Translations under genes and position numbers: made by a program | Shown: piece by piece, positions 1 through 56,700 of the stretch | Layout: each line of letters opens with the position of its first letter | How positions within the stretch are numbered: position 1 is the first letter of the stretch | Notes under the pieces: model-generated | Told to the model about the DNA's origin: nothing | Database searches by the model: none | Seen by the model: only the letters and a program-made list of their open reading frames with translations | Sequence record: PZ544694.1 | Source of the DNA: a phage | Length of the DNA stretch: 56,700 nt | Strand: one strand, 5' to 3'

Positions 1-276
1 ATGAGCCGTCCATGCGATGAAACTCTCGCAGTATTAAAACAGCGATATGTTGAAGCGAGCCGAGCATATCACGATTTACAAATCGGGGTGTCTGGCCGAG
101 TGTTTGTCGACCAAAATAGCGAACGTGTTGAATTCACCGCAGCTAACCGTCAGAGTCTACTTGCGTATCTTACCGGGCTACAACGTCAGATTTGTCAGTT
201 AGCCCCGAACGACCCGATCTGTAATTGCGGTGTCGGCTTCGGGTCAATTTCCGCACCACTAGGGGCGTTATTCTAA
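1..276 (+). CDS. head-tail joining protein, lambda gpW-like
   Basis: 91 aa; segment HDLQIGVSGRVFVDQNSERVEFTAANRQSL aligns with lambda gpW ([29 protein letters not shown]); next to portal and terminase ORFs. Confidence 0.6.
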   Translation: MSRPCDETLAVLKQRYVEASRAYHDLQIGVSGRVFVDQNSERVEFTAANRQSLLAYLTGLQRQICQLAPNDPICNCGVGFGSISAPLGALF

Positions 277-1401
277 ATGAAATCAATCAAGGAACTTGTC
301 GCGAGAAGTGCGAACAATCCCCCGGAGGTTAAAGCACAAGGCGGTTATGAGGGTGCTCAGCGAAACTCGCGAGAAATGTATCGCTGGACGCCCGCAATAG
401 TCTCTCCGGATCAGGAATTAGACGGCGGACAAAAAGAATTAGCCGATGCCCGGGTTCAAAACGTTATCCAGAATGACGGTTTTGCGTCCGGTGCCGTATC
501 GATACATCGAGATAATATCGTCGGCTCTCAATACATGCTAAACGCTAAGCCGAATTTGTCCGCGCTAGGACTAAAAGGAGCTGACGCCGAAGCATGGGAG
601 GAGGAGTTTCAAGACGTCGTAGAGTCGAAATTCAACGTGGCTGCGGACTCAACGGAAAACTGGTTTGATGTCACACGACGCAATTCTTTTACCGGCTTGG
701 TTCGCCTCGCGGTGGCCCAAGCACTGATTTCCGGTGAAGTATTGGCATCGGCAGAATGGTCAAGAACCGCAGGTCGTCCTTTCAATACGGCCATTCAAAT
801 GATTAGCCCGCATCGACTGAGCAACCCGAATAACTCGGCCAACACGAAAAACATTCGAGGCGGTGTTCATGTCGATGCGTTCGGACGACCAATCGGGTAC
901 TACATTCAAAACAGTTTCCCGGGAGAGAGTTTAATCAACGGTGAGAATCAAATGTGGCGATATGTTCCATCACGCAAACCGTGGGGACGTCGACAGGTTA
1001 TTCACATCATGGAGCAAATTCTCCCGCACCAAAATCGCGGTATCTCAGACATGGTTGCAGCATTGAAGACCATTAGAATGACTAAGAACTTTCAGGAGAT
1101 AACGCTACAAAACGCGGTAATCAATGCCTCGTATGCAGCCGCAATTGAGTCGGAGCTACCACCGGAAGCCGTTTACGCTCAGTTAGGTTTAGGGCAACGT
1201 CCGTTCGGCGAGATTATCCATGAGATGATGACGAACGCAGCATCGTACTACGCGACTGCTAAAAACATGGAAATAGACGGCGCCAAGATCCCGCATTTAA
1301 TGCCCGGCACTAAGTTGAACTTAAAACCGATGGGGACTCCCGGCGGGATCGGCACGGACTTTGAGGAGTCGTTACTACGCCACATCGCAGCATCGTTATA
1401 A
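277..1401 (+). CDS. portal protein, lambda gpB family (N-terminal ~70 percent only)
   Basis: 374 aa colinear with lambda gpB: SIHRDNIVGS, MISPHRLSNPNN, INASYAAAIESEL, AKIPHLMPG, FEESLLRHIAASL; ends with TAA where homologs continue. Confidence 0.85.
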   Translation: MKSIKELVARSANNPPEVKAQGGYEGAQRNSREMYRWTPAIVSPDQELDGGQKELADARVQNVIQNDGFASGAVSIHRDNIVGSQYMLNAKPNLSALGLKGADAEAWEEEFQDVVESKFNVAADSTENWFDVTRRNSFTGLVRLAVAQALISGEVLASAEWSRTAGRPFNTAIQMISPHRLSNPNNSANTKNIRGGVHVDAFGRPIGYYIQNSFPGESLINGENQMWRYVPSRKPWGRRQVIHIMEQILPHQNRGISDMVAALKTIRMTKNFQEITLQNAVINASYAAAIESELPPEAVYAQLGLGQRPFGEIIHEMMTNAASYYATAKNMEIDGAKIPHLMPGTKLNLKPMGTPGGIGTDFEESLLRHIAASL

Positions 1402-3468
1402 ATGGCTAAATACAAAAATCTCTTTGAGATCGCGGTCAAGATGTCGGATAACTTACGACCCCCGGAAAGGTTGACCGTTTCTAATGCAGCATCTCAATAT
1501 CGATATGTAAATTCTCCCGGGTCGTATGTAGGCCCGTGGTTGAATACAACAACGCCGTATATGGTCGAACCAATGGACGTATTAACTTCGCGCAATCACA
1601 GCAAGATGGCGTTTGTAGGCCCGGCACAGTCAGGTAAAACCGACGCGATTATCATTAATGGCGTGTCATACTCAATCAAAGTCTCACCGATGGATACAAT
1701 GGTATTCTGTCCGACAATGGCAGCCGCCCGAGACTTTTCTATGCGACGTATTGATCGTCTTCACCGACACAGCCCGCTAATCGGCGAGCAATTGTTGAAA
1801 GGTAGAGACACCGACAATAAATTCGATAAACAATACATTACAGGTATGATGTTAACTATCACATACCCTACCGTGACCGAATTGGCCGGACGACCGGTTC
1901 CAAGAATATTGATGACCGACTTTGACCGTATGGACGACGATATCGGCGGTGATGGTAATCCATTTGACTTGGCAACACAGCGTACAACAACCTTTGGTTC
2001 GTTTGCTATGACTATGGCCGAATCGTCCCCGTCGAGAGAGATTCTTGACCCGCACTGGATAGCTAAGTCACCGCATGAGGCTCCGCCGTGTACCGGTATT
2101 ATTGCGCTTTACAACCGTGGGGATAGACGACGTTGGCAATGGCCGTGTCCTCACTGTGACGAATATTTCGAGGGTAAATTCGAGCATCTAACGTGGGACA
2201 ACGGAAAACAGCTATCTAACCGAGAGAAAGCAGAAACCGTACAAATGGTATGCCCGGAATGTGGTTGTTTGATCCACCCCGACGAACGCTTTGAAATGAA
2301 TTTATTCGGAGTGTGGGTTCCGGAGGGTTGTAAAGTTGATAAGAGCGGGAGACTTACGGGCAAAGCCCCTCATACCGACTTCATTTCTTACTGGCTCCGC
2401 GGTACGGCAGCCGCCTTTACGACATGGCAAAAACTGGTAAACATCTACCTCGATGCCCTTGACGAATATCAACGGACGTACTCAGAAGAAGCCTTGAAGA
2501 AATTCTGGAATAACAACATGGGTGAGCCGTATCAGCCTAAGTCGTTAGAATCAGTCCGCGCACCGGAAGCACTGAAAAGCCGGTCATCAGATTACCCGCT
2601 AGGCATGGTTCCGAATGACGTTCGATTCCTCGTAGCAACGATAGACGTTCAATTGAATAGCTTCGTAGTACAGGTGTTCGGTATTTCCCCGGGTTCACCG
2701 TATGACACTCATGTTATAGACCGGTTCTTCATCAACAAGTCGGAGCGTAAGGACGAAGACGGCGACGCAATGATCTTACAGCCGGCGACATACGAAGAAG
2801 ACTGGAAACTTATCGAAAAACAGGTAATAGATAAAGAGTATCCGTTGTCAGACGGTAGCGGTAGAATGATGTCAATTAAGATGACCGGTTGTGACTCCGG
2901 GGGTAAATCTGGCGTAACCGGCATGGCATACGCGTTCTATCGATATTTGAAGACAAAGAATAAACATGCTCGCTTCATCTTATTGAAAGGTGGCACACGA
3001 GTAACAGACCCGAGAACCCGTATTAGCTATCCGGACTCTAACCGGAAAAACGATAAGAATGCAGCTAGAGGAGAAATCCCGGTATTATTCTTAAACTCGA
3101 ACTTGTTGAAAGACGCATTAAACGGACGACTAGATTGTATTGAGCCTCACAAGGGCTATTATAATATGACTAGGGAATTACCGGACGAATTTTTCTCGGA
3201 GCTATGCGCCGAAACGAGAACCGCGAAAGGTTGGGAGAATTTAGCGCAAGCCCGAAACGAAGCATGGGACTTAAGCTACTACTGTTTGGGCCTTTGTACG
3301 TCTCCGGAGTTATTACGAGTAGAGTCGATAAATTGGGACAACCCCCCAACGTGGGCGGAGGAATGGGATAATAATACGATGGTCAGGGAACCCGAGGAAG
3401 AAAAACCATTCGCCTTTCAACCTCGACCGATGTTAGACTTTAGCCGTTTAGGTGAACTATTAGGATAG
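1402..3468 (+). CDS. terminase large subunit (GpA family)
   Basis: 688 aa; Walker A-like GPAQSGKTD; CPHC/CPEC Cys pairs; FTTW, VATIDVQ, MTGCDSGG and NEAWDLSYY blocks colinear with lambda gpA. Confidence 0.85.
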   Translation: MAKYKNLFEIAVKMSDNLRPPERLTVSNAASQYRYVNSPGSYVGPWLNTTTPYMVEPMDVLTSRNHSKMAFVGPAQSGKTDAIIINGVSYSIKVSPMDTMVFCPTMAAARDFSMRRIDRLHRHSPLIGEQLLKGRDTDNKFDKQYITGMMLTITYPTVTELAGRPVPRILMTDFDRMDDDIGGDGNPFDLATQRTTTFGSFAMTMAESSPSREILDPHWIAKSPHEAPPCTGIIALYNRGDRRRWQWPCPHCDEYFEGKFEHLTWDNGKQLSNREKAETVQMVCPECGCLIHPDERFEMNLFGVWVPEGCKVDKSGRLTGKAPHTDFISYWLRGTAAAFTTWQKLVNIYLDALDEYQRTYSEEALKKFWNNNMGEPYQPKSLESVRAPEALKSRSSDYPLGMVPNDVRFLVATIDVQLNSFVVQVFGISPGSPYDTHVIDRFFINKSERKDEDGDAMILQPATYEEDWKLIEKQVIDKEYPLSDGSGRMMSIKMTGCDSGGKSGVTGMAYAFYRYLKTKNKHARFILLKGGTRVTDPRTRISYPDSNRKNDKNAARGEIPVLFLNSNLLKDALNGRLDCIEPHKGYYNMTRELPDEFFSELCAETRTAKGWENLAQARNEAWDLSYYCLGLCTSPELLRVESINWDNPPTWAEEWDNNTMVREPEEEKPFAFQPRPMLDFSRLGELLG

Positions 3469-4053
3469 ATGGCAAAGGCACCGGTAACAACAAGACGTCG
3501 TAGCAATCAGCTAGACCGTGAATCCGAGTCGATGATCTTCGACGGGGTTAACATTACTCAGATCGCAAAGATATTTAACATGGAGCGTAGAGACGTTACG
3601 CCCAAGATCCGAGAAGTTCCTCCTTGCGGGGAACGAGGCGGGTATCCGATTTACAAATTAAATGAAGTGGCGCCATACCTAGTAAAGCCCCTGTATGATG
3701 TCGAAACCTACATTAAGCGAATGCACCCCAACGAGCTTCCTAAAATGCTCTCTAAAGAGTTCTGGAACGGAATGAAAGCTAAGCAGGACTACGAGTTGAG
3801 AGAGGGTGAGCTATGGCCTACCGACCAAGTAGAAGCGCTAATGTCGGAGTCTTTTAAACACTTACGCATGTCATTACTCTTAGTAACGGACTCACTGGAA
3901 CGTGAATCCACCCTCACCGATCATCAAAGAACCCGCATCACGGAAATGATAGACGGCGCGCTAAATGAGATGGCGCAAACACTCGTTGAGGCATTCGGAG
4001 ACCGGGCTAAGACGGAAGTCAAAGAGAGTACCGTAGGTGGCAAGAATGGCTAA
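3469..4053 (+). CDS. terminase small subunit (Nu1-like, HTH DNA-binding)
   Basis: 194 aa; N-terminal HTH-like IFDGVNITQIAKIFNMERRDV; C-terminal region resembles lambda Nu1; last 8 nt (ATGGCTAA) identical to first 8 nt of the terminase large ORF. Confidence 0.55.
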   Translation: MAKAPVTTRRRSNQLDRESESMIFDGVNITQIAKIFNMERRDVTPKIREVPPCGERGGYPIYKLNEVAPYLVKPLYDVETYIKRMHPNELPKMLSKEFWNGMKAKQDYELREGELWPTDQVEALMSESFKHLRMSLLLVTDSLERESTLTDHQRTRITEMIDGALNEMAQTLVEAFGDRAKTEVKESTVGGKNG

Positions 4054-5577
4054 ATGCGAAAGAAATTCTCGAAACGTACGGTTGGGAAGACTAAAGTTAA
4101 CCTACTTGAAGAAATCAGGAAAGGTAGAAAACTTGTTGAAAGACAACGGGAAGACTTACACGAGTATCAAGTTGAAGCCCGACAACTGGCGCATGACATT
4201 CCATTCTGCGGATTATTCCTCGAAATGGGTATAGGCAAAACCGTAATAACCGGAACGCTGATCGCCGACTTACTTGATAACTTTGAAGTAGATAGAGTTC
4301 TCATTATAGGCCCTCGTAGGGTGGCTAAAGTAACATGGCCGGACGAATTCATGGAGTGGGGTCATCTATGTGGGTATAAAGTAACGCCGGCAGTCGGAAC
4401 ACCCAAGGAAAGACTAGCGGTACTAAATAGCAATAGTCCTATCGTATCCATAAACCGAGAGAATGTAAGCTGGCTAGTAAACTATTACAAAGGCAAGTGG
4501 CCGTTCGATATGGTGGTCATAGACGAGTCGAGTTCCTTTAAGTCTCACAAATCTAAGCGGTTTAAGGACTTAACTAAAGTCAGACCGAGGATAAAACGAC
4601 TAATCGAGTTGACGGCCACCCCAAATGGCGAGGGATTTACTTCGTTCTTTTCTCAAATATATTTACTTGATTACGGTAAACGGTTCGGCCGTAGCTTCAA
4701 TAAGTTTAGGGATAAATACTTCGAGTACAACCCGTATAACCACAGCATCAAGCCGAGAGAAGATACGGAGATGCGTATCTTAGAAAAGATAAAAGATATA
4801 TGCGTAGTTATGCGAGCAGAAGACTATCTCGATCGAGTACCGTATGAGCCAAAGGTGATCCCGGTAAAACTCAATAAGAAGATCACCAAGGAGTATTTCG
4901 ACTTCCAAAAGAATTTAGTCATGATGATACCCGAAGCGGAAAACGTCATAGTGGAAGCGCAATCGGCAGCGATACTCGCATTGAAACTGCTACAAATGTG
5001 CTCCGGCGTTATTTACAACACGTACTATGACGGGATAGATGAGAACGAGGAGCCGATAAGGAAGACCGACATCTATGATATCCACGAGGAGAAACTAGAC
5101 GCGCTCGAAGTGTTTCTGGAAGAAGCAAAGGAAGCCGGAAAGAATGTTTTCCTTGGGTATCACTTTCGGTCATCACGAGAAAGAATATTAGCCCGATTCC
5201 CGGATATCGTCGAGATGGATAAAGACGGAAATAACATAAAACAATGGAACGCGGGGCGAATAAAAGTTTACATGGCACACCCTCAAAGTGCGGGGCACGG
5301 CTTGAATTTACAGCGGGGCGGACATACAATTCTTTTCTATGACATTCCGTATTCGTTCGAGAACTATGACCAATTTATCGGCCGGCTCGATAGGCAAGGT
5401 CAAAAGCACCGAGTAACAGTACACCACTTAGTTGCGGTCGGAACAAATGAAGATGGCCGAACAGTCCAACTAGCCGACCGCCACGTTTATAACAATCTGA
5501 GACGTAAGGAAGAAAACCAAGATTGGGCCTTGAAGACCTTACGTGATCTCAGAAAAGCGATGAAAAAGGAAGTTTAG
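4054..5577 (+). CDS. SNF2-family (DEAD/DEAH-like) helicase
   Basis: 507 aa; motifs GIGKT (I), VVIDESS (II), LTATP (III), QSAGHGLNLQ and QFIGRLDRQGQ (VI). Confidence 0.85.
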   Translation: MRKKFSKRTVGKTKVNLLEEIRKGRKLVERQREDLHEYQVEARQLAHDIPFCGLFLEMGIGKTVITGTLIADLLDNFEVDRVLIIGPRRVAKVTWPDEFMEWGHLCGYKVTPAVGTPKERLAVLNSNSPIVSINRENVSWLVNYYKGKWPFDMVVIDESSSFKSHKSKRFKDLTKVRPRIKRLIELTATPNGEGFTSFFSQIYLLDYGKRFGRSFNKFRDKYFEYNPYNHSIKPREDTEMRILEKIKDICVVMRAEDYLDRVPYEPKVIPVKLNKKITKEYFDFQKNLVMMIPEAENVIVEAQSAAILALKLLQMCSGVIYNTYYDGIDENEEPIRKTDIYDIHEEKLDALEVFLEEAKEAGKNVFLGYHFRSSRERILARFPDIVEMDKDGNNIKQWNAGRIKVYMAHPQSAGHGLNLQRGGHTILFYDIPYSFENYDQFIGRLDRQGQKHRVTVHHLVAVGTNEDGRTVQLADRHVYNNLRRKEENQDWALKTLRDLRKAMKKEV

Positions 5578-5865
5578 ATGACTGTTAGAGAGAGCAAAGT
5601 CGAATCGGATATCCGAAAATACGCTTTGGCCCGAGGCTGGTGGGTTTCTAAATTTACTAGCCCCGGTAAACGAGGCGTACCAGACCGGATATTCATTAAA
5701 AACAGTTTTGTAGTTTTTATCGAAATCAAACGCCCCGGAGAGAAGCCGTCGAAGCAACAAGAATTACGCATGGCCGAGATGAAGCGCTACGGGGCTTTAG
5801 TATATTGGGTGGATAATTTAAACGATGCGAAAGAAATTCTCGAAACGTACGGTTGGGAAGACTAA
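5578..5865 (+). CDS. VRR-NUC domain nuclease (PD-(D/E)xK fold)
   Basis: 95 aa; GVPDRIFI ... VFIEIKRPGEKPSKQQ pattern typical of VRR-NUC; last 41 nt identical to first 41 nt of the SNF2 ORF. Confidence 0.6.
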   Translation: MTVRESKVESDIRKYALARGWWVSKFTSPGKRGVPDRIFIKNSFVVFIEIKRPGEKPSKQQELRMAEMKRYGALVYWVDNLNDAKEILETYGWED

Positions 5866-7899
5866 GTGGAATCGAAAAGAACGTTAATTTTTGACTATGA
5901 AACATATAGCGAACTAGACATAAAGAAAGTAGGCGGTCACAAGTATGCACAGCACCCGTCTACTGAAATTCTAATGGTAGCGTGGAAGTTTACTGACTCG
6001 GACGAAATCGGTTTTTGGGACAACACAATGCCCGAAGAAGATTTAGACGAGTTAAAGGGATATTTGCGCGACGATAACATCATAAAACGGGCATTCAACG
6101 CGCAGTTTGAGCGGTTGATCACTAAACACGTCCTAGGTATCGACACACCGTATGACGTCTGGCGTTGTACGATGGTGGCTGCGTACCACCGAGGTTTTAC
6201 CGGCGGGTTAGACATGGTTGGTAAGGCTCTAGGTTTTAAAGGGGATAAAGCAAAAGACGCAGCAGGTAAACGCCTAATTCAGAAATTTTGTAAACCAAGA
6301 AAGCCAACTAAACTCGACAAAAGTACAAGACACGATGCGGAATCACACCCGGAAGAATGGGAAGCATTCGGAGCCTATTGCCGACAAGACGTGATAGCCG
6401 AAGAAAATATCGACCGCCGTCTGAGTGACATCAAGTATGACATGATCGAATTTGAGTGGGAAGTTTACGCGTTAGACCAGAAAATTAATGACCGCGGAAT
6501 AAATATCGATAACGACTTCATCGAAGCAGCAATAAAGATGGCCGAGACACGCAAGCCACAGATTATCGATGAAATGCGAGAACTTACAGGGCTAGCCAAT
6601 CCCGGGTCTCAGAAACAACTATTAGCGTGGCTACAACAAGAGGGATACCCGTTCAACGACCTATTAGCTGACACCGTGAAAAAAGTCATAAACGAGTATC
6701 CGGACAATGGGATCACAGAAAAAGCGTGTCGAGTTCTTAAACTTCGTCGTAAATCTAACAAAACCTCTCTAAAGAAATACAACAAAATGTTAGATATTGA
6801 AAACGACGACGGTAGGGTACGCGGAACAATTCAATGCTACGGGGGTTCTCGAACCGGACGATTCGCCGGGCGGGGCTTACAAACTCACAACTTCGTAAGA
6901 ACACCGAAGATACTTGAAGACGTCGAAGCTACGGAAATCGCTAAAAAGCTAGTTCTCGACCAAGACATGTGGGCTTTAAACGTTTTTGCTGGCGAACCCA
7001 TGGATATGTTGCCGGGGCTACTACGATCCGCACTAATCCCAACGGTAGGTCGTCGCTTCGTTGTAGCGGACTTGTCATCAATTGAATCGGTAGTAATAGG
7101 TTGGCTTACCGGCTGTAAGTGGTTCCTAGATACCTTGCGGGCTAAAAAAGACTTATATCGCGCATTCGCCTCAGCATGGCTAAAAATTCCTTACGAAGAC
7201 ACCCTCCCATTCCGAGGAAAGGCAAAACCGGCCACACTAGGTTGCGGATATCGACTAGGCGGTGGCGAACTTATTGACGGTAAGAAAACCGGACTTTGGG
7301 GTTACGGTGAAAACATGGGAGTCATGCTAACACAAGAGGAGGCTCACGCTTCGGTAGACGCATTCCGAGAGTTGTGCCCTGAGATTGTTGACGGTTGGTA
7401 TAAACTTGAAGATTGCGTAAAAACCACCATTAAGACGCACAAGACAACCCGATGGAGATCGTTAGTATTCGGGTTTAAAAAACCGTTCTTATGGATTAAG
7501 TTGCCATCGGGGCGGAAACTTTATTACTACCGCCCACGCTTAGTAACAAACACCTACAAGAACCGCAGAGGTGAGACGTACACTCGTCAAGAAATAATGT
7601 ACGAGGGTAAAAAAGATCAAGGCGGTTGGGGTGTTCAAACCACGCACGGCGGGAAATTGATTGAGAATATCGTTCAAGCCATAGCAAGAGATGTCCTAGT
7701 AAACGGCATGTTTAATGCGGAAGAAATAGGTTTCGATATCGTATTCCACGTTCACGATGAAATCATAACGGAAGTCGACGAAGATGACCTGTTAGGGCTA
7801 GACGACCTCATTGATTGTATGGCAGCACCGATATCGTGGGCGCCGGGACTACCATTAGGAGCAGCAGGGTGGGAGGGGTATTTTTACCGTAAAGATTAA
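5866..7899 (+). CDS. DNA polymerase, family A, with 3'-5' exonuclease domain
   Basis: 677 aa, GTG start; exo motif LIFDYETYSELD; pol motif A-like VVADLSSIESVV; motif B-like KAKPATLGCGYRLG; motif C FHVHDEIITE. Confidence 0.8.
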   Translation: MESKRTLIFDYETYSELDIKKVGGHKYAQHPSTEILMVAWKFTDSDEIGFWDNTMPEEDLDELKGYLRDDNIIKRAFNAQFERLITKHVLGIDTPYDVWRCTMVAAYHRGFTGGLDMVGKALGFKGDKAKDAAGKRLIQKFCKPRKPTKLDKSTRHDAESHPEEWEAFGAYCRQDVIAEENIDRRLSDIKYDMIEFEWEVYALDQKINDRGINIDNDFIEAAIKMAETRKPQIIDEMRELTGLANPGSQKQLLAWLQQEGYPFNDLLADTVKKVINEYPDNGITEKACRVLKLRRKSNKTSLKKYNKMLDIENDDGRVRGTIQCYGGSRTGRFAGRGLQTHNFVRTPKILEDVEATEIAKKLVLDQDMWALNVFAGEPMDMLPGLLRSALIPTVGRRFVVADLSSIESVVIGWLTGCKWFLDTLRAKKDLYRAFASAWLKIPYEDTLPFRGKAKPATLGCGYRLGGGELIDGKKTGLWGYGENMGVMLTQEEAHASVDAFRELCPEIVDGWYKLEDCVKTTIKTHKTTRWRSLVFGFKKPFLWIKLPSGRKLYYYRPRLVTNTYKNRRGETYTRQEIMYEGKKDQGGWGVQTTHGGKLIENIVQAIARDVLVNGMFNAEEIGFDIVFHVHDEIITEVDEDDLLGLDDLIDCMAAPISWAPGLPLGAAGWEGYFYRKD

Positions 7900-8505
7900 A
7901 TGGCAAAACTTAAACCAGTAAAACGTATTAAACATGAAGGTAAAACAGTAGCGGTAATCTATGAAGACGGCCACGTCCGAATTGATAATGTTCGCTTGTC
8001 ATACCCACACTTAGCAACACCACAAGAGGGTGATGACGGCAGTAAAAAGTTCGGTGCTACATTCTTATTAGACAAGGACATTCATTCTGAAACAGCCGAA
8101 GTCTTAAAAGATTTAGCAGCTAAAACAGCGAAAAACGCGAAAGTGAAAGTCCCGTCATCGAAGTATTTCATCAAAGATGGTGACGAAGAATTTTCGGACA
8201 AACCTGAATGTGAAAATATGTTTGTTATCTCCGCCCGGGAAAAGAAACGTCCTGTTTGTCGAGATGCTGACAAAGAAGAAATCGACGTAGACGATATTGA
8301 AGAAATCCTATACGGCGGTTGCTATGTTAGTGCCTTGATTGGTCTTTGGGTTCAAGATAACAAATACGGAAAACGAGTTAACGCTAACCTCCGTTCAATC
8401 AAATTCATCAAAGACGGCGAGCCGTTCGGTGCTGAAAGAATCGATGATTCCGAAGCGTGGGACGACGAAGACGAATGGGGTGAAGGCGAAGAAGACGACA
8501 TCTAA
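7900..8505 (+). CDS. putative ssDNA-binding protein (DUF2815-like) with acidic C-terminal tail
   Basis: 201 aa; N-terminal RLSYPHLATPQ...FGATFLL resembles DUF2815 phage proteins; C-terminal DDSEAWDDEDEWGEGEEDDI; next to DNA polymerase. Confidence 0.4.
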   Translation: MAKLKPVKRIKHEGKTVAVIYEDGHVRIDNVRLSYPHLATPQEGDDGSKKFGATFLLDKDIHSETAEVLKDLAAKTAKNAKVKVPSSKYFIKDGDEEFSDKPECENMFVISAREKKRPVCRDADKEEIDVDDIEEILYGGCYVSALIGLWVQDNKYGKRVNANLRSIKFIKDGEPFGAERIDDSEAWDDEDEWGEGEEDDI

Positions 8506-9834
8506 ATGGATAAATCATTTTTACATCGACTTATGTTGGCTTGCGAAAATGACGGACATTCGATATTCGCACCGTCATACTCCGCAACTTGGATGAATTG
8601 CCCCGGGTCGCTAGTACCTAGCATCTTGGAGGAAGATTCAGCCGGGTTCGAGGCAGCCGAGGGAACCATCGCCCACGCTATTGCTGAGGAGTGGTTGAGA
8701 ACCGGGAACAGGCCCGACCACTTATTAAATACAACTCAGGTACACGAGGAGAACGGAAATCGATTCGAGATCCCGGTCGACCACGAAATGTTCGAGTATC
8801 TTCAAGAATACATTAAGATGTGCGGTGAGAACAAAGGCGATCAGTTTGTAGAAACTAAAGTGTGGTTCACGGACTTAATGCCGATCGCCAACCCGGACGC
8901 AGACGAGCTAAACGGGGAAGATGAAAGCCCGATTAAGTTTATCCGACAAGGCGGTACGTGTGACCACGCTGTATGCCAACCCGGTAAATTAATCATAACC
9001 GATTTGAAATACGGGCAATTCATTCACGTTTCTACTGACGACAATACTCAATTGAAATTGTACGCATACGGATTCTTTAGAGAGTTCGACGAAAAGTATC
9101 ACTTCGAAGATATAGAGATCCGTATCTGTCAACCGAGAAAATATAATTTTGGCCGGTTTAAGATGACCCGTTCGGAGATTATCGCTTTCGGGGAGCGAGT
9201 GAAAAAAGCCACCAAAGAAGCGTGGAGTATGGACGCTCTACGTTACCCAAGTGAAAAGGCTTGCGAGTGGTGTAAGATATCCTACAAATGCCCGGCGAAC
9301 TTCGCAAGAATACTAGATCTCAAGAACGGCAGATACAGCCCTAACCCATTCGGATACTCGGCGGACGACATGGCAAGTATAAAAGATCTCCTCAGAGAAG
9401 AACTAAATTTACAATTAAAAGAGACTTCCCTATTGACATGGGAGGAAATTTCGTTAATATACCCACATCGCAAGCCGATAGAGAAGTGGTTCAAAGATGT
9501 TGAGAAAGCAGCATCAAAACGGATCATGGAGGGTAAGCCGATAAAAGGCTTGAAGATGGTAGCGAAAAGAGGGACTCGGCAGTTTGTTGAGGAGTCCACG
9601 GCCACGGAAGAACTAGAATTTGTAGGGCTAGACGAAAGTCAAATAAACCCCACAAAGATGATATCCCCGAAACAGGCCGAAACACTATTGAAAAAGCTAG
9701 GATATGATAAAGATGTTGTTAAAAGCATCTTGTCTGACCTGACTTTTACAAAACCGGGCGAACCGACGTTAGTTACAGAGGACGACCCACGAAAAGACCT
9801 AAACGAGAAGTATCAAGAAGTTTGGGACGATTAA
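8506..9834 (+). CDS. Cas4/RecB-like PD-(D/E)xK nuclease with Fe-S cysteines (DUF2800-like)
   Basis: 442 aa; N-terminal Cys (WMNCPGS), ITDLKYGQ (D-x-K), C-terminal C-x2-C-x5-C (CEWCKISYKC). Confidence 0.5.
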   Translation: MDKSFLHRLMLACENDGHSIFAPSYSATWMNCPGSLVPSILEEDSAGFEAAEGTIAHAIAEEWLRTGNRPDHLLNTTQVHEENGNRFEIPVDHEMFEYLQEYIKMCGENKGDQFVETKVWFTDLMPIANPDADELNGEDESPIKFIRQGGTCDHAVCQPGKLIITDLKYGQFIHVSTDDNTQLKLYAYGFFREFDEKYHFEDIEIRICQPRKYNFGRFKMTRSEIIAFGERVKKATKEAWSMDALRYPSEKACEWCKISYKCPANFARILDLKNGRYSPNPFGYSADDMASIKDLLREELNLQLKETSLLTWEEISLIYPHRKPIEKWFKDVEKAASKRIMEGKPIKGLKMVAKRGTRQFVEESTATEELEFVGLDESQINPTKMISPKQAETLLKKLGYDKDVVKSILSDLTFTKPGEPTLVTEDDPRKDLNEKYQEVWDD

Positions 9835-10317
9835 ATGTCACAACAAAACGGCGTTTTAGAAATGTTATTAGCTAGCTTCGCAACTTTAAACGAGAATATC
9901 GAGAAGTTAAACGGAAACATCGAAGCGTTGGTAGCTAACGGCGTAGCATCGGGTAAAACTGAAACTAATGCCGACACTAAAGCTGAAAGCAAATCTGAAA
10001 CTAAAGCAGAAAGCAAGTCAGAGACTAAGACAGAAGAAAAGAAAGCGGATAAAAAATCTAATTCTAAAAAATCTGAAAAACAAGCTGACAAGCCGGCGGA
10101 TAAACCTAAATACACTAAATCAGACATCACCGAAGCGCTTCGCAAAGTTCGAGCTGATATCGACAAAGAAGAAGCGGTTCGCATCATCAATGAAGTCGGC
10201 GGTGTTGAGAAGATGGGCCAGATCCCAGAAGATAAGTATGAAGCTGTTTTCCAAGCGTGTGAAGCATCTCTTAACGGTGAATCAGATGACGACTCAGGCG
10301 ATGACGACGATATGTAA
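9835..10317 (+). CDS. hypothetical protein, charged repeats (KAESKSETK) and acidic C-terminus
   Basis: 160 aa frame-1 ORF; low-complexity Lys/Glu/Ser repeats; no recognised domain. Confidence 0.4.
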   Translation: MSQQNGVLEMLLASFATLNENIEKLNGNIEALVANGVASGKTETNADTKAESKSETKAESKSETKTEEKKADKKSNSKKSEKQADKPADKPKYTKSDITEALRKVRADIDKEEAVRIINEVGGVEKMGQIPEDKYEAVFQACEASLNGESDDDSGDDDDM

Positions 10318-10653
10318 TTGACTGGATTGTCTCGTTTCGACACGGCCTATAATACTCGTTATGAAATCCCTGTCAACACCTTTTTGACGAAATTTTTATA
10401 TCGGGTATCCACCTCAATGTTAGGCCACCCGAAAAGTTTCATTGCCGGTAAGATGTTTATCGCCTTTTAGGTGATACTTTTATCCTCTCAACTGATATCG
10501 CTCTCAGGTGGCCGTAGATTTAAGTCCGTTCACGTATTGACTTTCTGTTTTAAGTGGAATATCCCGCGCGTTGACTTATCTATAATTCTTGCGGTATTAT
10601 CTGCGTCTACCCTCGGGTTAGATTTATCACAACTAAGGAGCAAGTATTTATGA

Positions 10654-10938
10654 ATGAAAGAGAGTAATTTCCCATCGTGGGCGAAGAACAATAAAACGGG
10701 TCGACTTAAATTCATGATCCGGCATTTAGCCAGTTTCGCTTCGGAGGAGGGCCACCTAGTTTTCCTGTGCCGAGACGCTAAACTGTCGGTTCGTGGTGTC
10801 TCACAAGCAATCGACCGAGGAGAATTCACCTTTCAAATGGCGGATAAACTCGTTAAGGCTGCAAGCGTTGCTGGAAACCCGGACGTCACAGTTATGAACC
10901 TATTAAAACCTATGGAATCATTTAAAGAGGACAAATAA
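10654..10938 (+). CDS. hypothetical protein
   Basis: 94 aa frame-1 ORF upstream of primase-helicase; AAGAGGA Shine-Dalgarno-like motif at its 3' end precedes the next ATG. Confidence 0.35.
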   Translation: MKESNFPSWAKNNKTGRLKFMIRHLASFASEEGHLVFLCRDAKLSVRGVSQAIDRGEFTFQMADKLVKAASVAGNPDVTVMNLLKPMESFKEDK

Positions 10939-13614
10939 ATGTCTAACGTTTTCAAATCTCGTGGCCCTGAACTTTTCGACAATGGATACGAAGTCGTACC
11001 TATTACTCGTATCGACGCAACTGACAGCAAAGGGAAATTATTGTCTGGCGCGGGTAAAGCCCCGGCGTTAAAAGGGTGGCAGAAAATAGAGATCACTTCT
11101 GACATCGTTAATGAATGGGCGACGGGTAGTCGCTCTCGCTGTGGTGTGGGTATTCGTACCCACCGTAACCCTGCTGTCGATATCGACTGTTTAGACGCCG
11201 AAGCGTCAGAACACATGACGGCTTTCGTTGAGTCGGAAGTGGGCTTTGCTCCTATCCGTGTTGGGCGTGAACCTAAAGCGCTACTCCTCTATTATACAGA
11301 ACGTCCTTTCACAAAAGTAAAATCAACCATCTTCGTTGATGAAAACGGGAATGAAAACGCTGTCGAGATATTAGGAAGCGGGCAACAATTCGTTGCTTAC
11401 GGTATCCACCCGGGAACTAAGAAACCGTATAAATGGGTTACTAAAGGCGAGTCGCCTGCGGAAAACCAAGCGGATTTTGACCTTGAAGAAATCACACTAG
11501 AAGACGCGAGAAAAATTATTGCGGAATTCGACCGGTATGCGAAAGAGCGCGGTTGGAAACCTTTAAAAAGTAAAAGCGGTACGGTCATCAAGCCATCTTT
11601 GGGCTACTACTTAGATGCTCCGGAAGAACTATCAGACTGGTCGGACGAGTCGGACTTTGACGATGATGAAGACGATTGGGTCACTACTGATGATATCACC
11701 GATAAATGGGACGGTACTTACGAAGAACTTTACGAAATCTTCGAAAATGATATCGAACCATCTTACGATTACCACACTTGGATTCCTGTTCTGGCTGCAC
11801 TTAAAGACGCCGAACGTGAGCCGGACGAGTTTAAAGAGATCGCGAGAATGTGGTCTGCTCGGGCCGAGGAGTCTTTCGATAACGATGCCTTTGAAGATAA
11901 ATGGGAAAACGGTAATTTCAATCGTGTTGGTAAATACGCTAAGACATTACGAGGAGTAATTGCCGAAGCGGAAAAGATCCAAGGCGTTCGCGAAATTGAG
12001 GACGTAGTTATACCTTTATTCGAAAAAGCTACTGACTTGGCCGAGTGGACTTTAGCTGCCGACCGCCTACGTGAAACGTGGGCTTTCGGTTTAGAAAGAG
12101 AGACGGCCATAAACATTGCTTGCGAAAAGTATAAGAAAGTCACTAACGGGTTAAAACTTACGGACGTTCAAAAGAAACGATATCTTAGTATCGATTACTC
12201 TCTCTTTGACGCTCCCGAATGGTTGGCTCCTTGGGTTTATTGTACTACGGATAACGAGTTTATTAACTTAGACAATAGAACCAGAATGAACCCTAAATCT
12301 TTCGCGAATGCCTATAACCGAGAAACTGTGAAGAAATTCGGGGTAGCTGCGGACGTTTTCGCCACGGTTGAAAGACCCGTTCCTGTTATCCACGATACGA
12401 TGTATTACCCGTTGATGCACGGTGAGATGCCTAAGAACAAATGGAAGCGGGTTCCGGGTATTAATGACAAGCGTGTTTTCGAATACAACGGTTTGACGTT
12501 CTTAAATACCTTTGACCATCGTTCCATGCCTGAGACCGCAACAAAAATTTCGACCGCTGGATATAAGGCGATCGGGGAGGTAAAACGATACTTCGAAATA
12601 CAGTATCCAGATCCAGACGAACGAAGACATGCGATGGACTGGATCGCGTGGGTTATCAATAATCCTGTTAGAAAGATTAACTATATGCTTCTCGTTCTTG
12701 GTGGTCAGGGTTCCGGTAAAACCATCGTTAAGAAGTTTATGGAACACATGCTCGGCTCTGATAACGTCTCTACGATTTCGAATAAGGTTATCCATGGTAA
12801 TTTTACCGGGTGGCAGTCTGGTCACATGCTCAAAGTTATTGAGGAAATATCGGTGAGTGGTCATCGCTACGACGTTATGAACTCATTGAAAGAGCCGATA
12901 TCGAATGAAACGTTACAGATCGAAGCGAAGTACCGTGACCCACGCCAGTGTGTGAATACTTCGTCGTATATGGCATTTACCAATGATGTTGGTGCTTTGC
13001 CTCTTACATCAAGTGACCGTCGCTTCTTGTTAGTTCGTAGTGCGTTCCAGCACAAGCGTGAAGTCACTGAATACCTACGGAAAGACCCTAATTACTTTAA
13101 ACGGTTTGAGAAAGCCTTTACTAAACACGCACCGGAGATCCGCAAATGGTTTAGCGAGTGGGAGTATTCCGAGGGCTTCAAACACGATGGTAACGCTCCT
13201 GAAACGGTGAGTATGGGAAGCATGTCTTTAGCGTCAGAAGACGATTTCACCTCCGTAGTAATGGGGGCCGTAGATGATTGTGAGAAAGAGTTAGAATTTA
13301 CATCGGGGATCACAGACGAAGTAATTTTCATTCCATCGGCAGTAGATTTAGTCCGAGATAGGTCTAAGGTTCCTAACGGGAAAATAATATATCGCATACT
13401 CGCTGAATATGGTTTCTTCCGGCCTGTGGATTCTCGTACACAAATAAGATTTAATGACGTAAGAGGACAAGTTGTTGTCGCGAATAGACATAAATGGCTC
13501 TATCCTGATGGGAGTGTCAACGTAGATAAGATTAAAGAGCATTTAGAGGAGAACGAACGCCGGGTAGAAGAACAAGAAAGCAAGAGAGAGTTAGAAGAAA
13601 CTGACGTTTTCTAA
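10939..13614 (+). CDS. DNA primase-polymerase / SF3 helicase (PrimPol N-terminus, D5/P4-type helicase C-terminus)
   Basis: 891 aa; N-terminal GYEVVPI...GKAPALKGWQ PrimPol-like; Walker A LVLGGQGSGKT, Walker B-like region further C-terminal. Confidence 0.7.
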   Translation: MSNVFKSRGPELFDNGYEVVPITRIDATDSKGKLLSGAGKAPALKGWQKIEITSDIVNEWATGSRSRCGVGIRTHRNPAVDIDCLDAEASEHMTAFVESEVGFAPIRVGREPKALLLYYTERPFTKVKSTIFVDENGNENAVEILGSGQQFVAYGIHPGTKKPYKWVTKGESPAENQADFDLEEITLEDARKIIAEFDRYAKERGWKPLKSKSGTVIKPSLGYYLDAPEELSDWSDESDFDDDEDDWVTTDDITDKWDGTYEELYEIFENDIEPSYDYHTWIPVLAALKDAEREPDEFKEIARMWSARAEESFDNDAFEDKWENGNFNRVGKYAKTLRGVIAEAEKIQGVREIEDVVIPLFEKATDLAEWTLAADRLRETWAFGLERETAINIACEKYKKVTNGLKLTDVQKKRYLSIDYSLFDAPEWLAPWVYCTTDNEFINLDNRTRMNPKSFANAYNRETVKKFGVAADVFATVERPVPVIHDTMYYPLMHGEMPKNKWKRVPGINDKRVFEYNGLTFLNTFDHRSMPETATKISTAGYKAIGEVKRYFEIQYPDPDERRHAMDWIAWVINNPVRKINYMLLVLGGQGSGKTIVKKFMEHMLGSDNVSTISNKVIHGNFTGWQSGHMLKVIEEISVSGHRYDVMNSLKEPISNETLQIEAKYRDPRQCVNTSSYMAFTNDVGALPLTSSDRRFLLVRSAFQHKREVTEYLRKDPNYFKRFEKAFTKHAPEIRKWFSEWEYSEGFKHDGNAPETVSMGSMSLASEDDFTSVVMGAVDDCEKELEFTSGITDEVIFIPSAVDLVRDRSKVPNGKIIYRILAEYGFFRPVDSRTQIRFNDVRGQVVVANRHKWLYPDGSVNVDKIKEHLEENERRVEEQESKRELEETDVF

Positions 13615-14030
13615 ATGCACGTTTGGTCAAAAAATGAGCGTACAAAATTTATACAGAAAAACGTTCAATATTTAACCGATTTTCGGGTGATCGGATTTTT
13701 TGAGTGAGTGAATTTCCAATTTTTCATTTTTCCATTTTTTGGTCGAAAAACACCGAAAATGCTGTACAAATTTTATACAGGGTTTTTTGACACAAAGTGT
13801 GTCGGTCATGTGTTCCGACGTGTGCGTGCCAGTTAAATGTTGTACAAAAATCACCCAACACACATGATCGAATTACCTTTATATAGCTTATATATATATT
13901 TTTCTATTTTTCCTTTCCTATCTATTTTTTCTTTCTTCTGGAATTTCTATTTTATTATCTATTACTGTGTTTGCTGTGTCAGAAAGAAAGTAATATAGTT
14001 GCTGTGTCAGAAAGAAAGTAATATAGTAAA
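13615..14030. promoter_or_regulatory. AT-rich repeat-containing region, candidate origin or regulatory region
   Basis: Three copies of AATG-nn-GTACAAA-type motif at 13633-13656, 13757-13780, 13834-13853; T-tracts; 28-bp tandem repeat at 13972-14027; only very short ORFs. Confidence 0.35.
13972..14027. repeat. perfect 28-bp tandem direct repeat x2 (TGCTGTGTCAGAAAGAAAGTAATATAGT)
   Basis: Read directly: copy 1 at 13972-13999, copy 2 at 14000-14027. Confidence 0.9.
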
Positions 14031-14333
14031 AACAATAACTTACCTTGGAACACCTATTGGAACATCAGCCGGCACAGCAATTTCCTGTGACACACCACCA
14101 GCCATGGTAATACCTAAAACGGCGCATAACTATTTGATATTATTACGGAATTACCTAAAATACCGGTCATTACGGTAAATGATGTCCCCTATTGCTAAAG
14201 CCTGTGCGTCGCTCTCCGTGCTTTCTAGAGAAGAATCACTTTTAAATCGAAAAAGGTACTTGGACGAGTTGTCCGGTTGGGCGGGGGTGCGCAGAGCCGT
14301 CTTCCAGAAATTTGTCCGGGATCTGCCATAGAT

Positions 14334-14624
14334 GTTTGGGTGTTCGGGTGGGCGGTGTTGTGGGTTAGATGTGCTTCAAATTGTAAGCGTGTGCGATTGT
14401 GCGAGGCGATCGCGGTGTTAGTTGTCGGTCGTATCCGTTGAGCGGGGGTATAGCGCCTCGGGTGAACACGCCGATCGGGAACGTCGTTTTTACGTTTTGT
14501 GCGGGTGTTCGGGTGTGCGGTTGTACCGCATGACGTTTTTACAAATATAAATGCGGTCGCGCCAGCGCCTACCCACCCAACACCACCACCCCAAGCCCTC
14601 ACTCTCCCCCATTCCCCCCCACCC
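14334..14624. repeat. G-rich imperfect direct repeats followed by a C-rich tract
   Basis: GGGTGTTCGGGTG-type motif at 14334-14366 and 14494-14528; C-rich tract about 14566-14624 (CCCACCCAACACCACCACCCC...). Confidence 0.6.
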
Positions 14625-14766
14625 TATGGAAAATTGCCGTAAAGCCATGTGTTGCGTCCTCAGCGTGTTTTGCCCGCTAGGTAAGGCCGATGTATTACCT
14701 ACGATGAGTTATGCCCGTGTGGTTCGATTGAGGGCGGAAGACGGCGCTTTGTTTGTTCCGACTTAA

Positions 14767-15006
14767 ATGAGCATTCTCAAGATGCTACTCTCCGGTGTGT
14801 ACAACGTGGGCGCCGTGTGTTTCTTCGGCCTAATTTCGATTTATATTCTCTCGTTCTTTTTCCGCGCCCTACAAAACCACGGTTTCGACGGTCTACACCG
14901 CACTACGTTAGTTCTCGAATCAATCGGCGCTATCATGATGGTCGTCTTCATGGTTTGCGTTGCGATCTTGGTGTTCGCCGGAGGCGTCGCCCTAACAATC
15001 CGGTAG
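14767..15006 (+). CDS. small hydrophobic membrane protein, hypothetical
   Basis: 79 aa, two or three predicted TM helices (VCFFGLISIYILSFFF; IMMVVFMVCVAILVFAGGVAL). Confidence 0.4.
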   Translation: MSILKMLLSGVYNVGAVCFFGLISIYILSFFFRALQNHGFDGLHRTTLVLESIGAIMMVVFMVCVAILVFAGGVALTIR

Positions 15007-15585
15007 ATGAGTTGTAACTGTTTCGATCGTATTCAAAAATCGATGGCTGATCGGGTGGCCGGTAAGTTGCCGAACGGCGCAATAATACACTCGGCGGAGT
15101 GGAAAACAGAAGTGTTAGCTATTGAAAATAAAAAGTTGAAAACCCGATATTTTCTAGACTTCACCATAGAGTATCAAGAGCGTAGACCGGACGGGACGCT
15201 CTACTCGACGGTAACAAAATCTGATTTTCCTGTGTTTATGAATTATTGCCCGTTCTGTGGCGTAAAGTTCGAGGAGGACGAACAAACTCAGGATCAGGAA
15301 GACCGTTTTAAATTCCCTGCGCTAGTCTACGTCAAAAATGGAAAAGACCCCATCGCACACACGGGGGCAACGTTACAACGAAGTGGGACAGAACACCCTC
15401 GCGGAATGTTTGCGGAGTACGTGAACGTGCGAACCAATGAGCGGATTTACTTTTCTGAGTCGTTGATGTCCTCCCGCCTAGACGGTGGCGATTACGTCGA
15501 GATCCCCGACGACTGGGAACAACTCAGCGACTATTGCCAGAAAGACATAATCGCAGAACGAAAAGCACGAGGCGGTCGAAAATGA
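15007..15585 (+). CDS. hypothetical protein with Cys pairs (CNC...CPFC)
   Basis: 192 aa frame-1 ORF; possible zinc-ribbon cysteines. Confidence 0.45.
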   Translation: MSCNCFDRIQKSMADRVAGKLPNGAIIHSAEWKTEVLAIENKKLKTRYFLDFTIEYQERRPDGTLYSTVTKSDFPVFMNYCPFCGVKFEEDEQTQDQEDRFKFPALVYVKNGKDPIAHTGATLQRSGTEHPRGMFAEYVNVRTNERIYFSESLMSSRLDGGDYVEIPDDWEQLSDYCQKDIIAERKARGGRK

Positions 15586-15798
15586 ATGGAAATAATCAAC
15601 GCTTGGCCGTTTTGTCTCGGTGTCGTTTTGATGGTGTTAGGGTTCGGCGTGGCTGTCCTGTGTATCGTGGGGACGAACAAAGCGACCCGAAGCGAAACCT
15701 TTGAGAAATTACGCGCTGTAAGTTTAGCCGGAATCACCTTTGTGATGGTGGGCGCGTGTTTCGTCATCTACTCGTCTGTTAGGAGTCAATTATTATGA
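15586..15798 (+). CDS. small membrane protein, hypothetical
   Basis: 70 aa, two hydrophobic helices. Confidence 0.4.
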   Translation: MEIINAWPFCLGVVLMVLGFGVAVLCIVGTNKATRSETFEKLRAVSLAGITFVMVGACFVIYSSVRSQLL

Positions 15799-16488
15799 AT
15801 GATCGTATTAACTGGTTGTACTCAAAACACGTTTGACATGAAGATCCACACTAAAGCGGGCGCCGTTTTCCATACAAATATTAGCTTTGAAGATTTCCGC
15901 ACTAAAGCCAGTGGGGCTTCGTACCACTTGCATAAAATGGGTCATGAACTGGGCGACGTTGAGTCTCTTGGCATGGTTCCGGAAGATAGGTTTAACCGTG
16001 TGCGCTTTTGGGCGCATGGCATGGAAAAGCTGATCGTAGCGCATAATACCGGCTTTCACTCGTTCGACTTTCTCCACGTTGATTTATTGCCGATAAATAC
16101 ACTACTAGGTGAGGTCAAAACGCCGTTAATCATTCCGTCGTTGATTGGTGGCGTGAATCTCGGCACATGGAAAAACGATTGTTATTTAATTACCTCACCC
16201 TTGGCGAAAGATAACGGTAAATCGGTTCTAGTATGTCAAGGGGAGAAAGTTCTAGAGGACGAGGAACTAACGCAATCAGAGCTAGACGCGGGGGAGAACT
16301 TGAACACACTCACCGTATTAACTGACCTGCAAACACTCCGCCAGCCTTACCTAGTCAGCGATGGCGATTTATTTTGCGACCAGTTCGATTCTAGCGTGGG
16401 GATTGTGTTAAACGTTGTCGCGGACACCTACGGGGATATTGTCATTAACCCACACGGAATAGCAAATACTCAATTTATGGATCGCTAG
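15799..16488 (+). CDS. hypothetical protein
   Basis: 229 aa frame-1 ORF; AGGAG upstream; ATGA stop/start duplicated at junction. Confidence 0.5.
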   Translation: MIVLTGCTQNTFDMKIHTKAGAVFHTNISFEDFRTKASGASYHLHKMGHELGDVESLGMVPEDRFNRVRFWAHGMEKLIVAHNTGFHSFDFLHVDLLPINTLLGEVKTPLIIPSLIGGVNLGTWKNDCYLITSPLAKDNGKSVLVCQGEKVLEDEELTQSELDAGENLNTLTVLTDLQTLRQPYLVSDGDLFCDQFDSSVGIVLNVVADTYGDIVINPHGIANTQFMDR

Positions 16489-17289
16489 ATGAAAAAGATT
16501 ACTATCGGTGCTTCAGAACGTGCGGAATTACGTCAAATTTGTAACGTTATCAAAGCTAATCCTACGCACTATGAAACGGTTACTTACACGAATAAAGACG
16601 CGACCGCATCTATCAAAGTTAAATATTCCGCCGGCGAAAAACTAACGTATAAAGCCTTTATCACCGTTATCGTGGGCGAGAAAGTGGCAACCGAAACCGT
16701 AGAAGCCGGAAGTTTTAATATCGTCGAGAACAAGATCCGTGCGTGTGGTTCTGTTGACTACTTGACCGAGTTATCAAATAAAACCGTATCCCTAGATAAA
16801 CCGCTTCACGTATCATTGCGTAAATCAATGCAACCAAGCGCACAGCAACGTAGAGGAATCAAGGAGATGACGCGTAAAGCGGAGAAAGCCGACCCATTGG
16901 ATTTAGTGCTTATGGATAGCCTCTTGATCGTTCGCAAGTCGTTTGGTGTCGTATATCGTGGCCAAGTTCTAAACTTCAAAAGTGCTATAAACAATCAAGG
17001 GGCGATCAAGATTATCGTGTCTATAAATACGATGTTTAATAACGACTTACAATATGTGTGGTCAATGATATACACCCTCGACCGTTTGGCCTACGATATA
17101 CGCAATGGGAACCTCGCCATTCTATCGCATAGTGCGCCGACGAAAGTTTTACGGGTGTACGGTTGGCGCGGTGACTATGAGACTATCGCAGTAAACCAGA
17201 AAGCCCGACTGTCATCAGTGATCGAGAATTTCATGATTGAGGGTGGTTCTCGTCGCATTGAGTTTCGCCCGTTACCTCAAAGAAACTAA
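16489..17289 (+). CDS. hypothetical protein
   Basis: 266 aa frame-1 ORF, no recognised domain. Confidence 0.5.
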   Translation: MKKITIGASERAELRQICNVIKANPTHYETVTYTNKDATASIKVKYSAGEKLTYKAFITVIVGEKVATETVEAGSFNIVENKIRACGSVDYLTELSNKTVSLDKPLHVSLRKSMQPSAQQRRGIKEMTRKAEKADPLDLVLMDSLLIVRKSFGVVYRGQVLNFKSAINNQGAIKIIVSINTMFNNDLQYVWSMIYTLDRLAYDIRNGNLAILSHSAPTKVLRVYGWRGDYETIAVNQKARLSSVIENFMIEGGSRRIEFRPLPQRN

Positions 17290-17511
17290 ATGAAGCCGGT
17301 AAATAATCCAACCTTGGATAAGACGATCGAGATTTACCAAGAGCGAGGCGAAAATATTTATTACGTTGTTGCGGGCGGTGTATGGATCGGGACGATTGCC
17401 AAGACACCACACCACCTCAAGCCGTGGACTTTCTGCGGGCAAGGTGTGAGCCTTGGCGGGGATTCCTTGGAAATGGTTAAAAAATCCGTGGTTACGATGC
17501 TCACACGGTAA
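17290..17511 (+). CDS. hypothetical protein
   Basis: 73 aa frame-1 ORF. Confidence 0.35.
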   Translation: MKPVNNPTLDKTIEIYQERGENIYYVVAGGVWIGTIAKTPHHLKPWTFCGQGVSLGGDSLEMVKKSVVTMLTR

Positions 17512-18153
17512 ATGAGACGCGTTGATCCTAAAGACTGTTTAGACATAATCCTAAACTACCATTATGCGAAACGTCGACCTAGCATATCTTACGCTTTCGG
17601 GTTCTTCGAAGACGAGGAGCTTGTCGGGGTTCTAACTATCGGTAAGCCGGCCAGCAACCCGCTATGTGTTGGAATATTGGGCGAGGAGTACAAAAGCCAC
17701 GTTTTTGAGTTAAACCGACTTTGTTTTATTCGTCCAATCCGTAACGCTCCGTCGCAGTTGATCGCCTTCGCTATGGCTGAGTTGAAAAGTGAAAACCTTG
17801 TCATCGTGTCGTATGCGGATCGCGGTATGAACCACAACGGATATATTTATCAAGCGTCTAATTTCATCTACACGGGGGCGACGAAAGCGCGCACCGATAA
17901 ATACACGGAGCAAGGTAAACACTCTCGGCATTATCAAGGAAAGGAAAGCAAGACGTATCGACAAGTCAGAACATCTAAGCATCGTTACGTTTATTTTACG
18001 GGGAGCCGTTCGGTCGTGAAGAAGTATAAAAAGTTGCTTCGATATCCGGTATTGCCTTATCCCAAGGAAGAAAATAAAAATTATGTGCTCGGATCCGAGT
18101 ACAAGCAAGAACTCGTTAAGATTAAAGGGGGAGAAAATGAAGCCGGTAAATAA
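17512..18153 (+). CDS. putative Mom-like DNA modification protein
   Basis: 213 aa; HYAKRRP, LVGVLTIGKPASNP, VIVSYADRGMNHNGYIYQASNFIYTG, KHRYVYF, PVLPYPKE recalled as characteristic of Mom-family proteins; recalled from memory, not searched. Confidence 0.4.
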   Translation: MRRVDPKDCLDIILNYHYAKRRPSISYAFGFFEDEELVGVLTIGKPASNPLCVGILGEEYKSHVFELNRLCFIRPIRNAPSQLIAFAMAELKSENLVIVSYADRGMNHNGYIYQASNFIYTGATKARTDKYTEQGKHSRHYQGKESKTYRQVRTSKHRYVYFTGSRSVVKKYKKLLRYPVLPYPKEENKNYVLGSEYKQELVKIKGGENEAGK

Positions 18154-18894
18154 ATGACTTTCATTTCTAACGTTGTAACCGATAACAGCCCTTTTGATAT
18201 GCCCGAAAGTGTTCGTAATTATATTTTGACAGTTAACCCTCGCGCCAAGGTGGGCGATGTTAAAACATTATCGGGGGCGATAGCATTAATTGCGGATTTC
18301 GATAAATTCATTCCACTAGCACGTTACCTATTTGAGAGCGTCGAGGTGAGCGTGTTCGATCATGGTGCGAGCTGTCATATGGCCAATGATGCGGACTTAT
18401 CCGCACGAACTATCGCCGTAATGAAAGCGCTGGGGTTCTCTTTAGACCTTGATAAATCTCACGGAGCGACAACATTTGCGAAAACAATCGACGGGAAAGA
18501 ATTAAAAGCCATATTTTTTAGCCGTGGCGAAGAAGCCGAAGGTTGGGACATAACTTTCACGATCGGCGGGTGTGTGACGCTTAAACGTAACGCGGTTAGC
18601 GATTTAGACGCCTTGATCTTGGCGTCACTCCCTGAAAGTTTCGACACAATGCGCCCACTGTTAGACGGCCTGTCAAGCCTTGGTTTCGAAGTGAACAACG
18701 AAGCATCAGTTGACGGGCTTACAGTGTTCTACTGCGAAGACGACGGGCGAGAAATCCACGTGAAAGATGGCGACGTGTTCGGGCATTTTTTCGCGGTCTA
18801 CTTCGTTGATGGTAAAGACGTTGCGATACGCGCGAATCGTCCGGCCGAAATTATTGTTCGTGACGCCTCAGAATCGTGGACGTGGGAGGGTTAA
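18154..18894 (+). CDS. hypothetical protein
   Basis: 246 aa frame-1 ORF. Confidence 0.5.
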   Translation: MTFISNVVTDNSPFDMPESVRNYILTVNPRAKVGDVKTLSGAIALIADFDKFIPLARYLFESVEVSVFDHGASCHMANDADLSARTIAVMKALGFSLDLDKSHGATTFAKTIDGKELKAIFFSRGEEAEGWDITFTIGGCVTLKRNAVSDLDALILASLPESFDTMRPLLDGLSSLGFEVNNEASVDGLTVFYCEDDGREIHVKDGDVFGHFFAVYFVDGKDVAIRANRPAEIIVRDASESWTWEG

Positions 18895-18970
18895 TTGTTT
18901 TCATGTTTTCAAATCAAGGCTATATTAACGGATATTTTTCAACTTGTAAACAATAAATTTCTCAGCGGAA

Positions 18971-18998
18971 AAGAAAAAAGCCCGCATATACGGGCTTA
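18971..18998 (-). terminator. intrinsic terminator-like hairpin (T-tract on complementary strand)
   Basis: GAAAAAAGCCCG-CATATA-CGGGCTT; 6-bp GC-rich stem, 6-nt loop; reverse complement gives hairpin followed by TTTTTTC. Confidence 0.45.
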
Positions 18999-19179
18999 AA
19001 TGGTGATCAGGGAAAAGAAAAACTGGTATTATTGTTCATGCGGTAAGCCGTTTAGATCTGAGGCTCGCAGTAGTAACGGGCTAGTTTTGTTTCGATTAAA
19101 GTGCGTATCCTGTGGGATATATTCACCGTGGCGCGGTTCAATTGGGCTATGTGTAGCGACGCTTGACAGCACCACGTAA

Positions 19180-19545
19180 ATGGGTAACTCAGTAAATTGT
19201 TTCAAATTTTATGAGGTTTGTAATGAGTTTCTAAATCTACCGGTAGTGGCTATCGGGAGGCCTAGCAACGATTTATCATTACCGGAATTTAATTACTCTT
19301 ATGGCGTGGTGTTCCATGTTAACAACAAGTTGCTTAGAGTCCTAACCGTCCGATATTCTTATGGACACCGGAGGGCATACGTTAGGATCGACGACGTAAG
19401 AACGGATTACCCTAATGTCACTTATCCGGTTTACGAGCCGGTTCTTTTCTCGGGGGAGATCGCCGGCGAATGGATACGAGGCGCAAAAAATTTATACCGG
19501 AGTTATAGGGACACGCTAACGAACGTAAGGGGGTCTGTATGGTGA
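19180..19545 (+). CDS. hypothetical protein
   Basis: 121 aa frame-1 ORF. Confidence 0.45.
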   Translation: MGNSVNCFKFYEVCNEFLNLPVVAIGRPSNDLSLPEFNYSYGVVFHVNNKLLRVLTVRYSYGHRRAYVRIDDVRTDYPNVTYPVYEPVLFSGEIAGEWIRGAKNLYRSYRDTLTNVRGSVW

Positions 19546-20115
19546 ATGGCAGAATTAGCATACACTAAAGCGTCTATCTTCCAATCTATCGTTGATGATG
19601 TTAGTACGGGTCTACCTAAAGGAACTTCATTAGATACCCGCGGAGATTTCGAAAATCAATTACGCGACCTTTTCGAAGAAAATAATCTTATGAATGCGCC
19701 GGAATGTATCAGCGTCGACTACTTCGGGGAAGCATGGGAGATCGTCCAGTCTAGCGAGTTTGATTCTGTTGAGCTAGAAACGCCTTTAGATTTCAGCGGG
19801 TGCAAAAGTTCATTAAAATGTTTGATGATGGAAGCTAACGCATTAATAAGCGCGTCTTGGCGTGAACAAGTGGAAGCCTACATCGAAGAACTGGCCGAAG
19901 CACTGGAAGAAGTTGTCGAGGGTTGCGAGGAGTTCGGAACAATCGACGAACTGGTAATCACTGGCGGGTGCCGTTTCGGTCACATTCCACACCTAAGAGA
20001 GTTCGATGCTGGCGACTTTTCTGTGTGCATGTGGGCGCCGAACGAAGCCGGAGAGTCTGAAATTTATTATAATTTCCGAGGTCTGGAACTGCGCGGGGTT
20101 GTATATCATGGGTAA
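19546..20115 (+). CDS. hypothetical acidic protein
   Basis: 189 aa frame-1 ORF, Glu/Asp-rich. Confidence 0.45.
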   Translation: MAELAYTKASIFQSIVDDVSTGLPKGTSLDTRGDFENQLRDLFEENNLMNAPECISVDYFGEAWEIVQSSEFDSVELETPLDFSGCKSSLKCLMMEANALISASWREQVEAYIEELAEALEEVVEGCEEFGTIDELVITGGCRFGHIPHLREFDAGDFSVCMWAPNEAGESEIYYNFRGLELRGVVYHG

Positions 20116-20493
20116 GTGGACGGTGTGACATACTTTTCATCAGTTCCTAAAGATACCAATTCACGCCGGGCGAGATCCCGGCTTTCTTCGTTCTTGAGTC
20201 CGCACGAAAAAGAGTTACAACTATCTACGCACGACATACAGACTATTTTAAACCTAGCTAATGCGTTTTACTTCCGAGCTGATCCGGAGAGTAAACCGGC
20301 TTACTCAGACAACAAAACTATTGTAAGCCTTCGCATATCCGGAATAGTCGAAGATGATCGGGGCTGGCTCATTATCCGCCGGCATTTCCTTAATTCTGGT
20401 CAGTGCTGGAAGACGTTGCACTTAGAGGTTATTTTTACCCACATAGAAAATCTGACCTTATGTGAGTGTAAAATTCCCTATTTCCCCGATTGA
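20116..20493 (+). CDS. hypothetical protein
   Basis: 125 aa, GTG start directly after preceding stop. Confidence 0.4.
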   Translation: MDGVTYFSSVPKDTNSRRARSRLSSFLSPHEKELQLSTHDIQTILNLANAFYFRADPESKPAYSDNKTIVSLRISGIVEDDRGWLIIRRHFLNSGQCWKTLHLEVIFTHIENLTLCECKIPYFPD

Positions 20494-20685
20494 ATGATGA
20501 AGAATAAAATCACATTAAACAGCGGTATGATTTTAATCGCTGACGACGAAAAAGTTACGGTAAACGCAGACGGTTCGCTATTCTGTCCGGCGTGGGATAT
20601 GCGCTTTATGTTAACTCGTAACATTTCATATAATCGAACGGTTACACATCGAGAGGTGAAAAGTTTTGAGCGATTATACAGTTGA
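20494..20685 (+). CDS. hypothetical protein
   Basis: 63 aa frame-1 ORF. Confidence 0.3.
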   Translation: MMKNKITLNSGMILIADDEKVTVNADGSLFCPAWDMRFMLTRNISYNRTVTHREVKSFERLYS

Positions 20686-20928
20686 ATGGCTAAGAAATTA
20701 AATAATTTAGAGGCTCGCGGGGCGTTTGGTTTTGTCGTCGCGTCTCTTTGTGCGGTAGGGTTCGCGGGGGCGGTGGGAACTTTGGCCGTATATGGTGATC
20801 TAACCGTCGCGCGTTTCTGTCTTTATGGGGTAGCGTTTGGGGTGGTCGGCGGGATTGCGTGGCCTGATCAGGAGAGCGGGGAGGCGTTTATATCTGCGAT
20901 ACGTGGGGGCGGTAATGATGAAGAATAA
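20686..20928 (+). CDS. small membrane protein, hypothetical
   Basis: 80 aa, Gly/Ala/Val-rich hydrophobic segments. Confidence 0.4.
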   Translation: MAKKLNNLEARGAFGFVVASLCAVGFAGAVGTLAVYGDLTVARFCLYGVAFGVVGGIAWPDQESGEAFISAIRGGGNDEE

Positions 20929-21255
20929 ATGAGCAAACAAATTCCTTTCGATCTTTTCCGTTCTGCGCATCGTCTGACTGTCACAGGGATCGAGGCGAAC
21001 TATGAGCAATATGTCGTTCTCTCCCATAAAGCCGACGCGGATTATCTGGAAAAGTTCATCGATAACTTATTGAATGATTTCCCTTTCCCTGTTGCGATAT
21101 CAGAAGAAAGAGTGAGTAGCCCGTCTTCTGTAATTATCCGGTCGGGCTTGATGGTGTCCGAGATTAAAAAGGATATAAAAAGCGGTAAGGTGGCTAATAT
21201 GTATTTATCGGAGCCGGTTCGAACTCGCAACGATAATATTATTATTCACCCGTAA
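20929..21255 (+). CDS. hypothetical protein
   Basis: 108 aa frame-1 ORF. Confidence 0.4.
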   Translation: MSKQIPFDLFRSAHRLTVTGIEANYEQYVVLSHKADADYLEKFIDNLLNDFPFPVAISEERVSSPSSVIIRSGLMVSEIKKDIKSGKVANMYLSEPVRTRNDNIIIHP

Positions 21256-21474
21256 TTGTACTTATCTACAAAAATTTCGGGCTTACTTCAAAAACCTCGC
21301 GGGCCGATGATTTTCTGTGACGATTTAAAAACTTTTCCGGCCGGCTTACTTCAAAAACCTCGCGGGCTGAAAAAATTCCCGTGAGTGAGAAATAAAAACC
21401 GGCCAATGGATTTATCTACAAAAATTAGAACCTTACTTCAAAAACCTCGCCGGTTGACGGAAATCCTCGGGTAA
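21256..21474. repeat. cluster of ~22-bp direct repeats (CTTACTTCAAAAACCTCGCGGGC), candidate regulatory elements
   Basis: Copies at 21282-21304, 21345-21367, 21432-21453 (last with 2 mismatches); TTATCTACAAAAATT at 21262-21276 and 21412-21426. Confidence 0.6.
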
Positions 21475-21906
21475 ATGATCGAGTCAGAAGATATTATTTT
21501 CGTAAACGGCGACAAACCTAAAATCGATAACTCGCCAGCGCTAGAAAGACGCAACACGGTTAGTGTAGAACTAGAACGAGAGTTAACCGCAGCGTCTTCG
21601 ATTCCGGACAAACTTACAGTAGTACCAACAAAAGGGAGACCAACCAGCATGGTAGGTATGATCGTATCGTTAGATGTCGGAGACGTGTTCACTAAATCCG
21701 AGTTTATTCTTGAAGTTTCAGGTCTCGACGCCATGAGCGAGAGCGTAGACCTGACTACACGAAAAGAAAAACTCAGACAAAGCGTAAAAGCGTCTATGAC
21801 ACACGCTAAAAAGAAAACTAAGGGCGAATATACTTTAGAAACGCACCACTTTATTACGCCGTTGGGTCGCCTTTACATTCAAGTTTTAGTGACCCGTATT
21901 TCCTGA
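21475..21906 (+). CDS. hypothetical protein
   Basis: 143 aa frame-1 ORF. Confidence 0.45.
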   Translation: MIESEDIIFVNGDKPKIDNSPALERRNTVSVELERELTAASSIPDKLTVVPTKGRPTSMVGMIVSLDVGDVFTKSEFILEVSGLDAMSESVDLTTRKEKLRQSVKASMTHAKKKTKGEYTLETHHFITPLGRLYIQVLVTRIS

Positions 21907-22218
21907 ATGGAACGCAACGACAATTTAGAGCACACCACCCCCGCAGACCCGGATACGCAAATCGTCAAGTTGTTAGAGGGGAACCCGGATCTTTTAAAGC
22001 ACTTTTATAAACTTTCCGCATTAGCGGGAAACGTGGGGGAGATGGAACGCTCTTTCGAAGAACGAGTTGACGCCGTGTTTAAAGTAGGTATCCGCCTAGT
22101 CATGGTCGCGAGCAACCGGAAAAACCTTATCGTAACCGATGACGATGTGGCAAAGGCGGAGAACTCAACACTGGAAGTTAGCGAAAATAACGGCAATGTT
22201 AAATATATGATCAAGTAG
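21907..22218 (+). CDS. hypothetical protein
   Basis: 103 aa frame-1 ORF. Confidence 0.4.
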   Translation: MERNDNLEHTTPADPDTQIVKLLEGNPDLLKHFYKLSALAGNVGEMERSFEERVDAVFKVGIRLVMVASNRKNLIVTDDDVAKAENSTLEVSENNGNVKYMIK

Positions 22219-22539
22219 ATGAAAAATTCAAACGTAGCACTCGCCATTGATTCCGTTTTGGTAAAAAAGAAAATTGATATTATCCCGGTTTTTAAATCGT
22301 TAGAGGAAGAATATCAAATGCGGATACAAGCGTCGTGGTCAGGCATCACCGCGCACACGCCAGAACGACGCATCTACACCCACGGCCACCCGACTACTAA
22401 GATGGCAACAACACCGGAACAACGTACAACGTATCGCCTCCGTCTATTGAAATTCCTACGGTGGCTCTACGCGAACAACTACACAACGGGGCCACTGTTA
22501 GAAATCAAATCGTGGCTAGAGGAGCAAGAGGAATGGTAA
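22219..22539 (+). CDS. hypothetical protein
   Basis: 106 aa frame-1 ORF. Confidence 0.4.
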   Translation: MKNSNVALAIDSVLVKKKIDIIPVFKSLEEEYQMRIQASWSGITAHTPERRIYTHGHPTTKMATTPEQRTTYRLRLLKFLRWLYANNYTTGPLLEIKSWLEEQEEW

Positions 22540-22887
22540 ATGGTAAAGGTCTTATACAACAGCGAACAAGCGCAAGTAAACCAGTTGCGAGACCAGATTA
22601 AATCGCACACTGAGTCGTTTGAAACAGCGATGGCCGAAGTCGACCAGATCATTAAAGAAAATATCGAGACATACCTAAACGATATATCCGGGTTAATGAT
22701 GTCGATAGTTAGAGTGTATGACAACGCGGAGATTGAGGACAAAGCGGTGGCCTTAGATCTTGTTCACTCTAAAGCGGTAACTCGTTTAGCTGCTATCGAA
22801 GATAAGAGCATAGAACTACGCGCCCATATTGAAAACTTAGTATCCACCATTAAAACCGGAGTGATTAAAAACAATGAAACCATTTGA
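22540..22887 (+). CDS. hypothetical protein
   Basis: 115 aa; AGAGGA Shine-Dalgarno-like motif upstream; last 14 nt duplicated as start of next ORF. Confidence 0.45.
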   Translation: MVKVLYNSEQAQVNQLRDQIKSHTESFETAMAEVDQIIKENIETYLNDISGLMMSIVRVYDNAEIEDKAVALDLVHSKAVTRLAAIEDKSIELRAHIENLVSTIKTGVIKNNETI

Positions 22888-23976
22888 ATGAAACCATTTG
22901 ATAAATTTATTGCTTTTGCAATATCTGAACCAGCAGACCCTAACAATACGACTTCGTTTTCCGCATTAGCTAACGGGACAGAAGACCAACTAAAACAACT
23001 AGGCCGAGAACTAGAAACAAGCCTGAGAAACTTACCGATCGGAGACCCAAGCGCTATGCAGTGGACGCGCCACGGTTTTGCTAAACCCGACGAGAACGCC
23101 GAACCGATCACCGTTGTAGATGAAGTCCTAGGGGACATGGAAGACACACCATACGTTATGATAGACGAAGCGGGTAAATATCTTGTGTTCACTTTCGAAG
23201 AACGTGCTCGAATGCTAAGCCCGACAACGATCAAGGACGAATTAGAGGTTAAAGTAAAAGATTGGATAGAACGAGTTGGTGACACCCCGACAAAACGTGA
23301 ACGTAATGATATGCGCGATGAAATCATCAATGACTTGTTGCCAAAGGCCACAATAAAGCGCACCAAGACATACGCCATGATCATCAAGGGTGTTCTTATT
23401 GTCTTCGCCGGTAGCAATAACATCGGTGAAAAAGTAGCATCGGCCGTAAGAAAGGTAGTAGGGTCTCTCCCAGTAGTACCATGGTTTGAGCATTCGGCCC
23501 TCATTACGGAGTTTCTAAAGAAAATCGCTACGGTAGACTTTGACCCGGAAGATGCAGTAGGCCAAGCGCTAGATAAATTTGAGATTGTCCGTAGTGCTAA
23601 AGTCTCCGCTGAAACCGGTGCGTACACTTTCAAAGATGTTTTTGACATCACGAATGACGTTTCCTTCAAAGAAGCGCTAGGACAAACTAACGGATACTCA
23701 TACCCTCTCGGGATCACCGAAGCGAATTTAGAATTACGACATGACGCCACAGACAGCCCTATCGGTTTTGTTCTTACGGCCAAAGGCGTTTTAAAGAGCG
23801 TAAATTGGAATGACGAGCCGGAAAATATTTTCGACGACTCAGTGTTTGACACGAACGAGGAACGGGAGCGTGCTCGATTTATTTTCTCTACGTGGGACGC
23901 TTACACCTTAGTTACGGCCGTGCTAGGAGCGCTACACAACGCAAACGCAAACCGATTTGTAGAAGACGATATGTAA
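22888..23976 (+). CDS. rdgC: recombination-associated protein RdgC-like
   Basis: 362 aa; RNDMRDEIINDLLPKATIKRTKTYAMIIKGVLIVFAGS...VRKVVGSLPVVPW colinear with E. coli RdgC (KDEVLHSLLPRAF...LRKSLGSLPVVP). Confidence 0.7.
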   Translation: MKPFDKFIAFAISEPADPNNTTSFSALANGTEDQLKQLGRELETSLRNLPIGDPSAMQWTRHGFAKPDENAEPITVVDEVLGDMEDTPYVMIDEAGKYLVFTFEERARMLSPTTIKDELEVKVKDWIERVGDTPTKRERNDMRDEIINDLLPKATIKRTKTYAMIIKGVLIVFAGSNNIGEKVASAVRKVVGSLPVVPWFEHSALITEFLKKIATVDFDPEDAVGQALDKFEIVRSAKVSAETGAYTFKDVFDITNDVSFKEALGQTNGYSYPLGITEANLELRHDATDSPIGFVLTAKGVLKSVNWNDEPENIFDDSVFDTNEERERARFIFSTWDAYTLVTAVLGALHNANANRFVEDDM

Positions 23977-24177
23977 ATGAATACAGAACGTAAAAAACTG
24001 GCGTCTAACCTGACAAGACTAAAAGTCGGAGAGTCTTTCTTCGTAGAATGTCTTCCGAAAGACCTAGCCCACGTTCGACGCCTAGCTTATAAGCTGAATA
24101 TTAAGTTATCCATGGTTCGTGTCGATGTCGACCCGATCTACGGTACATTGGGGACGAGGATATCTCGCGTCAAGTAA
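23977..24177 (+). CDS. hypothetical protein
   Basis: 66 aa frame-1 ORF. Confidence 0.3.
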   Translation: MNTERKKLASNLTRLKVGESFFVECLPKDLAHVRRLAYKLNIKLSMVRVDVDPIYGTLGTRISRVK

Positions 24178-24996
24178 ATGATTAAACTTATGCACTATGC
24201 GGATTACGACTACCGCGACCCAAGTAAACATGAACACCGAATATTCCCGGTTCCGGCCGGAATTAGAGTCGGGGTGATCATTAAACGCGTTAAGTCCATC
24301 GCGAACCCAACAAAGATTGAGGTGTGGCAATACGACGAAAAAGGTAACGCGATTACTGACCTTACCGGCTTCGCCCCACACATCGAGGAAATATGTTTAA
24401 AAGCGTACCAATGGCTTACAGAACATACATTATCTCTATCCGGGATCTCTGATACTGAGTCCGATGCGTATGACTCCGGGATCGTAATCGATGGGTATTT
24501 CCAAGATATCCGTCCCAACTATGGAACGGCCGACGAGACATTAGACCAGTTGGAAGAATGGTTATTAGATGAATTCGAGACGACGGACGAAACTAAAACC
24601 ATATTTCAATATCTGGCCGTTACGACCTACGAGTCAGCGCTTCGCGGTAAAGACGGTAAAGACATTCATCTACGCCGTTCTAACCTACGCCATGCGTTGT
24701 GCGCATCGAACAATGCTGACCACACCCGAGCAAATATCTCTGTCTCGGATAATGTGCCACGTTTTACCGTGTGGCCGATGTCTATGTCACCTCGTTCTTG
24801 GGATATGAGCAAGCCCGGCCCGAACGCTTGGGACTCCATGGCGGGCGTCGCAGCACCAAGAGGTCAACAATTCGAAGACCAGTTAAATACATGCTTTGAG
24901 CGCGGTTTTATCGGCGGGCTAGATATGCGAGCGTTTCACGGCTGGAATACAAGAGTTACCGCGTACCAGTTTATTACTGAGGACGCAACGTTATGA
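24178..24996 (+). CDS. hypothetical protein
   Basis: 272 aa frame-1 ORF. Confidence 0.5.
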   Translation: MIKLMHYADYDYRDPSKHEHRIFPVPAGIRVGVIIKRVKSIANPTKIEVWQYDEKGNAITDLTGFAPHIEEICLKAYQWLTEHTLSLSGISDTESDAYDSGIVIDGYFQDIRPNYGTADETLDQLEEWLLDEFETTDETKTIFQYLAVTTYESALRGKDGKDIHLRRSNLRHALCASNNADHTRANISVSDNVPRFTVWPMSMSPRSWDMSKPGPNAWDSMAGVAAPRGQQFEDQLNTCFERGFIGGLDMRAFHGWNTRVTAYQFITEDATL

Positions 24997-25764
24997 ATGA
25001 TTGACGGGGAATTGGATATTATGGCACTACCACAGATTAAAGACTTTGCCGGATACGATGGCCCGTTAGACCACCCGATCATTATGCCTGTTCCGTCCCT
25101 CATGAGGGCGGAAGTCTATGTATCCCACGATTTAAAGGATATAGAAATCAACGGCGTTTTTCGCGACGGAACCTATTCTGCGTCGAGATGGACGGGGTTA
25201 TGCCCGGAATTAGAAGAACAATTTTTATTCCTAGCGGAGTTGTTGAAAGACGACTTTAAGGAAAAATGTATCCTCCCATTTAGAGTTGGTCGAGACAAGT
25301 CCGAACTACGGGAAGTCGATAGATTTATCCCGGGGATCACCGGAAACATCGGTTTTGAAGTGTATTTACATGACACCGGGGATTTCGGCACCAAGTATAC
25401 TCAGAAATACTTAGCCAACAGTAAGATGACGGGAGAGAAAGACGACGGCGGGCTAGTATCCGCCTCGATCGTGAGCGCTTACGGGTTCGGGGAACTAACG
25501 CCAGTTTCGCGCGAGGTAATAGACGTTGTGCGGATTTACGAAAGACGTTATCAGATTAGCCACCGACTCAACCTCATGGACGACGAGGGGTATTTGCTGT
25601 CATTAGCTCCCGGAGAACTGAAACGCGTTGACGCGGTACGAACTGCTGAATTCTATTTCGAACAAGGATACCCCAACGTGATTATTCTCAATTCCGGACG
25701 TCCGTACAACTCCGACGCTACCGGACAAATGTATTACTATTCACCGGAGACATACGACTTATGA
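24997..25764 (+). CDS. hypothetical protein
   Basis: 255 aa; ATGA stop/start duplicated at both junctions. Confidence 0.5.
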   Translation: MIDGELDIMALPQIKDFAGYDGPLDHPIIMPVPSLMRAEVYVSHDLKDIEINGVFRDGTYSASRWTGLCPELEEQFLFLAELLKDDFKEKCILPFRVGRDKSELREVDRFIPGITGNIGFEVYLHDTGDFGTKYTQKYLANSKMTGEKDDGGLVSASIVSAYGFGELTPVSREVIDVVRIYERRYQISHRLNLMDDEGYLLSLAPGELKRVDAVRTAEFYFEQGYPNVIILNSGRPYNSDATGQMYYYSPETYDL

Positions 25765-26211
25765 ATGACCGAGCACAAGAAATTAACCCGCGTGTACGGC
25801 GCTAACCTTTGTACTTTTTGCGGTAGAGCATGGGAAGACGGAGAAGAAATCCCCGATTGCGTTGCGCCCCAAGAGGAGGTTCAAAAAACACGCAAGAAAT
25901 TTTTCCGGGCATACTTCCCGGCGCCAACCCACTTTACCGCATGGTTGTTATATGGGAATAACGGTAAAGCGATGGTCGCCTATGCGGATCATCGGGAGGT
26001 GGCTTTACGCATCGGGTATTATTGGACGAGAAACAGAAAAGATATTGTAAAGGTAGAAGAATCGGCGGAGCTAACCCGTTTTGCTGTTTGGCAATCCGTA
26101 CCCTATATTGAGATTAATCCGGTAATTATTAATAAACTAAACCAGTTAAGCAAAAAAGGGGATAACATAATAATATCTCCCGCTAATTTTAAAAAGGCCA
26201 TTTATGACTAA
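25765..26211 (+). CDS. hypothetical protein
   Basis: 148 aa frame-1 ORF. Confidence 0.45.
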   Translation: MTEHKKLTRVYGANLCTFCGRAWEDGEEIPDCVAPQEEVQKTRKKFFRAYFPAPTHFTAWLLYGNNGKAMVAYADHREVALRIGYYWTRNRKDIVKVEESAELTRFAVWQSVPYIEINPVIINKLNQLSKKGDNIIISPANFKKAIYD

Positions 26212-26844
26212 ATGACTAAGTTAGATGAAGTACGCAAATTATCATACTCGTTCAAACTGCCCGAAGATGTCCGAGAGGGAACCTATGTAGTTTTACGCTT
26301 CGAATCTGAGGTAGGAAAGTGGTATCAGAACGCAAATATTGTTAGCTATATGCTCGGTGTTATCAGCCACACTACTAAGACACAATTCCAAGTTTCTTGT
26401 GAGGGTTTATCCTCCCCGATGCGTTTCGGGCGCGATGGCGGTATCCGCGCAGACAGCAAGGGACAAGTTGGTGGCGCACTAAGAACGTCAGTATTCCTTG
26501 CCGGTAGTGCAGATACCGCAGAAGAATACATCAAGGGCCAAGTAGAACAACACAACGACCCCGAAGTAGTAAGACGCGAGCCAACGTTCCACTTAAAAAA
26601 TGCTGACGATTTGATAGGTATCATCGTCAAGCTGGACAAGCTGATAAACGATGCGACAACGCTATGGGGCGCAATACCTGAAAAATGGAAAGGCCGAGAG
26701 CAACGACGTAGCCGAAACGACCGAATACCGCATGATATGTTAGTAGCGATCTTGTGTAATCCGGACGCATCGGACATATTAGCAGACCTATTTAAGTCCA
26801 TAGCTAAAGCATTCGGAGTATCAACCAAAAAAGAGGAAGAATGA
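26212..26844 (+). CDS. hypothetical protein
   Basis: 210 aa frame-1 ORF. Confidence 0.45.
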   Translation: MTKLDEVRKLSYSFKLPEDVREGTYVVLRFESEVGKWYQNANIVSYMLGVISHTTKTQFQVSCEGLSSPMRFGRDGGIRADSKGQVGGALRTSVFLAGSADTAEEYIKGQVEQHNDPEVVRREPTFHLKNADDLIGIIVKLDKLINDATTLWGAIPEKWKGREQRRSRNDRIPHDMLVAILCNPDASDILADLFKSIAKAFGVSTKKEEE

Positions 26845-27585
26845 ATGATGATCAATCCCTACGCGGTGGAATTACAGAAATTGAAAGACGCCAAGAAACA
26901 CATTCCAAAGCAGATAAAAGACCAATGGCGTACTCCGGACTGGCTTTTCTACGCGCTAAACTCTTTATACGGCCCGTTCTTGGTAGATTTGTTTTCAGAT
27001 GGACAGAATGCTAAGTGCTCCCGGTATTTCATGGCCGAGGATAATGCGCTACAACAGAACTGGAAAGAAGCACTAGAAGACGCCAAGTTTGAATTCCTTA
27101 TCGATGCAGACTGTGCGGGGTACGATGCTACTGACGATCTAAAGACGGCCAAGTGTTTTGCTAACCCGCCATACAGCCCGGCTAAGTATATCGGTAAAGG
27201 GCGTAAGAATAGAATACCGCTCTGTGGTATGCGAAATATCATGGCTAAGGCCTACGAGGAACACAAGGCCGGTTGCCCTTCATTCTGGTTGCTTAAATCC
27301 GCCACGTCAGAAGATTGGTGGCCTAACGAGACCGCAAGCCAGATAATCCACATCAAGGGTAGAATTGCTTTCGAGAAACCGGTGTGGTTTAGAGATGAGG
27401 TCGTAGACCGCGTGGAAAGTAGTGCTGCTTTCGGTGCGTCCGTTGCTATTTTTAACGGAATAAACGATATTCAAGAACCGGAAGCCTACATCAGTCGAGA
27501 TACCTTAAAATTAATAGGGGAGCCACTTGCTGAAATTAATGCGGAAAGACGCGCCGAGTGGATAGCTAGTTTCGACGATCTATAA
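26845..27585 (+). CDS. dam: DNA N6-adenine methyltransferase (phage Dam family)
   Basis: 246 aa; WRTPDWLF...FLVDLFSDGQNAKC and catalytic NPPYS motif. Confidence 0.8.
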   Translation: MMINPYAVELQKLKDAKKHIPKQIKDQWRTPDWLFYALNSLYGPFLVDLFSDGQNAKCSRYFMAEDNALQQNWKEALEDAKFEFLIDADCAGYDATDDLKTAKCFANPPYSPAKYIGKGRKNRIPLCGMRNIMAKAYEEHKAGCPSFWLLKSATSEDWWPNETASQIIHIKGRIAFEKPVWFRDEVVDRVESSAAFGASVAIFNGINDIQEPEAYISRDTLKLIGEPLAEINAERRAEWIASFDDL

Positions 27586-27816
27586 GTGGCCTCCCTATTA
27601 AAAGGTAAATCCCGTGAAAATTCTAAAGTATACATTGCTTGTGTTGATTGTGATTTCTGCGGTTGTCGGCTCATACATGGCAATACGATCAACCTCATGC
27701 GCGGAGTATGGCCAGAAGAACAAAGTTGCGACCGAATACTCATTGTACGAGGGTTGTGTGATAAAAAACTCCGGCCACCCGTAAAAAAGTTCACCTCAAG
27801 CGAGAAAAATAGTTGA
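27586..27816 (+). CDS. hypothetical Cys-rich protein
   Basis: 76 aa, GTG start; CVDCDFCGC and C-x-C pattern. Confidence 0.3.
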   Translation: MASLLKGKSRENSKVYIACVDCDFCGCRLIHGNTINLMRGVWPEEQSCDRILIVRGLCDKKLRPPVKKFTSSEKNS

Positions 27817-28350
27817 ATGGATCATAAGTACAAGGTTTCGGACAGGAATACCGTCGCCCGAGTAGTGGGCCGTCATCGCCAATGGTGCGACGCATACGTT
27901 GAGGTAAAACGTATCGTTCGTGAAATGTCCGAAAAAGGGATAACCGATCTGGAAGTTGACGCGATGCCGATCCACGCGCACCTAAACCGGATTGCTGGTT
28001 TCAACTCATTTTTTGCCAACACTCAAAACGAATGGTGGCTAAGATTTAGACCATTTGAAGCCTACCCACAAGATAACGGGAAGACGCTAATTAAGTACCG
28101 CGACTCCCACCCGTGTAACATCTGGCGAAAAGTAGAAAAGATGGAATTCGACCGAGAAGATTTAGAACGAAGAATAAGTCGTATCGAACAAATATTACAA
28201 GGACAGCCGGAAACAATCGCATACGATAGAAAAGTATTTCGAATTCGTAGAACACAAGAATTATCTCAAACCGGCATGTCAAACCGAAAAGCGAGAAAAA
28301 TCGCATGGGAGGAAGCCGGTAGAGAATTCCCGGGAGAAGACCATGTTTGA
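27817..28350 (+). CDS. hypothetical protein
   Basis: 177 aa frame-1 ORF. Confidence 0.45.
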   Translation: MDHKYKVSDRNTVARVVGRHRQWCDAYVEVKRIVREMSEKGITDLEVDAMPIHAHLNRIAGFNSFFANTQNEWWLRFRPFEAYPQDNGKTLIKYRDSHPCNIWRKVEKMEFDREDLERRISRIEQILQGQPETIAYDRKVFRIRRTQELSQTGMSNRKARKIAWEEAGREFPGEDHV

Positions 28351-28602
28351 ATGTTTGATGAAATACGGAGAATAAAACGGAAATATGAAATGTTGCCTCC
28401 CGGAGATAACATACCTCTGTATGGCGATTTCATTGAGTTTAAGGACGAATTTAACGGAGCAACATATATTGGGGAGGTGTTAGATCACCATTTCAGTTCA
28501 ACACCTCACGATCAAATTTGGAATGTCTTCGTAGACGGCGTGACCATATCTGCGAAACAATCTGAGATAACAAGAGTATACCGACGCAAACGGAGAAAAT
28601 AG
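28351..28602 (+). CDS. hypothetical protein
   Basis: 83 aa; first 8 nt duplicate last 8 nt of upstream ORF. Confidence 0.35.
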   Translation: MFDEIRRIKRKYEMLPPGDNIPLYGDFIEFKDEFNGATYIGEVLDHHFSSTPHDQIWNVFVDGVTISAKQSEITRVYRRKRRK

Positions 28603-29466
28603 ATGAAAGACCTAACAAAACCTTTAGTAGAAATCGATATCGACGTTAGAACGGATTACCTACCTCACGGTGTTTTATCCGTTGATATCAAAACCGAGGA
28701 AATATCTCACGAACTAAAATCGTTACTAGCCGATACATTTGAAGCCATGGTAGTTCGTTTGATTTCTTCGGAGAGAAAATACCAAAGAGGGAACTCTTAC
28801 CAGAACGAAGAACTAGCGCAAAGCGGTGAACTCGCATTCCGGATCGCCGACCGGCTTAAAAATTTCCAAGATATTGACGCCATGAATTTGATTATGTTTT
28901 CCATGTACCATCAGGCGTATTCTGGACAACAAATTCATCTAATGGATAGTTGTATTAAAGATTTCCATCGCGGGGTGGTAGACGCGTATAACTTCATTGA
29001 TTCTACTTGCCCTCCCGGTTGTGCTGAGGAAGCGTTCCGAACACTGCTTATGAGCGAGTTAGTCGACACTACCATGAAAGAACTCGGCAAAGGCGATAAA
29101 ACCTCATACAAGATGTTAGGTGGCGATACGGCCAAGTTATCCGTTAACCCCCCTAAGTCCCTAAAAGCATTTGCGGATCAACTAGGCGACGAGGAGCTTT
29201 ACATCTATAACATTCTAGGCATGAATTTTGTGATCCCATGGTGGGGCGATACCGTAGTAGCGAATAAGGAAAAACAACTACTCGTGTTCCCGGGTGTACC
29301 ATATGTTGATCGAGAGACCGATAGATGGCGTTCACCAGACTGTGAAGATTTCCAAAAAGACGGTCTCGTTATCGGCACAATAGATGTCTCGAAAGAAAGA
29401 GAATATCTCATTGATGGTTTTATTCTATCTCTGTCCGCATTCAACCGCAAACCGCTAGAGGGCTAA
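28603..29466 (+). CDS. hypothetical protein
   Basis: 287 aa frame-1 ORF. Confidence 0.5.
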   Translation: MKDLTKPLVEIDIDVRTDYLPHGVLSVDIKTEEISHELKSLLADTFEAMVVRLISSERKYQRGNSYQNEELAQSGELAFRIADRLKNFQDIDAMNLIMFSMYHQAYSGQQIHLMDSCIKDFHRGVVDAYNFIDSTCPPGCAEEAFRTLLMSELVDTTMKELGKGDKTSYKMLGGDTAKLSVNPPKSLKAFADQLGDEELYIYNILGMNFVIPWWGDTVVANKEKQLLVFPGVPYVDRETDRWRSPDCEDFQKDGLVIGTIDVSKEREYLIDGFILSLSAFNRKPLEG

Positions 29467-29931
29467 ATGAAATTAGTATACATAGCTGGCCCATACCGCG
29501 CAGACACCAAAGAGGGCGTGGCTGAAAATATCCGTAAGGCACAAGTAATCGGGCTATCTCTAACCACCAACGGACATACATTAGGGGTATTCCCCGTGAT
29601 CCCTCACATGAATACGGCGCACTTTGAGACCCACACTTTAACCGTATCACAAAAATTCAGCGCTTTTATTGAGCCGGTGCCAGATGAATACTGGCTACAA
29701 GGAACAATGGCATTGATGGAAAAATGCGATGCGGTTTTATTGACGCACCCACAAGCCGGCATAACAAGCAAGGGAACGCGGGCGGAGGTTATGCGCGCTA
29801 TTGAGTTGGGTATTCCTGTTTATGACCACATAAACGGTCTACTATCTGACCTTAGAGACGAATCAACGCCTCTACGAAGTATTAATGTTTTGAATGACAA
29901 GCGAGAATTTCTCGGGGCGGTTGATGAGTGA
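29467..29931 (+). CDS. DUF1937/DUF4406-like protein (nucleoside 2-deoxyribosyltransferase-like fold)
   Basis: 154 aa; N-terminal LVYIAGPYRAD and mid-protein CDAVLL...G pattern. Confidence 0.35.
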   Translation: MKLVYIAGPYRADTKEGVAENIRKAQVIGLSLTTNGHTLGVFPVIPHMNTAHFETHTLTVSQKFSAFIEPVPDEYWLQGTMALMEKCDAVLLTHPQAGITSKGTRAEVMRAIELGIPVYDHINGLLSDLRDESTPLRSINVLNDKREFLGAVDE

Positions 29932-29968
29932 ATGACAAGCGAGAATTTCTCGGGGCGGTTGATGAGTG
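29893..29968. repeat. perfect 38-bp tandem duplication spanning a stop/start junction
   Basis: AATGACAAGCGAGAATTTCTCGGGGCGGTTGATGAGTG at 29893-29930 and 29931-29968; copy 1 is the 3' end of ORF 29467-29931, copy 2 is the 5' end of ORF 29932-30035 in another frame. Confidence 0.9.
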
Positions 29969-30035
29969 ATGTAGCGTACTTAATAGTCGTTGCGATGTGT
30001 GCCTTAGTTATAACACTAGGGATACGGAAATAAAT
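29932..30035 (+). CDS. small single-TM membrane peptide (33 aa), lysis-region candidate
   Basis: MTSENFSGRLMSDVAYLIVVAMCALVITLGIRK; hydrophobic core; below the ORF-track size cut-off, found by reading frame 1. Confidence 0.3.
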
Positions 30036-30147
30036 GCCCCTTTACTTTATTATCAAAACCGGCAAGACCGCTCACCGTCTTCACCACCCCAACCGCACAA
30101 CCTTTGTCCTAGGCAGTTATGAAATAAAACTTGGTCGGCCGTTTTAG

Positions 30148-30402
30148 ATGTCCTTTTGGGCTAAAATCAAGGCGATGGCTCTAGGGGTCGTCGCCTTTTT
30201 TGTCCTCCTATTCCTAACGTGGCGTAAAGGAAAACAGGACGGAAAGAACGAGAAAGTTATCGAAGATATTATCGATAACCATATTGAACAAGAACGAGTT
30301 AATGAGGTAAAACAAGATGTCGATTCGGGGATTAATAGCTTACCGGACGGCGGTAGTTCTGATCGTCTTCGCAGTGGTTGGTTGCGTAAAGACCGTAAAT
30401 AA
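30148..30402 (+). CDS. membrane protein with N-terminal TM and charged C-terminal domain (holin- or spanin-like candidate)
   Basis: 84 aa; TM ALGVVAFFVLLFL then Lys/Glu/Asp-rich tail. Confidence 0.3.
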   Translation: MSFWAKIKAMALGVVAFFVLLFLTWRKGKQDGKNEKVIEDIIDNHIEQERVNEVKQDVDSGINSLPDGGSSDRLRSGWLRKDRK

Positions 30403-31107
30403 ATGGCGAATTTAAAGCCTAAAGGTATCAGACAAAATAACCCGGGTAACTTGGAGTGGGGATCTCCTTGGCAGGGGCTAGTACCGAAAGCGGAGAGAAC
30501 GTCTCCTCGCTTTTGTGAATTCGTAAATCCGGTTTATGGTATTCGTGCGATCGCAGTAACGTTAATCACGTATTACGATAAGCGCAAATCAAAGAACGGC
30601 TCTCGCATCGACTCCGCGCGTGAAATCGTTGAGCGTTGGGCGCCGGGGTCGGAGAAAGGGAATAATACCAACGTATACGCTAAAAACTTAGCAGACCTAC
30701 TAGGCGTTGGCCCGGACGACGAAGTTATCGATATGCACGACTACGACCAGTTGTTTTTATTGGTGTCAGGCATCATCGGTACAGAAAACGGCTTCAATGG
30801 GCCACTCAAAGGCAAAACGGTAAACACTTGGTATTCTGACGAGACTATCGAAGAAGCCCTCCGTATGGCCGGGGTGACTAAGAAACCGAAAGTCGTTAAT
30901 TCTACTGCAACCGTAGCAGCCGGCACCGCAGCACTAGGCGTCGCTCAGTTGGTTGAGGTCGTCCAGCCGGTCAAGGAGGCGGTACACAATGCCTCGGGAG
31001 ACCTTTCATCTGGCGACTACGCTAGAATCTTCCTCGGCGTCGCCACCGTCGGGATCGGGATTTACCTCGGCTATGTCCGCTACCGTAAATTCAAATTGGG
31101 GCAGTGA
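30403..31107 (+). CDS. hypothetical protein, possible peptidoglycan hydrolase (endolysin candidate) with C-terminal hydrophobic segments
   Basis: 234 aa; N-terminal GIRQNNPGNLEWG; two C-terminal hydrophobic stretches; sits among small membrane proteins. Confidence 0.25.
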   Translation: MANLKPKGIRQNNPGNLEWGSPWQGLVPKAERTSPRFCEFVNPVYGIRAIAVTLITYYDKRKSKNGSRIDSAREIVERWAPGSEKGNNTNVYAKNLADLLGVGPDDEVIDMHDYDQLFLLVSGIIGTENGFNGPLKGKTVNTWYSDETIEEALRMAGVTKKPKVVNSTATVAAGTAALGVAQLVEVVQPVKEAVHNASGDLSSGDYARIFLGVATVGIGIYLGYVRYRKFKLGQ

Positions 31108-31422
31108 ATGGCGGGTAGAGATGGAGGTACGGGAGGCGTTCGCATTGACTTGGCGATCAATATCCCGACTATCCTTTCGCTAATAGCAGCGTTGTGTAGC
31201 GGTATAATGTGGGTTAATAACCAGTTTAGCAATGTTAGAAACGATGTTTTGTTGGTCACGGCTGACGTTAGAGTCCTAGAACAACGAACAACGCAAGCCG
31301 AGCGGGAAATCGCCGATATAAAACATAATACCGCACAACAAATAAACCAGTTTCGAGGTGAAGTTCGCGAAGACCTTAGAGACATTAAAACTAGCGTTCA
31401 AAAACTCGCAGATAAAAAATAG
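31108..31422 (+). CDS. membrane protein with N-terminal TM and coiled coil (i-spanin-like candidate)
   Basis: 104 aa; TM INIPTILSLIAALCSGIMWV then heptad-like charged helix. Confidence 0.3.
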   Translation: MAGRDGGTGGVRIDLAINIPTILSLIAALCSGIMWVNNQFSNVRNDVLLVTADVRVLEQRTTQAEREIADIKHNTAQQINQFRGEVREDLRDIKTSVQKLADKK

Positions 31423-33408
31423 ATGGCAGTCAACGCAAGGAACACTTCGCGGGCTGTCGTTTATCAGATCTTGCCTGACTTTAGGGCAAGGTCTACCCAC
31501 CGGAATGTTCTATATCAGGTCTCCGCGAAACTGCGTTTTCGGTCGCAGCACCGAAACGTGGTCTACCAAATACCGCCATTTCGTGCTAGGTCGGTCGTTT
31601 CTAATATAGTATATAGTACCGATTCAACTGCAAGAACGGTAATTACTGTCCCACAAGCGCTAAACCAAGTTGTCTATAACACGTCGTACCAGTTTGAGAT
31701 TTCAAACAATATCATTGGTGGGGTAATAAATACCGCGACCTATTCATGGGTTGAAGCGTTGCCGATCTCTAAACTTGATGTGAAGTCTTTTACGCAACTG
31801 GTGGTCGTTGGTACGGAATACGACACTACGTCCATGAAGTTTATCGGGCAAAACGTCCACCTCGTAAACCAAGGGCTACCGCAACCCCGCCCGGTCGATA
31901 CATGGTCGAACACGGAGATGGGTTCCGAGGTTATGCTCGTTTGTCAGTCTTTGGATATCGAATATATCCCGAGATCCGGGGTTGACTCTCCTAGCGTTGT
32001 ATCGTTGGTTTCCTACTCATCTCCGATAAAATGGGAGACAAGACCGGCTGACGTCGGTACGGTAACACATTTAGCATCGGTTCCGACGGATTTGTTCGGC
32101 CTCCCTAACTCTTTCACATCTTCCGGGAGTGTCGTTCAATTGTCGTCGTACCCGTCCACACCTCCGGCACGAGTAGGGGTTGAAAACGTCCCTCAGATTG
32201 TCAGTTTAGCCTCGATACCGGTAGGCGATGATCCGACCGTCGGAGTGGAGAAATCGTCTCAGGTTTTCACTCAAGCGATTCTGTCATCGGATTATGTATA
32301 TCCGCAATCCGATACTGATGTCGGCCAAGTTTTATTGTCACAAGTTGAGTCGGTCATTGATGAACTACCGATTTCCCCGGAGGACGTTAGTTCCGTTGTG
32401 TCCTTATCGGCGATTGGGGTCGACGCAACATGGAGTTGGTCAGATATATCTTCACCGTCAGTTAATATTTTGGCCGTACAAGATAGCCCGCAACCTCCGC
32501 TAGAGTCGTACTTCGTTTTAAATGCGGTAGGGTCTGCTACGGTGGCGATGTTATTAGAATCGGACTTCGGGCCGGCACACAAAGACAGTTACACCGAAAC
32601 GTATTCCGTACCGATCCTATCGTTGATGACTGCGCCTAAACGGTTTTACCCGCCTCTTGATAACGTGGTAGAACTTGAGAAAGGAAACCATGTTACTCAA
32701 TACGTTACGTCTACTGCGATGAAACGTGACGACGGTATGCCGATATCTACGGAAGATGTCGCCTCACTATCCATTGTTTCCGGGATAAAATCTCCGATGC
32801 CAACTCCGGACGAAGTTGCGAGGAAAGGCGACTTTATTTCGGGCCTATCGCAACACACCATGGTTACGAGTTCGTTCCCGTCTACGGAAGAACCTCAGAG
32901 TTATGTTGAAACGGGTAGTTTAGCTAAAAATATCGCGGTAACGGCATCGTACCCTGATATTCGTCTACCGATGACAGTTGGCCAAACGGACTTAGTAGCA
33001 TTTAATATCGCTAACTCGGTTGACTACCCGCCGGTGAAATCGTTTTTAATGTATGATTTCGCGGGATTAGTAACACAAAATATCGCGTGTAAGGCTAACT
33101 ATTTGCCCGCAAATACGCTAAACTCCTTATCGTTGACGACACAAACTTCGGCTAACGTTGCGTTCTCGGCCAGATACCCTGATAAAAGTACGGTTTATTC
33201 GCGAATTAATTCCGCTCAGGTTTCATCTTCGCTGGCAACGGTAGCTGAGTACCCGGATAAAGACTCAGTTCTTTCAGACATAAAGTCTACGTCCGTGTAT
33301 CAAAATGTTGTGCGCGTCGATTCTTCGTTATATCACATGCCACACCCACCGCAGAGACATCGCGTTAGGATCGTGTGTAAGATGATATATGGATATAAGA
33401 ACCGATAA
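31423..33408 (+). CDS. putative tail fiber / structural protein with internal repeats
   Basis: 661 aa; N-terminal RNVLYQV / RNVVYQI / SNIVYS repeats; recurring (S/E/R/D)YP(D/S/Q) motifs; Ser/Val-rich. Confidence 0.45.
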   Translation: MAVNARNTSRAVVYQILPDFRARSTHRNVLYQVSAKLRFRSQHRNVVYQIPPFRARSVVSNIVYSTDSTARTVITVPQALNQVVYNTSYQFEISNNIIGGVINTATYSWVEALPISKLDVKSFTQLVVVGTEYDTTSMKFIGQNVHLVNQGLPQPRPVDTWSNTEMGSEVMLVCQSLDIEYIPRSGVDSPSVVSLVSYSSPIKWETRPADVGTVTHLASVPTDLFGLPNSFTSSGSVVQLSSYPSTPPARVGVENVPQIVSLASIPVGDDPTVGVEKSSQVFTQAILSSDYVYPQSDTDVGQVLLSQVESVIDELPISPEDVSSVVSLSAIGVDATWSWSDISSPSVNILAVQDSPQPPLESYFVLNAVGSATVAMLLESDFGPAHKDSYTETYSVPILSLMTAPKRFYPPLDNVVELEKGNHVTQYVTSTAMKRDDGMPISTEDVASLSIVSGIKSPMPTPDEVARKGDFISGLSQHTMVTSSFPSTEEPQSYVETGSLAKNIAVTASYPDIRLPMTVGQTDLVAFNIANSVDYPPVKSFLMYDFAGLVTQNIACKANYLPANTLNSLSLTTQTSANVAFSARYPDKSTVYSRINSAQVSSSLATVAEYPDKDSVLSDIKSTSVYQNVVRVDSSLYHMPHPPQRHRVRIVCKMIYGYKNR

Positions 33409-34986
33409 ATGTTGACGGGAGGTTATAGCGATGAAAGTTGGTTGCCTGACGATTCTTACGCTCCTAATGGCTCTCTAGACGTATCTAAGATCCCGCTATT
33501 CACGGTAGATAGTCGTGGCTTATTTAATGGCGGTAATACTGGGGCTATGTTGTATACTTTTAGAGCTTCCGGCCTCTATGCTCCCGTATCCGCACCGTGG
33601 TCGCCTAGCTACCCTTTCGGGTATCCGTTCAATAGTCCGAGTATTCGACCGGAGTTATCCCCGAGCGGTTTTTCTATTGTACCTTGCCCGACTAGACCCG
33701 GAAGAAAGCGCTTCATGTTCCCCGGAAAAAAGATGGTCGGTAGACCCCTTACTTCTACAAGTAGCAGTGATAACTGGTCGGGGTCTCCTAACTGCTTCTC
33801 AATTCGCTATCGCATTCCTAGACCGTCGGTATCGGCTCCGGCAGGGCGTCAAACTAGCATATCTTTTGTAGCTAGATTTAATAGACGTACGGATAAGACC
33901 ACTAGACTAGCTTGGTATTTTTCTGTCGGATACCCGTCGATTAAGGTTCGACCGGGATACCAAACTAACTGGAGGAATTATGGGCTATCCAGTTTATGTC
34001 CGGGGTTCTTCGCTAGTTATATAATTTTTGGGAGTTCTAAACGTATAAATCTAGGGTCAGGAACACCGGGAGATACGGAGACTTGCACTTATTCAGATGG
34101 TCTTCCGTGGGTGTGCTTAAGACCTAACAACGAATTAGCTACGGATATACCCAACCCGACGGTACCGGGGAGAGACGGTCATTTTTTCAAATTTGAGTTC
34201 GACCGAGATTACCATATAGAAATTTTGTTGAGGATAAACTCCGCTACAAACAATTATGTAACTCGACCCTCCGTGAAAGTATTCATCGATGGGGAACCCG
34301 TCAGCAGTTGGAACGTTTCTGGAGCCAATGACGAGTTCTGGATTCCGCCCGAGGATACGTCAAATTTAGCTACTTCGGATCGGGTAAACTCAGAGAACTT
34401 TCTTACAGGGTTGCAGTTTAATTTTCAGATGAATCATAAGTACAACGTGTCAGTTTACCCGACGTATCACTATCCGGAGATGGCGGAGGAGTCCGGCCCG
34501 GTATTGATTAGTGATATCGTGGTAGGGGAGTCCAGTGCTTCCGACGGAGAAGTTGTCTTCGGGCCGTCAACTCGCGTATGGGGAGACGCTCCTAACTCGG
34601 ATATCGAGACATCATTCAAACGGCCACAAAGTTTCGATTCTAATGCTAGCGTGGTTGGTGCCCCCATGGGGTCGAATGTTGTTGATGAGGGGGCCGAGTT
34701 ATCCGGTGGGGCTGGAGACCGAGACATGTATAAAACCGATGGTAGTTCTATGCCGGATTTCGCCGGGAATATCTTAGGAGTTCAAGTAAAATCGATAGTT
34801 CGTGCCCCGTCCGCTGACGGCGAGGTCGTATCGCTACTAGGAGAAAGAGAATTGGGGTCTACCGAACTAAAGGCTTCGAATGGCGGGCGCTATTCGTCCG
34901 TAGCTCACACGATTACTTATACAACCCCCACCTCTCCTGAAGAAATATCCAATACTGCTTACGGTATATCAGTGAAAGAGGTATAA
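33409..34986 (+). CDS. putative tail fiber / receptor-binding-like protein
   Basis: 525 aa; central DRDYHIEILLRINSATNNYVTRPSVKVFIDGEPV resembles the WYYFEI...V(W/F)INN motif of the three downstream paralogs. Confidence 0.4.
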   Translation: MLTGGYSDESWLPDDSYAPNGSLDVSKIPLFTVDSRGLFNGGNTGAMLYTFRASGLYAPVSAPWSPSYPFGYPFNSPSIRPELSPSGFSIVPCPTRPGRKRFMFPGKKMVGRPLTSTSSSDNWSGSPNCFSIRYRIPRPSVSAPAGRQTSISFVARFNRRTDKTTRLAWYFSVGYPSIKVRPGYQTNWRNYGLSSLCPGFFASYIIFGSSKRINLGSGTPGDTETCTYSDGLPWVCLRPNNELATDIPNPTVPGRDGHFFKFEFDRDYHIEILLRINSATNNYVTRPSVKVFIDGEPVSSWNVSGANDEFWIPPEDTSNLATSDRVNSENFLTGLQFNFQMNHKYNVSVYPTYHYPEMAEESGPVLISDIVVGESSASDGEVVFGPSTRVWGDAPNSDIETSFKRPQSFDSNASVVGAPMGSNVVDEGAELSGGAGDRDMYKTDGSSMPDFAGNILGVQVKSIVRAPSADGEVVSLLGERELGSTELKASNGGRYSSVAHTITYTTPTSPEEISNTAYGISVKEV

Positions 34987-36003
34987 ATGTTAAAACATCA
35001 AGACGGTTTCGACCACTACGCAGATATCGGCAAGAAAGGTTCCGTAGTCGAGCCGTACTTAAAAGCAGCCGGGTATGATATCCGAAATGCTACTGACGAT
35101 ACGTTCCAGATTGACCTAGGTCGTCGTGACGGCGCTAAGAGCCTTAAATTTACCGTAGAACGTAACTCCGCAACCAATGCGTCGCTATCATGGGGGTTCA
35201 CTCCGGCCGGAAACTACGCGTGTTTCGGTTTCGCGATGAAAGCCAATGGTTCTCGTATGCGAGTATGTCGGGTTGAGAACTTGGTCGACGTGGAGTGGGA
35301 TAGCGAAGACGGTAAGCTAGAAATTGATGGCCAAAAAGGGGTAAACCCGCTGATCCTTAATGCGTGGTATTTTTTCGAGATAGAACTTGATAAGTCCGCT
35401 AAGAAAGTAACCGTATGGGTTAATAACGAAAAGCAAATCGAGGCGACCCTTACTACTTCTTGGCCTGAAAAACTCGTTCTGGTATGGGGGCAAGTGGGTA
35501 CAGCGCCCAATGCGGGTATCCAGTACCTAGATGATTTTTACGCTATGGACGATTCGGGGTCGGTAAACACTTCCCGCCTAGGGCCGATTGAGGTTGCTAC
35601 CCGCGCTCCTACTTCTGATGTTACGACCGAATGGGAGATCGTTAACGGCACTAACGAAAATCACTACCAAGTTGCCTCCCAACTGGAGCCGGGGAGACCT
35701 AACGCACCGTATTTACAGTCTAACAAGTCGGGAGCTAAAGACATTTTCCGTTCTAATACGATCCTACCGACTAACAACAAGGTTTTCGGCGTGTCGGTGA
35801 TTGCGTATGCCCGTAAAGGGGACTTAGACGACCGCAAACTCGGTATGGTGATCCAGACTGACGGGGGTTCTGAGAAAGAAGTCCAAGTACCGTTGACCGA
35901 AGACTATAAATACTACCAAGTTACCCACGAACAAACTCCGGGTAATACCGACTGGAATAAAGGCGCTGTCGAAGCATTGCAGTTCGGCATCGTGACTCGA
36001 TAG
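34987..36003 (+). CDS. putative receptor-binding / tail fiber protein, paralog 1
   Basis: 338 aa; shares WYFFEIELDK, LGPIEVATRAPTSDVTTEW, YLQSNKSGAKDIF with ORFs 36004 and 36988. Confidence 0.5.
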   Translation: MLKHQDGFDHYADIGKKGSVVEPYLKAAGYDIRNATDDTFQIDLGRRDGAKSLKFTVERNSATNASLSWGFTPAGNYACFGFAMKANGSRMRVCRVENLVDVEWDSEDGKLEIDGQKGVNPLILNAWYFFEIELDKSAKKVTVWVNNEKQIEATLTTSWPEKLVLVWGQVGTAPNAGIQYLDDFYAMDDSGSVNTSRLGPIEVATRAPTSDVTTEWEIVNGTNENHYQVASQLEPGRPNAPYLQSNKSGAKDIFRSNTILPTNNKVFGVSVIAYARKGDLDDRKLGMVIQTDGGSEKEVQVPLTEDYKYYQVTHEQTPGNTDWNKGAVEALQFGIVTR

Positions 36004-36987
36004 ATGATGCAATTTATGGACGGTTTCGACCAGCTAAAAGATATGCCGTCGGATAAGATGGTAAATTTACTCAACAACTCGGGGTACAACGCAGTACCGC
36101 CGATCCGTATTGCGGAGGGACGTAATACAGAAACCCGATGCTTATACCTAGGTGATGTAAACGAGAACGCAGCAAGCCCGGCAACACTGTCTCGACTTTT
36201 TAACTCCGAGACTAACCGTGTGGTTATCGGTTTTGCGTATTGTGCGGACAAAGTGCGGGACGATATTATCCGTATTCCCGGTTTTGGGGTGCTCGCTTGG
36301 AACCGCGACAATGGTAAAGTCTCCTTGGCCGGTGTTACGGGTCAAGCTATCTTGCTCCTAGGTATCTGGTACTATTTCGAGATCGTCATCAACAAAGAAA
36401 CAAATACTTTCCAAGTTTTTATTAATAACGGTGCGGACTTAGCTGGACAACTACCGGATAGTGTTCGTTTCATGACAGACTACAAATGCGAATGGCCGGG
36501 CGGTTCTGGCGGTAAAAAATTAGATGATATCGTTTTTATCGATGCGCAAGCCGGCAAATACGTTGACCGAGTTGGCCCGATTGAAATACTCACCCGAATG
36601 CCGACGGTGGACGTGGTGAGCGAATGGTCGCCATCGAAAGGCGATAACCACTGGTCTCTTGTCAGTAATCGCCCTCCGAAAGAGGACGAATATATTCAGT
36701 CTAACGTCTCCGGCGCGATGGATACTTTCAAAAGTGAAATCCCGCTCGACGCTAAAGGCGACATCTTGGCCGTGAGTGTCACCGCGATCAACCGTAAATC
36801 TGACGTAGATAATAGACAACTCGGGTTGGTGGTTGGCGAGAAAGACAAACAGTTGGAAAAGGTAGATGAAAAACTTACCTTGACTGACAAAATAAGTTAT
36901 GCTGTATTCGAAAATTCTCCGCTCGGCGCTAATTGGGATCGCGATAATATCCCTGAAACTCCGTTCGGTGTAGTTATTAGACCATAA
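36004..36987 (+). CDS. putative receptor-binding / tail fiber protein, paralog 2
   Basis: 327 aa; WYYFEIVINK, VGPIEILTRMPTVDVVSEW, YIQSNVSGAMDTF. Confidence 0.5.
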   Translation: MMQFMDGFDQLKDMPSDKMVNLLNNSGYNAVPPIRIAEGRNTETRCLYLGDVNENAASPATLSRLFNSETNRVVIGFAYCADKVRDDIIRIPGFGVLAWNRDNGKVSLAGVTGQAILLLGIWYYFEIVINKETNTFQVFINNGADLAGQLPDSVRFMTDYKCEWPGGSGGKKLDDIVFIDAQAGKYVDRVGPIEILTRMPTVDVVSEWSPSKGDNHWSLVSNRPPKEDEYIQSNVSGAMDTFKSEIPLDAKGDILAVSVTAINRKSDVDNRQLGLVVGEKDKQLEKVDEKLTLTDKISYAVFENSPLGANWDRDNIPETPFGVVIRP

Positions 36988-37908
36988 ATGTTTTTCTTCG
37001 AGGGGTTCGAACAGTTCGCCTTCGATGGGGATTCCCCGGCTTTCATGCGTAGAGCCGGGTATACCGTTTCGGGGTCTTTCGGCTTCGGCGCAGGACGTAA
37101 GAACGGCGCAAGCGTCCTACTCGGCCGAGGTCGAATATCCCGAGATTTCCCATCTGATACCGGCAATTTTACCGTAGGTTTCGCGTTCAATATGACCACG
37201 AGAGGAAATCTCGTAGGCATCTCAGGCGGGGATAGTACGCTTAAAGTTGGTGTAGACCAGACCACAGGGTTATTACAGTCCGAGGGAGAGTCAGGTTACG
37301 TTATCCCATTGCGTAACAACTGGTACTATCTAGAAGTGGAAGTAAACAAAGACGCAAAGACGGCCGACGTCTATATCAATGGTAAAAAAGACATTACGGT
37401 TTCGATACCAGATGGCGTAGCGACGGCAGACACGCTCACAATAACATTGCGGGACTTCGACGAGTCGGATTTTGCGGACATTCGCTTCGATGACTTGTAT
37501 TATGCCGACACTACGAGAGTCGGGCCTATCACCGTCACTACTCGCGTTCCGACGAAAGACGTATCGAAAGATTGGGGTGTTTCCGGTGGGGAATCTCACC
37601 ATGAGGTCGTAGCTCCCGCACTACCGAACTTAGTTGACCGGTTCATCTATACGGGGACGAATGGTGCTACGGATTCTTTCACCTCGGAAACCGTGCTATC
37701 AGAGGAGACAGAAGTAAAAGGTGTTTCGGTGATAACACTCCTCCGAAAAGCCACCGTAGATCCAGTTAGCGTAGATGTGTTCACAAACGAGCTAGTTAAA
37801 AACGAAGCTACGTTACCTCGTGATTGGGAGTACCGCTACTCAGAACTTGGAGTGCTCCCGGAGCACGTAATACCGGACTCAACTTTCGGAATAACTCTAA
37901 AAGCGTAA
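36988..37908 (+). CDS. putative receptor-binding / tail fiber protein, paralog 3
   Basis: 306 aa; WYYLEVEVNK, VGPITVTTRVPTKDVSKDW, FIYTGTNGATDSF. Confidence 0.5.
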   Translation: MFFFEGFEQFAFDGDSPAFMRRAGYTVSGSFGFGAGRKNGASVLLGRGRISRDFPSDTGNFTVGFAFNMTTRGNLVGISGGDSTLKVGVDQTTGLLQSEGESGYVIPLRNNWYYLEVEVNKDAKTADVYINGKKDITVSIPDGVATADTLTITLRDFDESDFADIRFDDLYYADTTRVGPITVTTRVPTKDVSKDWGVSGGESHHEVVAPALPNLVDRFIYTGTNGATDSFTSETVLSEETEVKGVSVITLLRKATVDPVSVDVFTNELVKNEATLPRDWEYRYSELGVLPEHVIPDSTFGITLKA

Positions 37909-38646
37909 ATGAAAATTGCCCCTAACATGGGGCTTTCCTATGGTTGGGTGAGAGGCGAGGATTTTTGGGGTGGCCCAATGAACGAGACGCTAACCACCTT
38001 AGATACTGTTACGTTTCTACGCCTACAATCTATCACGTTTAGTGCGCCACCGGCTGACGCTAAAAACGGCGACACCTATTTTATCTATAAAAACCCGACT
38101 GGCCCTTGGGTTGGCCAAGAAAGAAAACTGGCCGTATTGATCGACGGCGTGTGGCAATTCATCGAACCCAAACGAGGTTGGCGAGCATTCTTAGACCCGA
38201 CCAGTGAGTTTATCTGGTGGGACGGGGAGACGTGGCGTATTGAGAATACCGGAGTTGACCCGATCAACCCTAACCCATCTCCCGATGTTGTACCTATGGC
38301 GTTTGATGTATCCGCGACTATTTCGGAGAAGATGTATCCATCGGAAGTGCTCGTACACTTGCCAATTATCGACAATATGTACCTACCGGCTAACATGGCA
38401 CAATCTCAATTCGACGCCCGTAGTGCTTTTCTCGATAAAGCTAAGTTCACTGTGCAGAGAAATAACCAAACTGTCGGCACATTCACTGTCGATCGGGGGC
38501 AATATAACGCCACTTTCGTGACGTCTGGTAGCGTTGCCGTGAGATTTTTCAAAGGTGACAGGCTGACAATCTTAGCTCCGGTTGATACAATCGACTCAGC
38601 CGTTAACTTCGGCTTTATTATTAGATTAATGATTCAGGGGGCTTAA
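37909..38646 (+). CDS. DUF2793-like tail fiber-associated protein
   Basis: 245 aa; GDTYFIYKNPTGPWVGQ...IDGVWQFIEPKRGWRAF...WWDGETW aromatic/Gly pattern. Confidence 0.4.
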   Translation: MKIAPNMGLSYGWVRGEDFWGGPMNETLTTLDTVTFLRLQSITFSAPPADAKNGDTYFIYKNPTGPWVGQERKLAVLIDGVWQFIEPKRGWRAFLDPTSEFIWWDGETWRIENTGVDPINPNPSPDVVPMAFDVSATISEKMYPSEVLVHLPIIDNMYLPANMAQSQFDARSAFLDKAKFTVQRNNQTVGTFTVDRGQYNATFVTSGSVAVRFFKGDRLTILAPVDTIDSAVNFGFIIRLMIQGA

Positions 38647-41600
38647 ATGGGGCTACACATGGGGATCGGCCGTGGCCCTATTGATGAATTGATGGAAATC
38701 GAGGTCGGCGGAAGAACCGCTTGGCGTGGTTCCGTTAAAGAGTCCTCGTTCTTTCGGATACGGGCTGAAAATCTTTTCGGGGGTAAGAAAGCGGAGGGAG
38801 GCATTGAGGGTGGTTTCGAACTCTACATGGGCGATAAGGATCAGGTCGTTAGCGACAAACTTAAATCCATGTTGGGCGGTGGGAGCCAACCGGAGTTTCG
38901 CGGAGTAGCTACCGGCTATTTCGATGGTTTAGTGTCGGCCATGAACCCATACCCGAAAGCGTGGCGATTTAAAATACGTCGCATCTTAAAAGGTTGGGAC
39001 GGTGGGGTGTGGTATCCGGAAAAAGCGGTCATAGAACTTACCGGCCACGATGACGAGGGGAAAGAGTATCCCATCAAGGCGATGAACCCGGCTCACGTTA
39101 TTTACGAGTGTATGACAAACCGAGATTGGGGCCGAGGTATCTCTCGTGACCTACTGTTTGACTCGGAGTTCCGAAAGGTGGCCGATACGTTGTTCGAGGA
39201 GGGGTTCGGGATCTGTATTGCGTGGAGACGCCAAGACACCCTAGAGTCTTTTATCCAGAATATACTTAACCACATTTCAGGCGTGTTATACGTCGATAAG
39301 TTTACCGGTACTTTCAAACTCAAGTTACTTCGTAATGACTACGATGCGGATAACTTGCCGGTGTACGGTTTTGAGAGCGGGTTACTACAAATCGAGGAAG
39401 CGACTAACGGCGCAATCCATGGTCTGATGAATGAGTGTGTCGTTAAATGGTTCAACCCGATCGTCGGTAAAGAGAGTCAAGTTCGAGCACAGAACCTAGC
39501 CCTGATTCAGACTTCCGGCGCCATCAAAAGCGACACATTCACGTATGAGGGGGTGCCAACCGCAAAACTGGCCACTATCATAGCAGAAAGAGACTTACGT
39601 GTTGCGTCTACTAACGTCCGCCGGTTCACCCTAGTTTGTGACCGTCGAGCATGGCGAGTACAACCGGGAGACGTTTTGAAGATTTCCGACCCAAAGACAC
39701 GCGGACTTGAGAGCGTAATCGTTCGTGTAGCGGACACAGAGGAGAGTAAACAATCCGATGGTCAGATACGATTATCTTGCGTACAAGACACGTTCTCGTT
39801 CGACCTGAACACGTTTACTGGTGTTCAAGACCCGTCTTTCCCTAAACCGAACCTAAACCCGGTTCCGGCCAGACGTTTAGTTTATGAGGCGACATACGCA
39901 GAATTGTCGTCCCTATTCCCACTAGGAGAGTTTGAGGCCATCAAGCCGTCTTTCGGGTATTTGCGGGCACAGGCGGAAAAAGGCTCACCGGTAACGATGG
40001 CGTTCGAGATGCACGTCCAAAACCCGACCACTGGAAAGTATGAGAAAACAGGTGCGGGGGATTTCACTGCGCTATTCGAATTACCGGTTGACCTTGGATA
40101 TTTAGACCGCTATATCCGAATGAAAGATCCGGTAGATGAAGACTTGATTGAAGTCGGGGACGTTTTTTACGTCAACCAAGAAATAATCATGATCCAGTCT
40201 ATCGAGGAAGACGGGTTAGTCGAAATACGTCGAGGCGTGTACGACACCGTACCTCACCAACACCCCGCTGGCTCCGTAGTGTGGGATATGGTTCAAGGTG
40301 GCGGGCTTGACCTGACAACCCGACAAGCGGGAGAAACCTTATCGGTGAAGATACTCCCATGGACGCTATCGGGTGGGGTTCTCGACGAGTCTAACGTGTC
40401 CGAAGATGAACTGACTTTCAATTACCGATTCTACCGCCCATACGCTCCGGGTAAAGTAGAACTCACCTCAGTGGAAAGCACGGAACCGAACCCTTGGTTT
40501 AATGGCCATGTTTTACGAGCGGACGTCGGAGAGGCCGAAGTGCCTGACGCCTTGACGATAACGTGGGCGCACCGAGATAGACCGATGCAACAAGACAAGC
40601 CTATTTATCATGAGCAAGATAGTATCGGGCCGGAGCCGGGAACGACATACCGAATTAGTATCCTAAACGCTAAGGGTGAAGTAATCCGCAGAGAAAACGG
40701 GATTACCGGCACACAGTTTGTCTACACTTACGGCCAAGCGAGCCTAGATTTGAACGTGGAAGCGTCAGCCATAGATCCGGTTGCTGGGTACTTGAGATTA
40801 GAGTCTATGCGCGACGGGTTCGAATCGTGGCAAAACTACTTAATACCGATCACCGTTTTCAAGAAACCGCCTCAAATGGCGTATGTTAGTTTCTTAAACC
40901 AATCTGTCGCTCAGGTGTCCGATAAAATCGACCCCGAAGATAAAGACGGAGAGACGGCCGTAGACGCAAAAGCCATGGTTAGTTTTGTCAACCAATCCGT
41001 AGCACAGGAGAGCGAAGATCTATCTTCCGGTGGCGGGGGCCTACCTGATGGCGTGAATGTTAGCTATGTGCGACAACCGGTTTCGCAACAAGGCAAATTA
41101 GTTCCTATCGTAGATAGCCAACTGTTTGAGTTCCCTTACTTAATGTTGCTACGCCATGGGTTCGAACCGTCCGCCTCACAATTCTTCGCTACGGTAGCTA
41201 GACCGTCAGACCGTGTAACCGACGGGTACGATTTGTTCGAGAAAGAGAAGAACGATACAGAGTACGTGAACCAAGGGGCGCAACCGTGGACGCCGTGGGG
41301 GATTCTGTCTAAGGCAATCTCATATCTGGATAATGAGATAATCCTCGATGCTACGTCGGATTCTGACGGGGTTCCTACTGAGGACGCGATGCCGGGCGAC
41401 GTGATTTTCGTCGGAGCCGAAGCGATGGTGATCCGGGGCATCGATGGTAAACGTATTACGGTTGGCCGTGGTTGTGTTGATACAATCCCCGCACTTCATG
41501 GGAAAGGTCAAGTTGTGTGGTTTGTCGACAAACAAATAGCTTCCGGGCAACGTAAATATCACGACGGCCAGACTTGCGTAGTTGCCGTAAGGCCTCATTC

Positions 41601-42426
41601 TCTCGCAGCAGAAATCCAGCCTAAAGACGTGGTAAACAAACAACTGGAAGTGAAACTACGCGCGGATAGACCATATCCACCGGGGTTCTTGCTCGGCAAC
41701 GGTGAGCACTTTTTCAAAGGGTGGGACGCACTGGCCGATAACTTTGACTACTATGACCCGCAAGGCAAAGACTTAGTGATGACGTGGGCGCACCGTAACC
41801 GAGTTCGTCAAGGGGAAACCGTGTTAGACCATCTTGATGTGGGACAACAACGGCCAAGCGACGTAATGTATCGAGTGTGGATCGGGAAACGATATACTCC
41901 TAGATACAGCAATCGCACAGTTACTATCACCATGGGGACGTATTATACTCGCGACGCAGGAATGACGATCAAGGCCGAAGACTTACACGCGTTCGGCAGA
42001 CGAGTAGGGATCTTGACGGAATCCACCGGCTACGTCTATGTTTCGATCACGGTATCCGCTGTCGATGAAAACGAGCTTAGTAGCTGGCAAGGATATAATA
42101 CTCAGTGTAAAGTACCCTCAATTCCGGCCAAGCGAGATGTTGACCCCAATCCGGGAAGACCTGACCCGGGAACTGGCGGTGGCGAAACTGGCGGTGGCGG
42201 AACTGGCGGTGGTACGAACCCCGGCAATCCAGATCCGGGTCAGCCTGATAGACCGAACCCCGACCCCGACCCGGGCAACCCTGATCCAGAACCTAATCCG
42301 GGCAACCCTGACCCTGATCCGGTCGAGCCTCCGCCACCGTTGGTTGTTGCCGGTTGGTCAAACAAGTGGGATCATGATTGGGCGGAACGACTACCAGACC
42401 AAGACGTCAAAGAGGATACTGAATAA
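38647..42426 (+). CDS. host specificity / central tail fiber protein (lambda gpJ-like) with Gly/Pro-rich C-terminal tract
   Basis: 1259 aa; region GISRDLLFDSEF...GFGICIAWRRQDTLESFIQNI colinear with lambda J (GMGKRLGAADVDKW...); C-terminal PNPGRPDPGTGGGETGGGG... at about 42145-42345. Confidence 0.6.
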   Translation: MGLHMGIGRGPIDELMEIEVGGRTAWRGSVKESSFFRIRAENLFGGKKAEGGIEGGFELYMGDKDQVVSDKLKSMLGGGSQPEFRGVATGYFDGLVSAMNPYPKAWRFKIRRILKGWDGGVWYPEKAVIELTGHDDEGKEYPIKAMNPAHVIYECMTNRDWGRGISRDLLFDSEFRKVADTLFEEGFGICIAWRRQDTLESFIQNILNHISGVLYVDKFTGTFKLKLLRNDYDADNLPVYGFESGLLQIEEATNGAIHGLMNECVVKWFNPIVGKESQVRAQNLALIQTSGAIKSDTFTYEGVPTAKLATIIAERDLRVASTNVRRFTLVCDRRAWRVQPGDVLKISDPKTRGLESVIVRVADTEESKQSDGQIRLSCVQDTFSFDLNTFTGVQDPSFPKPNLNPVPARRLVYEATYAELSSLFPLGEFEAIKPSFGYLRAQAEKGSPVTMAFEMHVQNPTTGKYEKTGAGDFTALFELPVDLGYLDRYIRMKDPVDEDLIEVGDVFYVNQEIIMIQSIEEDGLVEIRRGVYDTVPHQHPAGSVVWDMVQGGGLDLTTRQAGETLSVKILPWTLSGGVLDESNVSEDELTFNYRFYRPYAPGKVELTSVESTEPNPWFNGHVLRADVGEAEVPDALTITWAHRDRPMQQDKPIYHEQDSIGPEPGTTYRISILNAKGEVIRRENGITGTQFVYTYGQASLDLNVEASAIDPVAGYLRLESMRDGFESWQNYLIPITVFKKPPQMAYVSFLNQSVAQVSDKIDPEDKDGETAVDAKAMVSFVNQSVAQESEDLSSGGGGLPDGVNVSYVRQPVSQQGKLVPIVDSQLFEFPYLMLLRHGFEPSASQFFATVARPSDRVTDGYDLFEKEKNDTEYVNQGAQPWTPWGILSKAISYLDNEIILDATSDSDGVPTEDAMPGDVIFVGAEAMVIRGIDGKRITVGRGCVDTIPALHGKGQVVWFVDKQIASGQRKYHDGQTCVVAVRPHSLAAEIQPKDVVNKQLEVKLRADRPYPPGFLLGNGEHFFKGWDALADNFDYYDPQGKDLVMTWAHRNRVRQGETVLDHLDVGQQRPSDVMYRVWIGKRYTPRYSNRTVTITMGTYYTRDAGMTIKAEDLHAFGRRVGILTESTGYVYVSITVSAVDENELSSWQGYNTQCKVPSIPAKRDVDPNPGRPDPGTGGGETGGGGTGGGTNPGNPDPGQPDRPNPDPDPGNPDPEPNPGNPDPDPVEPPPPLVVAGWSNKWDHDWAERLPDQDVKEDTE

Positions 42427-42636
42427 ATGGAAAAAAGAATTTACATCAAACATGTTCGTCAAGCCGGATATTGTGCTAACGGCGTAGGCCGGGTATTAGA
42501 GCGGATCGGTGTTGACGAAAGAGACTTTTTACAGAACGGGTTGCTGATCACCCCGCAACTGGCTAACAACACAAACCCGATGATACGACGTGTGGTAGAA
42601 ATCGCACTCGCTGATAGTGAGGTAAAACGTGGGTAA
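42427..42636 (+). CDS. hypothetical protein (tail module)
   Basis: 69 aa frame-1 ORF. Confidence 0.3.
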   Translation: MEKRIYIKHVRQAGYCANGVGRVLERIGVDERDFLQNGLLITPQLANNTNPMIRRVVEIALADSEVKRG

Positions 42637-42873
42637 ATGGGTATCGAATGGGCTTTAGCAGCCATGGTCGCAAGTTTGCTGATCTCAATTGCGTTAACCC
42701 CGAAACCGGCTTCGGCAAAACCGCCGACGTTTGATGACTCTAACATACCTCAGATTGAAGACGGCACACCGCAAACCGTATATTTCGGGGAGTGCTGGAC
42801 AGGAGATTGGCAGGTGTTAGGTTACGGCGATATGAGAACTTCAAAAATCAAAGCAAGTCAGGCTAAAAAATAA
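42637..42873 (+). CDS. hypothetical small protein with N-terminal TM (tail module)
   Basis: 78 aa; TM LAAMVASLLISIAL; PQTVYFGECWTGDWQVLGYG motif. Confidence 0.3.
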   Translation: MGIEWALAAMVASLLISIALTPKPASAKPPTFDDSNIPQIEDGTPQTVYFGECWTGDWQVLGYGDMRTSKIKASQAKK

Positions 42874-43689
42874 ATGGCATATAATCAACTAGAAATATCC
42901 ACTGATGACGGTCAGCCGATTTACTTATATGAGTTTCGGCTGAACGACAATTATTGGCGATACACTTCCGCTAAAAAAGATATCCAGATGTTAGGGCAAA
43001 CTTGGCTTGGCACCCCCATGGAAGATGACGGGATACGCCAAACAAGTGACGCCCAATCGGATAGCCTAACCATCTTAATGCCTCAGTCGGCGGTAATAGT
43101 CGATTTGTTCCGGGGCACACCACCAATCAATGCAGTAACGTTAAAGATCCGCAGGTTCCACCGTGGCGATACCGAAGCAGCCGTCTGTTACGTCGGCGAA
43201 GTGCTACAACTAGATACTGCTAACGCTGCCGCAGCTAAGATTACGTGTAACACCCTTTCCGCGTCGATGGAGCAAAACGGTTTACGTTTAGCGTGGTCTC
43301 GCTCGTGCCCCCACGCGTTATACAATTCGTCATGTGGCGTAAACCCGGCCGAGTTTATGGTCGAAGCTACGATACAAAGCGTCGGGTCAAACAATATCAT
43401 GTCTAAGGATTTAGCACCTTACGGGGAATCCTATTTCGCCGGCGGATACATCGAATGGGTAGATAAACTCCGCGGGGTGGAGAGACGCGCTATTCAGGCA
43501 CACAGCTACGACTCAATAGAAATTTTCGGAACCGTGGGCGGAATTACCGGCGGAATGATCATAAAGGTATTTCCCGGCTGTCCTCGAACCGTGGCATCTT
43601 GCCGAGATAAGTTTAATAACCTCGCTAATTATGGCGGAATACCATCAATGCCGGGGCGTTCTCCGTTTGACGGAAATCCGGTTTACTAA
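42874..43689 (+). CDS. DUF2163-domain distal tail protein (GTA gp13-like)
   Basis: 271 aa; conserved Cys pattern SCPHALYNSSCG and GCPRTVASCRDKFNNLANYGGIPSMPG. Confidence 0.6.
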   Translation: MAYNQLEISTDDGQPIYLYEFRLNDNYWRYTSAKKDIQMLGQTWLGTPMEDDGIRQTSDAQSDSLTILMPQSAVIVDLFRGTPPINAVTLKIRRFHRGDTEAAVCYVGEVLQLDTANAAAAKITCNTLSASMEQNGLRLAWSRSCPHALYNSSCGVNPAEFMVEATIQSVGSNNIMSKDLAPYGESYFAGGYIEWVDKLRGVERRAIQAHSYDSIEIFGTVGGITGGMIIKVFPGCPRTVASCRDKFNNLANYGGIPSMPGRSPFDGNPVY

Positions 43690-45378
43690 ATGGCACTATT
43701 AGGATTACGGCCGTTTAGGGAGACAAATTCCGAGGGGTTGGCGCCAGAACAGAGCGCCCGCCTTTCGGGGGCGTACCAAATATTCGCCCAAGAAATCTAT
43801 GACAAGCCCGACGTCGGTCAAAAATATTACGGGTCTAAATGGACTCGTTTTCCGGCGGGGGAATATACGATATCGATGATCGCTAACGGCTTCGGCGGTG
43901 TTGGTCTTGAGGGAACCGTCATCGCGGATAATGTTAGTAACGGTGGGTCTTGGACTACGCCCACTACCGCAAAATTTTCGATAACGGCCAACGCGGTAAT
44001 TAAATTCGATATCTGGTATACGGCCAACGCGACTAATGAGCCAGCGTATTTCATCTACGTGATACATGATAGTACCGGAGAAGTATTTGAAGTATCGAGA
44101 GCGAATGAGTATATAGGGAATATCGTTCCTATCGAAATGGAAGATATGCCCCCACGACCTCCGTTCTCGGTAGACAATCGACTACAATTGCCGGTGTTCC
44201 TACCGAAACCAAACTGGAAAGATGGCGTAGTTGAGGGGCTATCGTGGCTCACTGACGTTCTTCAATCAGAAACGGGCGCGGAACAACGTAGACGACTAAG
44301 AGAGCAACCGAGACAACACTTGACGGCGAGTTTTGCTAGTTTCGGAGTAACGAGAAACCTAATTGACGGATACCTTACGGCCGTTGGCCCTAACGAGGGT
44401 TTAGTCCCCTTATGGTTTTACGAAGAAGTCGTAGACAACAAACTAACCGTGGCTACCGTGGAAGTGTTGGGGGACTTTAAAGACATACCGCTACGCGTTA
44501 ATGATACGGTGATCATTAGAGAACCTTACGACATGCTCGCTTTTGAGTTGAATGTCATCAAAGAATACTCCGACAATAAAATCGTATTACGGTATGGTTT
44601 ACAAAGAGATTTCATTCTCGGTAGCACAATAACGCCTATGCGACAATCTCGCGTGGAACTAACGGCCGAAGTATCGCAACTCACGGATCAAGTTAGCACG
44701 ACTCAACTACAATTCAGCGTAACCGAAGACCCGACAATATTTGAGAAGTGGGACGCTCCGGTTTACAAAAATACCGGATTGCGTGTGTTCACTATGGAAC
44801 CTAACTTTAGGGATATCGCATTTACATACGGGTCGAATGCAGTATTTTTCGATGGTCAGGTGGGCGGTATTTCAATGGCCTATCCGGGAGGTCAAGCGCA
44901 ACAATGGGAACGACTCGGGTTCCATATTAACGGCCGTGAGGATATGCGTAAATTCGTAGAGATGATCCACACAATGAATGGCCGGTGGAAATCATTTCAC
45001 TTACCGACGTACCGAGATGAATTTGAACTGATACAAGATATCAATACCAACGACGGGGCGCTTAGAGTACACCCATCAGGCTATACGCTTTACGGCCAAA
45101 GTAGCCAGAACACCCGAAAACACATCATGATCGAGTTGTTTGACGGCCGAGTTTTTTACAACACGATAATCTCAAGTAGAACTATGCGAGGGGAGGAGTG
45201 GCTATTCTTAGCAGAGACACTACCTAACATTGCAATGAGTGACGTTCGTCGTGTATGCTATATGCCGATAACTCGCTTAGATATAGATTCTATTGAGTTC
45301 CAACGATTAACTGATAGTCGGGGAGTAAGCACAGTTACGCTCGTATTCGTAAATATTCCGATGGAGCGAACCGTTTAG
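43690..45378 (+). CDS. putative distal tail / tail tip assembly protein
   Basis: 562 aa ORF between tape measure and DUF2163 protein; no motif recognised. Confidence 0.3.
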   Translation: MALLGLRPFRETNSEGLAPEQSARLSGAYQIFAQEIYDKPDVGQKYYGSKWTRFPAGEYTISMIANGFGGVGLEGTVIADNVSNGGSWTTPTTAKFSITANAVIKFDIWYTANATNEPAYFIYVIHDSTGEVFEVSRANEYIGNIVPIEMEDMPPRPPFSVDNRLQLPVFLPKPNWKDGVVEGLSWLTDVLQSETGAEQRRRLREQPRQHLTASFASFGVTRNLIDGYLTAVGPNEGLVPLWFYEEVVDNKLTVATVEVLGDFKDIPLRVNDTVIIREPYDMLAFELNVIKEYSDNKIVLRYGLQRDFILGSTITPMRQSRVELTAEVSQLTDQVSTTQLQFSVTEDPTIFEKWDAPVYKNTGLRVFTMEPNFRDIAFTYGSNAVFFDGQVGGISMAYPGGQAQQWERLGFHINGREDMRKFVEMIHTMNGRWKSFHLPTYRDEFELIQDINTNDGALRVHPSGYTLYGQSSQNTRKHIMIELFDGRVFYNTIISSRTMRGEEWLFLAETLPNIAMSDVRRVCYMPITRLDIDSIEFQRLTDSRGVSTVTLVFVNIPMERTV

Positions 45379-48300
45379 GTGGCAAATAGAGACGTAGAAC
45401 TACGGATCAGAGCCAGAGATGATAGTCAGAAAACGCTAAAGCAAGTATCAAAGACGTTAGATGACTTAACATCGGCGCAGACCCGTAACGCGGACGCAGC
45501 GAAACGAGGTGACGCTTCGGTCAGAGAACTAGAACAACAATATAAGAAATTAGAGAATGCCGGACAACAATTGCTCCGGCTTAATTCTTTAACAGAGATG
45601 TTTACCCGCCAGAAAGAGGCGCTTAATAAGGTAAACACTCAATTGGCCGAAGCCAAGAAAAAACATAGTGACCTTTCCTCCGCTATGAACGGTGCGTCTA
45701 ATGTCACTAAGAAAATGCAGTCCGACTTAGACAAAGCAGAACGAGCGGTAAAGCGTTTGACCGACCAACAAGACCGGTCGACCAAGAGCGTACAAAAGAC
45801 CGCCAAGGAACTATCTCGTTTCGGGATTTCGTCGAATGATATTGCGACCGCACAGAAAAGAATACGTGATGAAGTAACCCGGACAAACCAAGCGCTAGCC
45901 CGCCAAGAGAAGATCATAGGTGACGTGCCGACTCGCGCACAGAAAGCCCACGCCCAACTACTAGCAAGTTTGAAGTTACAAGCAAACCAACTGGTAGCGA
46001 GCACGAAAGGCTATCAAACACTTGGCCGAGTGATCTCGTCTTTACCGTCAATGTCCGGGCAAATGGCCGACTTGATGGCTCCGGCAGAAGCAGCTAGGCG
46101 TAAGATAGGTACACTAGAAAAACAGATAAACGATTTAGCTACGGCATCAAAACGTTGGCGCAAAGACGCTAGCGGTATGAATTCAGACCTAAAGGCCCTA
46201 GAAGCCTCCGCGAAATCGGCGATAGGAATGTCCCGCATGATCGAGACTTTCCAACGTCAAACCGAAGCGGTGAGAAAAGCGAGAGCGGAATACCGATCAG
46301 CACAGGCCGACGCTAAGAACTTAGCAAATCAGGTAAGACAAGCCGGCACAGCGAATGCCGAGATGGGCGCAAAACTTCAAGCGTCTAATGCTCGACTACG
46401 CGAAGCAAGCCAAGCGTTACGGAATGAAACGGCTTCCGCTAGACAGACTCAATCCGCGTTACGGTCAGCCGGTATTGATACTAGAAACCTAGGAGCGGAA
46501 CAACAACGACTCCGGGGATTAGTACAAAACTCGGTGGGCGGTATTAATAACCTCCGAGCATCGTTAGAGCGGTTGTCCGGTAGCGCCCGATCTTCCGGCA
46601 AAGCCTTTTCATTCTTCCGAGACGAGGGACGTACCACGTTGTCATTCATGCAGAGAATGCGTGGTGACGTTCTTAGTCTGGCGTCAGCCTACATCGGGGT
46701 TCAAGGCGCCGTAGACATGGCGAAAGGTGCGGTAGAGGCCTTTAAGGTTCAACAACAAGCCATGGTTAAAATCGGAACGGTGGTGGGGTCTGGCCCGGAA
46801 GAACGAGCGAAAGAATGGGAGTATATGTTAGGCCTCTCAGATGCGCTCGGTATTAAAATTGAAACACTAAGTAAGGCATATACCAAGTTTGCGGTATCGG
46901 CTAAGGAAGTAGGCCTATCGCAGAAAGAAGCTAAATTTATCTTTGAGAATATCGCAAAGACGGCTCGCGTATATCACCTATCCGACGATGATATGAACGG
47001 CGTGTTCTTGGCCTTGGAACAAATGCTCTCGAAAGGACAAGTTTATGCAGAGGAGTTGAGGCAACAATTAGGTGAACGTCTCCCCGGCGCCGTAGCGATG
47101 TTCGCGAAAAGTTTAGGTAAGACCATACCCGAATTTACAAAGATGATGGAGAATGGCGAGGTAGACGCCAGATCCGTGATTAACTTCGCGAACGAACAAG
47201 GCAAAGCTATCGAAGCGCAACTCGCCGAAGCGCAAAAAGGCGTAGATGCGATCGAAGCTAGAGCATCAAATGCGATGTTCAACCTCAAACTGGCGATATC
47301 AAAATCCGGGTTCATCGAAGCGTATACCTCGATGTTGGAGAAACTGACGGAGTTCATCACATCAGACCGAGGTAAAGAAGCAGCCGAAAAACTCGGAACA
47401 GCGTTCTCCGCGATTGCCGACGGGGTGATATGGGCCGTGGATAATGTAGACCTACTAATAGACGCCCTAAAGGTCTTAGCATCGATAAAGGTGATAAAGA
47501 TCTTAGTATCCACCGGCCGGAATTTGATATCCGTATTCAAGGAAGTTAAGGGCGTCATTTCAACGGTATTGCCTCTAGGAAAACGCTTGGTAGGAGGTAT
47601 CGGATCTCTAATTGCTAGCACAGGACTACTCACCGGTGCGCTGAAACTTCTACTAAGAGCGATACCGTTTGTCGGGGTGGCCCTGTTAGCGTGGGATATG
47701 GTTTCCATTCTCTACGAGAACAACGAAGCGTTCCGGAAGTTTTGCGACGAGACGATCGAGCGGGCTAAGTACCTCGGCAAGATGCTAATCGATTATGCGA
47801 AAGTACCGGGTACTGCGATATATGATTTATTAGTGTCGTTCGTCAGGCCAATAACTACGTTGTTCGGTGATTCCATCAAACAAGTTGGCAAGTGGTTGGC
47901 AGACCTGTTAGGAATGTTACCTGTGGTGGGGGACTCACTAAGCGCATGGGTCATGGGTATTACTGACGACCTGACGAAAGCTGACCGTGAGATATTCGAG
48001 TCTTCGAATAAGCTCAGCAAAGATATCGTAGACAATTGGGATAAGATGACCGGCGACGTATCTTATGTCCACGAAAAAGCCATGGAAACGGTGGCAGACA
48101 ATGCCGGAAAGACCGCCGGAGCCGTAATCGGTTCAATGGAACTGGTGAGCAAGGCTGCAGAACAGTTAGCCAAGAAACAAAGCGGATTCGAGTTTCAGAA
48201 AGACCCCGGAACGGGAATAGGTCAAAGAGACCTCGACATGCGTGCGTTGAAAAAGGAGATCGAGAAACGCCAGAACGCGGAGGAGAAAGCCGACCTAGCA

Positions 48301-49710
48301 GCCAGAAAAGCAGCACAACGTAAGAGCCTCGCAGGACGCCTACAAATCATCGATGAAGAATACGCTAAGATGTATGAAAAAGCGAAAGCCATCGGTGGCA
48401 AAGAGGGCGACGAGATGAAAAAGCAAATCGACGACCTAGTAGCTCACGCGAAACGGTCAGAGACGATGCTATTCAATGCTCAACAAAGTTCTAGCGGTGG
48501 CCTAGATAAGCGTAAGCGCAAGATCGATGCTATCACGCAAGCGCTTGAAAGAATGAACGCAGAAGTTAACAGACGTCAAACTAAGGCTGATCCGGAGTCG
48601 TCTCTCGATGACCGAATTAACGCGGAGATCGAGAAGTCAAACGTTAAGATTAATGCGTTGAAAAAAGAGGCCCTAGCCATAGGCGGACAAGAGGGCAAAC
48701 AACTGGCCGACAACTTGGAGAAGCTACGAGAGAAAACAAACCTCTATCTCTCAGAGAAAATGCAAGTCGAGGAGGTTAAGCGTCTTCAAGATGCAGTTAA
48801 TGCGCAATTAGAGATCAAAAAGAACAAGATTGAAGAAATCAACGCCAAAAGAAAAGCGGGCTTGATTGATGACCAGCAACAAGCTGACGCGATCAAGGCC
48901 ATAAATGAGGGGTCAATAGGGGCGATATCTTCATCACTAGACGCTCTTAGCAACCAAGTGGCGCAGTCATCTACATTATTCAGTGAAGAAGAACTAGTCC
49001 GGATAACAACTGGTATTAGTAAAATACGTTCCGAACTACAAGGCGTTGAGGGTGAATTCACTAAACTAGACAGCCAAGTTGTAAACGGGGTTCTAGGAGG
49101 TTTCGACACGGCGATCAACTCGGCTTATGATGGGATCGTTAAAGTCGCAACTGGGGCAGAAAGTATCGGAGACGCATTCGCAAACCTAGGCGTCGCAGTG
49201 GCTCAGTTTTTCGCAGATTTCCTAAAACAAATAGCTATGGCAATAATGCAACAAATGGTACTCAATGCGATAGCCGGCATGGGTGGAGGGGTAGGAGCAG
49301 CAGCAGTATCGATGGGCGGTGTGGTAGCCCCGGTAAAACACTCCGGCGGTGCGGTCGGGAGCGGAGGTAGGTCTAGAACCGTGGCTCCCTCTACATTTGC
49401 ATCGGCTCCGAAGTTCCATAACGGGGGAATGCCCGGAATTAAGCCTAACGAAATACCGACAATATTAGAGCGAGGGGAAGAAGTCTTATCCAAGAACGAC
49501 CCTAGAAATATCGCAAATGGCGGACAGGCAGCAAGACCGGGAGGACAAGCCGGCCCGACAAACATCAAACTAGTAGCAGTTGATGACCGTAGCAAGATAC
49601 CGGAAGCCATGGCAACGGCCGAGGGCGAGCAGGTTATGATTGTTAACTTAAACCGAAAATCACCCGCGATCCGTAGCATATTAAATCGCGGAAGCTCTAA
49701 GAGGACATAA
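45379..49710 (+). CDS. tail tape measure protein
   Basis: 1443 aa, GTG start; long coiled-coil N-terminal half, Gly/Ala-rich hydrophobic segments; position between chaperone and distal tail genes. Confidence 0.8.
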   Translation: MANRDVELRIRARDDSQKTLKQVSKTLDDLTSAQTRNADAAKRGDASVRELEQQYKKLENAGQQLLRLNSLTEMFTRQKEALNKVNTQLAEAKKKHSDLSSAMNGASNVTKKMQSDLDKAERAVKRLTDQQDRSTKSVQKTAKELSRFGISSNDIATAQKRIRDEVTRTNQALARQEKIIGDVPTRAQKAHAQLLASLKLQANQLVASTKGYQTLGRVISSLPSMSGQMADLMAPAEAARRKIGTLEKQINDLATASKRWRKDASGMNSDLKALEASAKSAIGMSRMIETFQRQTEAVRKARAEYRSAQADAKNLANQVRQAGTANAEMGAKLQASNARLREASQALRNETASARQTQSALRSAGIDTRNLGAEQQRLRGLVQNSVGGINNLRASLERLSGSARSSGKAFSFFRDEGRTTLSFMQRMRGDVLSLASAYIGVQGAVDMAKGAVEAFKVQQQAMVKIGTVVGSGPEERAKEWEYMLGLSDALGIKIETLSKAYTKFAVSAKEVGLSQKEAKFIFENIAKTARVYHLSDDDMNGVFLALEQMLSKGQVYAEELRQQLGERLPGAVAMFAKSLGKTIPEFTKMMENGEVDARSVINFANEQGKAIEAQLAEAQKGVDAIEARASNAMFNLKLAISKSGFIEAYTSMLEKLTEFITSDRGKEAAEKLGTAFSAIADGVIWAVDNVDLLIDALKVLASIKVIKILVSTGRNLISVFKEVKGVISTVLPLGKRLVGGIGSLIASTGLLTGALKLLLRAIPFVGVALLAWDMVSILYENNEAFRKFCDETIERAKYLGKMLIDYAKVPGTAIYDLLVSFVRPITTLFGDSIKQVGKWLADLLGMLPVVGDSLSAWVMGITDDLTKADREIFESSNKLSKDIVDNWDKMTGDVSYVHEKAMETVADNAGKTAGAVIGSMELVSKAAEQLAKKQSGFEFQKDPGTGIGQRDLDMRALKKEIEKRQNAEEKADLAARKAAQRKSLAGRLQIIDEEYAKMYEKAKAIGGKEGDEMKKQIDDLVAHAKRSETMLFNAQQSSSGGLDKRKRKIDAITQALERMNAEVNRRQTKADPESSLDDRINAEIEKSNVKINALKKEALAIGGQEGKQLADNLEKLREKTNLYLSEKMQVEEVKRLQDAVNAQLEIKKNKIEEINAKRKAGLIDDQQQADAIKAINEGSIGAISSSLDALSNQVAQSSTLFSEEELVRITTGISKIRSELQGVEGEFTKLDSQVVNGVLGGFDTAINSAYDGIVKVATGAESIGDAFANLGVAVAQFFADFLKQIAMAIMQQMVLNAIAGMGGGVGAAAVSMGGVVAPVKHSGGAVGSGGRSRTVAPSTFASAPKFHNGGMPGIKPNEIPTILERGEEVLSKNDPRNIANGGQAARPGGQAGPTNIKLVAVDDRSKIPEAMATAEGEQVMIVNLNRKSPAIRSILNRGSSKRT

Positions 49711-49869
49711 ATGGTACAGGCCGAAGTAGACATTGTTATCAAGCGAGTTAATAATCAAATAGCAACGGAAGCAATATTAATGCAACAATGTATCGCCTCC
49801 GCCGTATGGGGGAAAGAGGGCGCTAAGATTTTCAACAAGACGATAAAGGGGCTACAAGGTGGCAAATAG
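49711..49869 (+). CDS. small ORF in tape-measure/chaperone intergenic (gpT-like) region
   Basis: 52 aa; first 19 nt identical to last 19 nt of ORF 49870-49965. Confidence 0.25.
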   Translation: MVQAEVDIVIKRVNNQIATEAILMQQCIASAVWGKEGAKIFNKTIKGLQGGK

Positions 49870-49965
49870 ATGCGGAGAAAATCAGGGAGGGGGTTAGCCT
49901 CCTCCTGTCCCACGGTCATACGTTCGCACGACACTACCCGATCGGCATGGTACAGGCCGAAGTAG
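49870..49965 (+). CDS. small ORF in gpT-like region
   Basis: 31 aa; read from frame 1. Confidence 0.2.
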   Translation: MRRKSGRGLASSCPTVIRSHDTTRSAWYRPK

Positions 49966-50418
49966 ATGTCATTATCCGCATTCGAACCAACGAAAAAAAG
50001 CGTAACTATCAATGATTCTATTTCCATCGAAGTTCGAGGCTTATCACTAAACGATATCTCTCGATTAATCCAGTTACACGCCCAAGATTTAGACGGCGTA
50101 TTCGACTTATATTCACAAGGAGTTGGGGCCGGGAAAGAATTAGATAGTTTAGTATTCGCTAACTACTTGCTCACCCTGATATCCTCCGCACCGGGGCTAA
50201 TTAGTAGCATTATCGCGGTTTCTGCGGACGAACCTACCATGGCCGATAAAGCCTCCCTCCTACCGATAACGGCGCAATACGATTTAATGATGGCCGTATT
50301 TGAGTTAACTTTCTCGGACATTGCTACGCTAAAAAAGATCATGGCGAACGTAATGGAGAAAGTGGGAGAAGCGAACGGGAAAACAGTTCCGGCCAAGAAA
50401 GCCAAGAAAAAGGGTTAA
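49966..50418 (+). CDS. tail assembly chaperone (gpG-like)
   Basis: 150 aa acidic protein between major tail and tape measure; ends KKAKKKG with AAGAAAAAGGG stretch. Confidence 0.45.
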   Translation: MSLSAFEPTKKSVTINDSISIEVRGLSLNDISRLIQLHAQDLDGVFDLYSQGVGAGKELDSLVFANYLLTLISSAPGLISSIIAVSADEPTMADKASLLPITAQYDLMMAVFELTFSDIATLKKIMANVMEKVGEANGKTVPAKKAKKKG

Positions 50419-51606
50419 ATGGCACAACCATGTACAAGCAGCAACGACCAGAATTACGTCGTAGGGCGTGGTCGACTATTCTTCGACAAGTTCGTCGACG
50501 GTTGTAACAACTCCGAGCATGGCGAAATGTATTTCGGTAATACCCCGGAGTTATCACTATCTTCTGACACAGAAACGTTAGACCATTATTCGTCTGATTA
50601 TGGTATGCGTGAAAAAGACCTAACCGTGATGCTAGAGCATTCTCGTTCTGGTTCATTCACAACCGACCATATCTCCGCGGACAACCTAGCGTTGTTCTTC
50701 CTAGGGGACAAAACGCATGTTACTCAGACTCAGGTGACAGGCAACAAAGAAGTATTCGAAAACGTGGCATTAGGTCGTCACTACCAACTCGGCACAACGG
50801 ATATCCTACCGATGGGCGTTCGTAACATCGAGAATCTGTTAGTTTACGTGGCGGACGGTGATACAACCATCAACCTAGGCGATGGCGATGTGTCAACTAT
50901 CGACGGTGTAACTAAAGTAAATTTTGCCGGCCAGATCGACTACGACCTAGAGTTAGGACGTATCTATATCGAACCTACCGCTACTGAAATTAAAAACGGT
51001 CAGCAGTTAGTAGTCCAGTATGACATCGAGGCGCAGGCTCGCGAAATCATCATTGCCCGTAACCGCATGATCTACGGCTCACTGCGATTCTTGTCAGCTA
51101 ACCCGGTAGGTAGCGCGAAAGATTTCTACTGGCCCAAAGTCATGTTACAACCTGACGGAGACTATGCACTTAAAGGTGACGACTGGCAACAAATTGGGTT
51201 TACCTTTAGCGTTCTTCGCAAAAACCGCAAAGTGGAGCAGGTTTACATCGAGTCAGCGATGGCAAGAGCATCTACGCCCCCAAAGCCTGATCCGGAGCCG
51301 GAATACCGTCTAACTCTTAGCGTTACTCCGACCTCCGGTACTGAGGGTGATACTTTAGTAGCTAAGGTAAAAGCTACGAAAGACGGCGCTCCGAGAAAAA
51401 CAAAAGTGGTCTTTGCCTTTAGCTCCGACGAGGTGGAACTGGCCGATAGTCACCCTGACGGTGTAGAGACAGACGGGGTTACGGGAGAGGCCACTGTGAA
51501 TCTTACGGTAGGCCCCGTGTCCGGTTCCGCGACAAAAGTTACGATAACAGTAACCGATAGCGACGGAGGAAGTGCGACGGAGGAAGTTACCGTCAACCCA
51601 AAGTAA
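50419..51606 (+). CDS. major tail protein with C-terminal Ig-like domain
   Basis: 395 aa; C-terminal ~100 aa beta-rich Ig-like (TLSVTPTSGTEGDTLVAKVKAT...VTITVTDSDGG); position as in lambda gpV. Confidence 0.5.
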   Translation: MAQPCTSSNDQNYVVGRGRLFFDKFVDGCNNSEHGEMYFGNTPELSLSSDTETLDHYSSDYGMREKDLTVMLEHSRSGSFTTDHISADNLALFFLGDKTHVTQTQVTGNKEVFENVALGRHYQLGTTDILPMGVRNIENLLVYVADGDTTINLGDGDVSTIDGVTKVNFAGQIDYDLELGRIYIEPTATEIKNGQQLVVQYDIEAQAREIIIARNRMIYGSLRFLSANPVGSAKDFYWPKVMLQPDGDYALKGDDWQQIGFTFSVLRKNRKVEQVYIESAMARASTPPKPDPEPEYRLTLSVTPTSGTEGDTLVAKVKATKDGAPRKTKVVFAFSSDEVELADSHPDGVETDGVTGEATVNLTVGPVSGSATKVTITVTDSDGGSATEEVTVNPK

Positions 51607-52119
51607 ATGGCAAGTAAAAAATTAGAAATACTAAAAGCACTAACGTCTCTACTAGAAACAGTATCATCGGACGGTAACGAAAATATACGGCCGTATAGTT
51701 TGGCCGGAAGTGTCTATCGCGGTAGAACCGTTTTTGGAGATAACGACCCCGTACCTTTGGTGAGTATACTTGAAGCGAAAGGGGCTAATTACGCTGATTA
51801 CGCTGATGACTTCAAGATCATAAACAAAACCGGCTGGAACCTATTAATACAAGGGTGGGTCGACCCGATAGACCCTAAACAAGAAACCGACCCGGTATAC
51901 GAGCTAGTACAAGACGTAATATGTGCGTTACAAAAGATTAATGCGGTACGGCCGGAGACCGGTAAACCGCTATACCCGGAGTATTATCGACTAGGTGGGC
52001 GGATTTTTGAATTAACTTTAGGTGACGAGGTTGTCAGACCAAGCGAAGTTGAGGTATCATCTAAGGCGTTTTTCTACCTCCCGATAGTAATCGGCATCAC
52101 TAATCAAGCAAGAGGGTAA
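51607..52119 (+). CDS. putative tail terminator (gpU-like)
   Basis: 170 aa; position between gpZ-like and major tail genes; weak N-terminal similarity to lambda U. Confidence 0.35.
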   Translation: MASKKLEILKALTSLLETVSSDGNENIRPYSLAGSVYRGRTVFGDNDPVPLVSILEAKGANYADYADDFKIINKTGWNLLIQGWVDPIDPKQETDPVYELVQDVICALQKINAVRPETGKPLYPEYYRLGGRIFELTLGDEVVRPSEVEVSSKAFFYLPIVIGITNQARG

Positions 52120-52737
52120 ATGGCGATATCGGTGGAGACGGTGGGCGTTAATGCGTTAAAACTGTATTTCGACGGTATGCCGAAGATGACGGCGCGGTCT
52201 ATGCGTTTAGCGATAAATACGGTAGTCCGCCGGTCAGGCATGAAAGCGCTACGGGACGGAATGTTGGCCGAGATAAGTTTCCCTAGGGGATACCTAAAAG
52301 GTGACAGACTGAAAGTGGCTCGATACGCCTCAGACAATAAACTAGAAGCGACAATACTCGCGAGGAAAAGGGCCACCAGCCTAGCGCGTTTTGCCACCTC
52401 CGGAACGATGGGTAAGTCCGGGGTAACAGTTAAAGTTCGTCGGGGGAGAACAACCTTTCTTAAGAAAGCGTTTCTTGTTAAACTGAAAGCAGGTGCGAGT
52501 ATGTCAGAAGACAATTACAACACCGGACTAGCAGTTCGTCTCTCTCCCGGGGAGAAACTTAACAACAAAGCAAGCGCCCACAAAGCGTGGCTTGTTCCCG
52601 GGCGAGTGGCCCTCCTTTACGCCCCATCGGTAAATCAGGTTATGGAAACTACGGCCGGAAAAGTGTCACCTCAGATCGCGAAGTTAGTTGAAGGCGAGTT
52701 CTTCCGGCAGTTTGAGAGATTAAGCAATGGCAAGTAA
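52120..52737 (+). CDS. tail completion protein (lambda gpZ-like)
   Basis: 205 aa; MAISVETVGVNALKLYF...RSMRLAINTVVRRSGMKAL aligns with lambda Z N-terminus (MAIKGLEQAVENLSRIS...AAMAINRVASSAISQSA). Confidence 0.55.
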   Translation: MAISVETVGVNALKLYFDGMPKMTARSMRLAINTVVRRSGMKALRDGMLAEISFPRGYLKGDRLKVARYASDNKLEATILARKRATSLARFATSGTMGKSGVTVKVRRGRTTFLKKAFLVKLKAGASMSEDNYNTGLAVRLSPGEKLNNKASAHKAWLVPGRVALLYAPSVNQVMETTAGKVSPQIAKLVEGEFFRQFERLSNGK

Positions 52738-53091
52738 ATGACCGCTTGGGCTAGACAAAAATATAAAATGAGAAAGGCGGTTCATTCCGCCTTTCGCCTA
52801 TCTGCTATCTTGATAAGAGGGAATCAGGAGCCGGTCGCCCTGTATGTCCGATATCACAATAAGATAGCAATCATGGGCGACCTCATGGAAGCGGGCTATT
52901 CAGAAGTTATTGACGGAGTAGACCGAATGATCTTCGATAGAGACGAACTGAAAGAAAAAGGTGTCGTACTAGCATACGGAAATATCATTCAATTGACAGA
53001 CCCGGGATTCGAAGATATCCGAGTGTCGTTGGTAGCGCAAGAGCCGTACAACGGCCCGGTCGAATCAAAGTGGCAAGTTAAAAGGATATAA
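52738..53091 (+). CDS. putative head-tail adaptor (FII-like position)
   Basis: 117 aa; position after major capsid in transcription order; beta-rich. Confidence 0.3.
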   Translation: MTAWARQKYKMRKAVHSAFRLSAILIRGNQEPVALYVRYHNKIAIMGDLMEAGYSEVIDGVDRMIFDRDELKEKGVVLAYGNIIQLTDPGFEDIRVSLVAQEPYNGPVESKWQVKRI

Positions 53092-53439
53092 ATGTCAGAG
53101 ACCAAAGAAACTGTAGTACAACGCGTGGCGCTTCAAACGATCATCTTACGTCGTAACGGCCAGCAATTCGTTCCGGCCATCGGCGATGTAGTTGAACTCA
53201 CAACCTCCGAGTTAGAACAGATTAACGCAACTAACCCTAGCGCTATCGGCCACATTAAGATTAATCAATCTGTGGCAAAGGCCCTCGTCGAAAAGACGGT
53301 TGATATGGAAGCCATCAAACGAGAAGCACTAGAACAAGCCCGTGCAGAACTCGCAGCCGAACAAGCTAAATCCGCAGACACGGCAAAGAGCAATAAGAAA
53401 GGAGCCAAAGCGAAGACCGACGCTGACGACGATCTATAA
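53092..53439 (+). CDS. hypothetical head-module protein (FI-like position)
   Basis: 115 aa; helical Ala/Glu/Lys-rich C-terminus. Confidence 0.3.
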   Translation: MSETKETVVQRVALQTIILRRNGQQFVPAIGDVVELTTSELEQINATNPSAIGHIKINQSVAKALVEKTVDMEAIKREALEQARAELAAEQAKSADTAKSNKKGAKAKTDADDDL

Positions 53440-54507
53440 ATGGCTGGACAGTATTCAACCGTACAACTTTTACCGGTATTGCGTAAAATCGAATCGCTAC
53501 CGTCGTTTTTCTTAGGGTTCTTCCCGAACACGATCAACTTTGATACCGACGAAATCGCGATCGATAAAGTAAGCGACAACTACAAACGCGTAGCACCGTT
53601 CGTCGCTCCTAACGTACAAGGCGTGGTGATCAAAGAGAAAGGTTTCCACACCGTAGCGTTTAAACCGGCGTACCTGAAACCTAAACATGCTATCGACCCA
53701 TCGATGGTGTTTCCTCGTCGCCCGGGCGAAAACCTACTAACTGGTTCCTTGACGCCAGACCAAAAATTCAAGATGGCCGTCGCAGAAACGCTACGCAAAC
53801 ATAAGTCAATGATCGAGAATACGTTCGAGGTTATGGCAGCGTCAGCGGTGATCTATGGCTACGTTGATGTTGAAGGGCCGGACTATCCGAAAACCCGTGT
53901 AGACTTCCGACGTGACCCGTCGCTGACCATCACAACCGACTGGACGGCTCCCGGCATCACATCGGAGCAGACCTTTAAAGACTTACGCTTAGGCAAGCAA
54001 CTGGTTAATGACAAGTCTGCTAGCGGTACGGTTGTTCGTGACTACATCTTCGGCCAAGACGCTTGGGATTTATTCGTCAAGATCAACAAAGACGAATTGT
54101 TCGGCGATCACGGCTTGATGGATACTCGTTTCAAAGGTTCTGAAACATTGATTACGCGTATCTCAGATGGCCTTGAGGGCATTGAATACATGGGCCGTAT
54201 CGCGGGTGTAAATGGCGCGGGTGCAATGGATATCTACGTCAACACGCAGAAATTCGTTAACCAAGACGGCAAAGAAGAATACCTAGTACCACAAGGCGGT
54301 ATCGTAGGTGTATCTCGTGCTATCGAGGGCTACCGTTGCTTCGGTGCAATCCACGACAAGAAAGCGGGCTTCCGTTCATTAGAAATGTTCCCTAAAATGT
54401 GGGAAGAAGAAGACCCAAGTGTTGATTATGTGATGACGCAATCGGCTCCGTTAATGGTTCCACGCGATCCTAACACTTCATTCTTACTGATGGTATCCAC
54501 CAAGTAA
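53440..54507 (+). CDS. major capsid protein (lambda gpE family)
   Basis: 355 aa; YLKPKHAIDP vs lambda YVKPKHEVNP; QSAPLMVPRDPNTSFLLMV vs QSAPLMLLADPDEFVSVQLA. Confidence 0.85.
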   Translation: MAGQYSTVQLLPVLRKIESLPSFFLGFFPNTINFDTDEIAIDKVSDNYKRVAPFVAPNVQGVVIKEKGFHTVAFKPAYLKPKHAIDPSMVFPRRPGENLLTGSLTPDQKFKMAVAETLRKHKSMIENTFEVMAASAVIYGYVDVEGPDYPKTRVDFRRDPSLTITTDWTAPGITSEQTFKDLRLGKQLVNDKSASGTVVRDYIFGQDAWDLFVKINKDELFGDHGLMDTRFKGSETLITRISDGLEGIEYMGRIAGVNGAGAMDIYVNTQKFVNQDGKEEYLVPQGGIVGVSRAIEGYRCFGAIHDKKAGFRSLEMFPKMWEEEDPSVDYVMTQSAPLMVPRDPNTSFLLMVSTK

Positions 54508-54903
54508 ATGTTAGCAGGTTCTCGCGACCTTAACGCATGGGAACCAACTCAGATTTTCGCCGGCGAGTCACCGATCCATACGGACAACGGCGTGGCGTCA
54601 AGCGATATCGATATGTACCAAGTGGTATATCGTAAAGAAGACGGCACTATCGCAGCATTTGACGACACGGTTTATCCGGGTACGGGTTCCGGCGGTGACG
54701 AGGGTGAGGGGACTGCAACGGCGATATTACCAGTCGGGATCTCGGCACAAGCAACGAAAAGCGGTCAGACAGTACAGTTCTACACCGGCGGTACGTTTAA
54801 TATCGATGCGATCACATGGCCGAAAGCCATTGATGACCTAGTGAAAGCCAAATCGCTTTTCGAGTTAGGTCGCTCAACAATCATTATCAAAAAACTGTAT
54901 TAA
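54508..54903 (+). CDS. head decoration protein (lambda gpD-like)
   Basis: 131 aa; TATAILPVGISAQATKSGQTVQFYTGGTF...WPKA...FELGRSTIII colinear with lambda D. Confidence 0.65.
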   Translation: MLAGSRDLNAWEPTQIFAGESPIHTDNGVASSDIDMYQVVYRKEDGTIAAFDDTVYPGTGSGGDEGEGTATAILPVGISAQATKSGQTVQFYTGGTFNIDAITWPKAIDDLVKAKSLFELGRSTIIIKKLY

Positions 54904-56181
54904 ATGACGCAAGGCACTTATCAAGCTGCTGCCGTACAAGCGGTACAAGCTATTAATCTACGCCCGGCGTTTCTGGACGAACGTTCAGTCGGTTCTATGG
55001 GGAGTAACTTACAGTTGCTAGCTAACGTAGAGGCCGACATGACTGACGAAACTTGGTCAACAATGCTAAACAACGTGTGTATGACGTATGGGGTGTCTAA
55101 CAGCGCACCAACTAACAAACCATACGGATTCTCTAACGGAACCGCTTTCATTCCGGTACACGGCTCTCTAATTAACCGCTTCGGCGGTTCTTGGGGATTC
55201 GTTACAGGATATAGCTATATTCGTAGAGCACACGCAATGGCCTTGAATGATCCGGACGTCGAGAGAATCGTCTATGACGTTAATTCGGGTGGAGGCGAGG
55301 CAGCCGGTTGTATGGAACTATCGGACGAGATTTTCAGTCGTCGCGGTGAAAAACCTACACTGGCCGTCATCAACTCAAGTTGCTATTCTGCTGCTTACGC
55401 GATCGCAAGTGCGTGTGACGCGATAAGTATCACGCCCTCGGGTGGCGCGGGTTCAATTGGGGCGTTGATTATTCACGCTGATATGTCTAAAATGTTGTCT
55501 GACGTAGGAATTAAAGTATCTGTGATACGCGCCGGCGACAGAAAGGCAGAAACCAACCCTTTCGAGGAACTTAGCGATCAAGCGAGAGCAGAGCTACAAT
55601 CAGGCGTCAACGCTTGTAGAAAAACGTTTGTAGCAACCGTAGCAAGAAATCGCGGTTTGTCGGAAAAGCTAGTATTCGACACCGAAGCGAAAACATACGA
55701 CGCGAATGATGCTAAAGACTTAGGTCTAGTTGACCGCGTTGAATCGCCAGAAATGGCATTACACAACTTCATTAACGGAACAGAGAGCGAAACTGATATG
55801 GCCGTAAAAAACACAAACGCGGAGCAACCGACAATCAATGCGTCCGAAGAACAAGCTAAAGGTGCGAAAGCAGAACAAGCGCGTATCAAGGGCATTCTTG
55901 GTTGTGATGAAGCAAAAGGGCGCGAATCGTTAGCACAACACATCGCGTTCAACACCTCAATGAGCGAAGAAGATGCTAAGGCAATGCTTAACGCTTCTCC
56001 GGTTGAGAAAGCGGAAGAACCAAAGCAAGAAGAAAAGCCGAACGCTTTTAAGAAAGCAATGGACGAAGGCGAACAGCCGGGCATCAAAGCCGAGCCACAG
56101 GACACGGATAAGCCCTTAGCAACGGACGAGAATAACTCGTTATTAGACGACCTTTCAGGTCTTGGCTATTTCGGTAACTAA
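54904..56181 (+). CDS. head maturation protease (S49 / SppA-like, lambda gpC-like) with scaffold-like C-terminal region
   Basis: 425 aa; S49 core GFVTGYSYIRRAH...VINSSCYSAAYAIASACD...GSIGALIIH; C-terminal ~110 aa Ala/Glu/Lys-rich, Nu3-like. Confidence 0.8.
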   Translation: MTQGTYQAAAVQAVQAINLRPAFLDERSVGSMGSNLQLLANVEADMTDETWSTMLNNVCMTYGVSNSAPTNKPYGFSNGTAFIPVHGSLINRFGGSWGFVTGYSYIRRAHAMALNDPDVERIVYDVNSGGGEAAGCMELSDEIFSRRGEKPTLAVINSSCYSAAYAIASACDAISITPSGGAGSIGALIIHADMSKMLSDVGIKVSVIRAGDRKAETNPFEELSDQARAELQSGVNACRKTFVATVARNRGLSEKLVFDTEAKTYDANDAKDLGLVDRVESPEMALHNFINGTESETDMAVKNTNAEQPTINASEEQAKGAKAEQARIKGILGCDEAKGRESLAQHIAFNTSMSEEDAKAMLNASPVEKAEEPKQEEKPNAFKKAMDEGEQPGIKAEPQDTDKPLATDENNSLLDDLSGLGYFGN

Positions 56182-56700
56182 ATGAACCTTTCATACGAAC
56201 AGTTTAGCCGAGACTACACGAAGACTAACTATTCTTCCGCGAGAGCCTCAATGGGGGAAACATGGAAATTCATGCAGTCTCGCAAAAAGATCATTGCTGA
56301 TGCTTTCGCTACAAACATTTATGCGTTGTGGTTAGAGGAGATGATAAACAAAAACGAAATCCCGTTGCCACGAGGAAAAACGAGCGACTGGTTTTACGAA
56401 CCGTTAGTGAAAGACTGTTTAATTCGTTGCGACTGGATAGGTGCAGCCCGCGGTCAAATCGACGAGAAGAAAGAGACCGAAGCAGCTATCATGAGAATTA
56501 ACAGTGGTCTGAGCACTCGTGAGAAAGAAATCGCTCGACTCGGCGAAGACTGGAGAGAGATTTTTAGGCAGTTAGAACGAGAAAAACGAATAAAAGATAA
56601 ATACGGGCTTGTTTTCTCCGGAGATGTGAGTAATATATCCGCTAACGAGAAAACAAACTCGGAAGATGACGAAGAAACTAACAGTGGGGATTCGGAATGA
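56182..56700 (+). CDS. portal protein, lambda gpB family (C-terminal ~30 percent only)
   Basis: 172 aa; NLSYEQFSRDY...YSSARAS...WLEEMI...CDWIGAARGQID...INSGLSTREKE colinear with the lambda gpB C-terminal third; continues ORF 277-1401 with no residues missing; ends with TGA at the last window base. Confidence 0.8.
   Translation: MNLSYEQFSRDYTKTNYSSARASMGETWKFMQSRKKIIADAFATNIYALWLEEMINKNEIPLPRGKTSDWFYEPLVKDCLIRCDWIGAARGQIDEKKETEAAIMRINSGLSTREKEIARLGEDWREIFRQLEREKRIKDKYGLVFSGDVSNISANEKTNSEDDEETNSGDSE

Follow-up and report, generated by a model that had tools for sequence, protein, structure and literature searches.

A tandem-repeat protein at the end of the tail module of chi-like siphophages as a candidate component of the distal tail or long-fibre apparatus

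The 661-aa protein encoded at positions 31423-33408 of the window, by which the whole analysed stretch of 56,700 nucleotides of phage DNA is meant, is made almost wholly of short tandem repeats. It belongs to a protein family of chi-like phages that is conserved yet uncharacterised, and its repeat is undescribed. With moderate confidence, it can be regarded as a structural virion component, present in few copies, that belongs to the distal tail or long-fibre apparatus in chi-like siphophages (Casjensviridae) and would form a segmented repeat shaft there. The initial annotation had proposed a putative fibre or tail protein. This proposal is plausible and is indirectly supported by the position of the gene, by the detection of the homologous protein gp49 in JS26 virions and by the absence of the surrounding gene block from the distantly related phage AH2.

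An ORF of 661 codons with an ATG start was present on the plus strand at 31423-33408, as annotated before. It is 100 % identical to its counterpart in Escherichia phage E21 (MN604053.1; Casjensviridae, Lavrentievavirus) and 93-96 % identical to those in 26 further records, mostly of Proteus mirabilis phages. Compared to the natural E21 record, the window consists of gene-sized blocks that follow the order of the record, each turned to the plus strand and abutted to the next. The sequence of the window is not naturally contiguous. Since this order is artificial, all arguments from gene context given below rest on natural records.

The annotated start codons in the E21 and pPM_01 records lie 45 and 49 codons further downstream, respectively, while the ASh-2020a record uses the long start. 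In the natural sequence, the ATG of the target is located 3 nt past the stop codon of the upstream gene and 8 nt after the Shine-Dalgarno sequence GAAAGAGG, and this short gap and the strong Shine-Dalgarno sequence couple the target to its upstream neighbour. Even in homologs with no more than 40 % identity, the residue pairs N28/Y31, N45/Y48 and N61/Y64 do not vary, and the N-terminus of JS26 gp49 carries motifs of the same type (FVIY, FIIY). The long start is supported by the strong Shine-Dalgarno sequence, the N-terminal conservation and the gp49 motifs, and the N-terminal repeats therefore fall within the translated sequence. Accordingly, the start codons given in the E21 and pPM_01 records are to be corrected to that of the long ORF. 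The gene and its segments are as follows:

31423..33408, plus strand: complete ORF of 661 aa plus stop, member of the PHROG 7226 / Chi gene 36 / YSD1_35 / JS26 gp49 family
31435..31689, plus strand: N-terminal array of 17-aa units, aa 5-89, with three clear and two degenerate copies (from motif counts, autocorrelation and conservation)
32074..32469, plus strand: array of six 22-aa units, aa ~218-349, with the family consensus LALQRSDEPLPVSPTRVAQVVS (from the lag of 22)
32470..32832, plus strand: central conserved segment, aa 350-470, with weak periodicity (from conservation and the family profile)
32833..33357, plus strand: array of seven exact 25-aa units, aa 471-645, with the family consensus FVSQVAEQVASVATYPDKDPPQSPV (from autocorrelation)
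33358..33405, plus strand: conserved basic C-terminal motif RHRVRIVCKMIYGYKNR (from conservation, the alignment with JS26 gp49 and AlphaFold)

The N-terminal array contains copies of the motif R-N/A-V-V/L-Y-Q-I/V at aa 10, 27 and 44, which confirms the three RNV(L/V)YQ(V/I)-type repeats reported initially, followed by degenerate copies at aa 61 (NIVY) and 83 (VVY). The pattern R[NA]V[LV]YQ[VI] matched three times with an exact spacing of 17 aa, and three or more matches occurred in 0 of 5000 composition-preserving shuffles. The autocorrelation at lag 17 within aa 1-100 (z=5.1; shuffle 95th percentile 3.2, maximum 5.2) is significant, but not overwhelming. The hydrophobic runs of these motifs (RNVVYQI, and FVIY and FIIY in JS26) look strand-like.

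In the family profile of 45 members, the 22-aa period reached z=17 within aa 231-360, and fainter traces of it, with a conserved serine as marker, extend back to about aa 82. The central segment between the two longer arrays holds the best-conserved non-repeat motifs, namely SPQPPLESYFVLNAVGS, ESDFGPAHKDSYTE, RFYPPLDNV and KGNHV. The period of the 25-aa array is marked by FP485, YP510, YP535, YLP560, YP585, YP610 and Y637, and lag 25 scored z=10.0 when the single sequence was used, where shuffles did not exceed 5.4, and z=21 with the profile of the 45 family members. At least six repeats of the YP type had been claimed for the part of the protein beyond the N-terminus. In its strict form, [SERD]YP[DSQ], the pattern yields only four matches in the ORF, so that the count does not stand as worded. 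Relaxed to YP[DSQP], it matches seven times (aa 243, 293, 409, 510, 535, 585 and 610), compared to a shuffle mean of 0.67, and seven matches were reached in 0 of 5000 shuffles. The basic C-terminal motif is the only segment with an AlphaFold confidence near 60; most relatives end at ...IVY. The Ser/Val richness noted in the initial annotation was found as well, with 13.6 % Ser and 12.6 % Val.

Unit HMMs were built from fixed-register stacks and then run across the family. The 25-aa unit HMM found 5-11 copies per family member compared to 0.11 in shuffled sequences, and the 22-aa unit HMM found a mean of 8.1 copies compared to 0.16. Both unit profiles align at a common P-x-S...V-x-Q-V core with a score of 10.7, whereas column-shuffled controls reached 4.1 +/- 0.8 (maximum 6.3), and by this profile similarity the two kinds of unit are related. 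Serines that hardly vary within the family are found at intervals of one unit between about aa 94 and 618. Taken together with the related unit profiles, these serines indicate that essentially one unit type extends across most of the protein. The repeats are thus significant under the shuffle statistics and more extensive than first described.

Recombinational length variation, which the initial annotation had expected from such repeats, is not borne out at the DNA level. TRF reported no relevant tandem repeat in the gene. Compared in register, the units are 32-45 % identical in their DNA and share exact runs of 11 nt at most. For this reason, DNA iterons or tandem repeats were rejected as an explanation of the periodicity. 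Short in-register DNA remnants occur at spacings of 75 and 225 nt in the 25-aa array. The gene is exactly 1986 nt long in 26 of the 28 close relatives, and the one exception of the two that was checked, SD-13_S19, carries a 9-aa loop deletion (aa 223-231), which is not a unit. The suggested variation in repeat number among related phages was accordingly not seen, as the number of units does not change in close relatives. The repeats are ancient and diverged and are kept by selection on the protein.

The only profile match of the protein was to PHROG 7226, a group without annotated function (E 2.4e-259 over aa 2-656). The query (threshold E<=0.1) and all 45 family members (threshold E<=0.01) lacked a match in Pfam, and the NCBIfam search gave no match either; this includes the curated fibre repeats and domains (Pfam Phage_fiber, Phage_fiber_2, Collar etc.) in both collections. 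A word-index homolog search returned seven clusters, regardless of whether the single sequence or the 45-sequence profile was used, and an exhaustive HMM search found about 50 representatives, nearly all of them 640-705 aa in length. By tblastn, the family was detected in 153 phage records, always annotated as hypothetical. These include Chi (gene 36) and YSD1 (YSD1_35), both at E ~1e-26, as well as Enc34, Redjac, JC01, Saba and Kokobel1; no K. pneumoniae phage is among the tblastn matches listed. A search of viral contigs for related loci found E21, Kokobel1 and Saba only. The alignment with JS26 gp49 by hhalign covers the full length with a probability of 100 % and E 2e-91.

Homology to the target extends over the full length in Chi gene 36, YSD1_35, JS26 gp49 and the proteins of Enc34, Redjac, Saba and Kokobel1. 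Chi gene 36, YSD1_35 and JS26 gp49 share with the target the length class (640-710 aa), the repeat units, the C-terminal motif and the terminal position in the tail module. Sequence identity is nevertheless low: the Chivirus proteins reach only 27-28 % and JS26 gp49 about 17-25 %. The relatives from Providencia phages are longer at the N-terminus by about 46 residues, among which further N-x-V-Y units occur. P0052, a protein of 1536 aa encoded on a contig of 229 kb, was rejected as a family member, as its weak match was confined to the repeat region and its genomic context is unrelated.

In the natural gene order of E21, ASh-2020a and pPM_01, the tape measure gene is followed by genes for proteins of 562 and 271 aa, two small genes and the gene for a 1259-aa J-like protein. 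Thereafter come the genes for proteins of 245 aa, of 306, 327 and 338 aa, of 525/546 aa and finally the 661-aa target, behind which an Rz-like spanin, an endolysin and an 84-aa protein are encoded. In the window, the neighbours of the target are found at the following positions:

31108..31422, plus strand: Rz-like spanin, natural immediate downstream neighbour and start of the lysis cassette (from natural records)
33409..34986, plus strand: 525-aa gene, the variable cassette of the module, which lies directly upstream of the target in the natural genome
34987..37908, plus strand: three paralogous genes (338, 327 and 306 aa) of the conserved six-gene block (BLASTP E 1e-27 to 5e-46)
37909..38646, plus strand: 245-aa gene annotated as 'tail fiber protein', equivalent of YSD1_30, without a PDB relative
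38647..42426, plus strand: 1259-aa J-like hub / central-fibre protein, ortholog of Chi 8VJH chain A and YSD1_29

The target was the last gene of the tail module, directly before the spanin and endolysin genes, in every case examined, i.e. in E21, ASh-2020a and pPM_01 (Lavrentievavirus), YSD1 (Chivirus), JS26 (Dunedinvirus) and the metagenomic locus L011, which is ~20 % identical. In Burkholderia phage AH2, a distant relative with a short J-like protein of 789 aa, the whole six-gene block is absent; this is a single example of absence. Profile searches against the PDB matched the 1259-aa protein to Chi 8VJH_A with E=0, and found no relative of the 245-, 338-, 525- and 661-aa proteins among solved structures, Chi 8VJH included. 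As only the 1259-aa protein has a solved relative, these four proteins are unplaced in the solved virions.

Evidence for a place of the family in the virion comes from its member in JS26. In LC-MS/MS of purified virions, gp49 was detected with 68 unique peptides, 1241 PSM and a coverage of 87.9 %, and its five neighbours gp50-54 were all found in virions as well (PMC8754663 Table S6). Normalized to length, gp49 reached about 1.8 PSM per residue, compared to 2.2 for the J-like gp56, and 5-6 for the paralogs gp52-54, while the tail tube reached 37 and the capsid protein 76. The endolysin was represented by only 3 peptides in these CsCl-purified virions (PMC8754663 Table S6). This indicates that gp49 is a low-copy virion component, with PSM counts being only semi-quantitative. 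For the E21 protein, presence in the virion is presumed by transfer from this distant homolog.

The chi-like phages carry a single, curly fibre of 220 nm (PMC4342425). In YSD1_29/BH2P, flexibility prevents the C-terminal part from being resolved (PMC12264135), the composition of the Chi fibre is experimentally unsettled, and a structure of the fibre does not exist (PMC10399903). The fibre has been suggested to be a polymer of a single protein species (PMC10811340), and immunogold labelling, in work cited in PMC12264135, is described as assigning the long fibre of YSD1 to YSD1_29 and not to YSD1_35. Chi needs AcrABZ-TolC, and a secondary receptor exists to which no phage ligand has been assigned (PMC9266447).

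The AlphaFold2 monomer models reached a mean pLDDT of only 25.3 with 8 aligned sequences and 33.4 with 45. Such models are unusable, so that matches from a fold search would be meaningless. A fibre that forms only as an oligomer would at least fit the failure of the monomer prediction; a shallow alignment alone would also produce it. In the 25-aa unit, hydrophobic residues occupy columns 21, 24/25, 3/4 and 7 (V, V/A, V/A and A) with a spacing of 3-4. The hydrophobic moment of the unit profiles peaks at 100 degrees, with 1.05 for the 25-aa and 0.76 for the 22-aa unit, compared to 0.1-0.4 at 160-180 degrees in the same windows. This pattern argues against a beta-helix and in favour of units that would each combine one short amphipathic helix with a Y-P-D...P-Q-S loop behind it. 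The predicted helical segments would be only about two heptads long (~12-14 residues). The target may resemble segmented trimeric coiled coils of the T4 fibritin type in that its short segments, with hydrophobic positions mostly occupied by Val and Ala, are broken by regular loops. However, none of the 45 family members matches fibritin, foldon or Fibritin_C in Pfam. Fibritin-like segments with loops would give a thin and flexible fibre.

That the protein is instead beta-helical and tailspike-like, or else a fibre protein of classical beta structure with repeats as the source of recombinational length variation, would be in line with the initial annotation and is, in our estimation, quite improbable. 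The period of 22-25 residues equals the coil length of right-handed parallel beta-helices, as found in tailspikes, and is also common to leucine-rich-repeat solenoids; in addition, Ser, Val and Thr are abundant in the protein. Furthermore, DSSP assigns short strands at ~22-residue spacing to aa 237-353 of the low-confidence AlphaFold models, which points in the opposite direction to the helical reading. Nevertheless, 0 of 45 members match a beta-helix, pectate-lyase, PbH1 or fibre-repeat family in Pfam, the LxxLxLxxN signature is absent from the target, and the low-confidence AlphaFold models contain no solenoid. The periodicity is of the alpha type, and AlphaFold, which usually recovers beta-helices, returned only the low confidences given above. 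The part of this explanation that concerns length variation is also opposed by the divergence of the units in DNA, the empty TRF result and the constant number of units in close relatives.

Two other explanations concern the place of the protein rather than its fold. It may be a virion protein outside the long fibre, such as a tail-tip or baseplate accessory, an adhesin for the secondary receptor that acts at the cell-surface step, or a protein ejected with the DNA. We consider this unlikely, with an appreciable chance of being correct. It would fit the low copy number in JS26 virions, the conserved basic C-terminus, the Chi secondary receptor without an assigned ligand and the immunogold assignment of the fibre to YSD1_29 as described in the citing work. 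However, the cryo-EM models of the Chi and YSD1 tail tips contain no chain related to the family, although a rigid accessory would probably have been built, and polymers of ~20 repeat units are more usual in proteins of elongated shape than in compact ones. A receptor-binding role in particular is opposed by the fact that allelic variability is located in the upstream 525-aa gene and not in the target. Far less credible is a non-structural late protein, e.g. a chaperone for fibre assembly or a lysis-associated factor between the tail and lysis genes. The target adjoins the lysis cassette, and the last genes of fibre operons often encode chaperones (T4 gp38/gp57-type, lambda Tfa), which counts in favour of such a function. 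Known chaperones are, however, unlike a repeat-built protein of 661 aa, and the 68 unique peptides of gp49 from CsCl-purified virions, in which the endolysin gave only 3 peptides, are difficult to reconcile with it.

The preferred explanation, a structural protein of the distal tail or long-fibre apparatus, can be outlined as follows. The protein is the last product of a conserved block that starts with the J-like hub/fibre protein and continues with the 245-aa protein, the three paralogs and the 525-aa protein. Its three to five strand-like N-terminal 17-aa motifs probably form a docking end. Behind them follow some 15-20 related units of 22/25 aa, in each of which a short amphipathic helix is probably joined to a Pro/Ser-containing loop, and the conserved basic C-terminal strand would close the protein. 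Assembly, probably as a trimer, may then give an elongated, flexible and segmented shaft. By its presumed location, this shaft would be part of the long, thin and curly fibre or of a tail-tip accessory, in the region for which the chi-like virion structures have no resolution.

A further possibility is that the 220-nm curly, flagellum-wrapping fibre of chi-like phages is a hetero-multiprotein assembly from the six-gene block and not a homo-oligomer of the J-like protein alone. This can only be proposed tentatively, and we rather doubt it. If true, the family would add a long shaft of a new 22/25-residue 'helix plus Pro/Ser loop' repeat, and thereby a new type of fibre architecture with many hinges that would explain the flexibility of the fibre.

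The reported long flagellum-binding fibre protein, YSD1_29 or Chi BH2P (8VJH chain A), is encoded in the same module as the target and has a similarly low virion copy number, judging from JS26 gp56 and gp49, and parts of both lie beyond the resolution of cryo-EM. Despite these similarities, the two proteins have no detectable sequence similarity, and the ortholog of YSD1_29 is the 1259-aa gene at 38647-42426. The all-against-all BLASTP of the module showed no similarity between the 661-aa and the 1259-aa protein, and the PDB profile search of the 661-aa protein returned no relative and no 8VJH chain. The target was therefore rejected as a fibre protein of the YSD1_29 type. The long tail fibre of T4 (gp34-gp35-gp36-gp37) serves as a working analogy only. 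It is likewise encoded by consecutive genes past the hub gene, and its products are low-copy virion proteins, some of which bear repeats. However, there is no homology and no match to Pfam Phage_fiber, and an end-to-end assembly of the block proteins would be an analogy only.

The chi-like group provides the textbook examples of flagellotropic phages, and its members are candidates for therapies directed at Salmonella, Proteus, Serratia and E. coli. What their flagellum-binding fibre is composed of, and how it is structured, is still open (PMC10399903). The six conserved proteins encoded in succession behind the J-like gene have no solved relative and have counterparts in JS26 virions, and the six-gene block provides testable candidates for the missing fibre mass. 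The family of the target is the largest of the six block proteins and a repeat polymer of an undescribed unit. The proteins of the block are also candidates for the engineering of host range.

A separate observation was made for the gene directly upstream of the target. The 525-aa gene occurs in two allelic types that are only 52 % identical within the genus, whereas the flanking genes are 93-99 % identical. Such an allelic pattern is typical of a host-specificity cassette.

The window is a rearranged version of the E21 record, in which gene blocks were each flipped to the plus strand and abutted; it is not a natural contiguous genome segment. Intergenic spacers are mostly absent, and the altered layout can be seen, for example, by comparing positions 27817-29931 with 30403-31107. 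Because the blocks were flipped individually, the tail and lysis genes appear in the window in an order opposite to that of natural transcription. Promoter, operon or neighbour inferences drawn from the window alone would thus mislead. The following features are given in window coordinates:

31423-31557 (L002 12001-12135), plus strand: N-terminal stretch of the 661-aa repeat protein gene affected by late start annotation
33409-34986: 525-aa gene, the natural upstream neighbour of the 661-aa gene
34987-36003, 36004-36987 and 36988-37908: three consecutive genes of 338, 327 and 306 aa

The start of the 661-aa gene is placed 45 and 49 codons too late in the deposited E21 and pPM_01 annotations, respectively, so that two to three of the conserved repeats at the N-terminus are lost; the long start is annotated in ASh-2020a.

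Of the tail genes, only the 525-aa gene had no megablast match in either of the related phages ASh-2020a and pPM_01. Two allelic types with about 52 % protein identity between them occur in the genus, one in E21 and P2-71 and the other in most Proteus phages, whereas the flanking genes are 93-99 % identical within the genus. The 525-aa gene is a mosaic cassette and likely a determinant of host specificity. Its version in the E21 record is 21 codons longer than the ORF in the window.

The 338-, 327- and 306-aa proteins are mutually paralogous (BLASTP E-values of 5e-46 to 1e-27), and this tandem triplication is kept in the chi-like phages YSD1 and JS26 and in one distant metagenomic relative, where one copy gave a faint Pfam hint of Laminin_G_3 (lectin-like). 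In JS26 virions, the corresponding proteins are the most abundant of the six-gene tail block. The JS26 homolog of the endolysin (30403-31107) gave only three peptides there and is probably a contaminant.

The 25-aa repeat unit of the 661-aa protein may, by profile similarity, also occur outside Casjensviridae. A 1536-aa protein from a 229-kb metagenomic contig (P0052, L012 8001-12611) weakly matched the family profile (E-value 3.6e-5), with the match confined to the 25-aa repeat region. This protein also shows a weak hint of an F5/F8 type C (discoidin) domain, and its genomic context is unrelated.

At positions 32001-34000, the GC skew is -0.006 and the AT skew -0.069, while the rest of the window is positive. 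This dip spans the 661-aa and 525-aa genes and probably reflects their Ser/Val/Thr-rich codon content.

Deposited records of near-identical Lavrentievavirus genomes bear the names Enterococcus phage AS-M1_NWU, Staphylococcus phage SVV09-A and Pseudomonas phage E21, and several more are called Salmonella phage SD-xx. Since host labels this implausibly varied are attached to records that are 93-96 % identical, contamination or mislabelling is suggested.

Follow-up and report, generated by a model that had tools for sequence, protein, structure and literature searches.

The window, a 56,700-nucleotide stretch of DNA, represents the Escherichia phage E21 (Casjensviridae, Lavrentievavirus) as an artificial concatenation in which 85 predicted coding sequences lie head to tail, every one on the + strand and with no intergenic bases. 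The genes of interest are gp47 (paralog A, 306 aa; 36988..37908), gp46 (paralog B, 327 aa; 36004..36987) and gp45 (paralog C, 338 aa; 34987..36003), referred to here as the trio, and gp44 (33409..34986); all four open reading frames were found exactly at these coordinates. On one side they adjoin gp43 (31423..33408), encoding a degenerate-repeat virion protein that matches phrog_7226 (E 2e-259). This protein is 661 aa long in the window and in Proteus phage PM87, compared with 616 aa in the E21 annotation, and is 95.5% identical to its PM87 counterpart. On the other side lie gp48 (37909..38646), encoding a DUF2793 protein (PF10983, E 3e-23; phrog_7049, tail fiber), and gp49 (38647..42426), encoding a J-like central tail protein of 1259 aa that matches Phage-tail_3. 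The latter is the ortholog of Chi gp30 and YSD1_29 and has a C-terminal extension of about 500 aa past the J core: PDB chain 8rk3_o matches residues 3-735 only, while 8vjh_A matches the protein from end to end.

The native E21 gene order is J-like, DUF2793, gp47, gp46, gp45, gp44, gp43, lysis. Thus gp48 is immediately upstream of the trio, of which gp47 is natively the first member, and gp43 is the last tail gene ahead of the lysis cassette. The first-pass annotation had placed the array among fibre-like, DUF2793 and J-like genes, and this holds for the native genome, the neighbours in the window being the true ones; native transcription order runs the opposite way. The exact abutment of the reading frames is an artefact of concatenation, the native spacers being 9-12 nt.

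The sequences show gp45, gp46 and gp47 to be true paralogs, with a similarity far above chance. BLASTP aligns them pairwise across nearly their whole length at 27-31% identity, with E values of 4e-47 for gp45/gp46, 2e-32 for gp45/gp47 and 9e-29 for gp46/gp47. All three also span the full length of the phrog_2448 HMM (E 5.6e-120, 3.5e-111 and 3.2e-92 for gp45, gp46 and gp47, respectively), residues 1-338 of gp45 aligning to the 335-position profile. In PHROGs this group is annotated as 'hypothetical protein', with function unassigned. Pairwise alignment and the common profile match thus bear out the earlier proposal of three clear paralogs in tandem. The shared motifs listed with that proposal are present, with two amendments: WYYFEI and V(W/F)INN, given as five residues apart, are separated by about 10 in the trio, and gp47 carries FIYTGTNGATDSF where Y(L/I)QSN was expected.

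The open reading frame at 33409-34986 had been described as a divergent copy. Since plain BLASTP of gp44 against gp45 is not significant (E 0.19), this homology has to be read from profile and fold evidence only. Profile-profile comparison with hhalign aligns gp44 residues 288-543 to paralog residues 127-337 (93% probability, E 3e-7), weak, collinear HMM matches occur in 7 of 7 gp44/gp35-type proteins examined, and Foldseek matches the gp45 model over its full length to the gp44 orthologs JS26 gp50, JS26 gp51 and Saba gp43. The description of gp44 is upheld by these results, which support its inclusion as a remote fourth member of the family. It matches phrog_10924 and not phrog_2448, and 13 homolog clusters were found for it, compared to 152 for gp45. 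The native protein has 546 aa; the window lacks its first 21 codons (GTG start, MAIPDILFTESFQQ...), which are kept in homologs and are similar to the family N-terminal motif.

No Pfam model exists for the family formed by the trio and gp44, and searches of Pfam, NCBIfam, PADLOC and the PDB with single sequences and profiles placed the trio in no named family above threshold. The sole sequence-level hints are to Laminin_G_3 (PF13385) and to the neurotoxin receptor-binding/NTNH lectin domain. The Laminin_G_3 match of gp47 scores 19 bits (E 0.0017), under the Pfam gathering threshold of 27.6 bits; the Pfam search gave no such match for gp45 or gp46, and just 3 of 49 family members gave any, the best with an E value of 9.8e-5. 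Structure prediction, by contrast with these scores, yields the jelly-roll or ConA/LamG-like fold that the first-pass annotation had anticipated. The trio proteins are predicted to be compact, two-domain and all-beta: a ConA-like lectin/glucanase sandwich at the N-terminus (in gp45 about aa 1-190, nt 34987-35556) is followed by a CBM-like jelly roll (in gp45 about aa 192-338, nt 35560-36000). The N-terminal domain of the model forms a curved beta-sandwich of two sheets that superposes on known structures of the ConA-like superfamily, a class embracing Laminin_G_3, sialidase lectin domains, Cip1, PL20/PL7 lyases and NTNH/neurotoxin Hc-N. For the modelled C-terminal domain the candidate relatives are CBM or galactose-binding-domain-like jelly rolls (CBM32, CBM6, CBM35, CBM22, discoidin, IFT25). 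Unlike the ConA-like PDB matches, none of which has this arrangement, the trio fuses a ConA-like domain to a second jelly roll. By our reading, the residues invariant among the paralogs would fall in LamG-type structural segments (WYYFEI...V.INN and LDD.Y), with no obvious catalytic set. Comparison with the ConA-like superfamily pointed to no established sugar-binding or catalytic residues. The AF2 monomer is globular, its two compact beta-sandwich domains starting from residue 2, and it shows neither a shaft nor an N-terminal anchor, and nothing that is obviously a trimerisation element; the combination of N-terminal anchor and elongated trimeric shaft or beta-helix that marks trimeric tail fibres and tailspikes is thus absent from the monomer model.

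Matches to the family at E <= 1e-3 number 7357 clusters (50% identity), 2364 of them at E <= 1e-10. Tandem multi-copy sets of the same fold are present also in unrelated phages such as Lu11, AchV4 and Roseovarius phage 1. Relatives of about 625 aa with two matched stretches were considered as B-C fusions; this was rejected, the two stretches being those of a B ortholog split by an insertion of about 290 aa. In this metagenomic ortholog of gp46 the insertion, which bears Asp-box-like repeats, lies at a loop near residue 57, and because a domain of that size is tolerated there, paralog B may occupy a peripheral position.

The order of the trio is identical in six Chi-like phages (Chi gp32-34, YSD1_31-33, JS26 gp54-52, XAP3 32-34, PM87 and Saba), a comparison in which the trio was nowhere seen to be exchanged, lost or altered in copy number. 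The Chi, YSD1 and JS26 proteins are positional orthologs with 33-59% identity, and their genes follow those for the J-like and DUF2793 proteins in identical order; they show no difference in kind from the E21 trio, which is a further member of the set. In each of 177 phage records the family occurs at three places, and a tree, run with light bootstrap, separates three positional clades, each at 100/100 bootstrap and each repeating one phage topology. On this evidence the triplication is ancient and fixed, older than the divergence of the five genera whose members were examined. Identity to Chi is 59% for gp45, 46% for gp46 (Chi gp33) and 33% for gp47 (Chi gp32), the yardsticks being 53% for the hub, 57% for the endolysin and 42% for J. 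Hence gp45 is at least as conserved as hub and endolysin, gp46 is near J, and gp47 alone is lower, as the fastest-evolving member of the trio.

Between E21 and PM87 the three trio proteins are 99.7% identical, while gp44 alone falls to 53% (45-68% at the nucleotide level), between flanks of 91-100% nucleotide identity. The pattern marks gp44 as a cleanly exchanged cassette between these close relatives, with native breakpoints some 50 nt into the gene from its 5' end and at the stop codon. The E21 type of gp44 is also present in P-07 and P2-71, phages isolated on Proteus, so that gp44 type has no established link to host. Comparison with related phages divides the first-pass suggestion of host-range diversification behind the array: the suggestion fits gp44, which varies, and fails for the trio, which is fixed, co-diverges with the phage and, in E21 and PM87, lacks the variation by host or strain to be expected of receptor-binding proteins among close relatives.

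Evidence of virion location comes from the Serratia phage JS26, in whose purified virions mass spectrometry recorded 2108, 1677 and 1654 PSMs for gp52, gp53 and gp54, with 86, 77 and 93% coverage, 1241 PSMs for gp49, the gp43 ortholog, and the presence of gp55, the ortholog of the DUF2793 protein gp48 (PMC8754663 Table S6). From the same table we computed about 5-6 PSM per residue for the trio as against about 2-3 for J-like, hub and Dit proteins, a semi-quantitative comparison. In AchV4 the structural proteins 0025 and 0026 come after the tail-fibre gene, and a family member of that phage is labelled 'virion structural protein'. The family is thus a virion component in orthologs only (JS26 gp52-54 and an AchV4 member), with 33-50% identity to the E21 proteins. 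Given this and the tail-fibre neighbourhood of the genes, a multivalent adsorption role for the array, as put forward in the first-pass annotation, is plausible.

A link to the long tail fibre is suggested by several observations. The J-like ortholog YSD1_29 was localised by immunogold label on the long fibre (PMC12264135). In the Klebsiella phage Soft, of the genus Yonseivirus, J is short (761 aa) and trio, gp44-type and gp43-type genes are absent; its relatives PIN1 and PIN2, of the same genus, show no long fibre by EM. From the co-occurrence of the trio with a long J extension, and its absence from the Yonseivirus genome examined, we infer that trio and long fibre are connected. The Chi-like fibre is 220 nm long (PMC4342425), which by our estimate exceeds what a J extension of about 500 residues alone could make. 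The accessible literature yielded no binding, localisation or mutant data on any family member; searches for YSD1_30-35 and Chi gp34-36 returned nothing relevant, and YSD1_30-35 go unmentioned in Hardy et al. 2020. The Chi tail-tip entry 8vjh contains the J-like and Dit orthologs, and sequence and profile searches found no PDB chain matching the trio, the DUF2793 protein, gp44 or gp43.

The reading towards which we lean, with moderate confidence, is that the distal tail or fibre has the trio as its fixed, lectin-like subunits and gp44 as an exchangeable specificity subunit. On this view gp47, gp46 and gp45 would be non-exchangeable parts of the distal tail apparatus, present in stoichiometric amounts, and would sit at or alongside the DUF2793 protein and the extended C-terminus of the J-like protein, which would place them in or on the long Chi-type fibre. 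Their lectin-type domains may bind, multivalently and with low specificity, to conserved glycans of the cell surface or to fibre partners of the phage itself; the fold alone is no proof of glycan binding, because folds of the ConA-like and CBM-like kinds are also used for protein-protein contacts and for catalysis. A place equivalent to that of the trio would be taken by gp44, as the exchangeable, strain-specific recognition subunit. More tentatively, it is possible rather than probable that the curly, flagellum-wrapping fibre of Chi-like phages, about 220 nm long, is heteromeric, with the trio and the gp44/gp35-type, DUF2793, gp43/gp36-type and J-like proteins as serial or lateral subunits, and consists mostly of globular paralogous beads and not of a trimeric shaft.

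It is improbable, in our judgement, that diversifying duplication has turned the array into receptor-binding proteins that replace or complement one another, directed at different receptors and serving a wider or shifted host range. The predicted lectin-type folds, the virion orthologs and the adjoining tail-fibre genes would suit such a set, as would the faster evolution of paralog A relative to B and C and the recurrence of tandem copies in Lu11, AchV4 and Roseovarius phage 1. Against it, however, stand the age of the triplication and the co-divergence of the copies with the phage, the absence of exchange, loss or copy-number change among the six phages compared, and the near identity of the trio in E21 and PM87 even though gp44 has been replaced. 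Because gp45 is highly conserved across Salmonella, Serratia, Proteus and Xanthomonas phages, its recognition of a variable receptor is disfavoured, and such conservation could indicate a role that is purely structural.

That last thought can be extended to the whole trio which, with gp44 and gp43, might form a heteromer that makes up or coats the long curly fibre, the beta-sandwiches serving protein-protein contacts only and receptor contact falling to the J C-terminus, gp44 or gp43. The fixed triplet order, strictly vertical inheritance and conservation of gp45 speak for this account, as do the similar abundance of the three proteins in JS26 virions, the association of the trio with the long J extension, the excess length of the fibre and the lack of these proteins in solved tail-tip structures. 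We nevertheless consider it rather unlikely, given that the predicted monomers are globular and not fibrous, that glycan binders predominate in the fold classes of both predicted domains, and that the Asp-box, propeller-like insertion of the B ortholog is typical of glycan-directed proteins. Virion-borne enzymes, that is beta-jelly-roll polysaccharide lyases or glycosidases degrading capsule, EPS or O-antigen during adsorption, seem a most improbable identity for the trio: its sequences match no lyase, hydrolase or GH family in Pfam, NCBIfam or the PDB, GH16-type hydrolases included, and the invariant residues described above look structural.

Chi is the classic flagellotropic phage, and the present genes matter to two questions about it: what its long fibre is made of, and which proteins manage the passage from flagellum to cell surface. 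The six adjacent genes are candidates for the unmodelled distal part of the Chi-type tail, and four of them belong to one large unnamed family of proteins that are present in virions (as orthologs) and missing from solved tail-tip structures. With the fixed trio divided from the single exchangeable cassette, gp44 offers itself as a rational target where the host range of Chi-like phages of Proteus, Salmonella and E. coli is to be engineered.

Accessory carbohydrate-binding baseplate proteins are exemplified by the BppA-type modules of lactococcal phages and by the baseplate upper protein gp23 of mycobacteriophage Douge (PDB 8zdo); they have no sequence relationship to the trio. These siphophage systems have a baseplate whereas the Chi-type tail has a single fibre, and to our knowledge a fixed triplet with a variable fourth copy is undescribed for them. 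The T4 long tail fibre, gp34-gp37, is a multi-protein, serially assembled structure (PMC5537660). Its proteins are trimeric fibrous shafts. As in T4, several adjacent Chi-type genes lying beyond those for the tail tip may jointly make one long fibre, and by our arithmetic the Chi-type distal proteins sum to about 2.9 k residues, similar to T4 gp34-37. The E21 proteins differ from the T4 shafts in being predicted as globular two-domain units, and their serial assembly is speculation.

Family members carry misleading database names, among them 'transient receptor potential channel', 'histone-lysine N-methyltransferase' and 'holin', which the present analysis corrects.

The three ORFs gp45 (34987-36003), gp46 (36004-36987) and gp47 (36988-37908), designated paralogs C, B and A respectively, were proposed to be paralogous in the first-pass annotation, and this is borne out by pairwise BLASTP comparisons (E-values of 4e-47, 2e-32 and 9e-29; 27-31% identity in almost full-length alignments). 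Their alignment contains 55 invariant columns, and each matches phrog_2448, a family of unknown function, from end to end. The conserved motifs described in that annotation are also real, with the correction that the spacing in the central motif is around 10 residues, not 5. The further suggestion that gp44 (33409-34986) is a divergent copy holds despite the lack of similarity to the trio detectable by BLASTP (E 0.19). A profile built from 13 homologs of gp44 aligns with the 49-sequence family profile at 93% probability (E 3e-7, 204 columns), pairing 'DYHIEILL...VKVFIDGE' with 'WYFFEIEL...VTVWVNNE' as well as the entire C-terminal domain. Additionally, the family HMM gives weak, collinear matches in each of the seven gp44/gp35-type proteins, which come from six phages, and comparison of the gp45 model with BFVD models gave matches spanning both domains to the gp44 orthologs JS26 gp50, JS26 gp51 and Saba gp43 (E 1e-14 to 4e-11, TMq 0.57-0.65). 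Taken together, the profile, HMM and fold evidence indicates a four-member array in which gp44 is the very remote member.

The AF2 model of gp45, calculated with high confidence from a 49-sequence alignment, comprises two all-β domains (pLDDT 95.3, pTM 0.92), confirming the fold predicted earlier, a concanavalin/LamG-like jelly-roll. At the sequence level, hints of this fold were confined to a sub-threshold Laminin_G_3 match and a weak NTNH match; searches of NCBIfam and PADLOC yielded no match, and among named sequence families membership was confirmed for none but phrog_2448. Paralog B orthologs of around 620-630 residues (L012 7946-9832, from metagenomic contig SRR29457789_3633, and proteins P0148 and P0155) bear an insertion of around 290 residues in a loop of the N-terminal domain, at about residue 57 of E21 gp46, which suggests that this domain is surface-exposed. 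The insertion contains 4-5 Asp-box-like S-x-D-x-x-x-W repeats (five in the metagenomic ortholog, at a spacing of around 40 residues), weakly matches the DUF6242 β-propeller and is reminiscent of glycan-directed propellers.

Across its 4.5 kb, the paralog region matches Escherichia phage E21 (NC_052983/MN604053; Casjensviridae, Lavrentievavirus) at 100% identity. The window consists of 85 back-to-back ORFs over 56,700 nt, all on the + strand and without a single intergenic base, and BLASTN comparison with E21 yields gene-sized blocks in record order, each flipped to its coding strand whatever the native strand. The window is thus a concatenated CDS set, not native DNA, so that the order of natively minus-strand genes, the spacing, and any promoters or terminators read from it are non-biological. 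In native E21, a single strand carries the tape measure, gp53 (Dit-like), gp52 (hub), two small proteins, gp49 (J-like; 38647-42426), gp48 (DUF2793; 37909-38646), gp47, gp46, gp45, gp44, gp43 and the lysis cassette, with spacers of 9-12 nt flanking the paralogs. The neighbours originally named are therefore correct, but they appear in inverted order, and the seamless joining of the ORFs is artefactual. Native gp44 starts with GTG, MAIPDILFTESFQQ..., and its first 21 codons are missing from ORF 33409-34986; this N-terminus is kept among homologs and resembles the F-x-[DE]-G-F-[DE]-Q N-terminal strand of the family. The neighbouring gp43 (31423-33408), a protein of degenerate, around 30-residue repeats (...YPD...) assigned solely to phrog_7226, has 661 residues in the window and in the PM87 annotation, compared with 616 in both E21 records. 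Since the additional 45 N-terminal residues, which begin 4 nt past the gp44 stop codon, are conserved in PM87 and Saba, the start annotated in E21 is probably too far downstream.

With gp45 as query, tblastn identified 177 phage records that contain relatives, usually at three sites per record. Counterparts of the trio are Chi gp32-34, YSD1 31-33 and JS26 gp54-52, with others in XAP3, PM87 and Saba. In all six phages inspected, the J-like and DUF2793 genes precede the trio, whose order is constant, and one or two gp44/gp35-type genes, a gp43/gp36-type gene and the lysis cassette follow. The best match of each paralog in other phages is its positional counterpart. In a neighbour-joining tree, clades A, B and C each receive 100/100 bootstrap support, and B+C 98/100, with identical phage topology within the three clades. 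The triplication consequently arose before at least five genera diverged, and the copies have passed down vertically from then on. Protein identities between E21 and Chi are 59% for paralog C, 57% for the endolysin, 53% for the hub, 51% for the DUF2793 protein, 46% for paralog B, 42% for the J-like protein, 33% for paralog A, 30% for gp44 (over 113 residues only) and 27% for gp43.

Orthologs of the trio occur in the virion. Malone et al. (PMC8754663) reported LC-MS/MS data for virions purified from JS26, a flagellotropic phage of the Casjensviridae; their gene coordinates agree with the RefSeq JS26 genes identified here as orthologs. From their Supplementary Table S6 we calculated PSMs per residue. 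Paralogs C, B and A (JS26 gp52, gp53 and gp54) gave 2108, 1677 and 1654 PSMs at 86%, 77% and 93% coverage, or around 6.2, 5.3 and 5.2 per residue. Corresponding figures were around 1200 PSMs each for the gp44-type gp50 and gp51 (74% and 66%; around 2.9 and 3.2), 1241 for the gp43-type gp49 (88%; around 1.8), 483 for the DUF2793 protein gp55 (81%; around 2.0) and 2748 for the J-like gp56 (82%; around 2.2); the hub and Dit proteins gave about 2.7 per residue. These counts mark the trio as real structural proteins with a copy number at least tail-tip-like.

The Chi tail-tip entry 8vjh includes orthologs of gp49 and gp53. For gp48, the trio, gp44 and gp43, the PDB has no matching chain, implying that these virion proteins sit in an unmodelled part of the particle. 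Chi has a single 220-nm curly fibre (PMC4342425), which is labelled by the gp49 ortholog YSD1_29 (PMC12264135); the extension of gp49 past the J core, around 500 residues, seems by estimate too short alone to span 220 nm. In Klebsiella phage Soft, a Yonseivirus of the same family, the J protein is 761 residues long, a tailspike is present, and trio, gp44-type and gp43-type genes are absent; its relatives PIN1 and PIN2 show no long fibre by EM. The presence of the J extension and the six downstream genes thus tracks that of the long fibre. At its C-terminus (around 42150-42400), gp49 bears a Pro/Gly/Asp/Asn-rich low-complexity tract of around 90 residues, …PGRPDPGTGGGETGGGGTGGGTNPGNPDPGQPDRPNPDPDPGNPDPEPNPGNPDPDPVEPPPP…, possibly a flexible linker that connects to fibre components downstream.

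The first-pass annotation viewed the array as putative receptor-binding proteins, of a kind that usually reflects host-range diversification or a multivalent adsorption apparatus. For the trio, host-range diversification is not supported by comparison of E21 with Proteus phage PM87, in which paralogs A, B and C are each 99.7% identical, alongside the hub (100%), J-like (99.7%), DUF2793 (98%) and gp43 (95.5%) proteins; gp44 alone has been replaced (53%). Nucleotide identities are 93-100% for the trio, 45-68% for gp44 and 90-100% for gp43. With a 5' breakpoint around 50 nt inside the gene and a 3' breakpoint at the stop codon, gp44 (native locus L001 14955-16595) is a cleanly exchanged cassette between the two phages, so that the host-range-cassette signature is gp44's, not the trio's. 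By megablast, around 26 related records cover the trio at around 98% identity, and E21-type gp44 is found in four, two of these being E21 itself; homolog clusters number 13 for gp44 versus 152 for gp45. In JS26 the gp44/gp35-type gene is present as a tandem pair, gp51 and gp50 (L005 10030-12433), compared with a single copy in E21, Chi and XAP3; copy number thus differs at the variable position while the conserved trio keeps to three. No link was found between gp44 type and host, the E21-type allele being carried by Proteus-isolated phages as well. A number of the group's host labels are implausible, tail-region sequences at 98-99% identity having been submitted as phages of Enterococcus, Staphylococcus, Salmonella and Pseudomonas, and the labels look unreliable through contamination or mislabelling. 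Lavrentievavirus is also mentioned in a 2026 paper whose subject is a 'phage E21' of Pseudomonas aeruginosa.

The trio proteins are non-exchangeable structural subunits, comparable to the lectin-fold distal-tail accessory proteins already known. They would be placed on or in the Chi-type fibre, where their two lectin-type domains may engage conserved glycans or partner proteins through multivalent contacts of low specificity; gp44 would then be an exchangeable specificity subunit on a common scaffold. A purely architectural role for the trio fits the present data as well as glycan binding does. Further, less likely alternatives are the array of diversified receptor-binding proteins and an enzymatic role.

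The genes were already databased as hypothetical proteins and their virion presence already lay in a supplement, so neither is in itself a discovery. Three features appear to be previously undescribed: the lectin-type architecture of two domains, the ancient triplet that stays fixed beside an exchangeable, remote fourth member, and how large this unnamed family is. An exhaustive profile search retrieved 7357 clusters (50% identity) at E ≤ 1e-3, of which 2364 reached E ≤ 1e-10, members being mostly 310-360 residues long; in a scan of ten distant members, no Pfam model covered any. Relatives, often in tandem, occur in unrelated phages, among them Lu11, QdP_Psa3, AchV4, VpV262 and Roseovarius phage 1, those of QdP_Psa3 lying between baseplate and tail-fibre genes. 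Achromobacter phage AchV4 has two MS-detected 'virion structural proteins' of around 36 kDa encoded directly after the tail-fibre gene, and the BFVD model of an AchV4 'virion structural protein' matches gp45 with a TMq of 0.82. Spurious GenBank names borne by family members include 'putative short transient receptor potential channel 6', 'histone-lysine N-methyltransferase' and 'carbohydrate-binding protein'; similarly, the gp44-type XAP3_0035 is misnamed 'holin' and JS26 gp49 'putative capsid protein'.

Follow-up and report, generated by a model that had tools for sequence, protein, structure and literature searches.

The Gly/Pro-rich tract near the end of the large tail-tip protein of this phage is interpreted here as a disordered acidic tether, joining the last folded module of the protein to a short C-terminal peptide that, by analogy with phage JBD30, would dock the trimer of a DUF2793 fibre (probability about 0.6). 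As a sequence feature the tract is a disordered linker of the ordinary kind, interesting for its position, and the association of such hubs with DUF2793 proteins is already known; its likely function comes from the peptide that follows it. The window, meaning the whole stretch of 56,700 nucleotides that was analysed, is not native DNA: it is made up of 85 coding sequences of Escherichia phage E21 joined in frame 1, with the gene order reversed and no intergenic DNA. This artificial joining has no effect on features that lie inside one coding sequence. An open reading frame of the +2 frame (42038-42487) crosses an artificial junction and was discarded as an artefact. The features that interest us are the following, all on the + strand.

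37909-38646, +: 245-aa DUF2793 'tail fiber' (E21 gp48; Pfam DUF2793 at aa 25-110, E=3.3e-23)
38647-42426, +: coding sequence of the J-like tail-tip hub, 1259 aa (open reading frame; orthologue of Chi BH2P / YSD1_29)
40051-40878, +: module copy 1 (aa 469-744), beta-sandwich and fibronectin-like domains with RPYAPG and TWAHRDR motifs
40879-41088, +: 12-aa motif in three copies, with acidic or Gly-rich spacers between them, AYVSFLNQSVAQ (40879-40914), AMVSFVNQSVAQ (40972-41007) and VNVSYVRQPVSQ (41053-41088)
41095-42150, +: module copy 2 (aa 817-1168), globular in the AF2 model, ending in ...SSWQGYNTQCKVPSIP
42136-42339, +: Gly/Pro-rich acidic tract (aa 1164-1231), DVDPNPGRPDPGTGGGETGGGGTGGGTNPGNPDPGQPDRPNPDPDPGNPDPEPNPGNPDPDPVEPPPP
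42172-42216, +: Gly block (aa 1176-1190), TGGGETGGGGTGGGT, from a 15-bp tandem repeat (TRF; repeat family D3)
42217-42339, +: Pro-rich acidic part (aa 1191-1231) with the runs PNPDPDPG, PDPEPNPG and PDPDPV, ending in DPVEPP
42340-42423, +: C-terminal 28-residue peptide, LVVAGWSNKWDHDWAERLPDQDVKEDTE, candidate plug for the DUF2793 trimer

The hub gene and its acidic Gly/Pro tract

The first-pass annotation, made from the letters alone, had called the 1259-residue product J-like, and the assignment holds. The open reading frame encodes a protein with a Phage-tail_3 domain in its N-terminal half (PF13550, aa 196-362, E=3.8e-7, 30.6 bits against a Pfam cutoff of 23) and with full-length homology to Chi BH2P (PDB 8VJH_A, aa 1-1251, E=0). 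The match to phrog_6284 also spans the full length, and the JBD30 hub (8RK3) matches aa 3-735 (E=1.6e-116). The protein is 100% identical to the 'tail protein' gp49 of E21 (NC_052983/MN604053), in whose native genome the real start of the gene is probably a GTG located 42 nt upstream. The native genes follow the order tape measure, distal tail protein, BR0599 Fe-S hub, small proteins and large hub, and Pfam TMP_3 and Phage_BR0599 are found on the neighbouring genes. The three characters that identify a hub of the lambda-J / GTA-g15 type (the Phage-tail_3 domain, full-length homology to a solved hub and the gene order) are thus all present.

The protein contains two copies of a unit of ~270 aa upstream of the tract (BLASTP between the copies: E=2e-14, 29% identity over 194 aa). 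Copy 1 is the portion resolved in the Chi and JBD30 structures and aligns to the JBD30 hub up to residue 717. Copy 2 lies outside the modelled part of the Chi cryo-EM structure (8vjh_A, 769 of 1296 residues modelled), but AF2 with a 16-sequence alignment predicts it with pLDDT above 90 (model residues 73-424), and Foldseek with this model returns 8rk3_b and 8vjh_A at about 20% identity. A published account of BH2P/YSD1_29 (PMC12264135) describes the C-terminal region as too flexible for analysis. The internal duplication noticed at first sight (FLNQSVAQ/FVNQSVAQ, at 40879-40914 and 40972-41007) is real, but it is actually a triplication, with the third copy at 41053-41088, located between both copies of the module. 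The three 12-aa motifs align across 16 homologues (26-45% identity) and are also present in Chi; AF2 draws strands in this region at pLDDT 36-43.

In the E21 source genome the tract is found in frame and with 100% identity; had it been absent or shifted there, the initial description would have been undone. The peptide cited at first, PNPGRP...VEPPPP, has its codons at 42145-42339, and the DNA is indeed repetitive: a 15-bp unit, AACTGGCGGTGGCGA, occurs in 2.8 copies at 42171-42212 (TRF, 96% match, score 77), an ACCCCG repeat in 2.7 copies at 42257-42272, and an 18-nt CCNGAYCCGGG... sequence in four imperfect copies. The GC content of the tract is 66%, against 51% for the gene. With P+G at 57% in a 68-aa window (the next-best window among the 85 encoded proteins reaches 32%) and a Shannon entropy of 2.59 bits against 3.89 +/- 0.16, the lowest in the proteome, the tract is the most extreme low-complexity segment of the phage proteome, and its repetitiveness and composition far exceed chance. 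A perfect 10-nt inverted repeat (42192-42201 / 42330-42339) accompanies this composition, GGN Gly and CCN Pro codons being reverse complements of each other; an RNA structure in the tract was rejected because the fold z-score is only -1.2.

The description of the tract as a flexible linker is supported. Its 68 residues include only 2 hydrophobic ones, together with 13 acidic and 2 basic, and the disorder prediction that had been called for agrees: AF2 gives the tract no secondary structure and a pLDDT of 28-49, whereas the preceding module exceeds 90. This model was built with 16 trimmed homologues, an earlier 3-sequence alignment having produced an unusable result (mean pLDDT 39). Across relatives the sequence turns over while composition and length are kept, which together with the low complexity, the scarcity of hydrophobic residues and the low pLDDT characterizes a disordered linker.

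The comparison of tract length among relatives, also proposed at the outset, was carried out on homologues taken from phage records, IMG/VR pattern scans and a representative library. A search of a protein index with aa 800-1259 had returned only 2 matches, due to low-complexity words, and none once the tract was removed; close relatives seem to be missing from that index. When untrimmed homologues were aligned globally with MAFFT, the internal duplication threw the alignment out of register, and the result was discarded. All 46 distinct homologues, Chi BH2P included, share a common layout of beta-sandwich module, acidic spacer and aromatic triad. The spacer measures 64-118 aa (median 81) in the whole set and 73-87 aa in the 23 distinct Casjensviridae sequences, with mean fractions of 0.50 for P+G, 0.19 for acidic and 0.03 for basic residues. 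Its first half is richer in Gly and its second half richer in Pro in 45 of the 46 homologues, and the DPV/IEPP element is kept in distant ones. The tract has kept its position, composition, Gly-then-Pro polarity and length.

The C-terminal peptide and its candidate partner

Contrary to the original reading, the tract is not the C-terminus of the protein: its end had been set at 42345, 6 nt too far, and 28 further residues follow, better conserved than anything else in the C-terminal region. They carry an aromatic triad (W1237, W1241 and W1245 in GWSNKWDHDW, 42352-42381) with the pattern W-x3-W-D-x2-W; in alignment A4, W493 and W501 never vary, and W497 and D498 hardly do. The peptide DNA is 84% identical even in another genus whose flanks do not align, and AF2 predicts a low-confidence helix (pLDDT about 42-47). 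Three aromatic side chains at intervals of four, all among the last ~30 residues and separated from the module by the tract, form the arrangement expected of a plug.

At the C-terminus, 53 of 151 family representatives have a period-4 aromatic triad; in internal windows its frequency is 3.9%. Relatives that have no tract terminate directly in G-Φ-G-x-x-Φ-G-x-x-Φ-G, and intermediates exist between GWSxxWDHxWA and GWGxxWGxxWG (for example GWGEKWDHGWAG, GWGENWSNGWNG and GWSGEWDKAWGST). Position, periodicity and these intermediates suggest that the Trp triad is homologous to the G-Φ-G motif; the HMM alignments stop at the end of the module. Among the representatives in which the module is followed by at most 45 aa, the triad is present in 22 of 39, and some of the 17 others resemble truncated gene calls. 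It is present in 21 of the 24 in which 46-170 aa intervene (P+G 36-49%); the remaining three have a P+G of 17% or less.

The DUF2793 gene lies immediately 3' of the hub gene in native E21, with a 1-nt overlap. In ~35 Casjensviridae loci, its orthologue is found -8 to +5 nt from the hub gene wherever there is enough downstream DNA, and a DUF2793 gene also directly follows the hub in L039, L040, L047, L048, L049 and L050. The reverse selection is equally consistent: in six of six other phages picked through their DUF2793 gene, the upstream hub ends in a Y/L/F triad. Conservation of the C-terminal triad goes along with that of the downstream DUF2793 gene.

These observations can be assembled into the following model, drawn by analogy with JBD30. 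The triad would dock the DUF2793 trimer, with the Trp peptide as the counterpart of the G-Φ-G C-terminus of tract-less relatives. The tract would provide reach and flexibility, its Gly-rich portion (aa 1176-1190) acting as a flexible hinge and its Pro-rich (P-x)n portion (aa 1191-1231) as a stiffer, extended segment. If the peptide corresponds to the JBD30 plug that enters the bundle of the receptor-binding protein (RBP), each of the three E21 hub subunits would hold one trimer of the 245-aa fibre on a leash of ~70-80 residues, with a possible reach of roughly 8 nm if coiled and at most about 20-25 nm if extended. If true, this would be a testable model for the attachment of distal host-recognition proteins in Chi-like phages (of Proteus, Salmonella, Providencia and E. 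coli), and the plug with the DUF2793 N-domain would be a modular junction usable for swapping receptor-binding proteins.

Several observations speak against this model, among them the 17 relatives that have at most 45 aa after the module and lack the triad. PMC12264135 reports that immunogold places YSD1_29, a protein whose C-terminal half, like that of Chi BH2P, has resisted structure determination, along the long flagellum-binding fibre, and a 20-nm leash alone cannot account for a fibre of ~220 nm. In RcGTA and R4C, moreover, the fibre is bound by a folded 'fibre-binding domain' and not by a terminal peptide. The latter point would favor another scenario, in which the Trp peptide binds a host structure (flagellin, an LPS sugar or a metal) or latches onto its own hub, the DUF2793 fibre is attached elsewhere, for instance to module copy 2, and the tract again serves as reach. 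Surfaces that bind carbohydrates or polyproline typically carry Trp/Tyr triads, which would fit a ligand-binding role; the second module is also well folded and conserved. Nevertheless, tract-less relatives carry the same triad, which in JBD30 is buried in the RBP bundle and not exposed, and triad and downstream DUF2793 gene occur together in every tested locus, whatever the host. A host-binding or self-latching peptide is consequently regarded as an unlikely explanation, and the docking of the DUF2793 trimer is preferred.

Variation of the tract among relatives

The tract had also been proposed as a hotspot for slippage. In its strong form, this would mean that copy-number changes of GGCGGTGG and of the CCN run produce variants in length or frame, by which the tail-tip protein would be diversified or switched. 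The question was addressed with 12 close relatives (94-99% identity over a 3.8-kb alignment). All four kinds of internal indel fall within the tract, which represents 5% of the gene, at the 15-bp repeat and the CCN run. Most of them affect the Gly block, which shows amino-acid variation at 6 of its 15 codons (variants TGGGETGGGGSDGGGT, TGGGGSDGGGSDGGGT, TGGGETGGGGSDGGT and TGGGETGGGETGGGT) and which also contains two frameshifts; it is the only fast-changing part of the tract. These frameshifts, inside the 15-bp repeat, split the gene in pPM01 (PV786929) and AS-M1_NWU (OR506460). Yet, both records are of low quality, since one carries an UNVERIFIED flag and the other names Enterococcus as its host, and a frameshift at this place would delete the most conserved peptide of the region. 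The in-frame indels amount to one codon each, and the 15-bp unit, itself in frame, is present in only 2.8 copies, which is not the profile of a contingency locus.

The Pro-rich part behaves differently from the Gly block: 17 of its codons show synonymous variation only, against 1 with an amino-acid change, and its single indel is a PPPP to PPPPP change at 42336. The Pro-rich half is under purifying selection. One-codon indels and purifying selection on the Pro-rich half therefore portray the tract as a length-constrained tether and not as a hotspot of variation, in keeping with the 73-87 aa found across Casjensviridae. What survives of the hotspot claim, and weakly, is that every indel sits in the tract; diversification or switching by slippage is very unlikely.

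The tract could otherwise be neutral filler, that is, a tolerated low-complexity expansion between two functional elements whose length and composition have no role. Its sequence is poorly conserved between genera, and relatives without any tract function. Nevertheless, the narrow length, the Gly-then-Pro polarity, the acidity and the DPVEPP element are kept in 45-46 of 46 homologues at less than 35% identity, and among close relatives the Pro-rich part varies almost exclusively at synonymous positions, all of which makes neutrality a highly improbable explanation. Finally, the tract had been likened to collagen. A collagen-like triple helix formed by three hub subunits would suit the high Gly and Pro content and a hub whose trimeric state follows from homology with Chi and JBD30, but it is refuted at the sequence level and has next to no chance of being correct: Gly does not occupy every third position, the Pro-rich half has irregularly spaced Gly, the longest G-X-Y run counts 4 triplets, all within GGGG blocks, instead of the ten or more uninterrupted triplets typical of collagens, and AF2 predicts no structure in the tract.

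Comparison with known systems

The closest known system is that of Chi, which belongs to the same family, Casjensviridae, and whose BH2P (gp31, 'minor tail protein', 8VJH; YSD1_29 in YSD1) is a full-length orthologue. Chi resembles E21 in having the hub, module 1, three short motifs, module 2, a Gly/Pro tract, the GWSxxWDHxWA peptide and a DUF2793 gene next to it. It differs in the sequence of the tract, with 84 aa between the same anchors, against 75 in E21, and in that module 2 is about 37% identical. Since only 769 of its 1296 residues are modelled, the tract and peptide of Chi have no experimental structure.

The g15 protein of RcGTA and the 'megatron' of R4C share with E21 the succession of tape measure, distal tail protein, BR0599 Fe-S hub, large hub and DUF2793 fibre, and in both systems the fibre is carried by the C-terminal part of the large protein (PMC7296036, PMC10276861). 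The RcGTA fibres are mobile and attached through a 20-residue linker (PMC7296036). The 230-aa R4C fibre, with its rod, knob and foot domains, is present in 9 copies (PMC10276861), and the R4C trimers form a rigid tripod. The E21 fibre matches the R4C fibre weakly (8gtc_S, E=0.02), and no sequence similarity was detected between the C-terminal region of the E21 hub and the megatron fibre-binding domain. Contrary to E21, these systems rely on a folded partner domain instead of a terminal peptide, and the RcGTA linker has 20 residues where the E21 tether has ~70.

Two other proteins offer analogies for behaviour only, as flexible hinge or extended spacer. The alternating Pro runs of the tract resemble the extended Pro-rich (P-X)n spacer of TonB. 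The Gly-rich linkers of g3p (1G3P, 2G3P) are similar in composition, and residues 48-131 (EGGGSEGGGSEGGGT...NPANPNP) match aa 1149-1232 with E=0.035-0.19, a match that was rejected as homology because it stems from low complexity and lacks significance.

The docking itself is modelled on JBD30, in which the C-terminus of the hub gp53 plugs into the centre of the three-helix bundle that the N-terminal domains of the trimeric RBP gp54 build (8RK3; PMC11445458). JBD30 is the only system in which the physical insertion of a plug into a trimer bundle is known. The JBD30 hub is homologous to that of E21 and has a period-4 C-terminal motif, GLGFRLGEELGG; its terminus, HGLGFRLGEELGGV, aligns with GYGSVYGYSYGGV of phage Ab19. 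As would be the case in E21, the product of the next gene is a trimer that takes this C-terminus, and the N-terminal domain of the JBD30 RBP is assigned to DUF2793 by homology with DMS3 and JBD26. JBD30 differs in its RBP trimers, which form a rigid tripod, and in having one module and no tract, so that its plug comes directly after the fibronectin-like domain. E21 has in addition a second module and a disordered tether of ~70 aa, and it has Trp and Asp/His where JBD30 has Leu and Gly. It is possible, if doubtful, that the Chi-like lineage inserted an acidic Gly-then-Pro leash of ~70-85 residues before the plug and thereby turned the rigid tripod of JBD30 and R4C into three independently mobile binders. 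In that case, the structure of the flexible 'fibre' of flagellotropic Chi-like phages would be based in part on a tether of selected length, and the period-4 aromatic motif would represent a general, previously unnamed signature of the attachment of DUF2793 proteins to hubs across many siphophages.

Origin of the window and identity of the hub protein

The window is tiled over all its 56,700 bases by 85 frame-1 ORFs on the + strand, with neither gaps nor overlaps. The 1259-aa ORF is 100% identical to its counterpart on the minus strand of Escherichia phage E21 (NC_052983 / MN604053; Casjensviridae, Lavrentievavirus), and block-by-block BLAST found an identical E21 gene for every gene of the window. 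Each CDS is in coding orientation, and the CDSs follow ascending record order, the opposite of the order in the real minus-strand genome. Because the genes match E21 in reversed order and without intergenic spacers, the window consists of joined E21 CDSs and is not native DNA. Window-based claims on intergenic regions, junctions, overlaps or gene order are suspect; the Gly/Pro-rich tract signalled by the first-pass annotation is present in the source genome and, since it sits within one CDS, is unaffected by the concatenation. A 149-aa alternative-frame ORF (42038-42487, +2 frame) crosses the artificial junction 42426/42427 and was rejected as an artefact. A similar scrambling is seen in positions 1-7629 of the public record OM962992.1 (Proteus phage Q29): its annotated genes match E21 in + orientation and mirrored order, an unannotated 201-nt piece is reverse-complemented, and the J-like gene has lost its stop codon and is annotated as misc_feature only.

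In the real E21 genome, the tape measure gene is followed by those for a 562-aa distal tail protein, a 271-aa BR0599 Fe-S hub, 78-aa and 69-aa proteins, the 1259-aa protein and a DUF2793 'tail fiber', a block that constitutes a GTA-like / lambda-like tail-tip module. Three paralogous proteins of ~306-338 aa (phrog_2448; window 34987-37908) lie downstream in the real genome. The 1259-aa protein carries the Pfam domain Phage-tail_3 (aa 196-362) and matches a 'tail protein' family of PHROGs over its full length. A PDB search matched it to the phage Chi 'minor tail protein' 8VJH_A (aa 1-1251, E=0) and to the JBD30 baseplate hub 8RK3 (aa 3-735, E=1.6e-116). According to citing papers, 8VJH_A is BH2P and identical to YSD1_29; 769 of its 1296 residues are modelled in the PDB entry. 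The J-like CDS (window 38647) probably starts at a GTG 42 nt upstream (5959-6000 in L001, the real E21 genome), preceded by a GAGG ribosome-binding site and adding MGKFKKATAGYSYY; in that case, the window CDS would be short of 14 N-terminal residues. The upstream GTG is annotated in most relatives, and the Chi sequence in the PDB shows a 15-residue offset.

Composition, disorder and variation of the tract

Features of the 3' part of the hub gene (window coordinates)
40879-40914, 40972-41007 and 41053-41088, +: three motif copies of 12 aa each (hhVSxhxQxxAQ), the third being VNVSYVRQPVSQ
42136-42339, +: Gly/Pro tract, aa 1164-1231, including the leading DVD
42145-42339, +: stretch encoding the peptide quoted in the first-pass annotation
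42171-42212, +: 15-bp tandem unit, x2.8, in the tract DNA
42257-42272, +: ACCCCG, x2.7, in the tract DNA
42340-42423, +: C-terminal peptide LVVAGWSNKWDHDWAERLPDQDVKEDTE, after the tract

The tract DNA is repetitive, as had been noted, and besides the two tandem repeats holds four imperfect 18-nt copies. The tract had been placed at the C-terminus of the protein, but LVVAGWSNKWDHDWAERLPDQDVKEDTE comes after it. Proline and glycine make up 57% of the tract, against 32% in the next-best 68-aa window among all 85 proteins (in the tape measure), and its entropy is 2.59 bits against 3.89 +/- 0.16; its 68 residues include 2 hydrophobic, 13 acidic and 2 basic ones. In an AF2 run with a 16-sequence alignment, the tract has a pLDDT of 28-49 and no secondary structure, in agreement with the flexible linker suggested previously; the collagen-like alternative is contradicted by the absence of G-X-Y periodicity in the tract. 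The preceding module copy (aa 817-1168) is predicted with a pLDDT above 90, and the only helix near the C-terminus (aa 1239-1247) is of low confidence. A perfect 10-nt inverted repeat (42192-42201 / 42330-42339) results from Gly (GGN) and Pro (CCN) codons being reverse complements; RNA structure in the tract was rejected (fold z=-1.2, not significant). The Gly-block repeat (42171-42213) matches 42-43 nt at 90-95% in Vibrio cyclitrophicus 'PE' elements of 8-11 kb (PQ189322, PQ189323 and 10 others), at up to 13-14 places per element. The matching sequences presumably belong to Gly-rich repeat genes in which the codons are the same, and the likeness is probably low-complexity convergence.

Close relatives comprise 30 records at 94-100% identity, 12 of which were aligned over ~3.8 kb. 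All internal indels fall within the tract: the Gly block gains one codon (+3 nt) in four phages, and PPPP becomes PPPPP (+3 nt) in two. Frameshifts of +1 and +4 nt in the Gly block occur in two records, pPM01, which is flagged UNVERIFIED, and AS-M1_NWU, labelled as an Enterococcus phage. Amino-acid variation affects 6 of 15 codons in the Gly block; the Pro-rich half has 17 codons with synonymous variation and only one with amino-acid variation. From these indel positions and codon counts, the tract is the indel site of the gene, each change is a single codon, and purifying selection acts on most of the tract. The proposed slippage-driven hotspot draws weak support from the location of the indels and is an unlikely reading. 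The close genomes (94-99% over the hub gene) bear Escherichia, Pseudomonas, Enterococcus, Staphylococcus and Salmonella as labelled hosts, and another 19-21 come from Proteus mirabilis; some of the host assignments are probably wrong, for example through Proteus phage carry-over.

The distant set was made up of Kokobel1, Saba and SLP-22 (Casjensviridae of other genera), 23 IMG/VR loci recovered by a pattern back-translated from GWSxxWDHxWA, two Logan proteins (~30% identity) and ~25 cluster representatives that an exhaustive HMM search had picked up. The order ...WQGY..LPS.., tract, aromatic triad (W1237, W1241 and W1245 in E21) is common to all of them. The comparison of tract length advised by the first-pass annotation gave 73-87 aa in 23 Casjensviridae and 64-118 aa (median 81) over 46 distinct sequences, with mean fractions of 0.50 P+G, 0.19 acidic and 0.03 basic. 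In 45 of the 46, the first half is richer in Gly (0.31 vs 0.09) and the second in Pro (0.38 vs 0.23). The tract sequence turns over, except for DP(V/I)EPP near its end; the W-x3-W-D-x2-W beyond is invariant.

Internal duplications and split hubs

The duplication previously described as FLNQSVAQ / FVNQSVAQ is real, yet incomplete with two copies, as VNVSYVRQPVSQ is a third. The three motifs are separated by acidic spacers, are kept even in homologues with as little as 26% identity, and have a pLDDT of 36-43. They are flanked by two copies of a ~270-aa module (BLASTP E=2e-14), both with RPY(A/P)PG and TWAHR(D/N)R motifs. Foldseek of the module retrieved the JBD30 and Chi hubs (first module copy) at ~20% identity, then fibronectin-III tandems. 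The three-motif region (40879-41088) occupies the position of the C-terminal plug in tract-less hubs, and its motifs might serve the three phrog_2448 paralogues as docking sites. In distant relatives (loci L039, 6198-10379; L040, 6540-10412; L047, L049 and L050), the hub is encoded by two adjacent genes 3-9 nt apart, the first for an N-terminal hub (485-604 aa) and the second for a module-bearing protein (278-803 aa), split at the equivalent of E21 aa ~470. A gene fusion may have given rise to the single E21/Chi hub; the alternative is that read-through joins the two parts of the split forms.

The C-terminal triad, DUF2793 and known hubs

The tract and triad co-occur with DUF2793. Wherever the locus extends far enough downstream, the hub gene is succeeded within -8 to +5 nt by a gene orthologous to that of the 245-aa DUF2793 protein, and such a gene also follows the hub in the two ~30%-identity relatives with split hubs. 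In a reverse survey, six other phages were picked by their DUF2793 gene and the end of the upstream hub was read: none of the six hubs has the tract, and each terminates in an aromatic-Gly motif of period 4 (GYGNGYGFGYGV, GYGSVYGYSYGGV, GYGNSYGFDYGE, GLGNNLGNYLGGL, GYGVGYGNYYGGV and YGSAYGNYG). The pattern [WYF]x3[WYF]x3[WYF] is found in the last 35 residues of 53/151 family representatives, against 3.9% of internal windows. Hubs ending at most 45 aa past the module have it in 22/39 cases, several of the others looking truncated. Among those ending 46-170 aa past it, 21/24 have the triad, all with a P+G of 36-49%, and the three without it have at most 17%. DUF2793 genes follow four further representatives of both kinds, with and without the tract, and there are intermediates between the Trp-triad and Gly-motif forms (e.g. 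GWGEKWDHGWAG, GWGENWSNGWNG).

On the best reading, the tract is an acidic tether that is specific to the lineage and constrained in length. It would form a Gly hinge followed by a Pro-rich extended segment, and would have been inserted after the last folded module, ahead of a conserved plug that would hold the DUF2793 trimer. The Trp triad would be homologous to the G-Φ-G plug and would physically dock to this trimer, and the leash may be of functional value. Its reach is estimated at about 8 nm in the coiled state and at most about 20-25 nm in the extended state, which cannot alone explain a ~220-nm fibre. Earlier work covers the protein family, the synteny of hub and DUF2793, and the docking mode; neither the tethered form nor a period-4 motif as a general signature was found described in the papers accessible, which for the Chi structure were citing papers.

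The Chi hub has the same C-terminal layout as E21, a Gly/Pro tract followed by GWSLSWDHGWAMTLPD. The JBD30 hub end, HGLGFRLGEELGGV, was aligned by HMMER with GYGSVYGYSYGGV of phage Ab19; in the JBD30 structure this end docks in the helical bundle of the RBP trimer. Harvey et al. noted a DUF2793 domain at the N-terminus of the RBPs of DMS3 and JBD26, two phages related to JBD30. In RcGTA and R4C, three DUF2793 fibre trimers are held by the large hub through its C-terminal domain; in RcGTA, a 20-residue linker makes this connection, and the fibres are mobile.

Follow-up and report, generated by a model that had tools for sequence, protein, structure and literature searches.

The tail-tip module of the Chi-like siphophage E21 and its relatives in Chi, JBD30 and RcGTA

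Background

A sequence-only reading of the window (the whole stretch of 56,700 nucleotides of phage DNA analysed here) had described positions 42637-45378 as a mosaic tail, in which lambda-type head and tail-shaft genes are joined to a distal tail protein of the gene transfer agent (GTA) type. The question raised by this locus is whether such a joint exists. We conclude, at a probability of about 0.93, that this region forms the tail-tip (baseplate core) module of E21, a Chi-like siphophage that has already been published. Its ORFs are ordinary and already known, with orthologs in the published cryo-EM structure of phage Chi's tail tip (PDB 8VJH), reportedly the work of Sonani et al. 2024. Chains of that solved complex are matched by all of the E21 tip proteins but gp50, and close relatives of all but one of the tip proteins are present in published cryo-EM structures from Chi, JBD30 and RcGTA. 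The evidence for E21 is that of sequence and orthology, since the structures come from these three relatives and not from E21 itself.

Identity of the window and direction of its tail genes

The window is 100% identical to E21 (MN604053/NC_052983; Casjensviridae, Lavrentievavirus), a published Escherichia phage. It is built of 85 CDSs set end to end in a single frame, with no spacers between them and all turned to the plus strand, and does not represent natural contiguous DNA. Segment-by-segment mapping identified the tail-module segments as the reverse complements of E21 minus-strand CDSs, in ascending record order. Because the minus-strand CDSs were turned to plus while the record order was kept, the order of the tail module in the window is the reverse of the order of its transcription, which on the E21 minus strand runs from the tape measure gene gp54 through gp53, gp52, gp51, gp50 and gp49 to gp48 (Table 1). 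The tape measure gene occupies positions 46997-51328 of the record's minus strand, and gp53 (45303-46991, minus) lies directly downstream of it, across a spacer of 5 nt.

The spacer-free CDS format flips minus-strand modules in this way, and functions that are guessed from gene order can then be misleading. The ORF for gp52 had been placed after a tape-measure block; the 1259-aa ORF on that side (38647-42426) is instead the gpJ-like Phage-tail_3 protein, and the tape measure gene is the one at 45379-49710 (PF20155). The apparent joint beside the tape measure is spurious, a product of the flipped order of the CDSs and of the mis-called gene. The three ORFs of 42637-45378 themselves were confirmed, with the boundaries shown in Table 1.

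Table 1. Features of the E21 tail-tip module and adjacent genes, in window coordinates
Feature	Position	Strand	Evidence
DUF2793 tail-fibre/receptor-binding protein (gp48)	37909..38646	+	PF10983 3.3e-23
Baseplate hub protein 2/central tip protein (gp49), gpJ-/megatron-like, 1259 aa as called	38647..42426	+	PF13550
Small conserved protein (gp50), 69 aa; ortholog of Chi gp29	42427..42636	+	phrog_1196
Small tail-tip protein (gp51), 78 aa, hydrophobic N-terminus	42637..42873	+	8vjh_U, phrog_1180
Baseplate hub protein 1 (gp52), 271 aa	42874..43689	+	PF09931, PF09356, TIGR02218; Chi gp27
Span of four putative metal/Fe-S ligand codons in gp52	43306..43602	+	alignment with JBD30, RcGTA
gp52 cysteine codons Cys145; Cys154; Cys236; Cys243	43306-43308; 43333-43335; 43579-43581; 43600-43602	+	
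Distal tail protein (gp53), 562 aa, tandem-duplicated type	43690..45378	+	orthology to Chi distal tail protein
gp53 N-terminal lectin/PA14-like domain, aa ~1-169; putative glycan-binding or fibre-docking module	43690..44196	+	
gp53 first tube-like module with inserted beta domain, aa 170-356	44197..44757	+	hhalign self-duplication; JBD30 gp49 alignment
gp53 second tube-like module with inserted beta domain, aa 357-562	44758..45378	+	hhalign self-duplication; JBD30 gp49 alignment
Tape measure protein (gp54), 1443 aa	45379..49710	+	PF20155 TMP_3 9.4e-27; phrog_2335 E = 0

Head and tip as a shared layout of the Chi-like family

The assignment of the head genes to lambda-type families was borne out, with gpW, a lambda-family portal, an S49 protease, gpD, gpE and a gpA terminase all above the Pfam gathering scores (PF05876 plus PF20454, PF02831, PF05136, PF01343, PF02924, PF03864) and the major capsid protein matching the lambda gpE chain 7vi9 at E = 1.4e-27. 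The head and tube proteins are also orthologous to those of Chi and YSD1. No support was found for a lambda-type tail shaft: the tube protein is without a Pfam match, and its sole PDB sequence matches (E <= 0.001) are to Chi and YSD1.

Chi is a Salmonella phage of the same family, the Casjensviridae, to which E21 belongs by the taxonomy of its record and by its synteny with Chi, and the gene order of the two phages is identical from the portal to the lysis genes, E21 being colinear with Chi genes 14-36. The Chi tip genes encode the distal tail protein gp26, BH1P gp27, tail assembly protein 1 gp28, gp29 and the BH2P/minor tail protein gp30, and the lengths of the proteins are nearly equal (E21/Chi 562/562, 271/272, 78/76 and 1259/1296 aa). 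The differences are that Chi belongs to the genus Chivirus and E21 to Lavrentievavirus, that divergence is greatest in the distal tail protein, and that Chi gp29 has 79 aa versus 69 aa for E21 gp50. Among the proteins of the head and shaft, amino acid identity to Chi is 47% for the protease, 60% for the major capsid protein, 50% for the tube and 44% for the tape measure (gp54 versus Chi gp25), and among those of the tip it is 38% for the distal tail protein, 53% for the hub (gp52 versus Chi gp27), 42% for the J-like protein (gp49 versus Chi gp30) and 50% for the fibre (gp48 versus Chi gp31). All eight of these pairwise comparisons fall between 38 and 60%, with no break between head and tip.

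These values bear on the possibility of a recent mosaic, i.e. that recombination, at a joint near 42.6-45.4 kb, brought a distal tail gene of GTA origin into a lambda-like phage. Such an event would be in keeping with the lambda Pfam families of the head genes, with the matches of gp52 to the GTA-associated PF09931, PF09356 and TIGR02218, and with the finding that none of the lambda tip families in Pfam (gpM, gpL, gpK, gpI) matched gp52, nor for that matter gp53, gp51 or gp50, even at E <= 10. It is nevertheless disfavoured, and must be considered quite improbable, in view of the identical genes in identical order in Chi, the similar divergence of head (47-60%) and tip (38-53%) without a step change, and the Chi/JBD30 type of six of six tip proteins and not of one alone. 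Since the pairing of head and tip is common to so distant a member of the family as Chi, it is not a recombination joint specific to E21, and since JBD30 and RcGTA carry the same family of tips on different heads, any exchange of modules must be ancient. The family assignments that underlay the idea of a mosaic tail (lambda-type head, DUF2163 hub) thus stand, and the term "mosaic" itself is misleading, as Chi has the same combination in the same order. The layout of a lambda-type head plus a GTA/JBD30-type tip is conserved in the Chi-like family and is not a local mosaic, and the GTA-type kinship extends over the entire tip (the distal tail protein, the hub, the J-like protein and the DUF2793 fibre) and is not that of one inserted gene.

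The distal tail protein

The 562-aa ORF, for which the sequence-only reading had seen no obvious homolog, has close ones, with E-values of 3e-145 for phrog_1082, 2.7e-118 for the distal tail protein of Chi (8vjh_B) and 3.1e-32 for that of JBD30 (8RK3). Its product, gp53, contains two tail-tube-like beta-sandwich modules per chain, and when aa 170-356 were aligned with aa 357-562 by hhalign, the internal duplication was recovered with a probability of 89.5% (E = 2e-6, 173 columns). The first module aligns to domains III and V of JBD30 gp49 and the second to domains IV and VI (PMC11445458).

It might be argued that this ORF encodes no distal tail protein, and is rather a receptor-binding protein, a depolymerase or an orphan unrelated to known tail components, as it has no Pfam or NCBIfam match above threshold and its N-terminal domain is similar to folds of the lectin, carbohydrate-binding and PA14 kinds, which are also present in tailspikes. 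We regard this as very improbable for a protein that is homologous over its full length to a chain solved as a distal tail protein. As to the family of gp53, its score for PF09343 (DUF2460) lies under the gathering score (15 vs 30.4 bits, E = 0.017, residues 175-216 only), and a 32-sequence gp53 profile retrieved no RcGTA chain from the PDB. By the curated test gp53 works like a distal tail protein, yet is not a DUF2460 member.

By analogy with solved tips, gp53 is predicted to be trimeric and to form a pseudo-hexameric ring that would serve as an adaptor between the 6-fold (C6) tube and the 3-fold (C3) tip. A trimeric distal-tail ring that bridges a C6 tube and a C3 tip has been described for JBD30 (PMC11445458), and for Chi in the summary given in PMC12724387. 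A further and tentative proposal is that aa ~1-169 of gp53 are a functional glycan-binding receptor module and, separately, that gp50 is an uncharacterised tip-assembly factor; we consider this possible, if rather unlikely. If it were true, the N-terminal module would provide the Lavrentievavirus phages with a second, fibre-independent step of adhesion (to LPS, capsule or glycosylated flagellin) and would contribute to their host range.

The DUF2163 baseplate hub protein

The assignment of the ORF for gp52 to DUF2163 held. PF09931 (formerly DUF2163) scores 31.2 bits against a cut-off of 26 (2.8e-7), with residues 24-157 of gp52 covering positions 25-160 of the 160 in the profile (the N-terminal attachment domain), and the C-terminal PF09356 (Phage_BR0599) scores 59.4 bits against 22.9 (4.5e-16). 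The protein also passes the NCBIfam equivalog TIGR02218, "phage/gene transfer agent baseplate hub protein", at 94 vs 80.5 bits. In the PDB it matches Chi gp27 (8vjh_D, 3.1e-100), JBD30 (8rk3_g, 1.4e-49), RcGTA g13 (6tba/6teh, 2.6e-6) and 8gtc_P (5.4e-6), and its gene sits between the distal tail gene and the J-like tip gene, as in Chi. Gp52, with RcGTA g13, Chi gp27 and JBD30 gp50 as its relatives, fills the role of lambda gpL, the iron-sulfur cluster of which was reportedly described by Tam et al. 2013.

The conserved cysteine pattern that had been noticed in this ORF is real, in that four cysteines in two pairs (Cys145, 154, 236 and 243) have aligned counterparts in Chi gp27, JBD30 gp50 and RcGTA g13. 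In JBD30 gp50 a putative metal is coordinated by Cys147/156/238/245 (PMC11445458), and the cysteines of RcGTA g13 hold an iron-sulfur cluster (PMC7296036); from these relatives we infer that the gp52 cysteines may likewise ligate a metal or an Fe-S cluster.

The central tip protein, the fibre and the small tip proteins

Gp49 matches PF13550 (Phage-tail_3) at 3.8e-7, phrog_6284 and the "minor tail protein" of Chi (8vjh_A) both at E = 0, and gp53 of JBD30 (8rk3_o) at 1.6e-116. With the RcGTA megatron it shares only the generic Phage-tail_3 domain, and the equivalog for that protein (NF048004) was not reached (17 vs 800 bits). The gene for gp48 is transcribed right after that for gp49. DUF2793, the family of gp48, is a conserved domain of the RcGTA tail fibre Rcc00171 (PMC5026251), and in the JBD26/DMS3-type phages a DUF2793 gene always follows directly on the gene for the central fibre (bioRxiv 10.1101/150227).

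Of the two small proteins, gp51 matches Chi "tail assembly protein 1" (76 aa, 8vjh_U) at E = 2.1e-30 and phrog_1180 at 1.5e-31, and this Chi ortholog is included in the deposited tail-tip model. Chi is credited, in remarks within a paper on phage T1 (PMC11945409), with a lambda/T1-like insertion-protein feature that props the tape measure's C-terminus, and we infer that this feature is the gp51-type chain. Gp50 matches phrog_1196 at 1.2e-19 and, by tblastn, 146 phage records, Chi gene 29 among them; it has no PDB sequence match and no meaningful Pfam or NCBIfam match, and its single-sequence AF2 model has a pLDDT of 63, too low for a fold search. Gp50 is presumably a tail-tip assembly factor, and as such could replace lambda gpK or the RcGTA g14 peptidase.

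Comparison with other tail tips and a predicted architecture

The baseplate of the Pseudomonas phage JBD30 (PDB 8RK3/8RK6/8RK7; Valentova et al. 2024, PMC11445458) comprises gp49, gp50, gp53 and a DUF2793-type receptor-binding protein. It is like that of E21 in its tandem-duplicated distal tail protein gp49, trimeric in JBD30 and with two beta-sandwich domains that each bear an oligosaccharide-binding insertion, in its DUF2163 upper baseplate protein gp50, in its J-like hub and, by gene numbering, in two small ORFs (its gp51 and gp52) between hub-1 and hub-2. It differs in that no sequence alignment with E21 is possible over the first ~170 residues of the distal tail protein, the JBD30 N-termini wrapping its own pilus-binding fibres, in that the hub has 735 aa versus 1259 aa, and in that its receptor is the type IV pilus.

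In the tail tip of RcGTA (Rhodobacter capsulatus; g11-g15; PDB 6TBA/6TEH; Bardy et al. 2020, PMC7296036) the order of tape measure, distal tail protein, hub and J-like "megatron" is the same as in E21. The hub g13 and gp52 share their Pfam and NCBIfam family, four cysteines of g13 hold an Fe-S cluster, and there is a DUF2793 fibre (PMC5026251). However, RcGTA has as its distal tail protein a single-module DUF2460 hexamer of about 209 aa, unlike the 562-aa double module of E21, a 150-aa peptidoglycan peptidase (g14) stands where E21 has the 78-aa and 69-aa proteins, and RcGTA is not a replicating phage. The parallel of the tip module (tape measure to DUF2793 fibre) with g11-g15 plus Rcc00171 (PMC7296036, PMC5026251), together with the mention of GTA in the name of TIGR02218 and some near-identical records that label the hub gp52 "gene transfer agent", might suggest that the cluster derives from a GTA or a defective prophage and not from a functional phage. 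The likelihood of this is practically negligible: it is refuted by the identity of the record as E21, an isolated, ICTV-classified phage of 58.5 kb that encodes a DNA polymerase, helicase, terminase, endolysin and spanins, and it is opposed by the low score for the GTA_megatron equivalog and by a head of lambda/Chi type. The lambda tip (gpM/gpL/gpK/gpI/gpJ; PDB 8IYK, 8K35, 8XCK) differs in that gpM is a single-module hexamer, unlike gp53, and in that a gpK-like NlpC/P60-MPN protein is absent from the E21 tip.

Drawing on the solved tips, one may picture three tandem-duplicated copies of gp53 beneath the last ring of the tube, where the change from 6-fold to 3-fold symmetry would take place, with their lectin/PA14-like N-terminal domains pointing outward. 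Three copies of gp52, each with its four-cysteine metal or Fe-S site, would be wedged among three gp49 subunits, and the gp52 and gp49 trimers would jointly build a closed cone, with gp48 and downstream proteins as the probable fibre and receptor-binding apparatus.

Annotation of the tail-tip genes

The corrective value of these assignments lies in more fitting names for gp53 (distal tail protein), gp52 (baseplate hub protein 1) and gp51 (tail-tip lumen protein), which GenBank/RefSeq list as "tail assembly protein" and "tail assembly chaperone". The start of gp49 seems to be 14 codons off, with a predicted N-terminus of MGKFKKATAGYSYY... from a GTG at record position 44015. ORFs on the opposite strand of 42637-45378 (e.g. 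43705-44067, 120 aa) are antisense to strongly supported structural genes.

The tail-tip module and its identity

The feature at 42427-45378 is an already known and structurally characterised tail-tip module of a published genome. This stretch is 100% identical, in four separate pieces, to the minus strand of Escherichia phage E21 (MN604053.1 / NC_052983.1; 58,536 bp; Casjensviridae, Lavrentievavirus), and ~26 other records, Proteus phages for the most part, are 95-99% identical to it. The host given for E21 is enterotoxigenic E. coli. The hosts named for records that are 97-98% identical across the stretch are Proteus, Salmonella, Enterococcus durans, Staphylococcus ureilyticus and Pseudomonas aeruginosa; tail-tip genes this similar in hosts so diverse suggest that some records are contaminated or give the wrong host.

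The sequence-only reading was confirmed in part in its observations and supported in part in its interpretation. The three ORFs that it described at 42637-45378 are present, while the 1259-aa "tape-measure block" that it set before the hub gene is the gpJ-like protein gp49 (E = 0 to the "minor tail protein" of Salmonella phage Chi), the true tape measure being gp54. With the exception of gp50, all E21 tip proteins have a matching chain in the tail-tip structure 8VJH, which PMC11945409 identifies as Chi.

Tail-tip genes of phage E21 in transcription order, with other structural genes (window positions; identity is to the Chi counterpart)
Gene or product	Window	Length (aa)	Family	Identity (%)
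gp55 region, Pre_tape_measure	49711-50418		PF23789	
gp54 tape measure	45379-49710	1443	PF20155, phrog_2335	44
gp53 distal tail protein	43690-45378	562	phrog_1082	38
gp52 hub-1	42874-43689	271	PF09931, PF09356, TIGR02218	53
gp51 small tip protein	42637-42873	78		
gp50	42427-42636	69		
gp49 J-like hub-2	38647-42426	1259	PF13550 Phage-tail_3, phrog_6284	42
gp48 fibre	37909-38646	245	DUF2793	50
Tandem paralog	36988-37908	306	phrog_2448	
Tandem paralog	36004-36987	327	phrog_2448	
Tandem paralog	34987-36003	338	phrog_2448	
Portal, first window piece	277-1401		lambda-family portal	
Portal, second window piece	56182-56700		lambda-family portal	
Protease				47
Major capsid protein				60
Tube				50

Hub and distal tail proteins

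The proposal that gp52 is a DUF2163 protein with a conserved cysteine pattern was borne out. This protein passes the cut-offs of PF09931 (renamed from DUF2163 to "baseplate hub protein, N-terminal attachment domain"; 31.2 bits, cut-off 26), PF09356 Phage_BR0599 (59.4 bits, cut-off 22.9) and NCBIfam TIGR02218, "phage/gene transfer agent baseplate hub protein" (94 bits, equivalog cut-off 80.5). Its residues Cys145, 154, 236 and 243 align with cysteines of Chi gp27, of gp50 of Pseudomonas phage JBD30, in which Cys147/156/238/245 coordinate a putative metal (PMC11445458), and of g13 from the gene transfer agent of Rhodobacter capsulatus (RcGTA), in which four conserved cysteines serve as ligands of an iron-sulfur cluster (PMC7296036). 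In all of its testable defining features, gp52 belongs to the family represented by RcGTA g13.

The 562-aa ORF, said to have no obvious homolog, matches phrog_1082 at 3e-145 and has 56 relatives in the database, among them one that carries the name "distal tail protein"; its PDB matches are the Chi distal tail protein (8vjh_B, E = 2.7e-118) and JBD30 gp49 (3.1e-32), and it scores below the DUF2460 cut-off (15 bits vs 30.4). Within gp53, the segments 170-356 and 357-562 share homology (hhalign probability 89.5%, E = 2e-6, 173 columns), in line with what has been published on JBD30 gp49, whose subunits each have two beta-sandwich domains, with an oligosaccharide-binding insertion on each, and which therefore docks as a trimer on the hexameric tube ring, reducing the symmetry from six-fold to three-fold (PMC11445458). 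PMC12724387 summarises a proposal that gives the Chi distal tail protein this symmetry-adaptor role as well.

By homology to these structures, a gp53 trimer would form the adaptor ring, and three gp52 subunits, each with a putative Cys4 metal or Fe-S site, would stabilise the trio of gp49 subunits by which the cone is closed. The lumen would be occupied by gp51 and the tape measure's C-terminus, predicted to be the first to leave on triggering, and gp48 and the downstream paralogs would make up the fibre apparatus.

Small tip proteins, gp49 and the fibre genes

Since gp51 matches the 8VJH chain "Tail assembly protein 1" (E = 2.1e-30), its ortholog belongs to the deposited Chi tail-tip model. 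According to the T1 paper (PMC11945409), Chi has, as lambda and T1 do, an insertion-protein feature, a tripod inside the lumen of the tip that holds up the C-terminal end of the tape measure; we infer that this feature is the gp51 ortholog. The neighbouring gp50, located between gp51 and the J-like gene, has conserved counterparts in 146 phage records, Chi among them (gene 29), and matches no solved relative or curated family; the model built from its sequence alone has low reliability (pLDDT 63). Lambda has gpK at this position and RcGTA the g14 peptidase; gp50 is much too small to be either.

The start of gp49 appears to have been called wrongly. A GTG in the same frame, 42 nt upstream and within an overlap with the gp50 end (record NC_052983 minus strand 43974-44015), would add MGKFKKATAGYSYY, which agrees with the N-terminus of Chi gp30, MGSKSKKVTVGYKYY, and fits 15 otherwise unmatched N-terminal positions of phrog_6284. 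In the RcGTA homolog the N-terminus forms a channel-closing iris (PMC7296036); gp49 scores 17 bits against the megatron equivalog cut-off of 800. The phrog_2448 paralogs, one with a weak Laminin_G_3/ConA-like match, are transcribed right after the fibre gene as positional counterparts of Chi gp32-34, and are likely to be fibre or receptor-binding components.

Is the tail a mosaic?

The sequence-only reading saw a lambda-type head and tail shaft joined to a GTA-type distal tail protein. The family calls for the head and the hub hold, that for the head being supported by Pfam matches to gpA ATPase and nuclease, gpW, the lambda-family portal, S49 protease, gpD and gpE. The pairing, however, is not specific to E21: gp54-gp48 follow the order of Chi genes 25-31 one by one, and from the portal to the lysis genes the structural block is likewise colinear with Chi genes 14-40; Chi and YSD1 both carry orthologs of the capsid and tube proteins, and the identities to Chi show no break between head and tip. 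The simplest reading of these comparisons is that head and tip were inherited together from an ancestor that E21 and Chi have in common. The exchange of modules between lineages is well known and ancient: JBD30 and RcGTA carry the same tip family.

The likeness to RcGTA extends beyond the hub to the whole of g11-g15 (tape measure, distal tail protein, hub, peptidase and megatron; PMC7296036), and the fibre gp48 fits through DUF2793, the conserved domain of the RcGTA fibre Rcc00171 (PMC5026251). Shared membership goes no further: gp53 and gp49 fall short of the DUF2460 and megatron cut-offs, and E21 has a pair of small proteins instead of the g14 peptidase. The E21 tip proteins had no match to the lambda tip Pfam families even at E <= 10; at the level of folds the tip architecture is nevertheless that of lambda (PMC11945409).

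Construction of the window and gene calls

The window is an artificial concatenation and not contiguous genomic DNA. Its 85 ORFs, each starting with ATG, GTG or TTG and ending in a stop, tile frame 1 of the plus strand from base 1 to 56700 with zero spacing, and bases common to overlapping gene calls appear twice. The tail-module segments are exact reverse complements of minus-strand CDSs in ascending record order, stripped of the record's spacers, and window order there is therefore the reverse of transcription order. The E21 record annotates only 64 CDSs, so many window ORFs of 29-59 aa stem from a more permissive gene caller.

The portal gene crosses the origin of the circular record. Its first window piece consists of record 1122..1 (1122 nt) followed by three non-record bases reading as a stop codon, and its second of three non-record bases reading as ATG followed by record 58536..58021 (the last 516 nt); the RefSeq annotation is a 150-aa "portal protein" fragment only.

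Upstream of the tape measure, in the stretch at 49711-50418 (record minus strand 51318-52021), gp55 ends in ...KKAKKKG*, and its -1 frame is open for ~80 codons, up to the tape-measure start. Two mini-ORFs of the window, of 31 and 52 aa, lie within this stretch, the latter being part of the -1 frame, and the equivalent Chi gene 23 is annotated as a two-piece join. The region probably encodes an unannotated tail chaperone made by -1 programmed frameshifting, like lambda G/GT.

Follow-up and report, generated by a model that had tools for sequence, protein, structure and literature searches.

A probable programmed -1 ribosomal frameshift joining putative tail assembly chaperone gene G to an unannotated T frame in Lavrentievavirus phages

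The locus consists of gene G, which encodes a putative tail assembly chaperone, two short ORFs (orf31 and orf52) and the tape measure gene, with the major tail protein gene on the other side of G. It lies in a 56,700-nucleotide stretch of phage DNA, the whole of which is called the window here. The sequence-only reading of the window had placed ORFs of 150, 31 and 52 aa, followed by the tape measure, at the positions listed in Table 1, and all were found there. Reading of the sequence also confirmed the end of G as AAG AAA AAG GGT TAA.

The window (1-56700) is not natural DNA: it consists of annotated CDSs joined end to end, all on the + strand. Throughout the 56.7 kb each long + strand ORF begins on the base next to the preceding stop, intergenic DNA has been removed, and gene overlaps are present twice. 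Junctions of abutting CDSs lie, for example, at 45378/45379, 49710/49711, 49869/49870, 49965/49966 and 50418/50419, and when the tail region was mapped to natural DNA the window order proved to be the reverse of the transcription order. Because the window is a concatenation of CDSs, features that depend on adjacency need checking in the natural genome. Two duplications at the locus illustrate the construction. The sequence ATGGTACAGGCCGAAGTAG occurs at both 49947-49965 and 49711-49729, and 45379-45389 is a copy of 49859-49869, the natural 11-nt overlap between the tape measure gene and T. The 19-nt overlap of the two small ORFs, which had been noticed from the window, is real and present in natural DNA, where orf31 runs to 3408 and orf52 starts from 3390 of the reference sequence described below. 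Elsewhere in the window, other pairs of overlapping + strand ORFs (>=90 aa, in different frames) are 9835-10317 with 9968-10321, and 38647-42426 with 42038-42487.

Table 1. Features of the locus in the window and in the natural reference sequence (L001)
Feature	Window	Strand	L001	Remarks
Major tail protein gene	50419..51606	+	1519-2706	395 aa; directly upstream of G in natural DNA; order also in NC_052983
Spacer, major tail gene to G				138 nt; natural DNA only, missing from window
Gene G, putative tail assembly chaperone, 0-frame product	49966..50418	+	2845-3297	150 aa; stop TAA 50416-50418
Slippery heptamer A_AAA_AAG (candidate)	50331..50337	+		X_XXY_YYZ in G register (CTA AAA AAG = L K K)
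Dual-coding overlap	50337..50418	+		0 frame, G C-terminal tail IMANVMEKVGEANGKTVPAKKAKKKG; -1 frame, predicted GT linker DHGERNGESGRSERENSSGQESQEKGL...
Second heptamer A_AAG_GGT	50409..50415	+		canonical, G register; abuts G stop TAA (run to 50418)
15-nt spacer after G (ACTTTTTCATCTCCT)	between 50418 and 49870 in natural DNA			missing from window
orf31 CDS piece	49870..49965	+	3313-3408	31 aa; in G frame, 5 codons past G stop
orf52 CDS piece	49711..49869	+	3390-3548	-1 frame; C-terminal 52 residues of predicted T; stop TAG 49867-49869
Tape measure protein gene	45379..49710	+	GTG start at 3538	1443 aa, GTG start; 11-nt overlap with T end

A megablast search with window 49400-51000 matched 28 phage records at 95-99.5% identity, always as four rearranged pieces. 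The matching records belong to Lavrentievavirus (Casjensviridae) and include the Proteus phages PM87, pPM01 and NotEvenPhaged as well as 'Escherichia phage E21'. Near-identical genomes have been deposited with Proteus, Salmonella, E. coli, Pseudomonas aeruginosa, Enterococcus durans and Staphylococcus ureilyticus as hosts, and one of these records carries an UNVERIFIED flag. It is implausible that a phage whose genome shares 99% identity with that of a Proteus phage infects Gram-positive bacteria, and contamination or a wrong host assignment likely lies behind the Gram-positive-host records.

As the natural reference sequence we used OK499986 18170-23218 (Lavrentievavirus, Casjensviridae), called locus L001, to which the G, orf31 and orf52 pieces and the 5' end of the tape measure gene all map exactly. 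In OK499986 and NC_052983, G and the -1 ORF described below sit between the major tail and tape measure genes, and Pfam TMP_3 matches the tape measure homologues in related contigs. The spacer between the major tail gene and G holds a terminator-like hairpin, AAGGCGCC-TCCG-GGCGTCTT, followed by a T run (L001 2751-2780; hairpin 2751-2770), and in Klebsiella phage Soft a terminator is annotated at the same place, after the major tail gene. With such a hairpin, G, GT and the tape measure gene could be transcribed less than the gene of the tail tube protein.

The G protein matched Pfam PF23789 (Pre_tape_measure) with an E value of 1.6e-51 and 174.4 bits (cut-off 27), the alignment running from G residue 1 to 149 and from profile position 1 to 148 of 149. 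When L001 was translated in three frames, the -1 frame relative to G proved free of stops from L001 3183, inside G, to 3548, 11 nt beyond the tape measure start, and it crosses the G stop, the 15-nt spacer and all of orf31. Shuffled sequences stayed open in 0.07% of cases over the 363-nt stretch and in 1% over the 248 nt after the G stop, so that the openness of this frame exceeds the chance expectation. No ATG, GTG or TTG occurs in the -1 frame before the orf52 ATG (L001 3390), and there is no Shine-Dalgarno (SD) sequence ahead of either orf31 or orf52. The conserved core of T, as we call the part encoded in the -1 frame, is thus, judging from the reading frames, accessible only from G.

The conservation of the -1 frame begins well before orf52. 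The orf31 DNA read in this frame encodes the conserved T motif AEKIREGVSLLLSHGHTFARHYPIG, and the T-frame peptides upstream of the orf52 Met include EGVSLLLSHGHTFAR and IREGVSLLLSHGHTFAR; the 31-aa translation of orf31 itself matched no family in Pfam or PHROG. In an alignment of 13 reconstructed fusions with 23-70% identity, the conservation of T begins about 22 codons ahead of the orf52 ATG. R162, L168, G172, H173 and Y179, which are invariant, all lie upstream of the orf52 Met, in orf31 DNA. That Met is not conserved, its place being taken by Y, T, V or H in relatives. Substitutions relative to Kokobel1 after the G stop were distributed 17/7/35 over the T-frame codon positions (p = 3.6e-5), and within the orf31 stretch they were distributed 7/2/14 in the T frame and 2/14/7 in the orf31 frame. 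The single within-genus difference in this stretch, an A-to-G change, leaves the T protein unaltered but replaces an amino acid of orf31. The openness and conservation of the -1 frame upstream of the orf52 ATG indicate that orf52 is the C-terminus of T and that orf31 is a spurious call in the G frame, its translation an artefact. The earlier suggestion that the small ORFs are pieces of a frameshift product therefore holds for orf52, which is in the correct frame, and fails for orf31, which is in the G frame past the G stop.

When G and T were joined by a slip at A_AAA_AAG, the reconstructed GT fusion was 234 aa long and matched phrog_11703 with 216.3 bits (E = 9e-64), from GT residue 1 to 233 and over profile positions 1-232 of 232. 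The T part alone matched both phrog_11703 and phrog_9221, across and upstream of the orf52 ATG. The idea of an unannotated G/GT frameshift, put forward from the window alone, is thus borne out to the extent that the fusion aligns over its whole length with a family whose members are annotated as frameshift proteins, and contiguous L001 does hold a continuous -1 ORF leading from G through the small ORFs to the tape measure start. In a tblastn search with the fusion, 209 of 246 phage records, from Casjensviridae and a small number of relatives, contained both halves, in two frames. PV593182 was suspected of carrying a natural in-frame G-T fusion because of an unusual tblastn identity value, but this record has the same two-frame layout.

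Other searches with these proteins gave little. Neither G, T nor GT had a Phage_tail_T or Phage_TAC match in Pfam at E <=1, and the one match to a profile labelled 'tail assembly chaperone', phrog_1442, was weak (E = 0.021). The T domain matched no Pfam family, lambda Phage_tail_T included, so that its role is argued from position and analogy only. A PDB sequence search with the GT profile and a search of NCBIfam returned nothing meaningful. Neither fusion sequence, built with the upstream or with the terminal slip, occurs in a collection of 15 billion proteins, and a word-indexed homologue search with the fusion returned five clusters of G length and no fused protein, showing that the fusion is unannotated near Lavrentievavirus. 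The families phrog_11703, phrog_9221 and phrog_35334, together with RefSeq products, widely apply the name 'tail length tape measure protein' to G and GT of Chi-like phages and to fragments of T; this is a naming error that has spread among records, the protein being the chaperone encoded ahead of the tape measure.

We then considered where ribosomes might change frame. The heptamer A_AAA_AAG stands 81 nt before the G stop, and it occurs at homologous codons in Kokobel1, Yonseivirus, Chivirus, Redjac, AH2, A18P4, MA12 and four metagenomic relatives (L018-L021) that are 54-68% identical to the query. All 19 loci compared, down to 23% GT identity, retain the -1 ORF and have a slip motif at homologous codons. 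A_AAA_AAG itself is present in 15 of them, or 13 if each of the identical pairs (Chi/FSL SP-088 and L020/L021) is counted once. The other four loci have G_GGA_AAG, A_AAA_AAA, G_GGA_AAC or G_GAA_AAG, variants seen in AchV4 (G_GGA_AAG), FoX4 (A_AAA_AAA), Carli (G_GGA_AAC) and DSS3-P1 and RcRios (G_GAA_AAG). The heptamer is canonical in 11 loci, and there the codon ahead of it ends in a base suited to the motif even though the amino acid is L, I, V or A. Moreover, the fusions that we built at A_AAA_AAG for Chi, Redjac and AH2 are identical, letter for letter, to the deposited proteins AIU37952.1, AFU63004.1 and AEY69566.1. The sequence AAAAAAG has been published as the predicted slip site of AH2 gp55/gp56 (Lynch et al. 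2012, PMC3483164), and A_AA.A_AA.G is among the most efficient frameshift motifs in E. coli (Sharma et al. 2014, PMC4066793). We propose A_AAA_AAG (50331-50337) as the main -1 slip site.

Non-canonical G_GAA_AAG lies at about 782-788 in the Ruegeria phage DSS3-P1 locus (L010) and at about 728-734 in that of Rhodobacter phage RcRios (L014). Slipping there would involve imperfect re-pairing in the P site, with only the A_AAG A-site tetramer retained. A joined frameshift CDS is nonetheless annotated in RcRios.

No stimulatory element was detected around the proposed site, which in this respect is unlike the dnaX- or IS-type signals, where a hairpin or pseudoknot follows the heptamer by 5-9 nt, an SD-like element precedes it by 6-17 nt, or both. 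The 60 nt downstream of the heptamer, folded for 11 loci, gave z values of -1.3 to +0.8 against shuffles and no shared structure; the fold of L001 3217-3300 was not significant (z = +0.55); and neither GGAG nor AGGA, as an SD-like stimulator, occurs in the 30 nt upstream of the heptamer. The most stable local element of the centroid fold is a 9-bp hairpin, GGGAGGGGG-UUAG-CCUCCUCCU, in the T coding sequence (window 49885-49906, L001 3328-3349). It was rejected as a stimulator: it starts 34 nt past the terminal heptamer and more than 110 nt past the conserved one, which is too far, its region has a z of -0.44, and it is not kept in Kokobel1 or in two of the metagenomic relatives (L019-L020). As no stimulator was found, a low frameshift efficiency is expected, like that of lambda G/GT rather than that of dnaX. 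A low efficiency is compatible with a lambda-like G/GT system and does not prove one.

The evidence is comparative: the arrangement of the frames, the presence and conservation of the motif, and membership of the protein family. From it we infer that slippage occurs, and that G and T of this Lavrentievavirus, a Chi-like siphophage, are very probably expressed by a programmed -1 ribosomal frameshift that yields G and GT. Most ribosomes would translate G to its stop and produce the 150-aa tail assembly chaperone. A minority would slip back 1 nt on A_AAA_AAG, where the Lys-tRNAs on AAA and AAG could re-pair to AAA and AAA. The shifted ribosomes would then read on in the -1 frame, through the final 81 nt of G, the spacer of 15 nt and the DNA of both small ORFs, and stop 11 nt within the tape measure gene. 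The resulting 234-aa GT would consist of G residues 1-124, a variable linker and a conserved T domain of about 75 aa. In the dual-coding overlap, the C-terminal tail of G is conserved among G proteins; the columns of the -1 linker, which is hydrophilic, are variable and poorly conserved (13-sequence alignment). If lambda gpG/gpGT is a guide, the tape measure protein may be coated by G and by the G portion of GT, the T domain may recruit major tail subunits, and a fixed low GT:G ratio may be needed for tail assembly. As in lambda, both proteins may be indispensable for building the tail and yet be missing from mature virions. A literature search found no experiment on the GT of any Chi-like phage, Lavrentievavirus included, and papers on the phages Saba and Utah do not mention a frameshift in either case.

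We asked whether the shift might instead take place mainly at the end of G. Ribosomes slipping at the terminal A_AAG_GGT, with pausing at the adjacent TAA, would make the full 150-aa G joined to an 84-aa T. This heptamer is a canonical X_XXY_YYZ motif in the G register with a 0-frame stop immediately after it, and A_AA.G_GG.U gives >0.10% frameshifting without stimulators in E. coli (Sharma et al. 2014, PMC4066793). The fusion built with this slip also matches phrog_11703 end to end, with 205.7 bits, which is 10.6 bits below the upstream-site fusion; this advantage of the upstream site is modest because the -1 linker that separates the heptamers shows little conservation. The distribution of the motifs favours the upstream site. 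No terminal A_AAG_GGT stands in Kokobel1 (which has AAA CAG GGC TAG), in the four metagenomic relatives closest to this genus or in any other genus, yet Kokobel1 and those four retain A_AAA_AAG. In addition, the upstream site is the one used in the frameshift proteins deposited for relatives, and the A-rich run at the end of G is explained by the Lys-rich G tail overlapping a conserved E-K of the T frame. Main slippage at the terminal site is therefore improbable. The sequence-only reading was right that the A-rich run could be slippery, inasmuch as it contains a canonical heptamer, but the run is not the conserved site, and A_AAG_GGT would at best be a minor second slip site specific to Lavrentievavirus. 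That both heptamers feed the same -1 ORF in this genus is a rather doubtful proposition. If both were used, GT would come in two forms, with either the -1 linker or the basic 0-frame G tail as its 26-residue linker, and the total GT:G ratio could be raised or tuned in Proteus hosts.

Two further explanations dispense with ribosomal frameshifting. Both small ORFs start with ATG and have been called by gene finders in several records (OR699185), and orf52 is labelled 'putative tail assembly chaperone' in OK499986, as would be the case if orf31 (31 aa) and orf52 (52 aa) were independent genes translated from their own start codons. Neither ORF, however, has an SD sequence; orf31 lacks a family match, and its frame carries most of the substitutions at second codon positions; the within-genus A-to-G change alters orf31 and spares T; and the conservation of T extends through some 22 codons ahead of an orf52 Met that relatives replace. 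RefSeq curation of the same DNA omits both ORFs. We consider independent genes highly improbable. The alternative that GT arises by slippage of RNA polymerase on the A6 run, with one additional A in some mRNAs, draws on the six consecutive A of the heptamer (seven in FoX4) and on the observation that uninterrupted runs of A can lead to slippage and occur less often than expected in every frame of E. coli genes (PMC4066793). The relatives with G_GGA_AAG, G_GGA_AAC or G_GAA_AAG have runs of only 3-4 identical bases, however, and these short-run variants fit tRNA re-pairing and not polymerase slippage. The A6 run is also shorter than the runs that give efficient transcriptional slippage in bacteria (about 9 or more). 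Polymerase slippage thus has very little probability as the source of GT, and a programmed -1 ribosomal frameshift, mainly at A_AAA_AAG, is the reading that we prefer.

Annotation of the locus is uneven. Chi, Soft, Redjac, AH2 and RcRios have a joined frameshift CDS, and the Lavrentievavirus records that we inspected (two GenBank, one RefSeq) are all without a GT product. The four CDSs of OR699185 are exactly those of the window, E21 in RefSeq has only G and the tape measure gene, and some Lavrentievavirus records carry the spurious 31-aa CDS and the truncated 52-aa 'gene'. On the sequence evidence, the case would represent an already known mechanism at a known orthologous site, and so an annotation gap in a genus of Proteus phages and not a discovery: it adds one orthologous example of a frameshift described decades ago and raises no new question. 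Its value is chiefly for annotation. The missing GT product is presumably essential, and a correct gene list is useful because several such phages are in development for the therapy of Proteus mirabilis.

The arrangement resembles that of lambda gpG/gpGT, in which two overlapping ORFs likewise lie between the major tail and tape measure genes. The lambda frameshift was reportedly described by Levin, Hendrix and Casjens in 1993, and Xu, Hendrix and Duda are said to have reported the tail assembly chaperone frameshift as conserved among tailed phages in 2004 (Mol Cell 16:11). Both systems have a -1 slip, here a predicted one, on an X_XXY_YYZ motif ending in A_AAG (G_GGA_AAG in lambda and in AchV4), both lack an evident RNA stimulator, and in both the frame of the longer protein stays open as far as the tape measure gene. 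They differ in that no sequence similarity to lambda is detectable with the Phage_tail_T or lambda-type TAC Pfam families, and in the length of T after the slip, about 110 aa here and about 140 aa in lambda. The HK97 tail assembly chaperone (PDB 2OB9) and YqbN of a B. subtilis prophage (PDB 3KLU) are also named among the closest known systems. The gamma/tau frameshift of E. coli dnaX uses the identical A_AAA_AAG and the shift-prone Lys-tRNA(UUU) (PMC4066793). An upstream SD-like element and a strong downstream hairpin bring shifting there to about 50%, whereas neither stimulator was detected here, and the dnaX shift truncates its product, whereas the one proposed here would extend the protein.

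The nearest counterparts are Chi gp24/gp23 (KM458633), a tail assembly chaperone with its joined frameshift form, and gp56/gp55 of Burkholderia phage AH2 (PMC3483164), which belong to the same family Casjensviridae and share PF23789 for G and PHROG 11703 for the fused protein. Their genes occupy the same position between the major tail and tape measure genes, and the end of the T ORF likewise overlaps the tape measure start. In Chi, A_AAA_AAG lies 81 nt before the G stop, as in the window, and in AH2 it lies 57 nt before it, the codons being homologous; their GT proteins are about 39% (Chi) and 33% (AH2) identical to that predicted from the window. Lavrentievavirus differs from both in that its fusion is unannotated and in that it carries a second canonical heptamer at the G stop.
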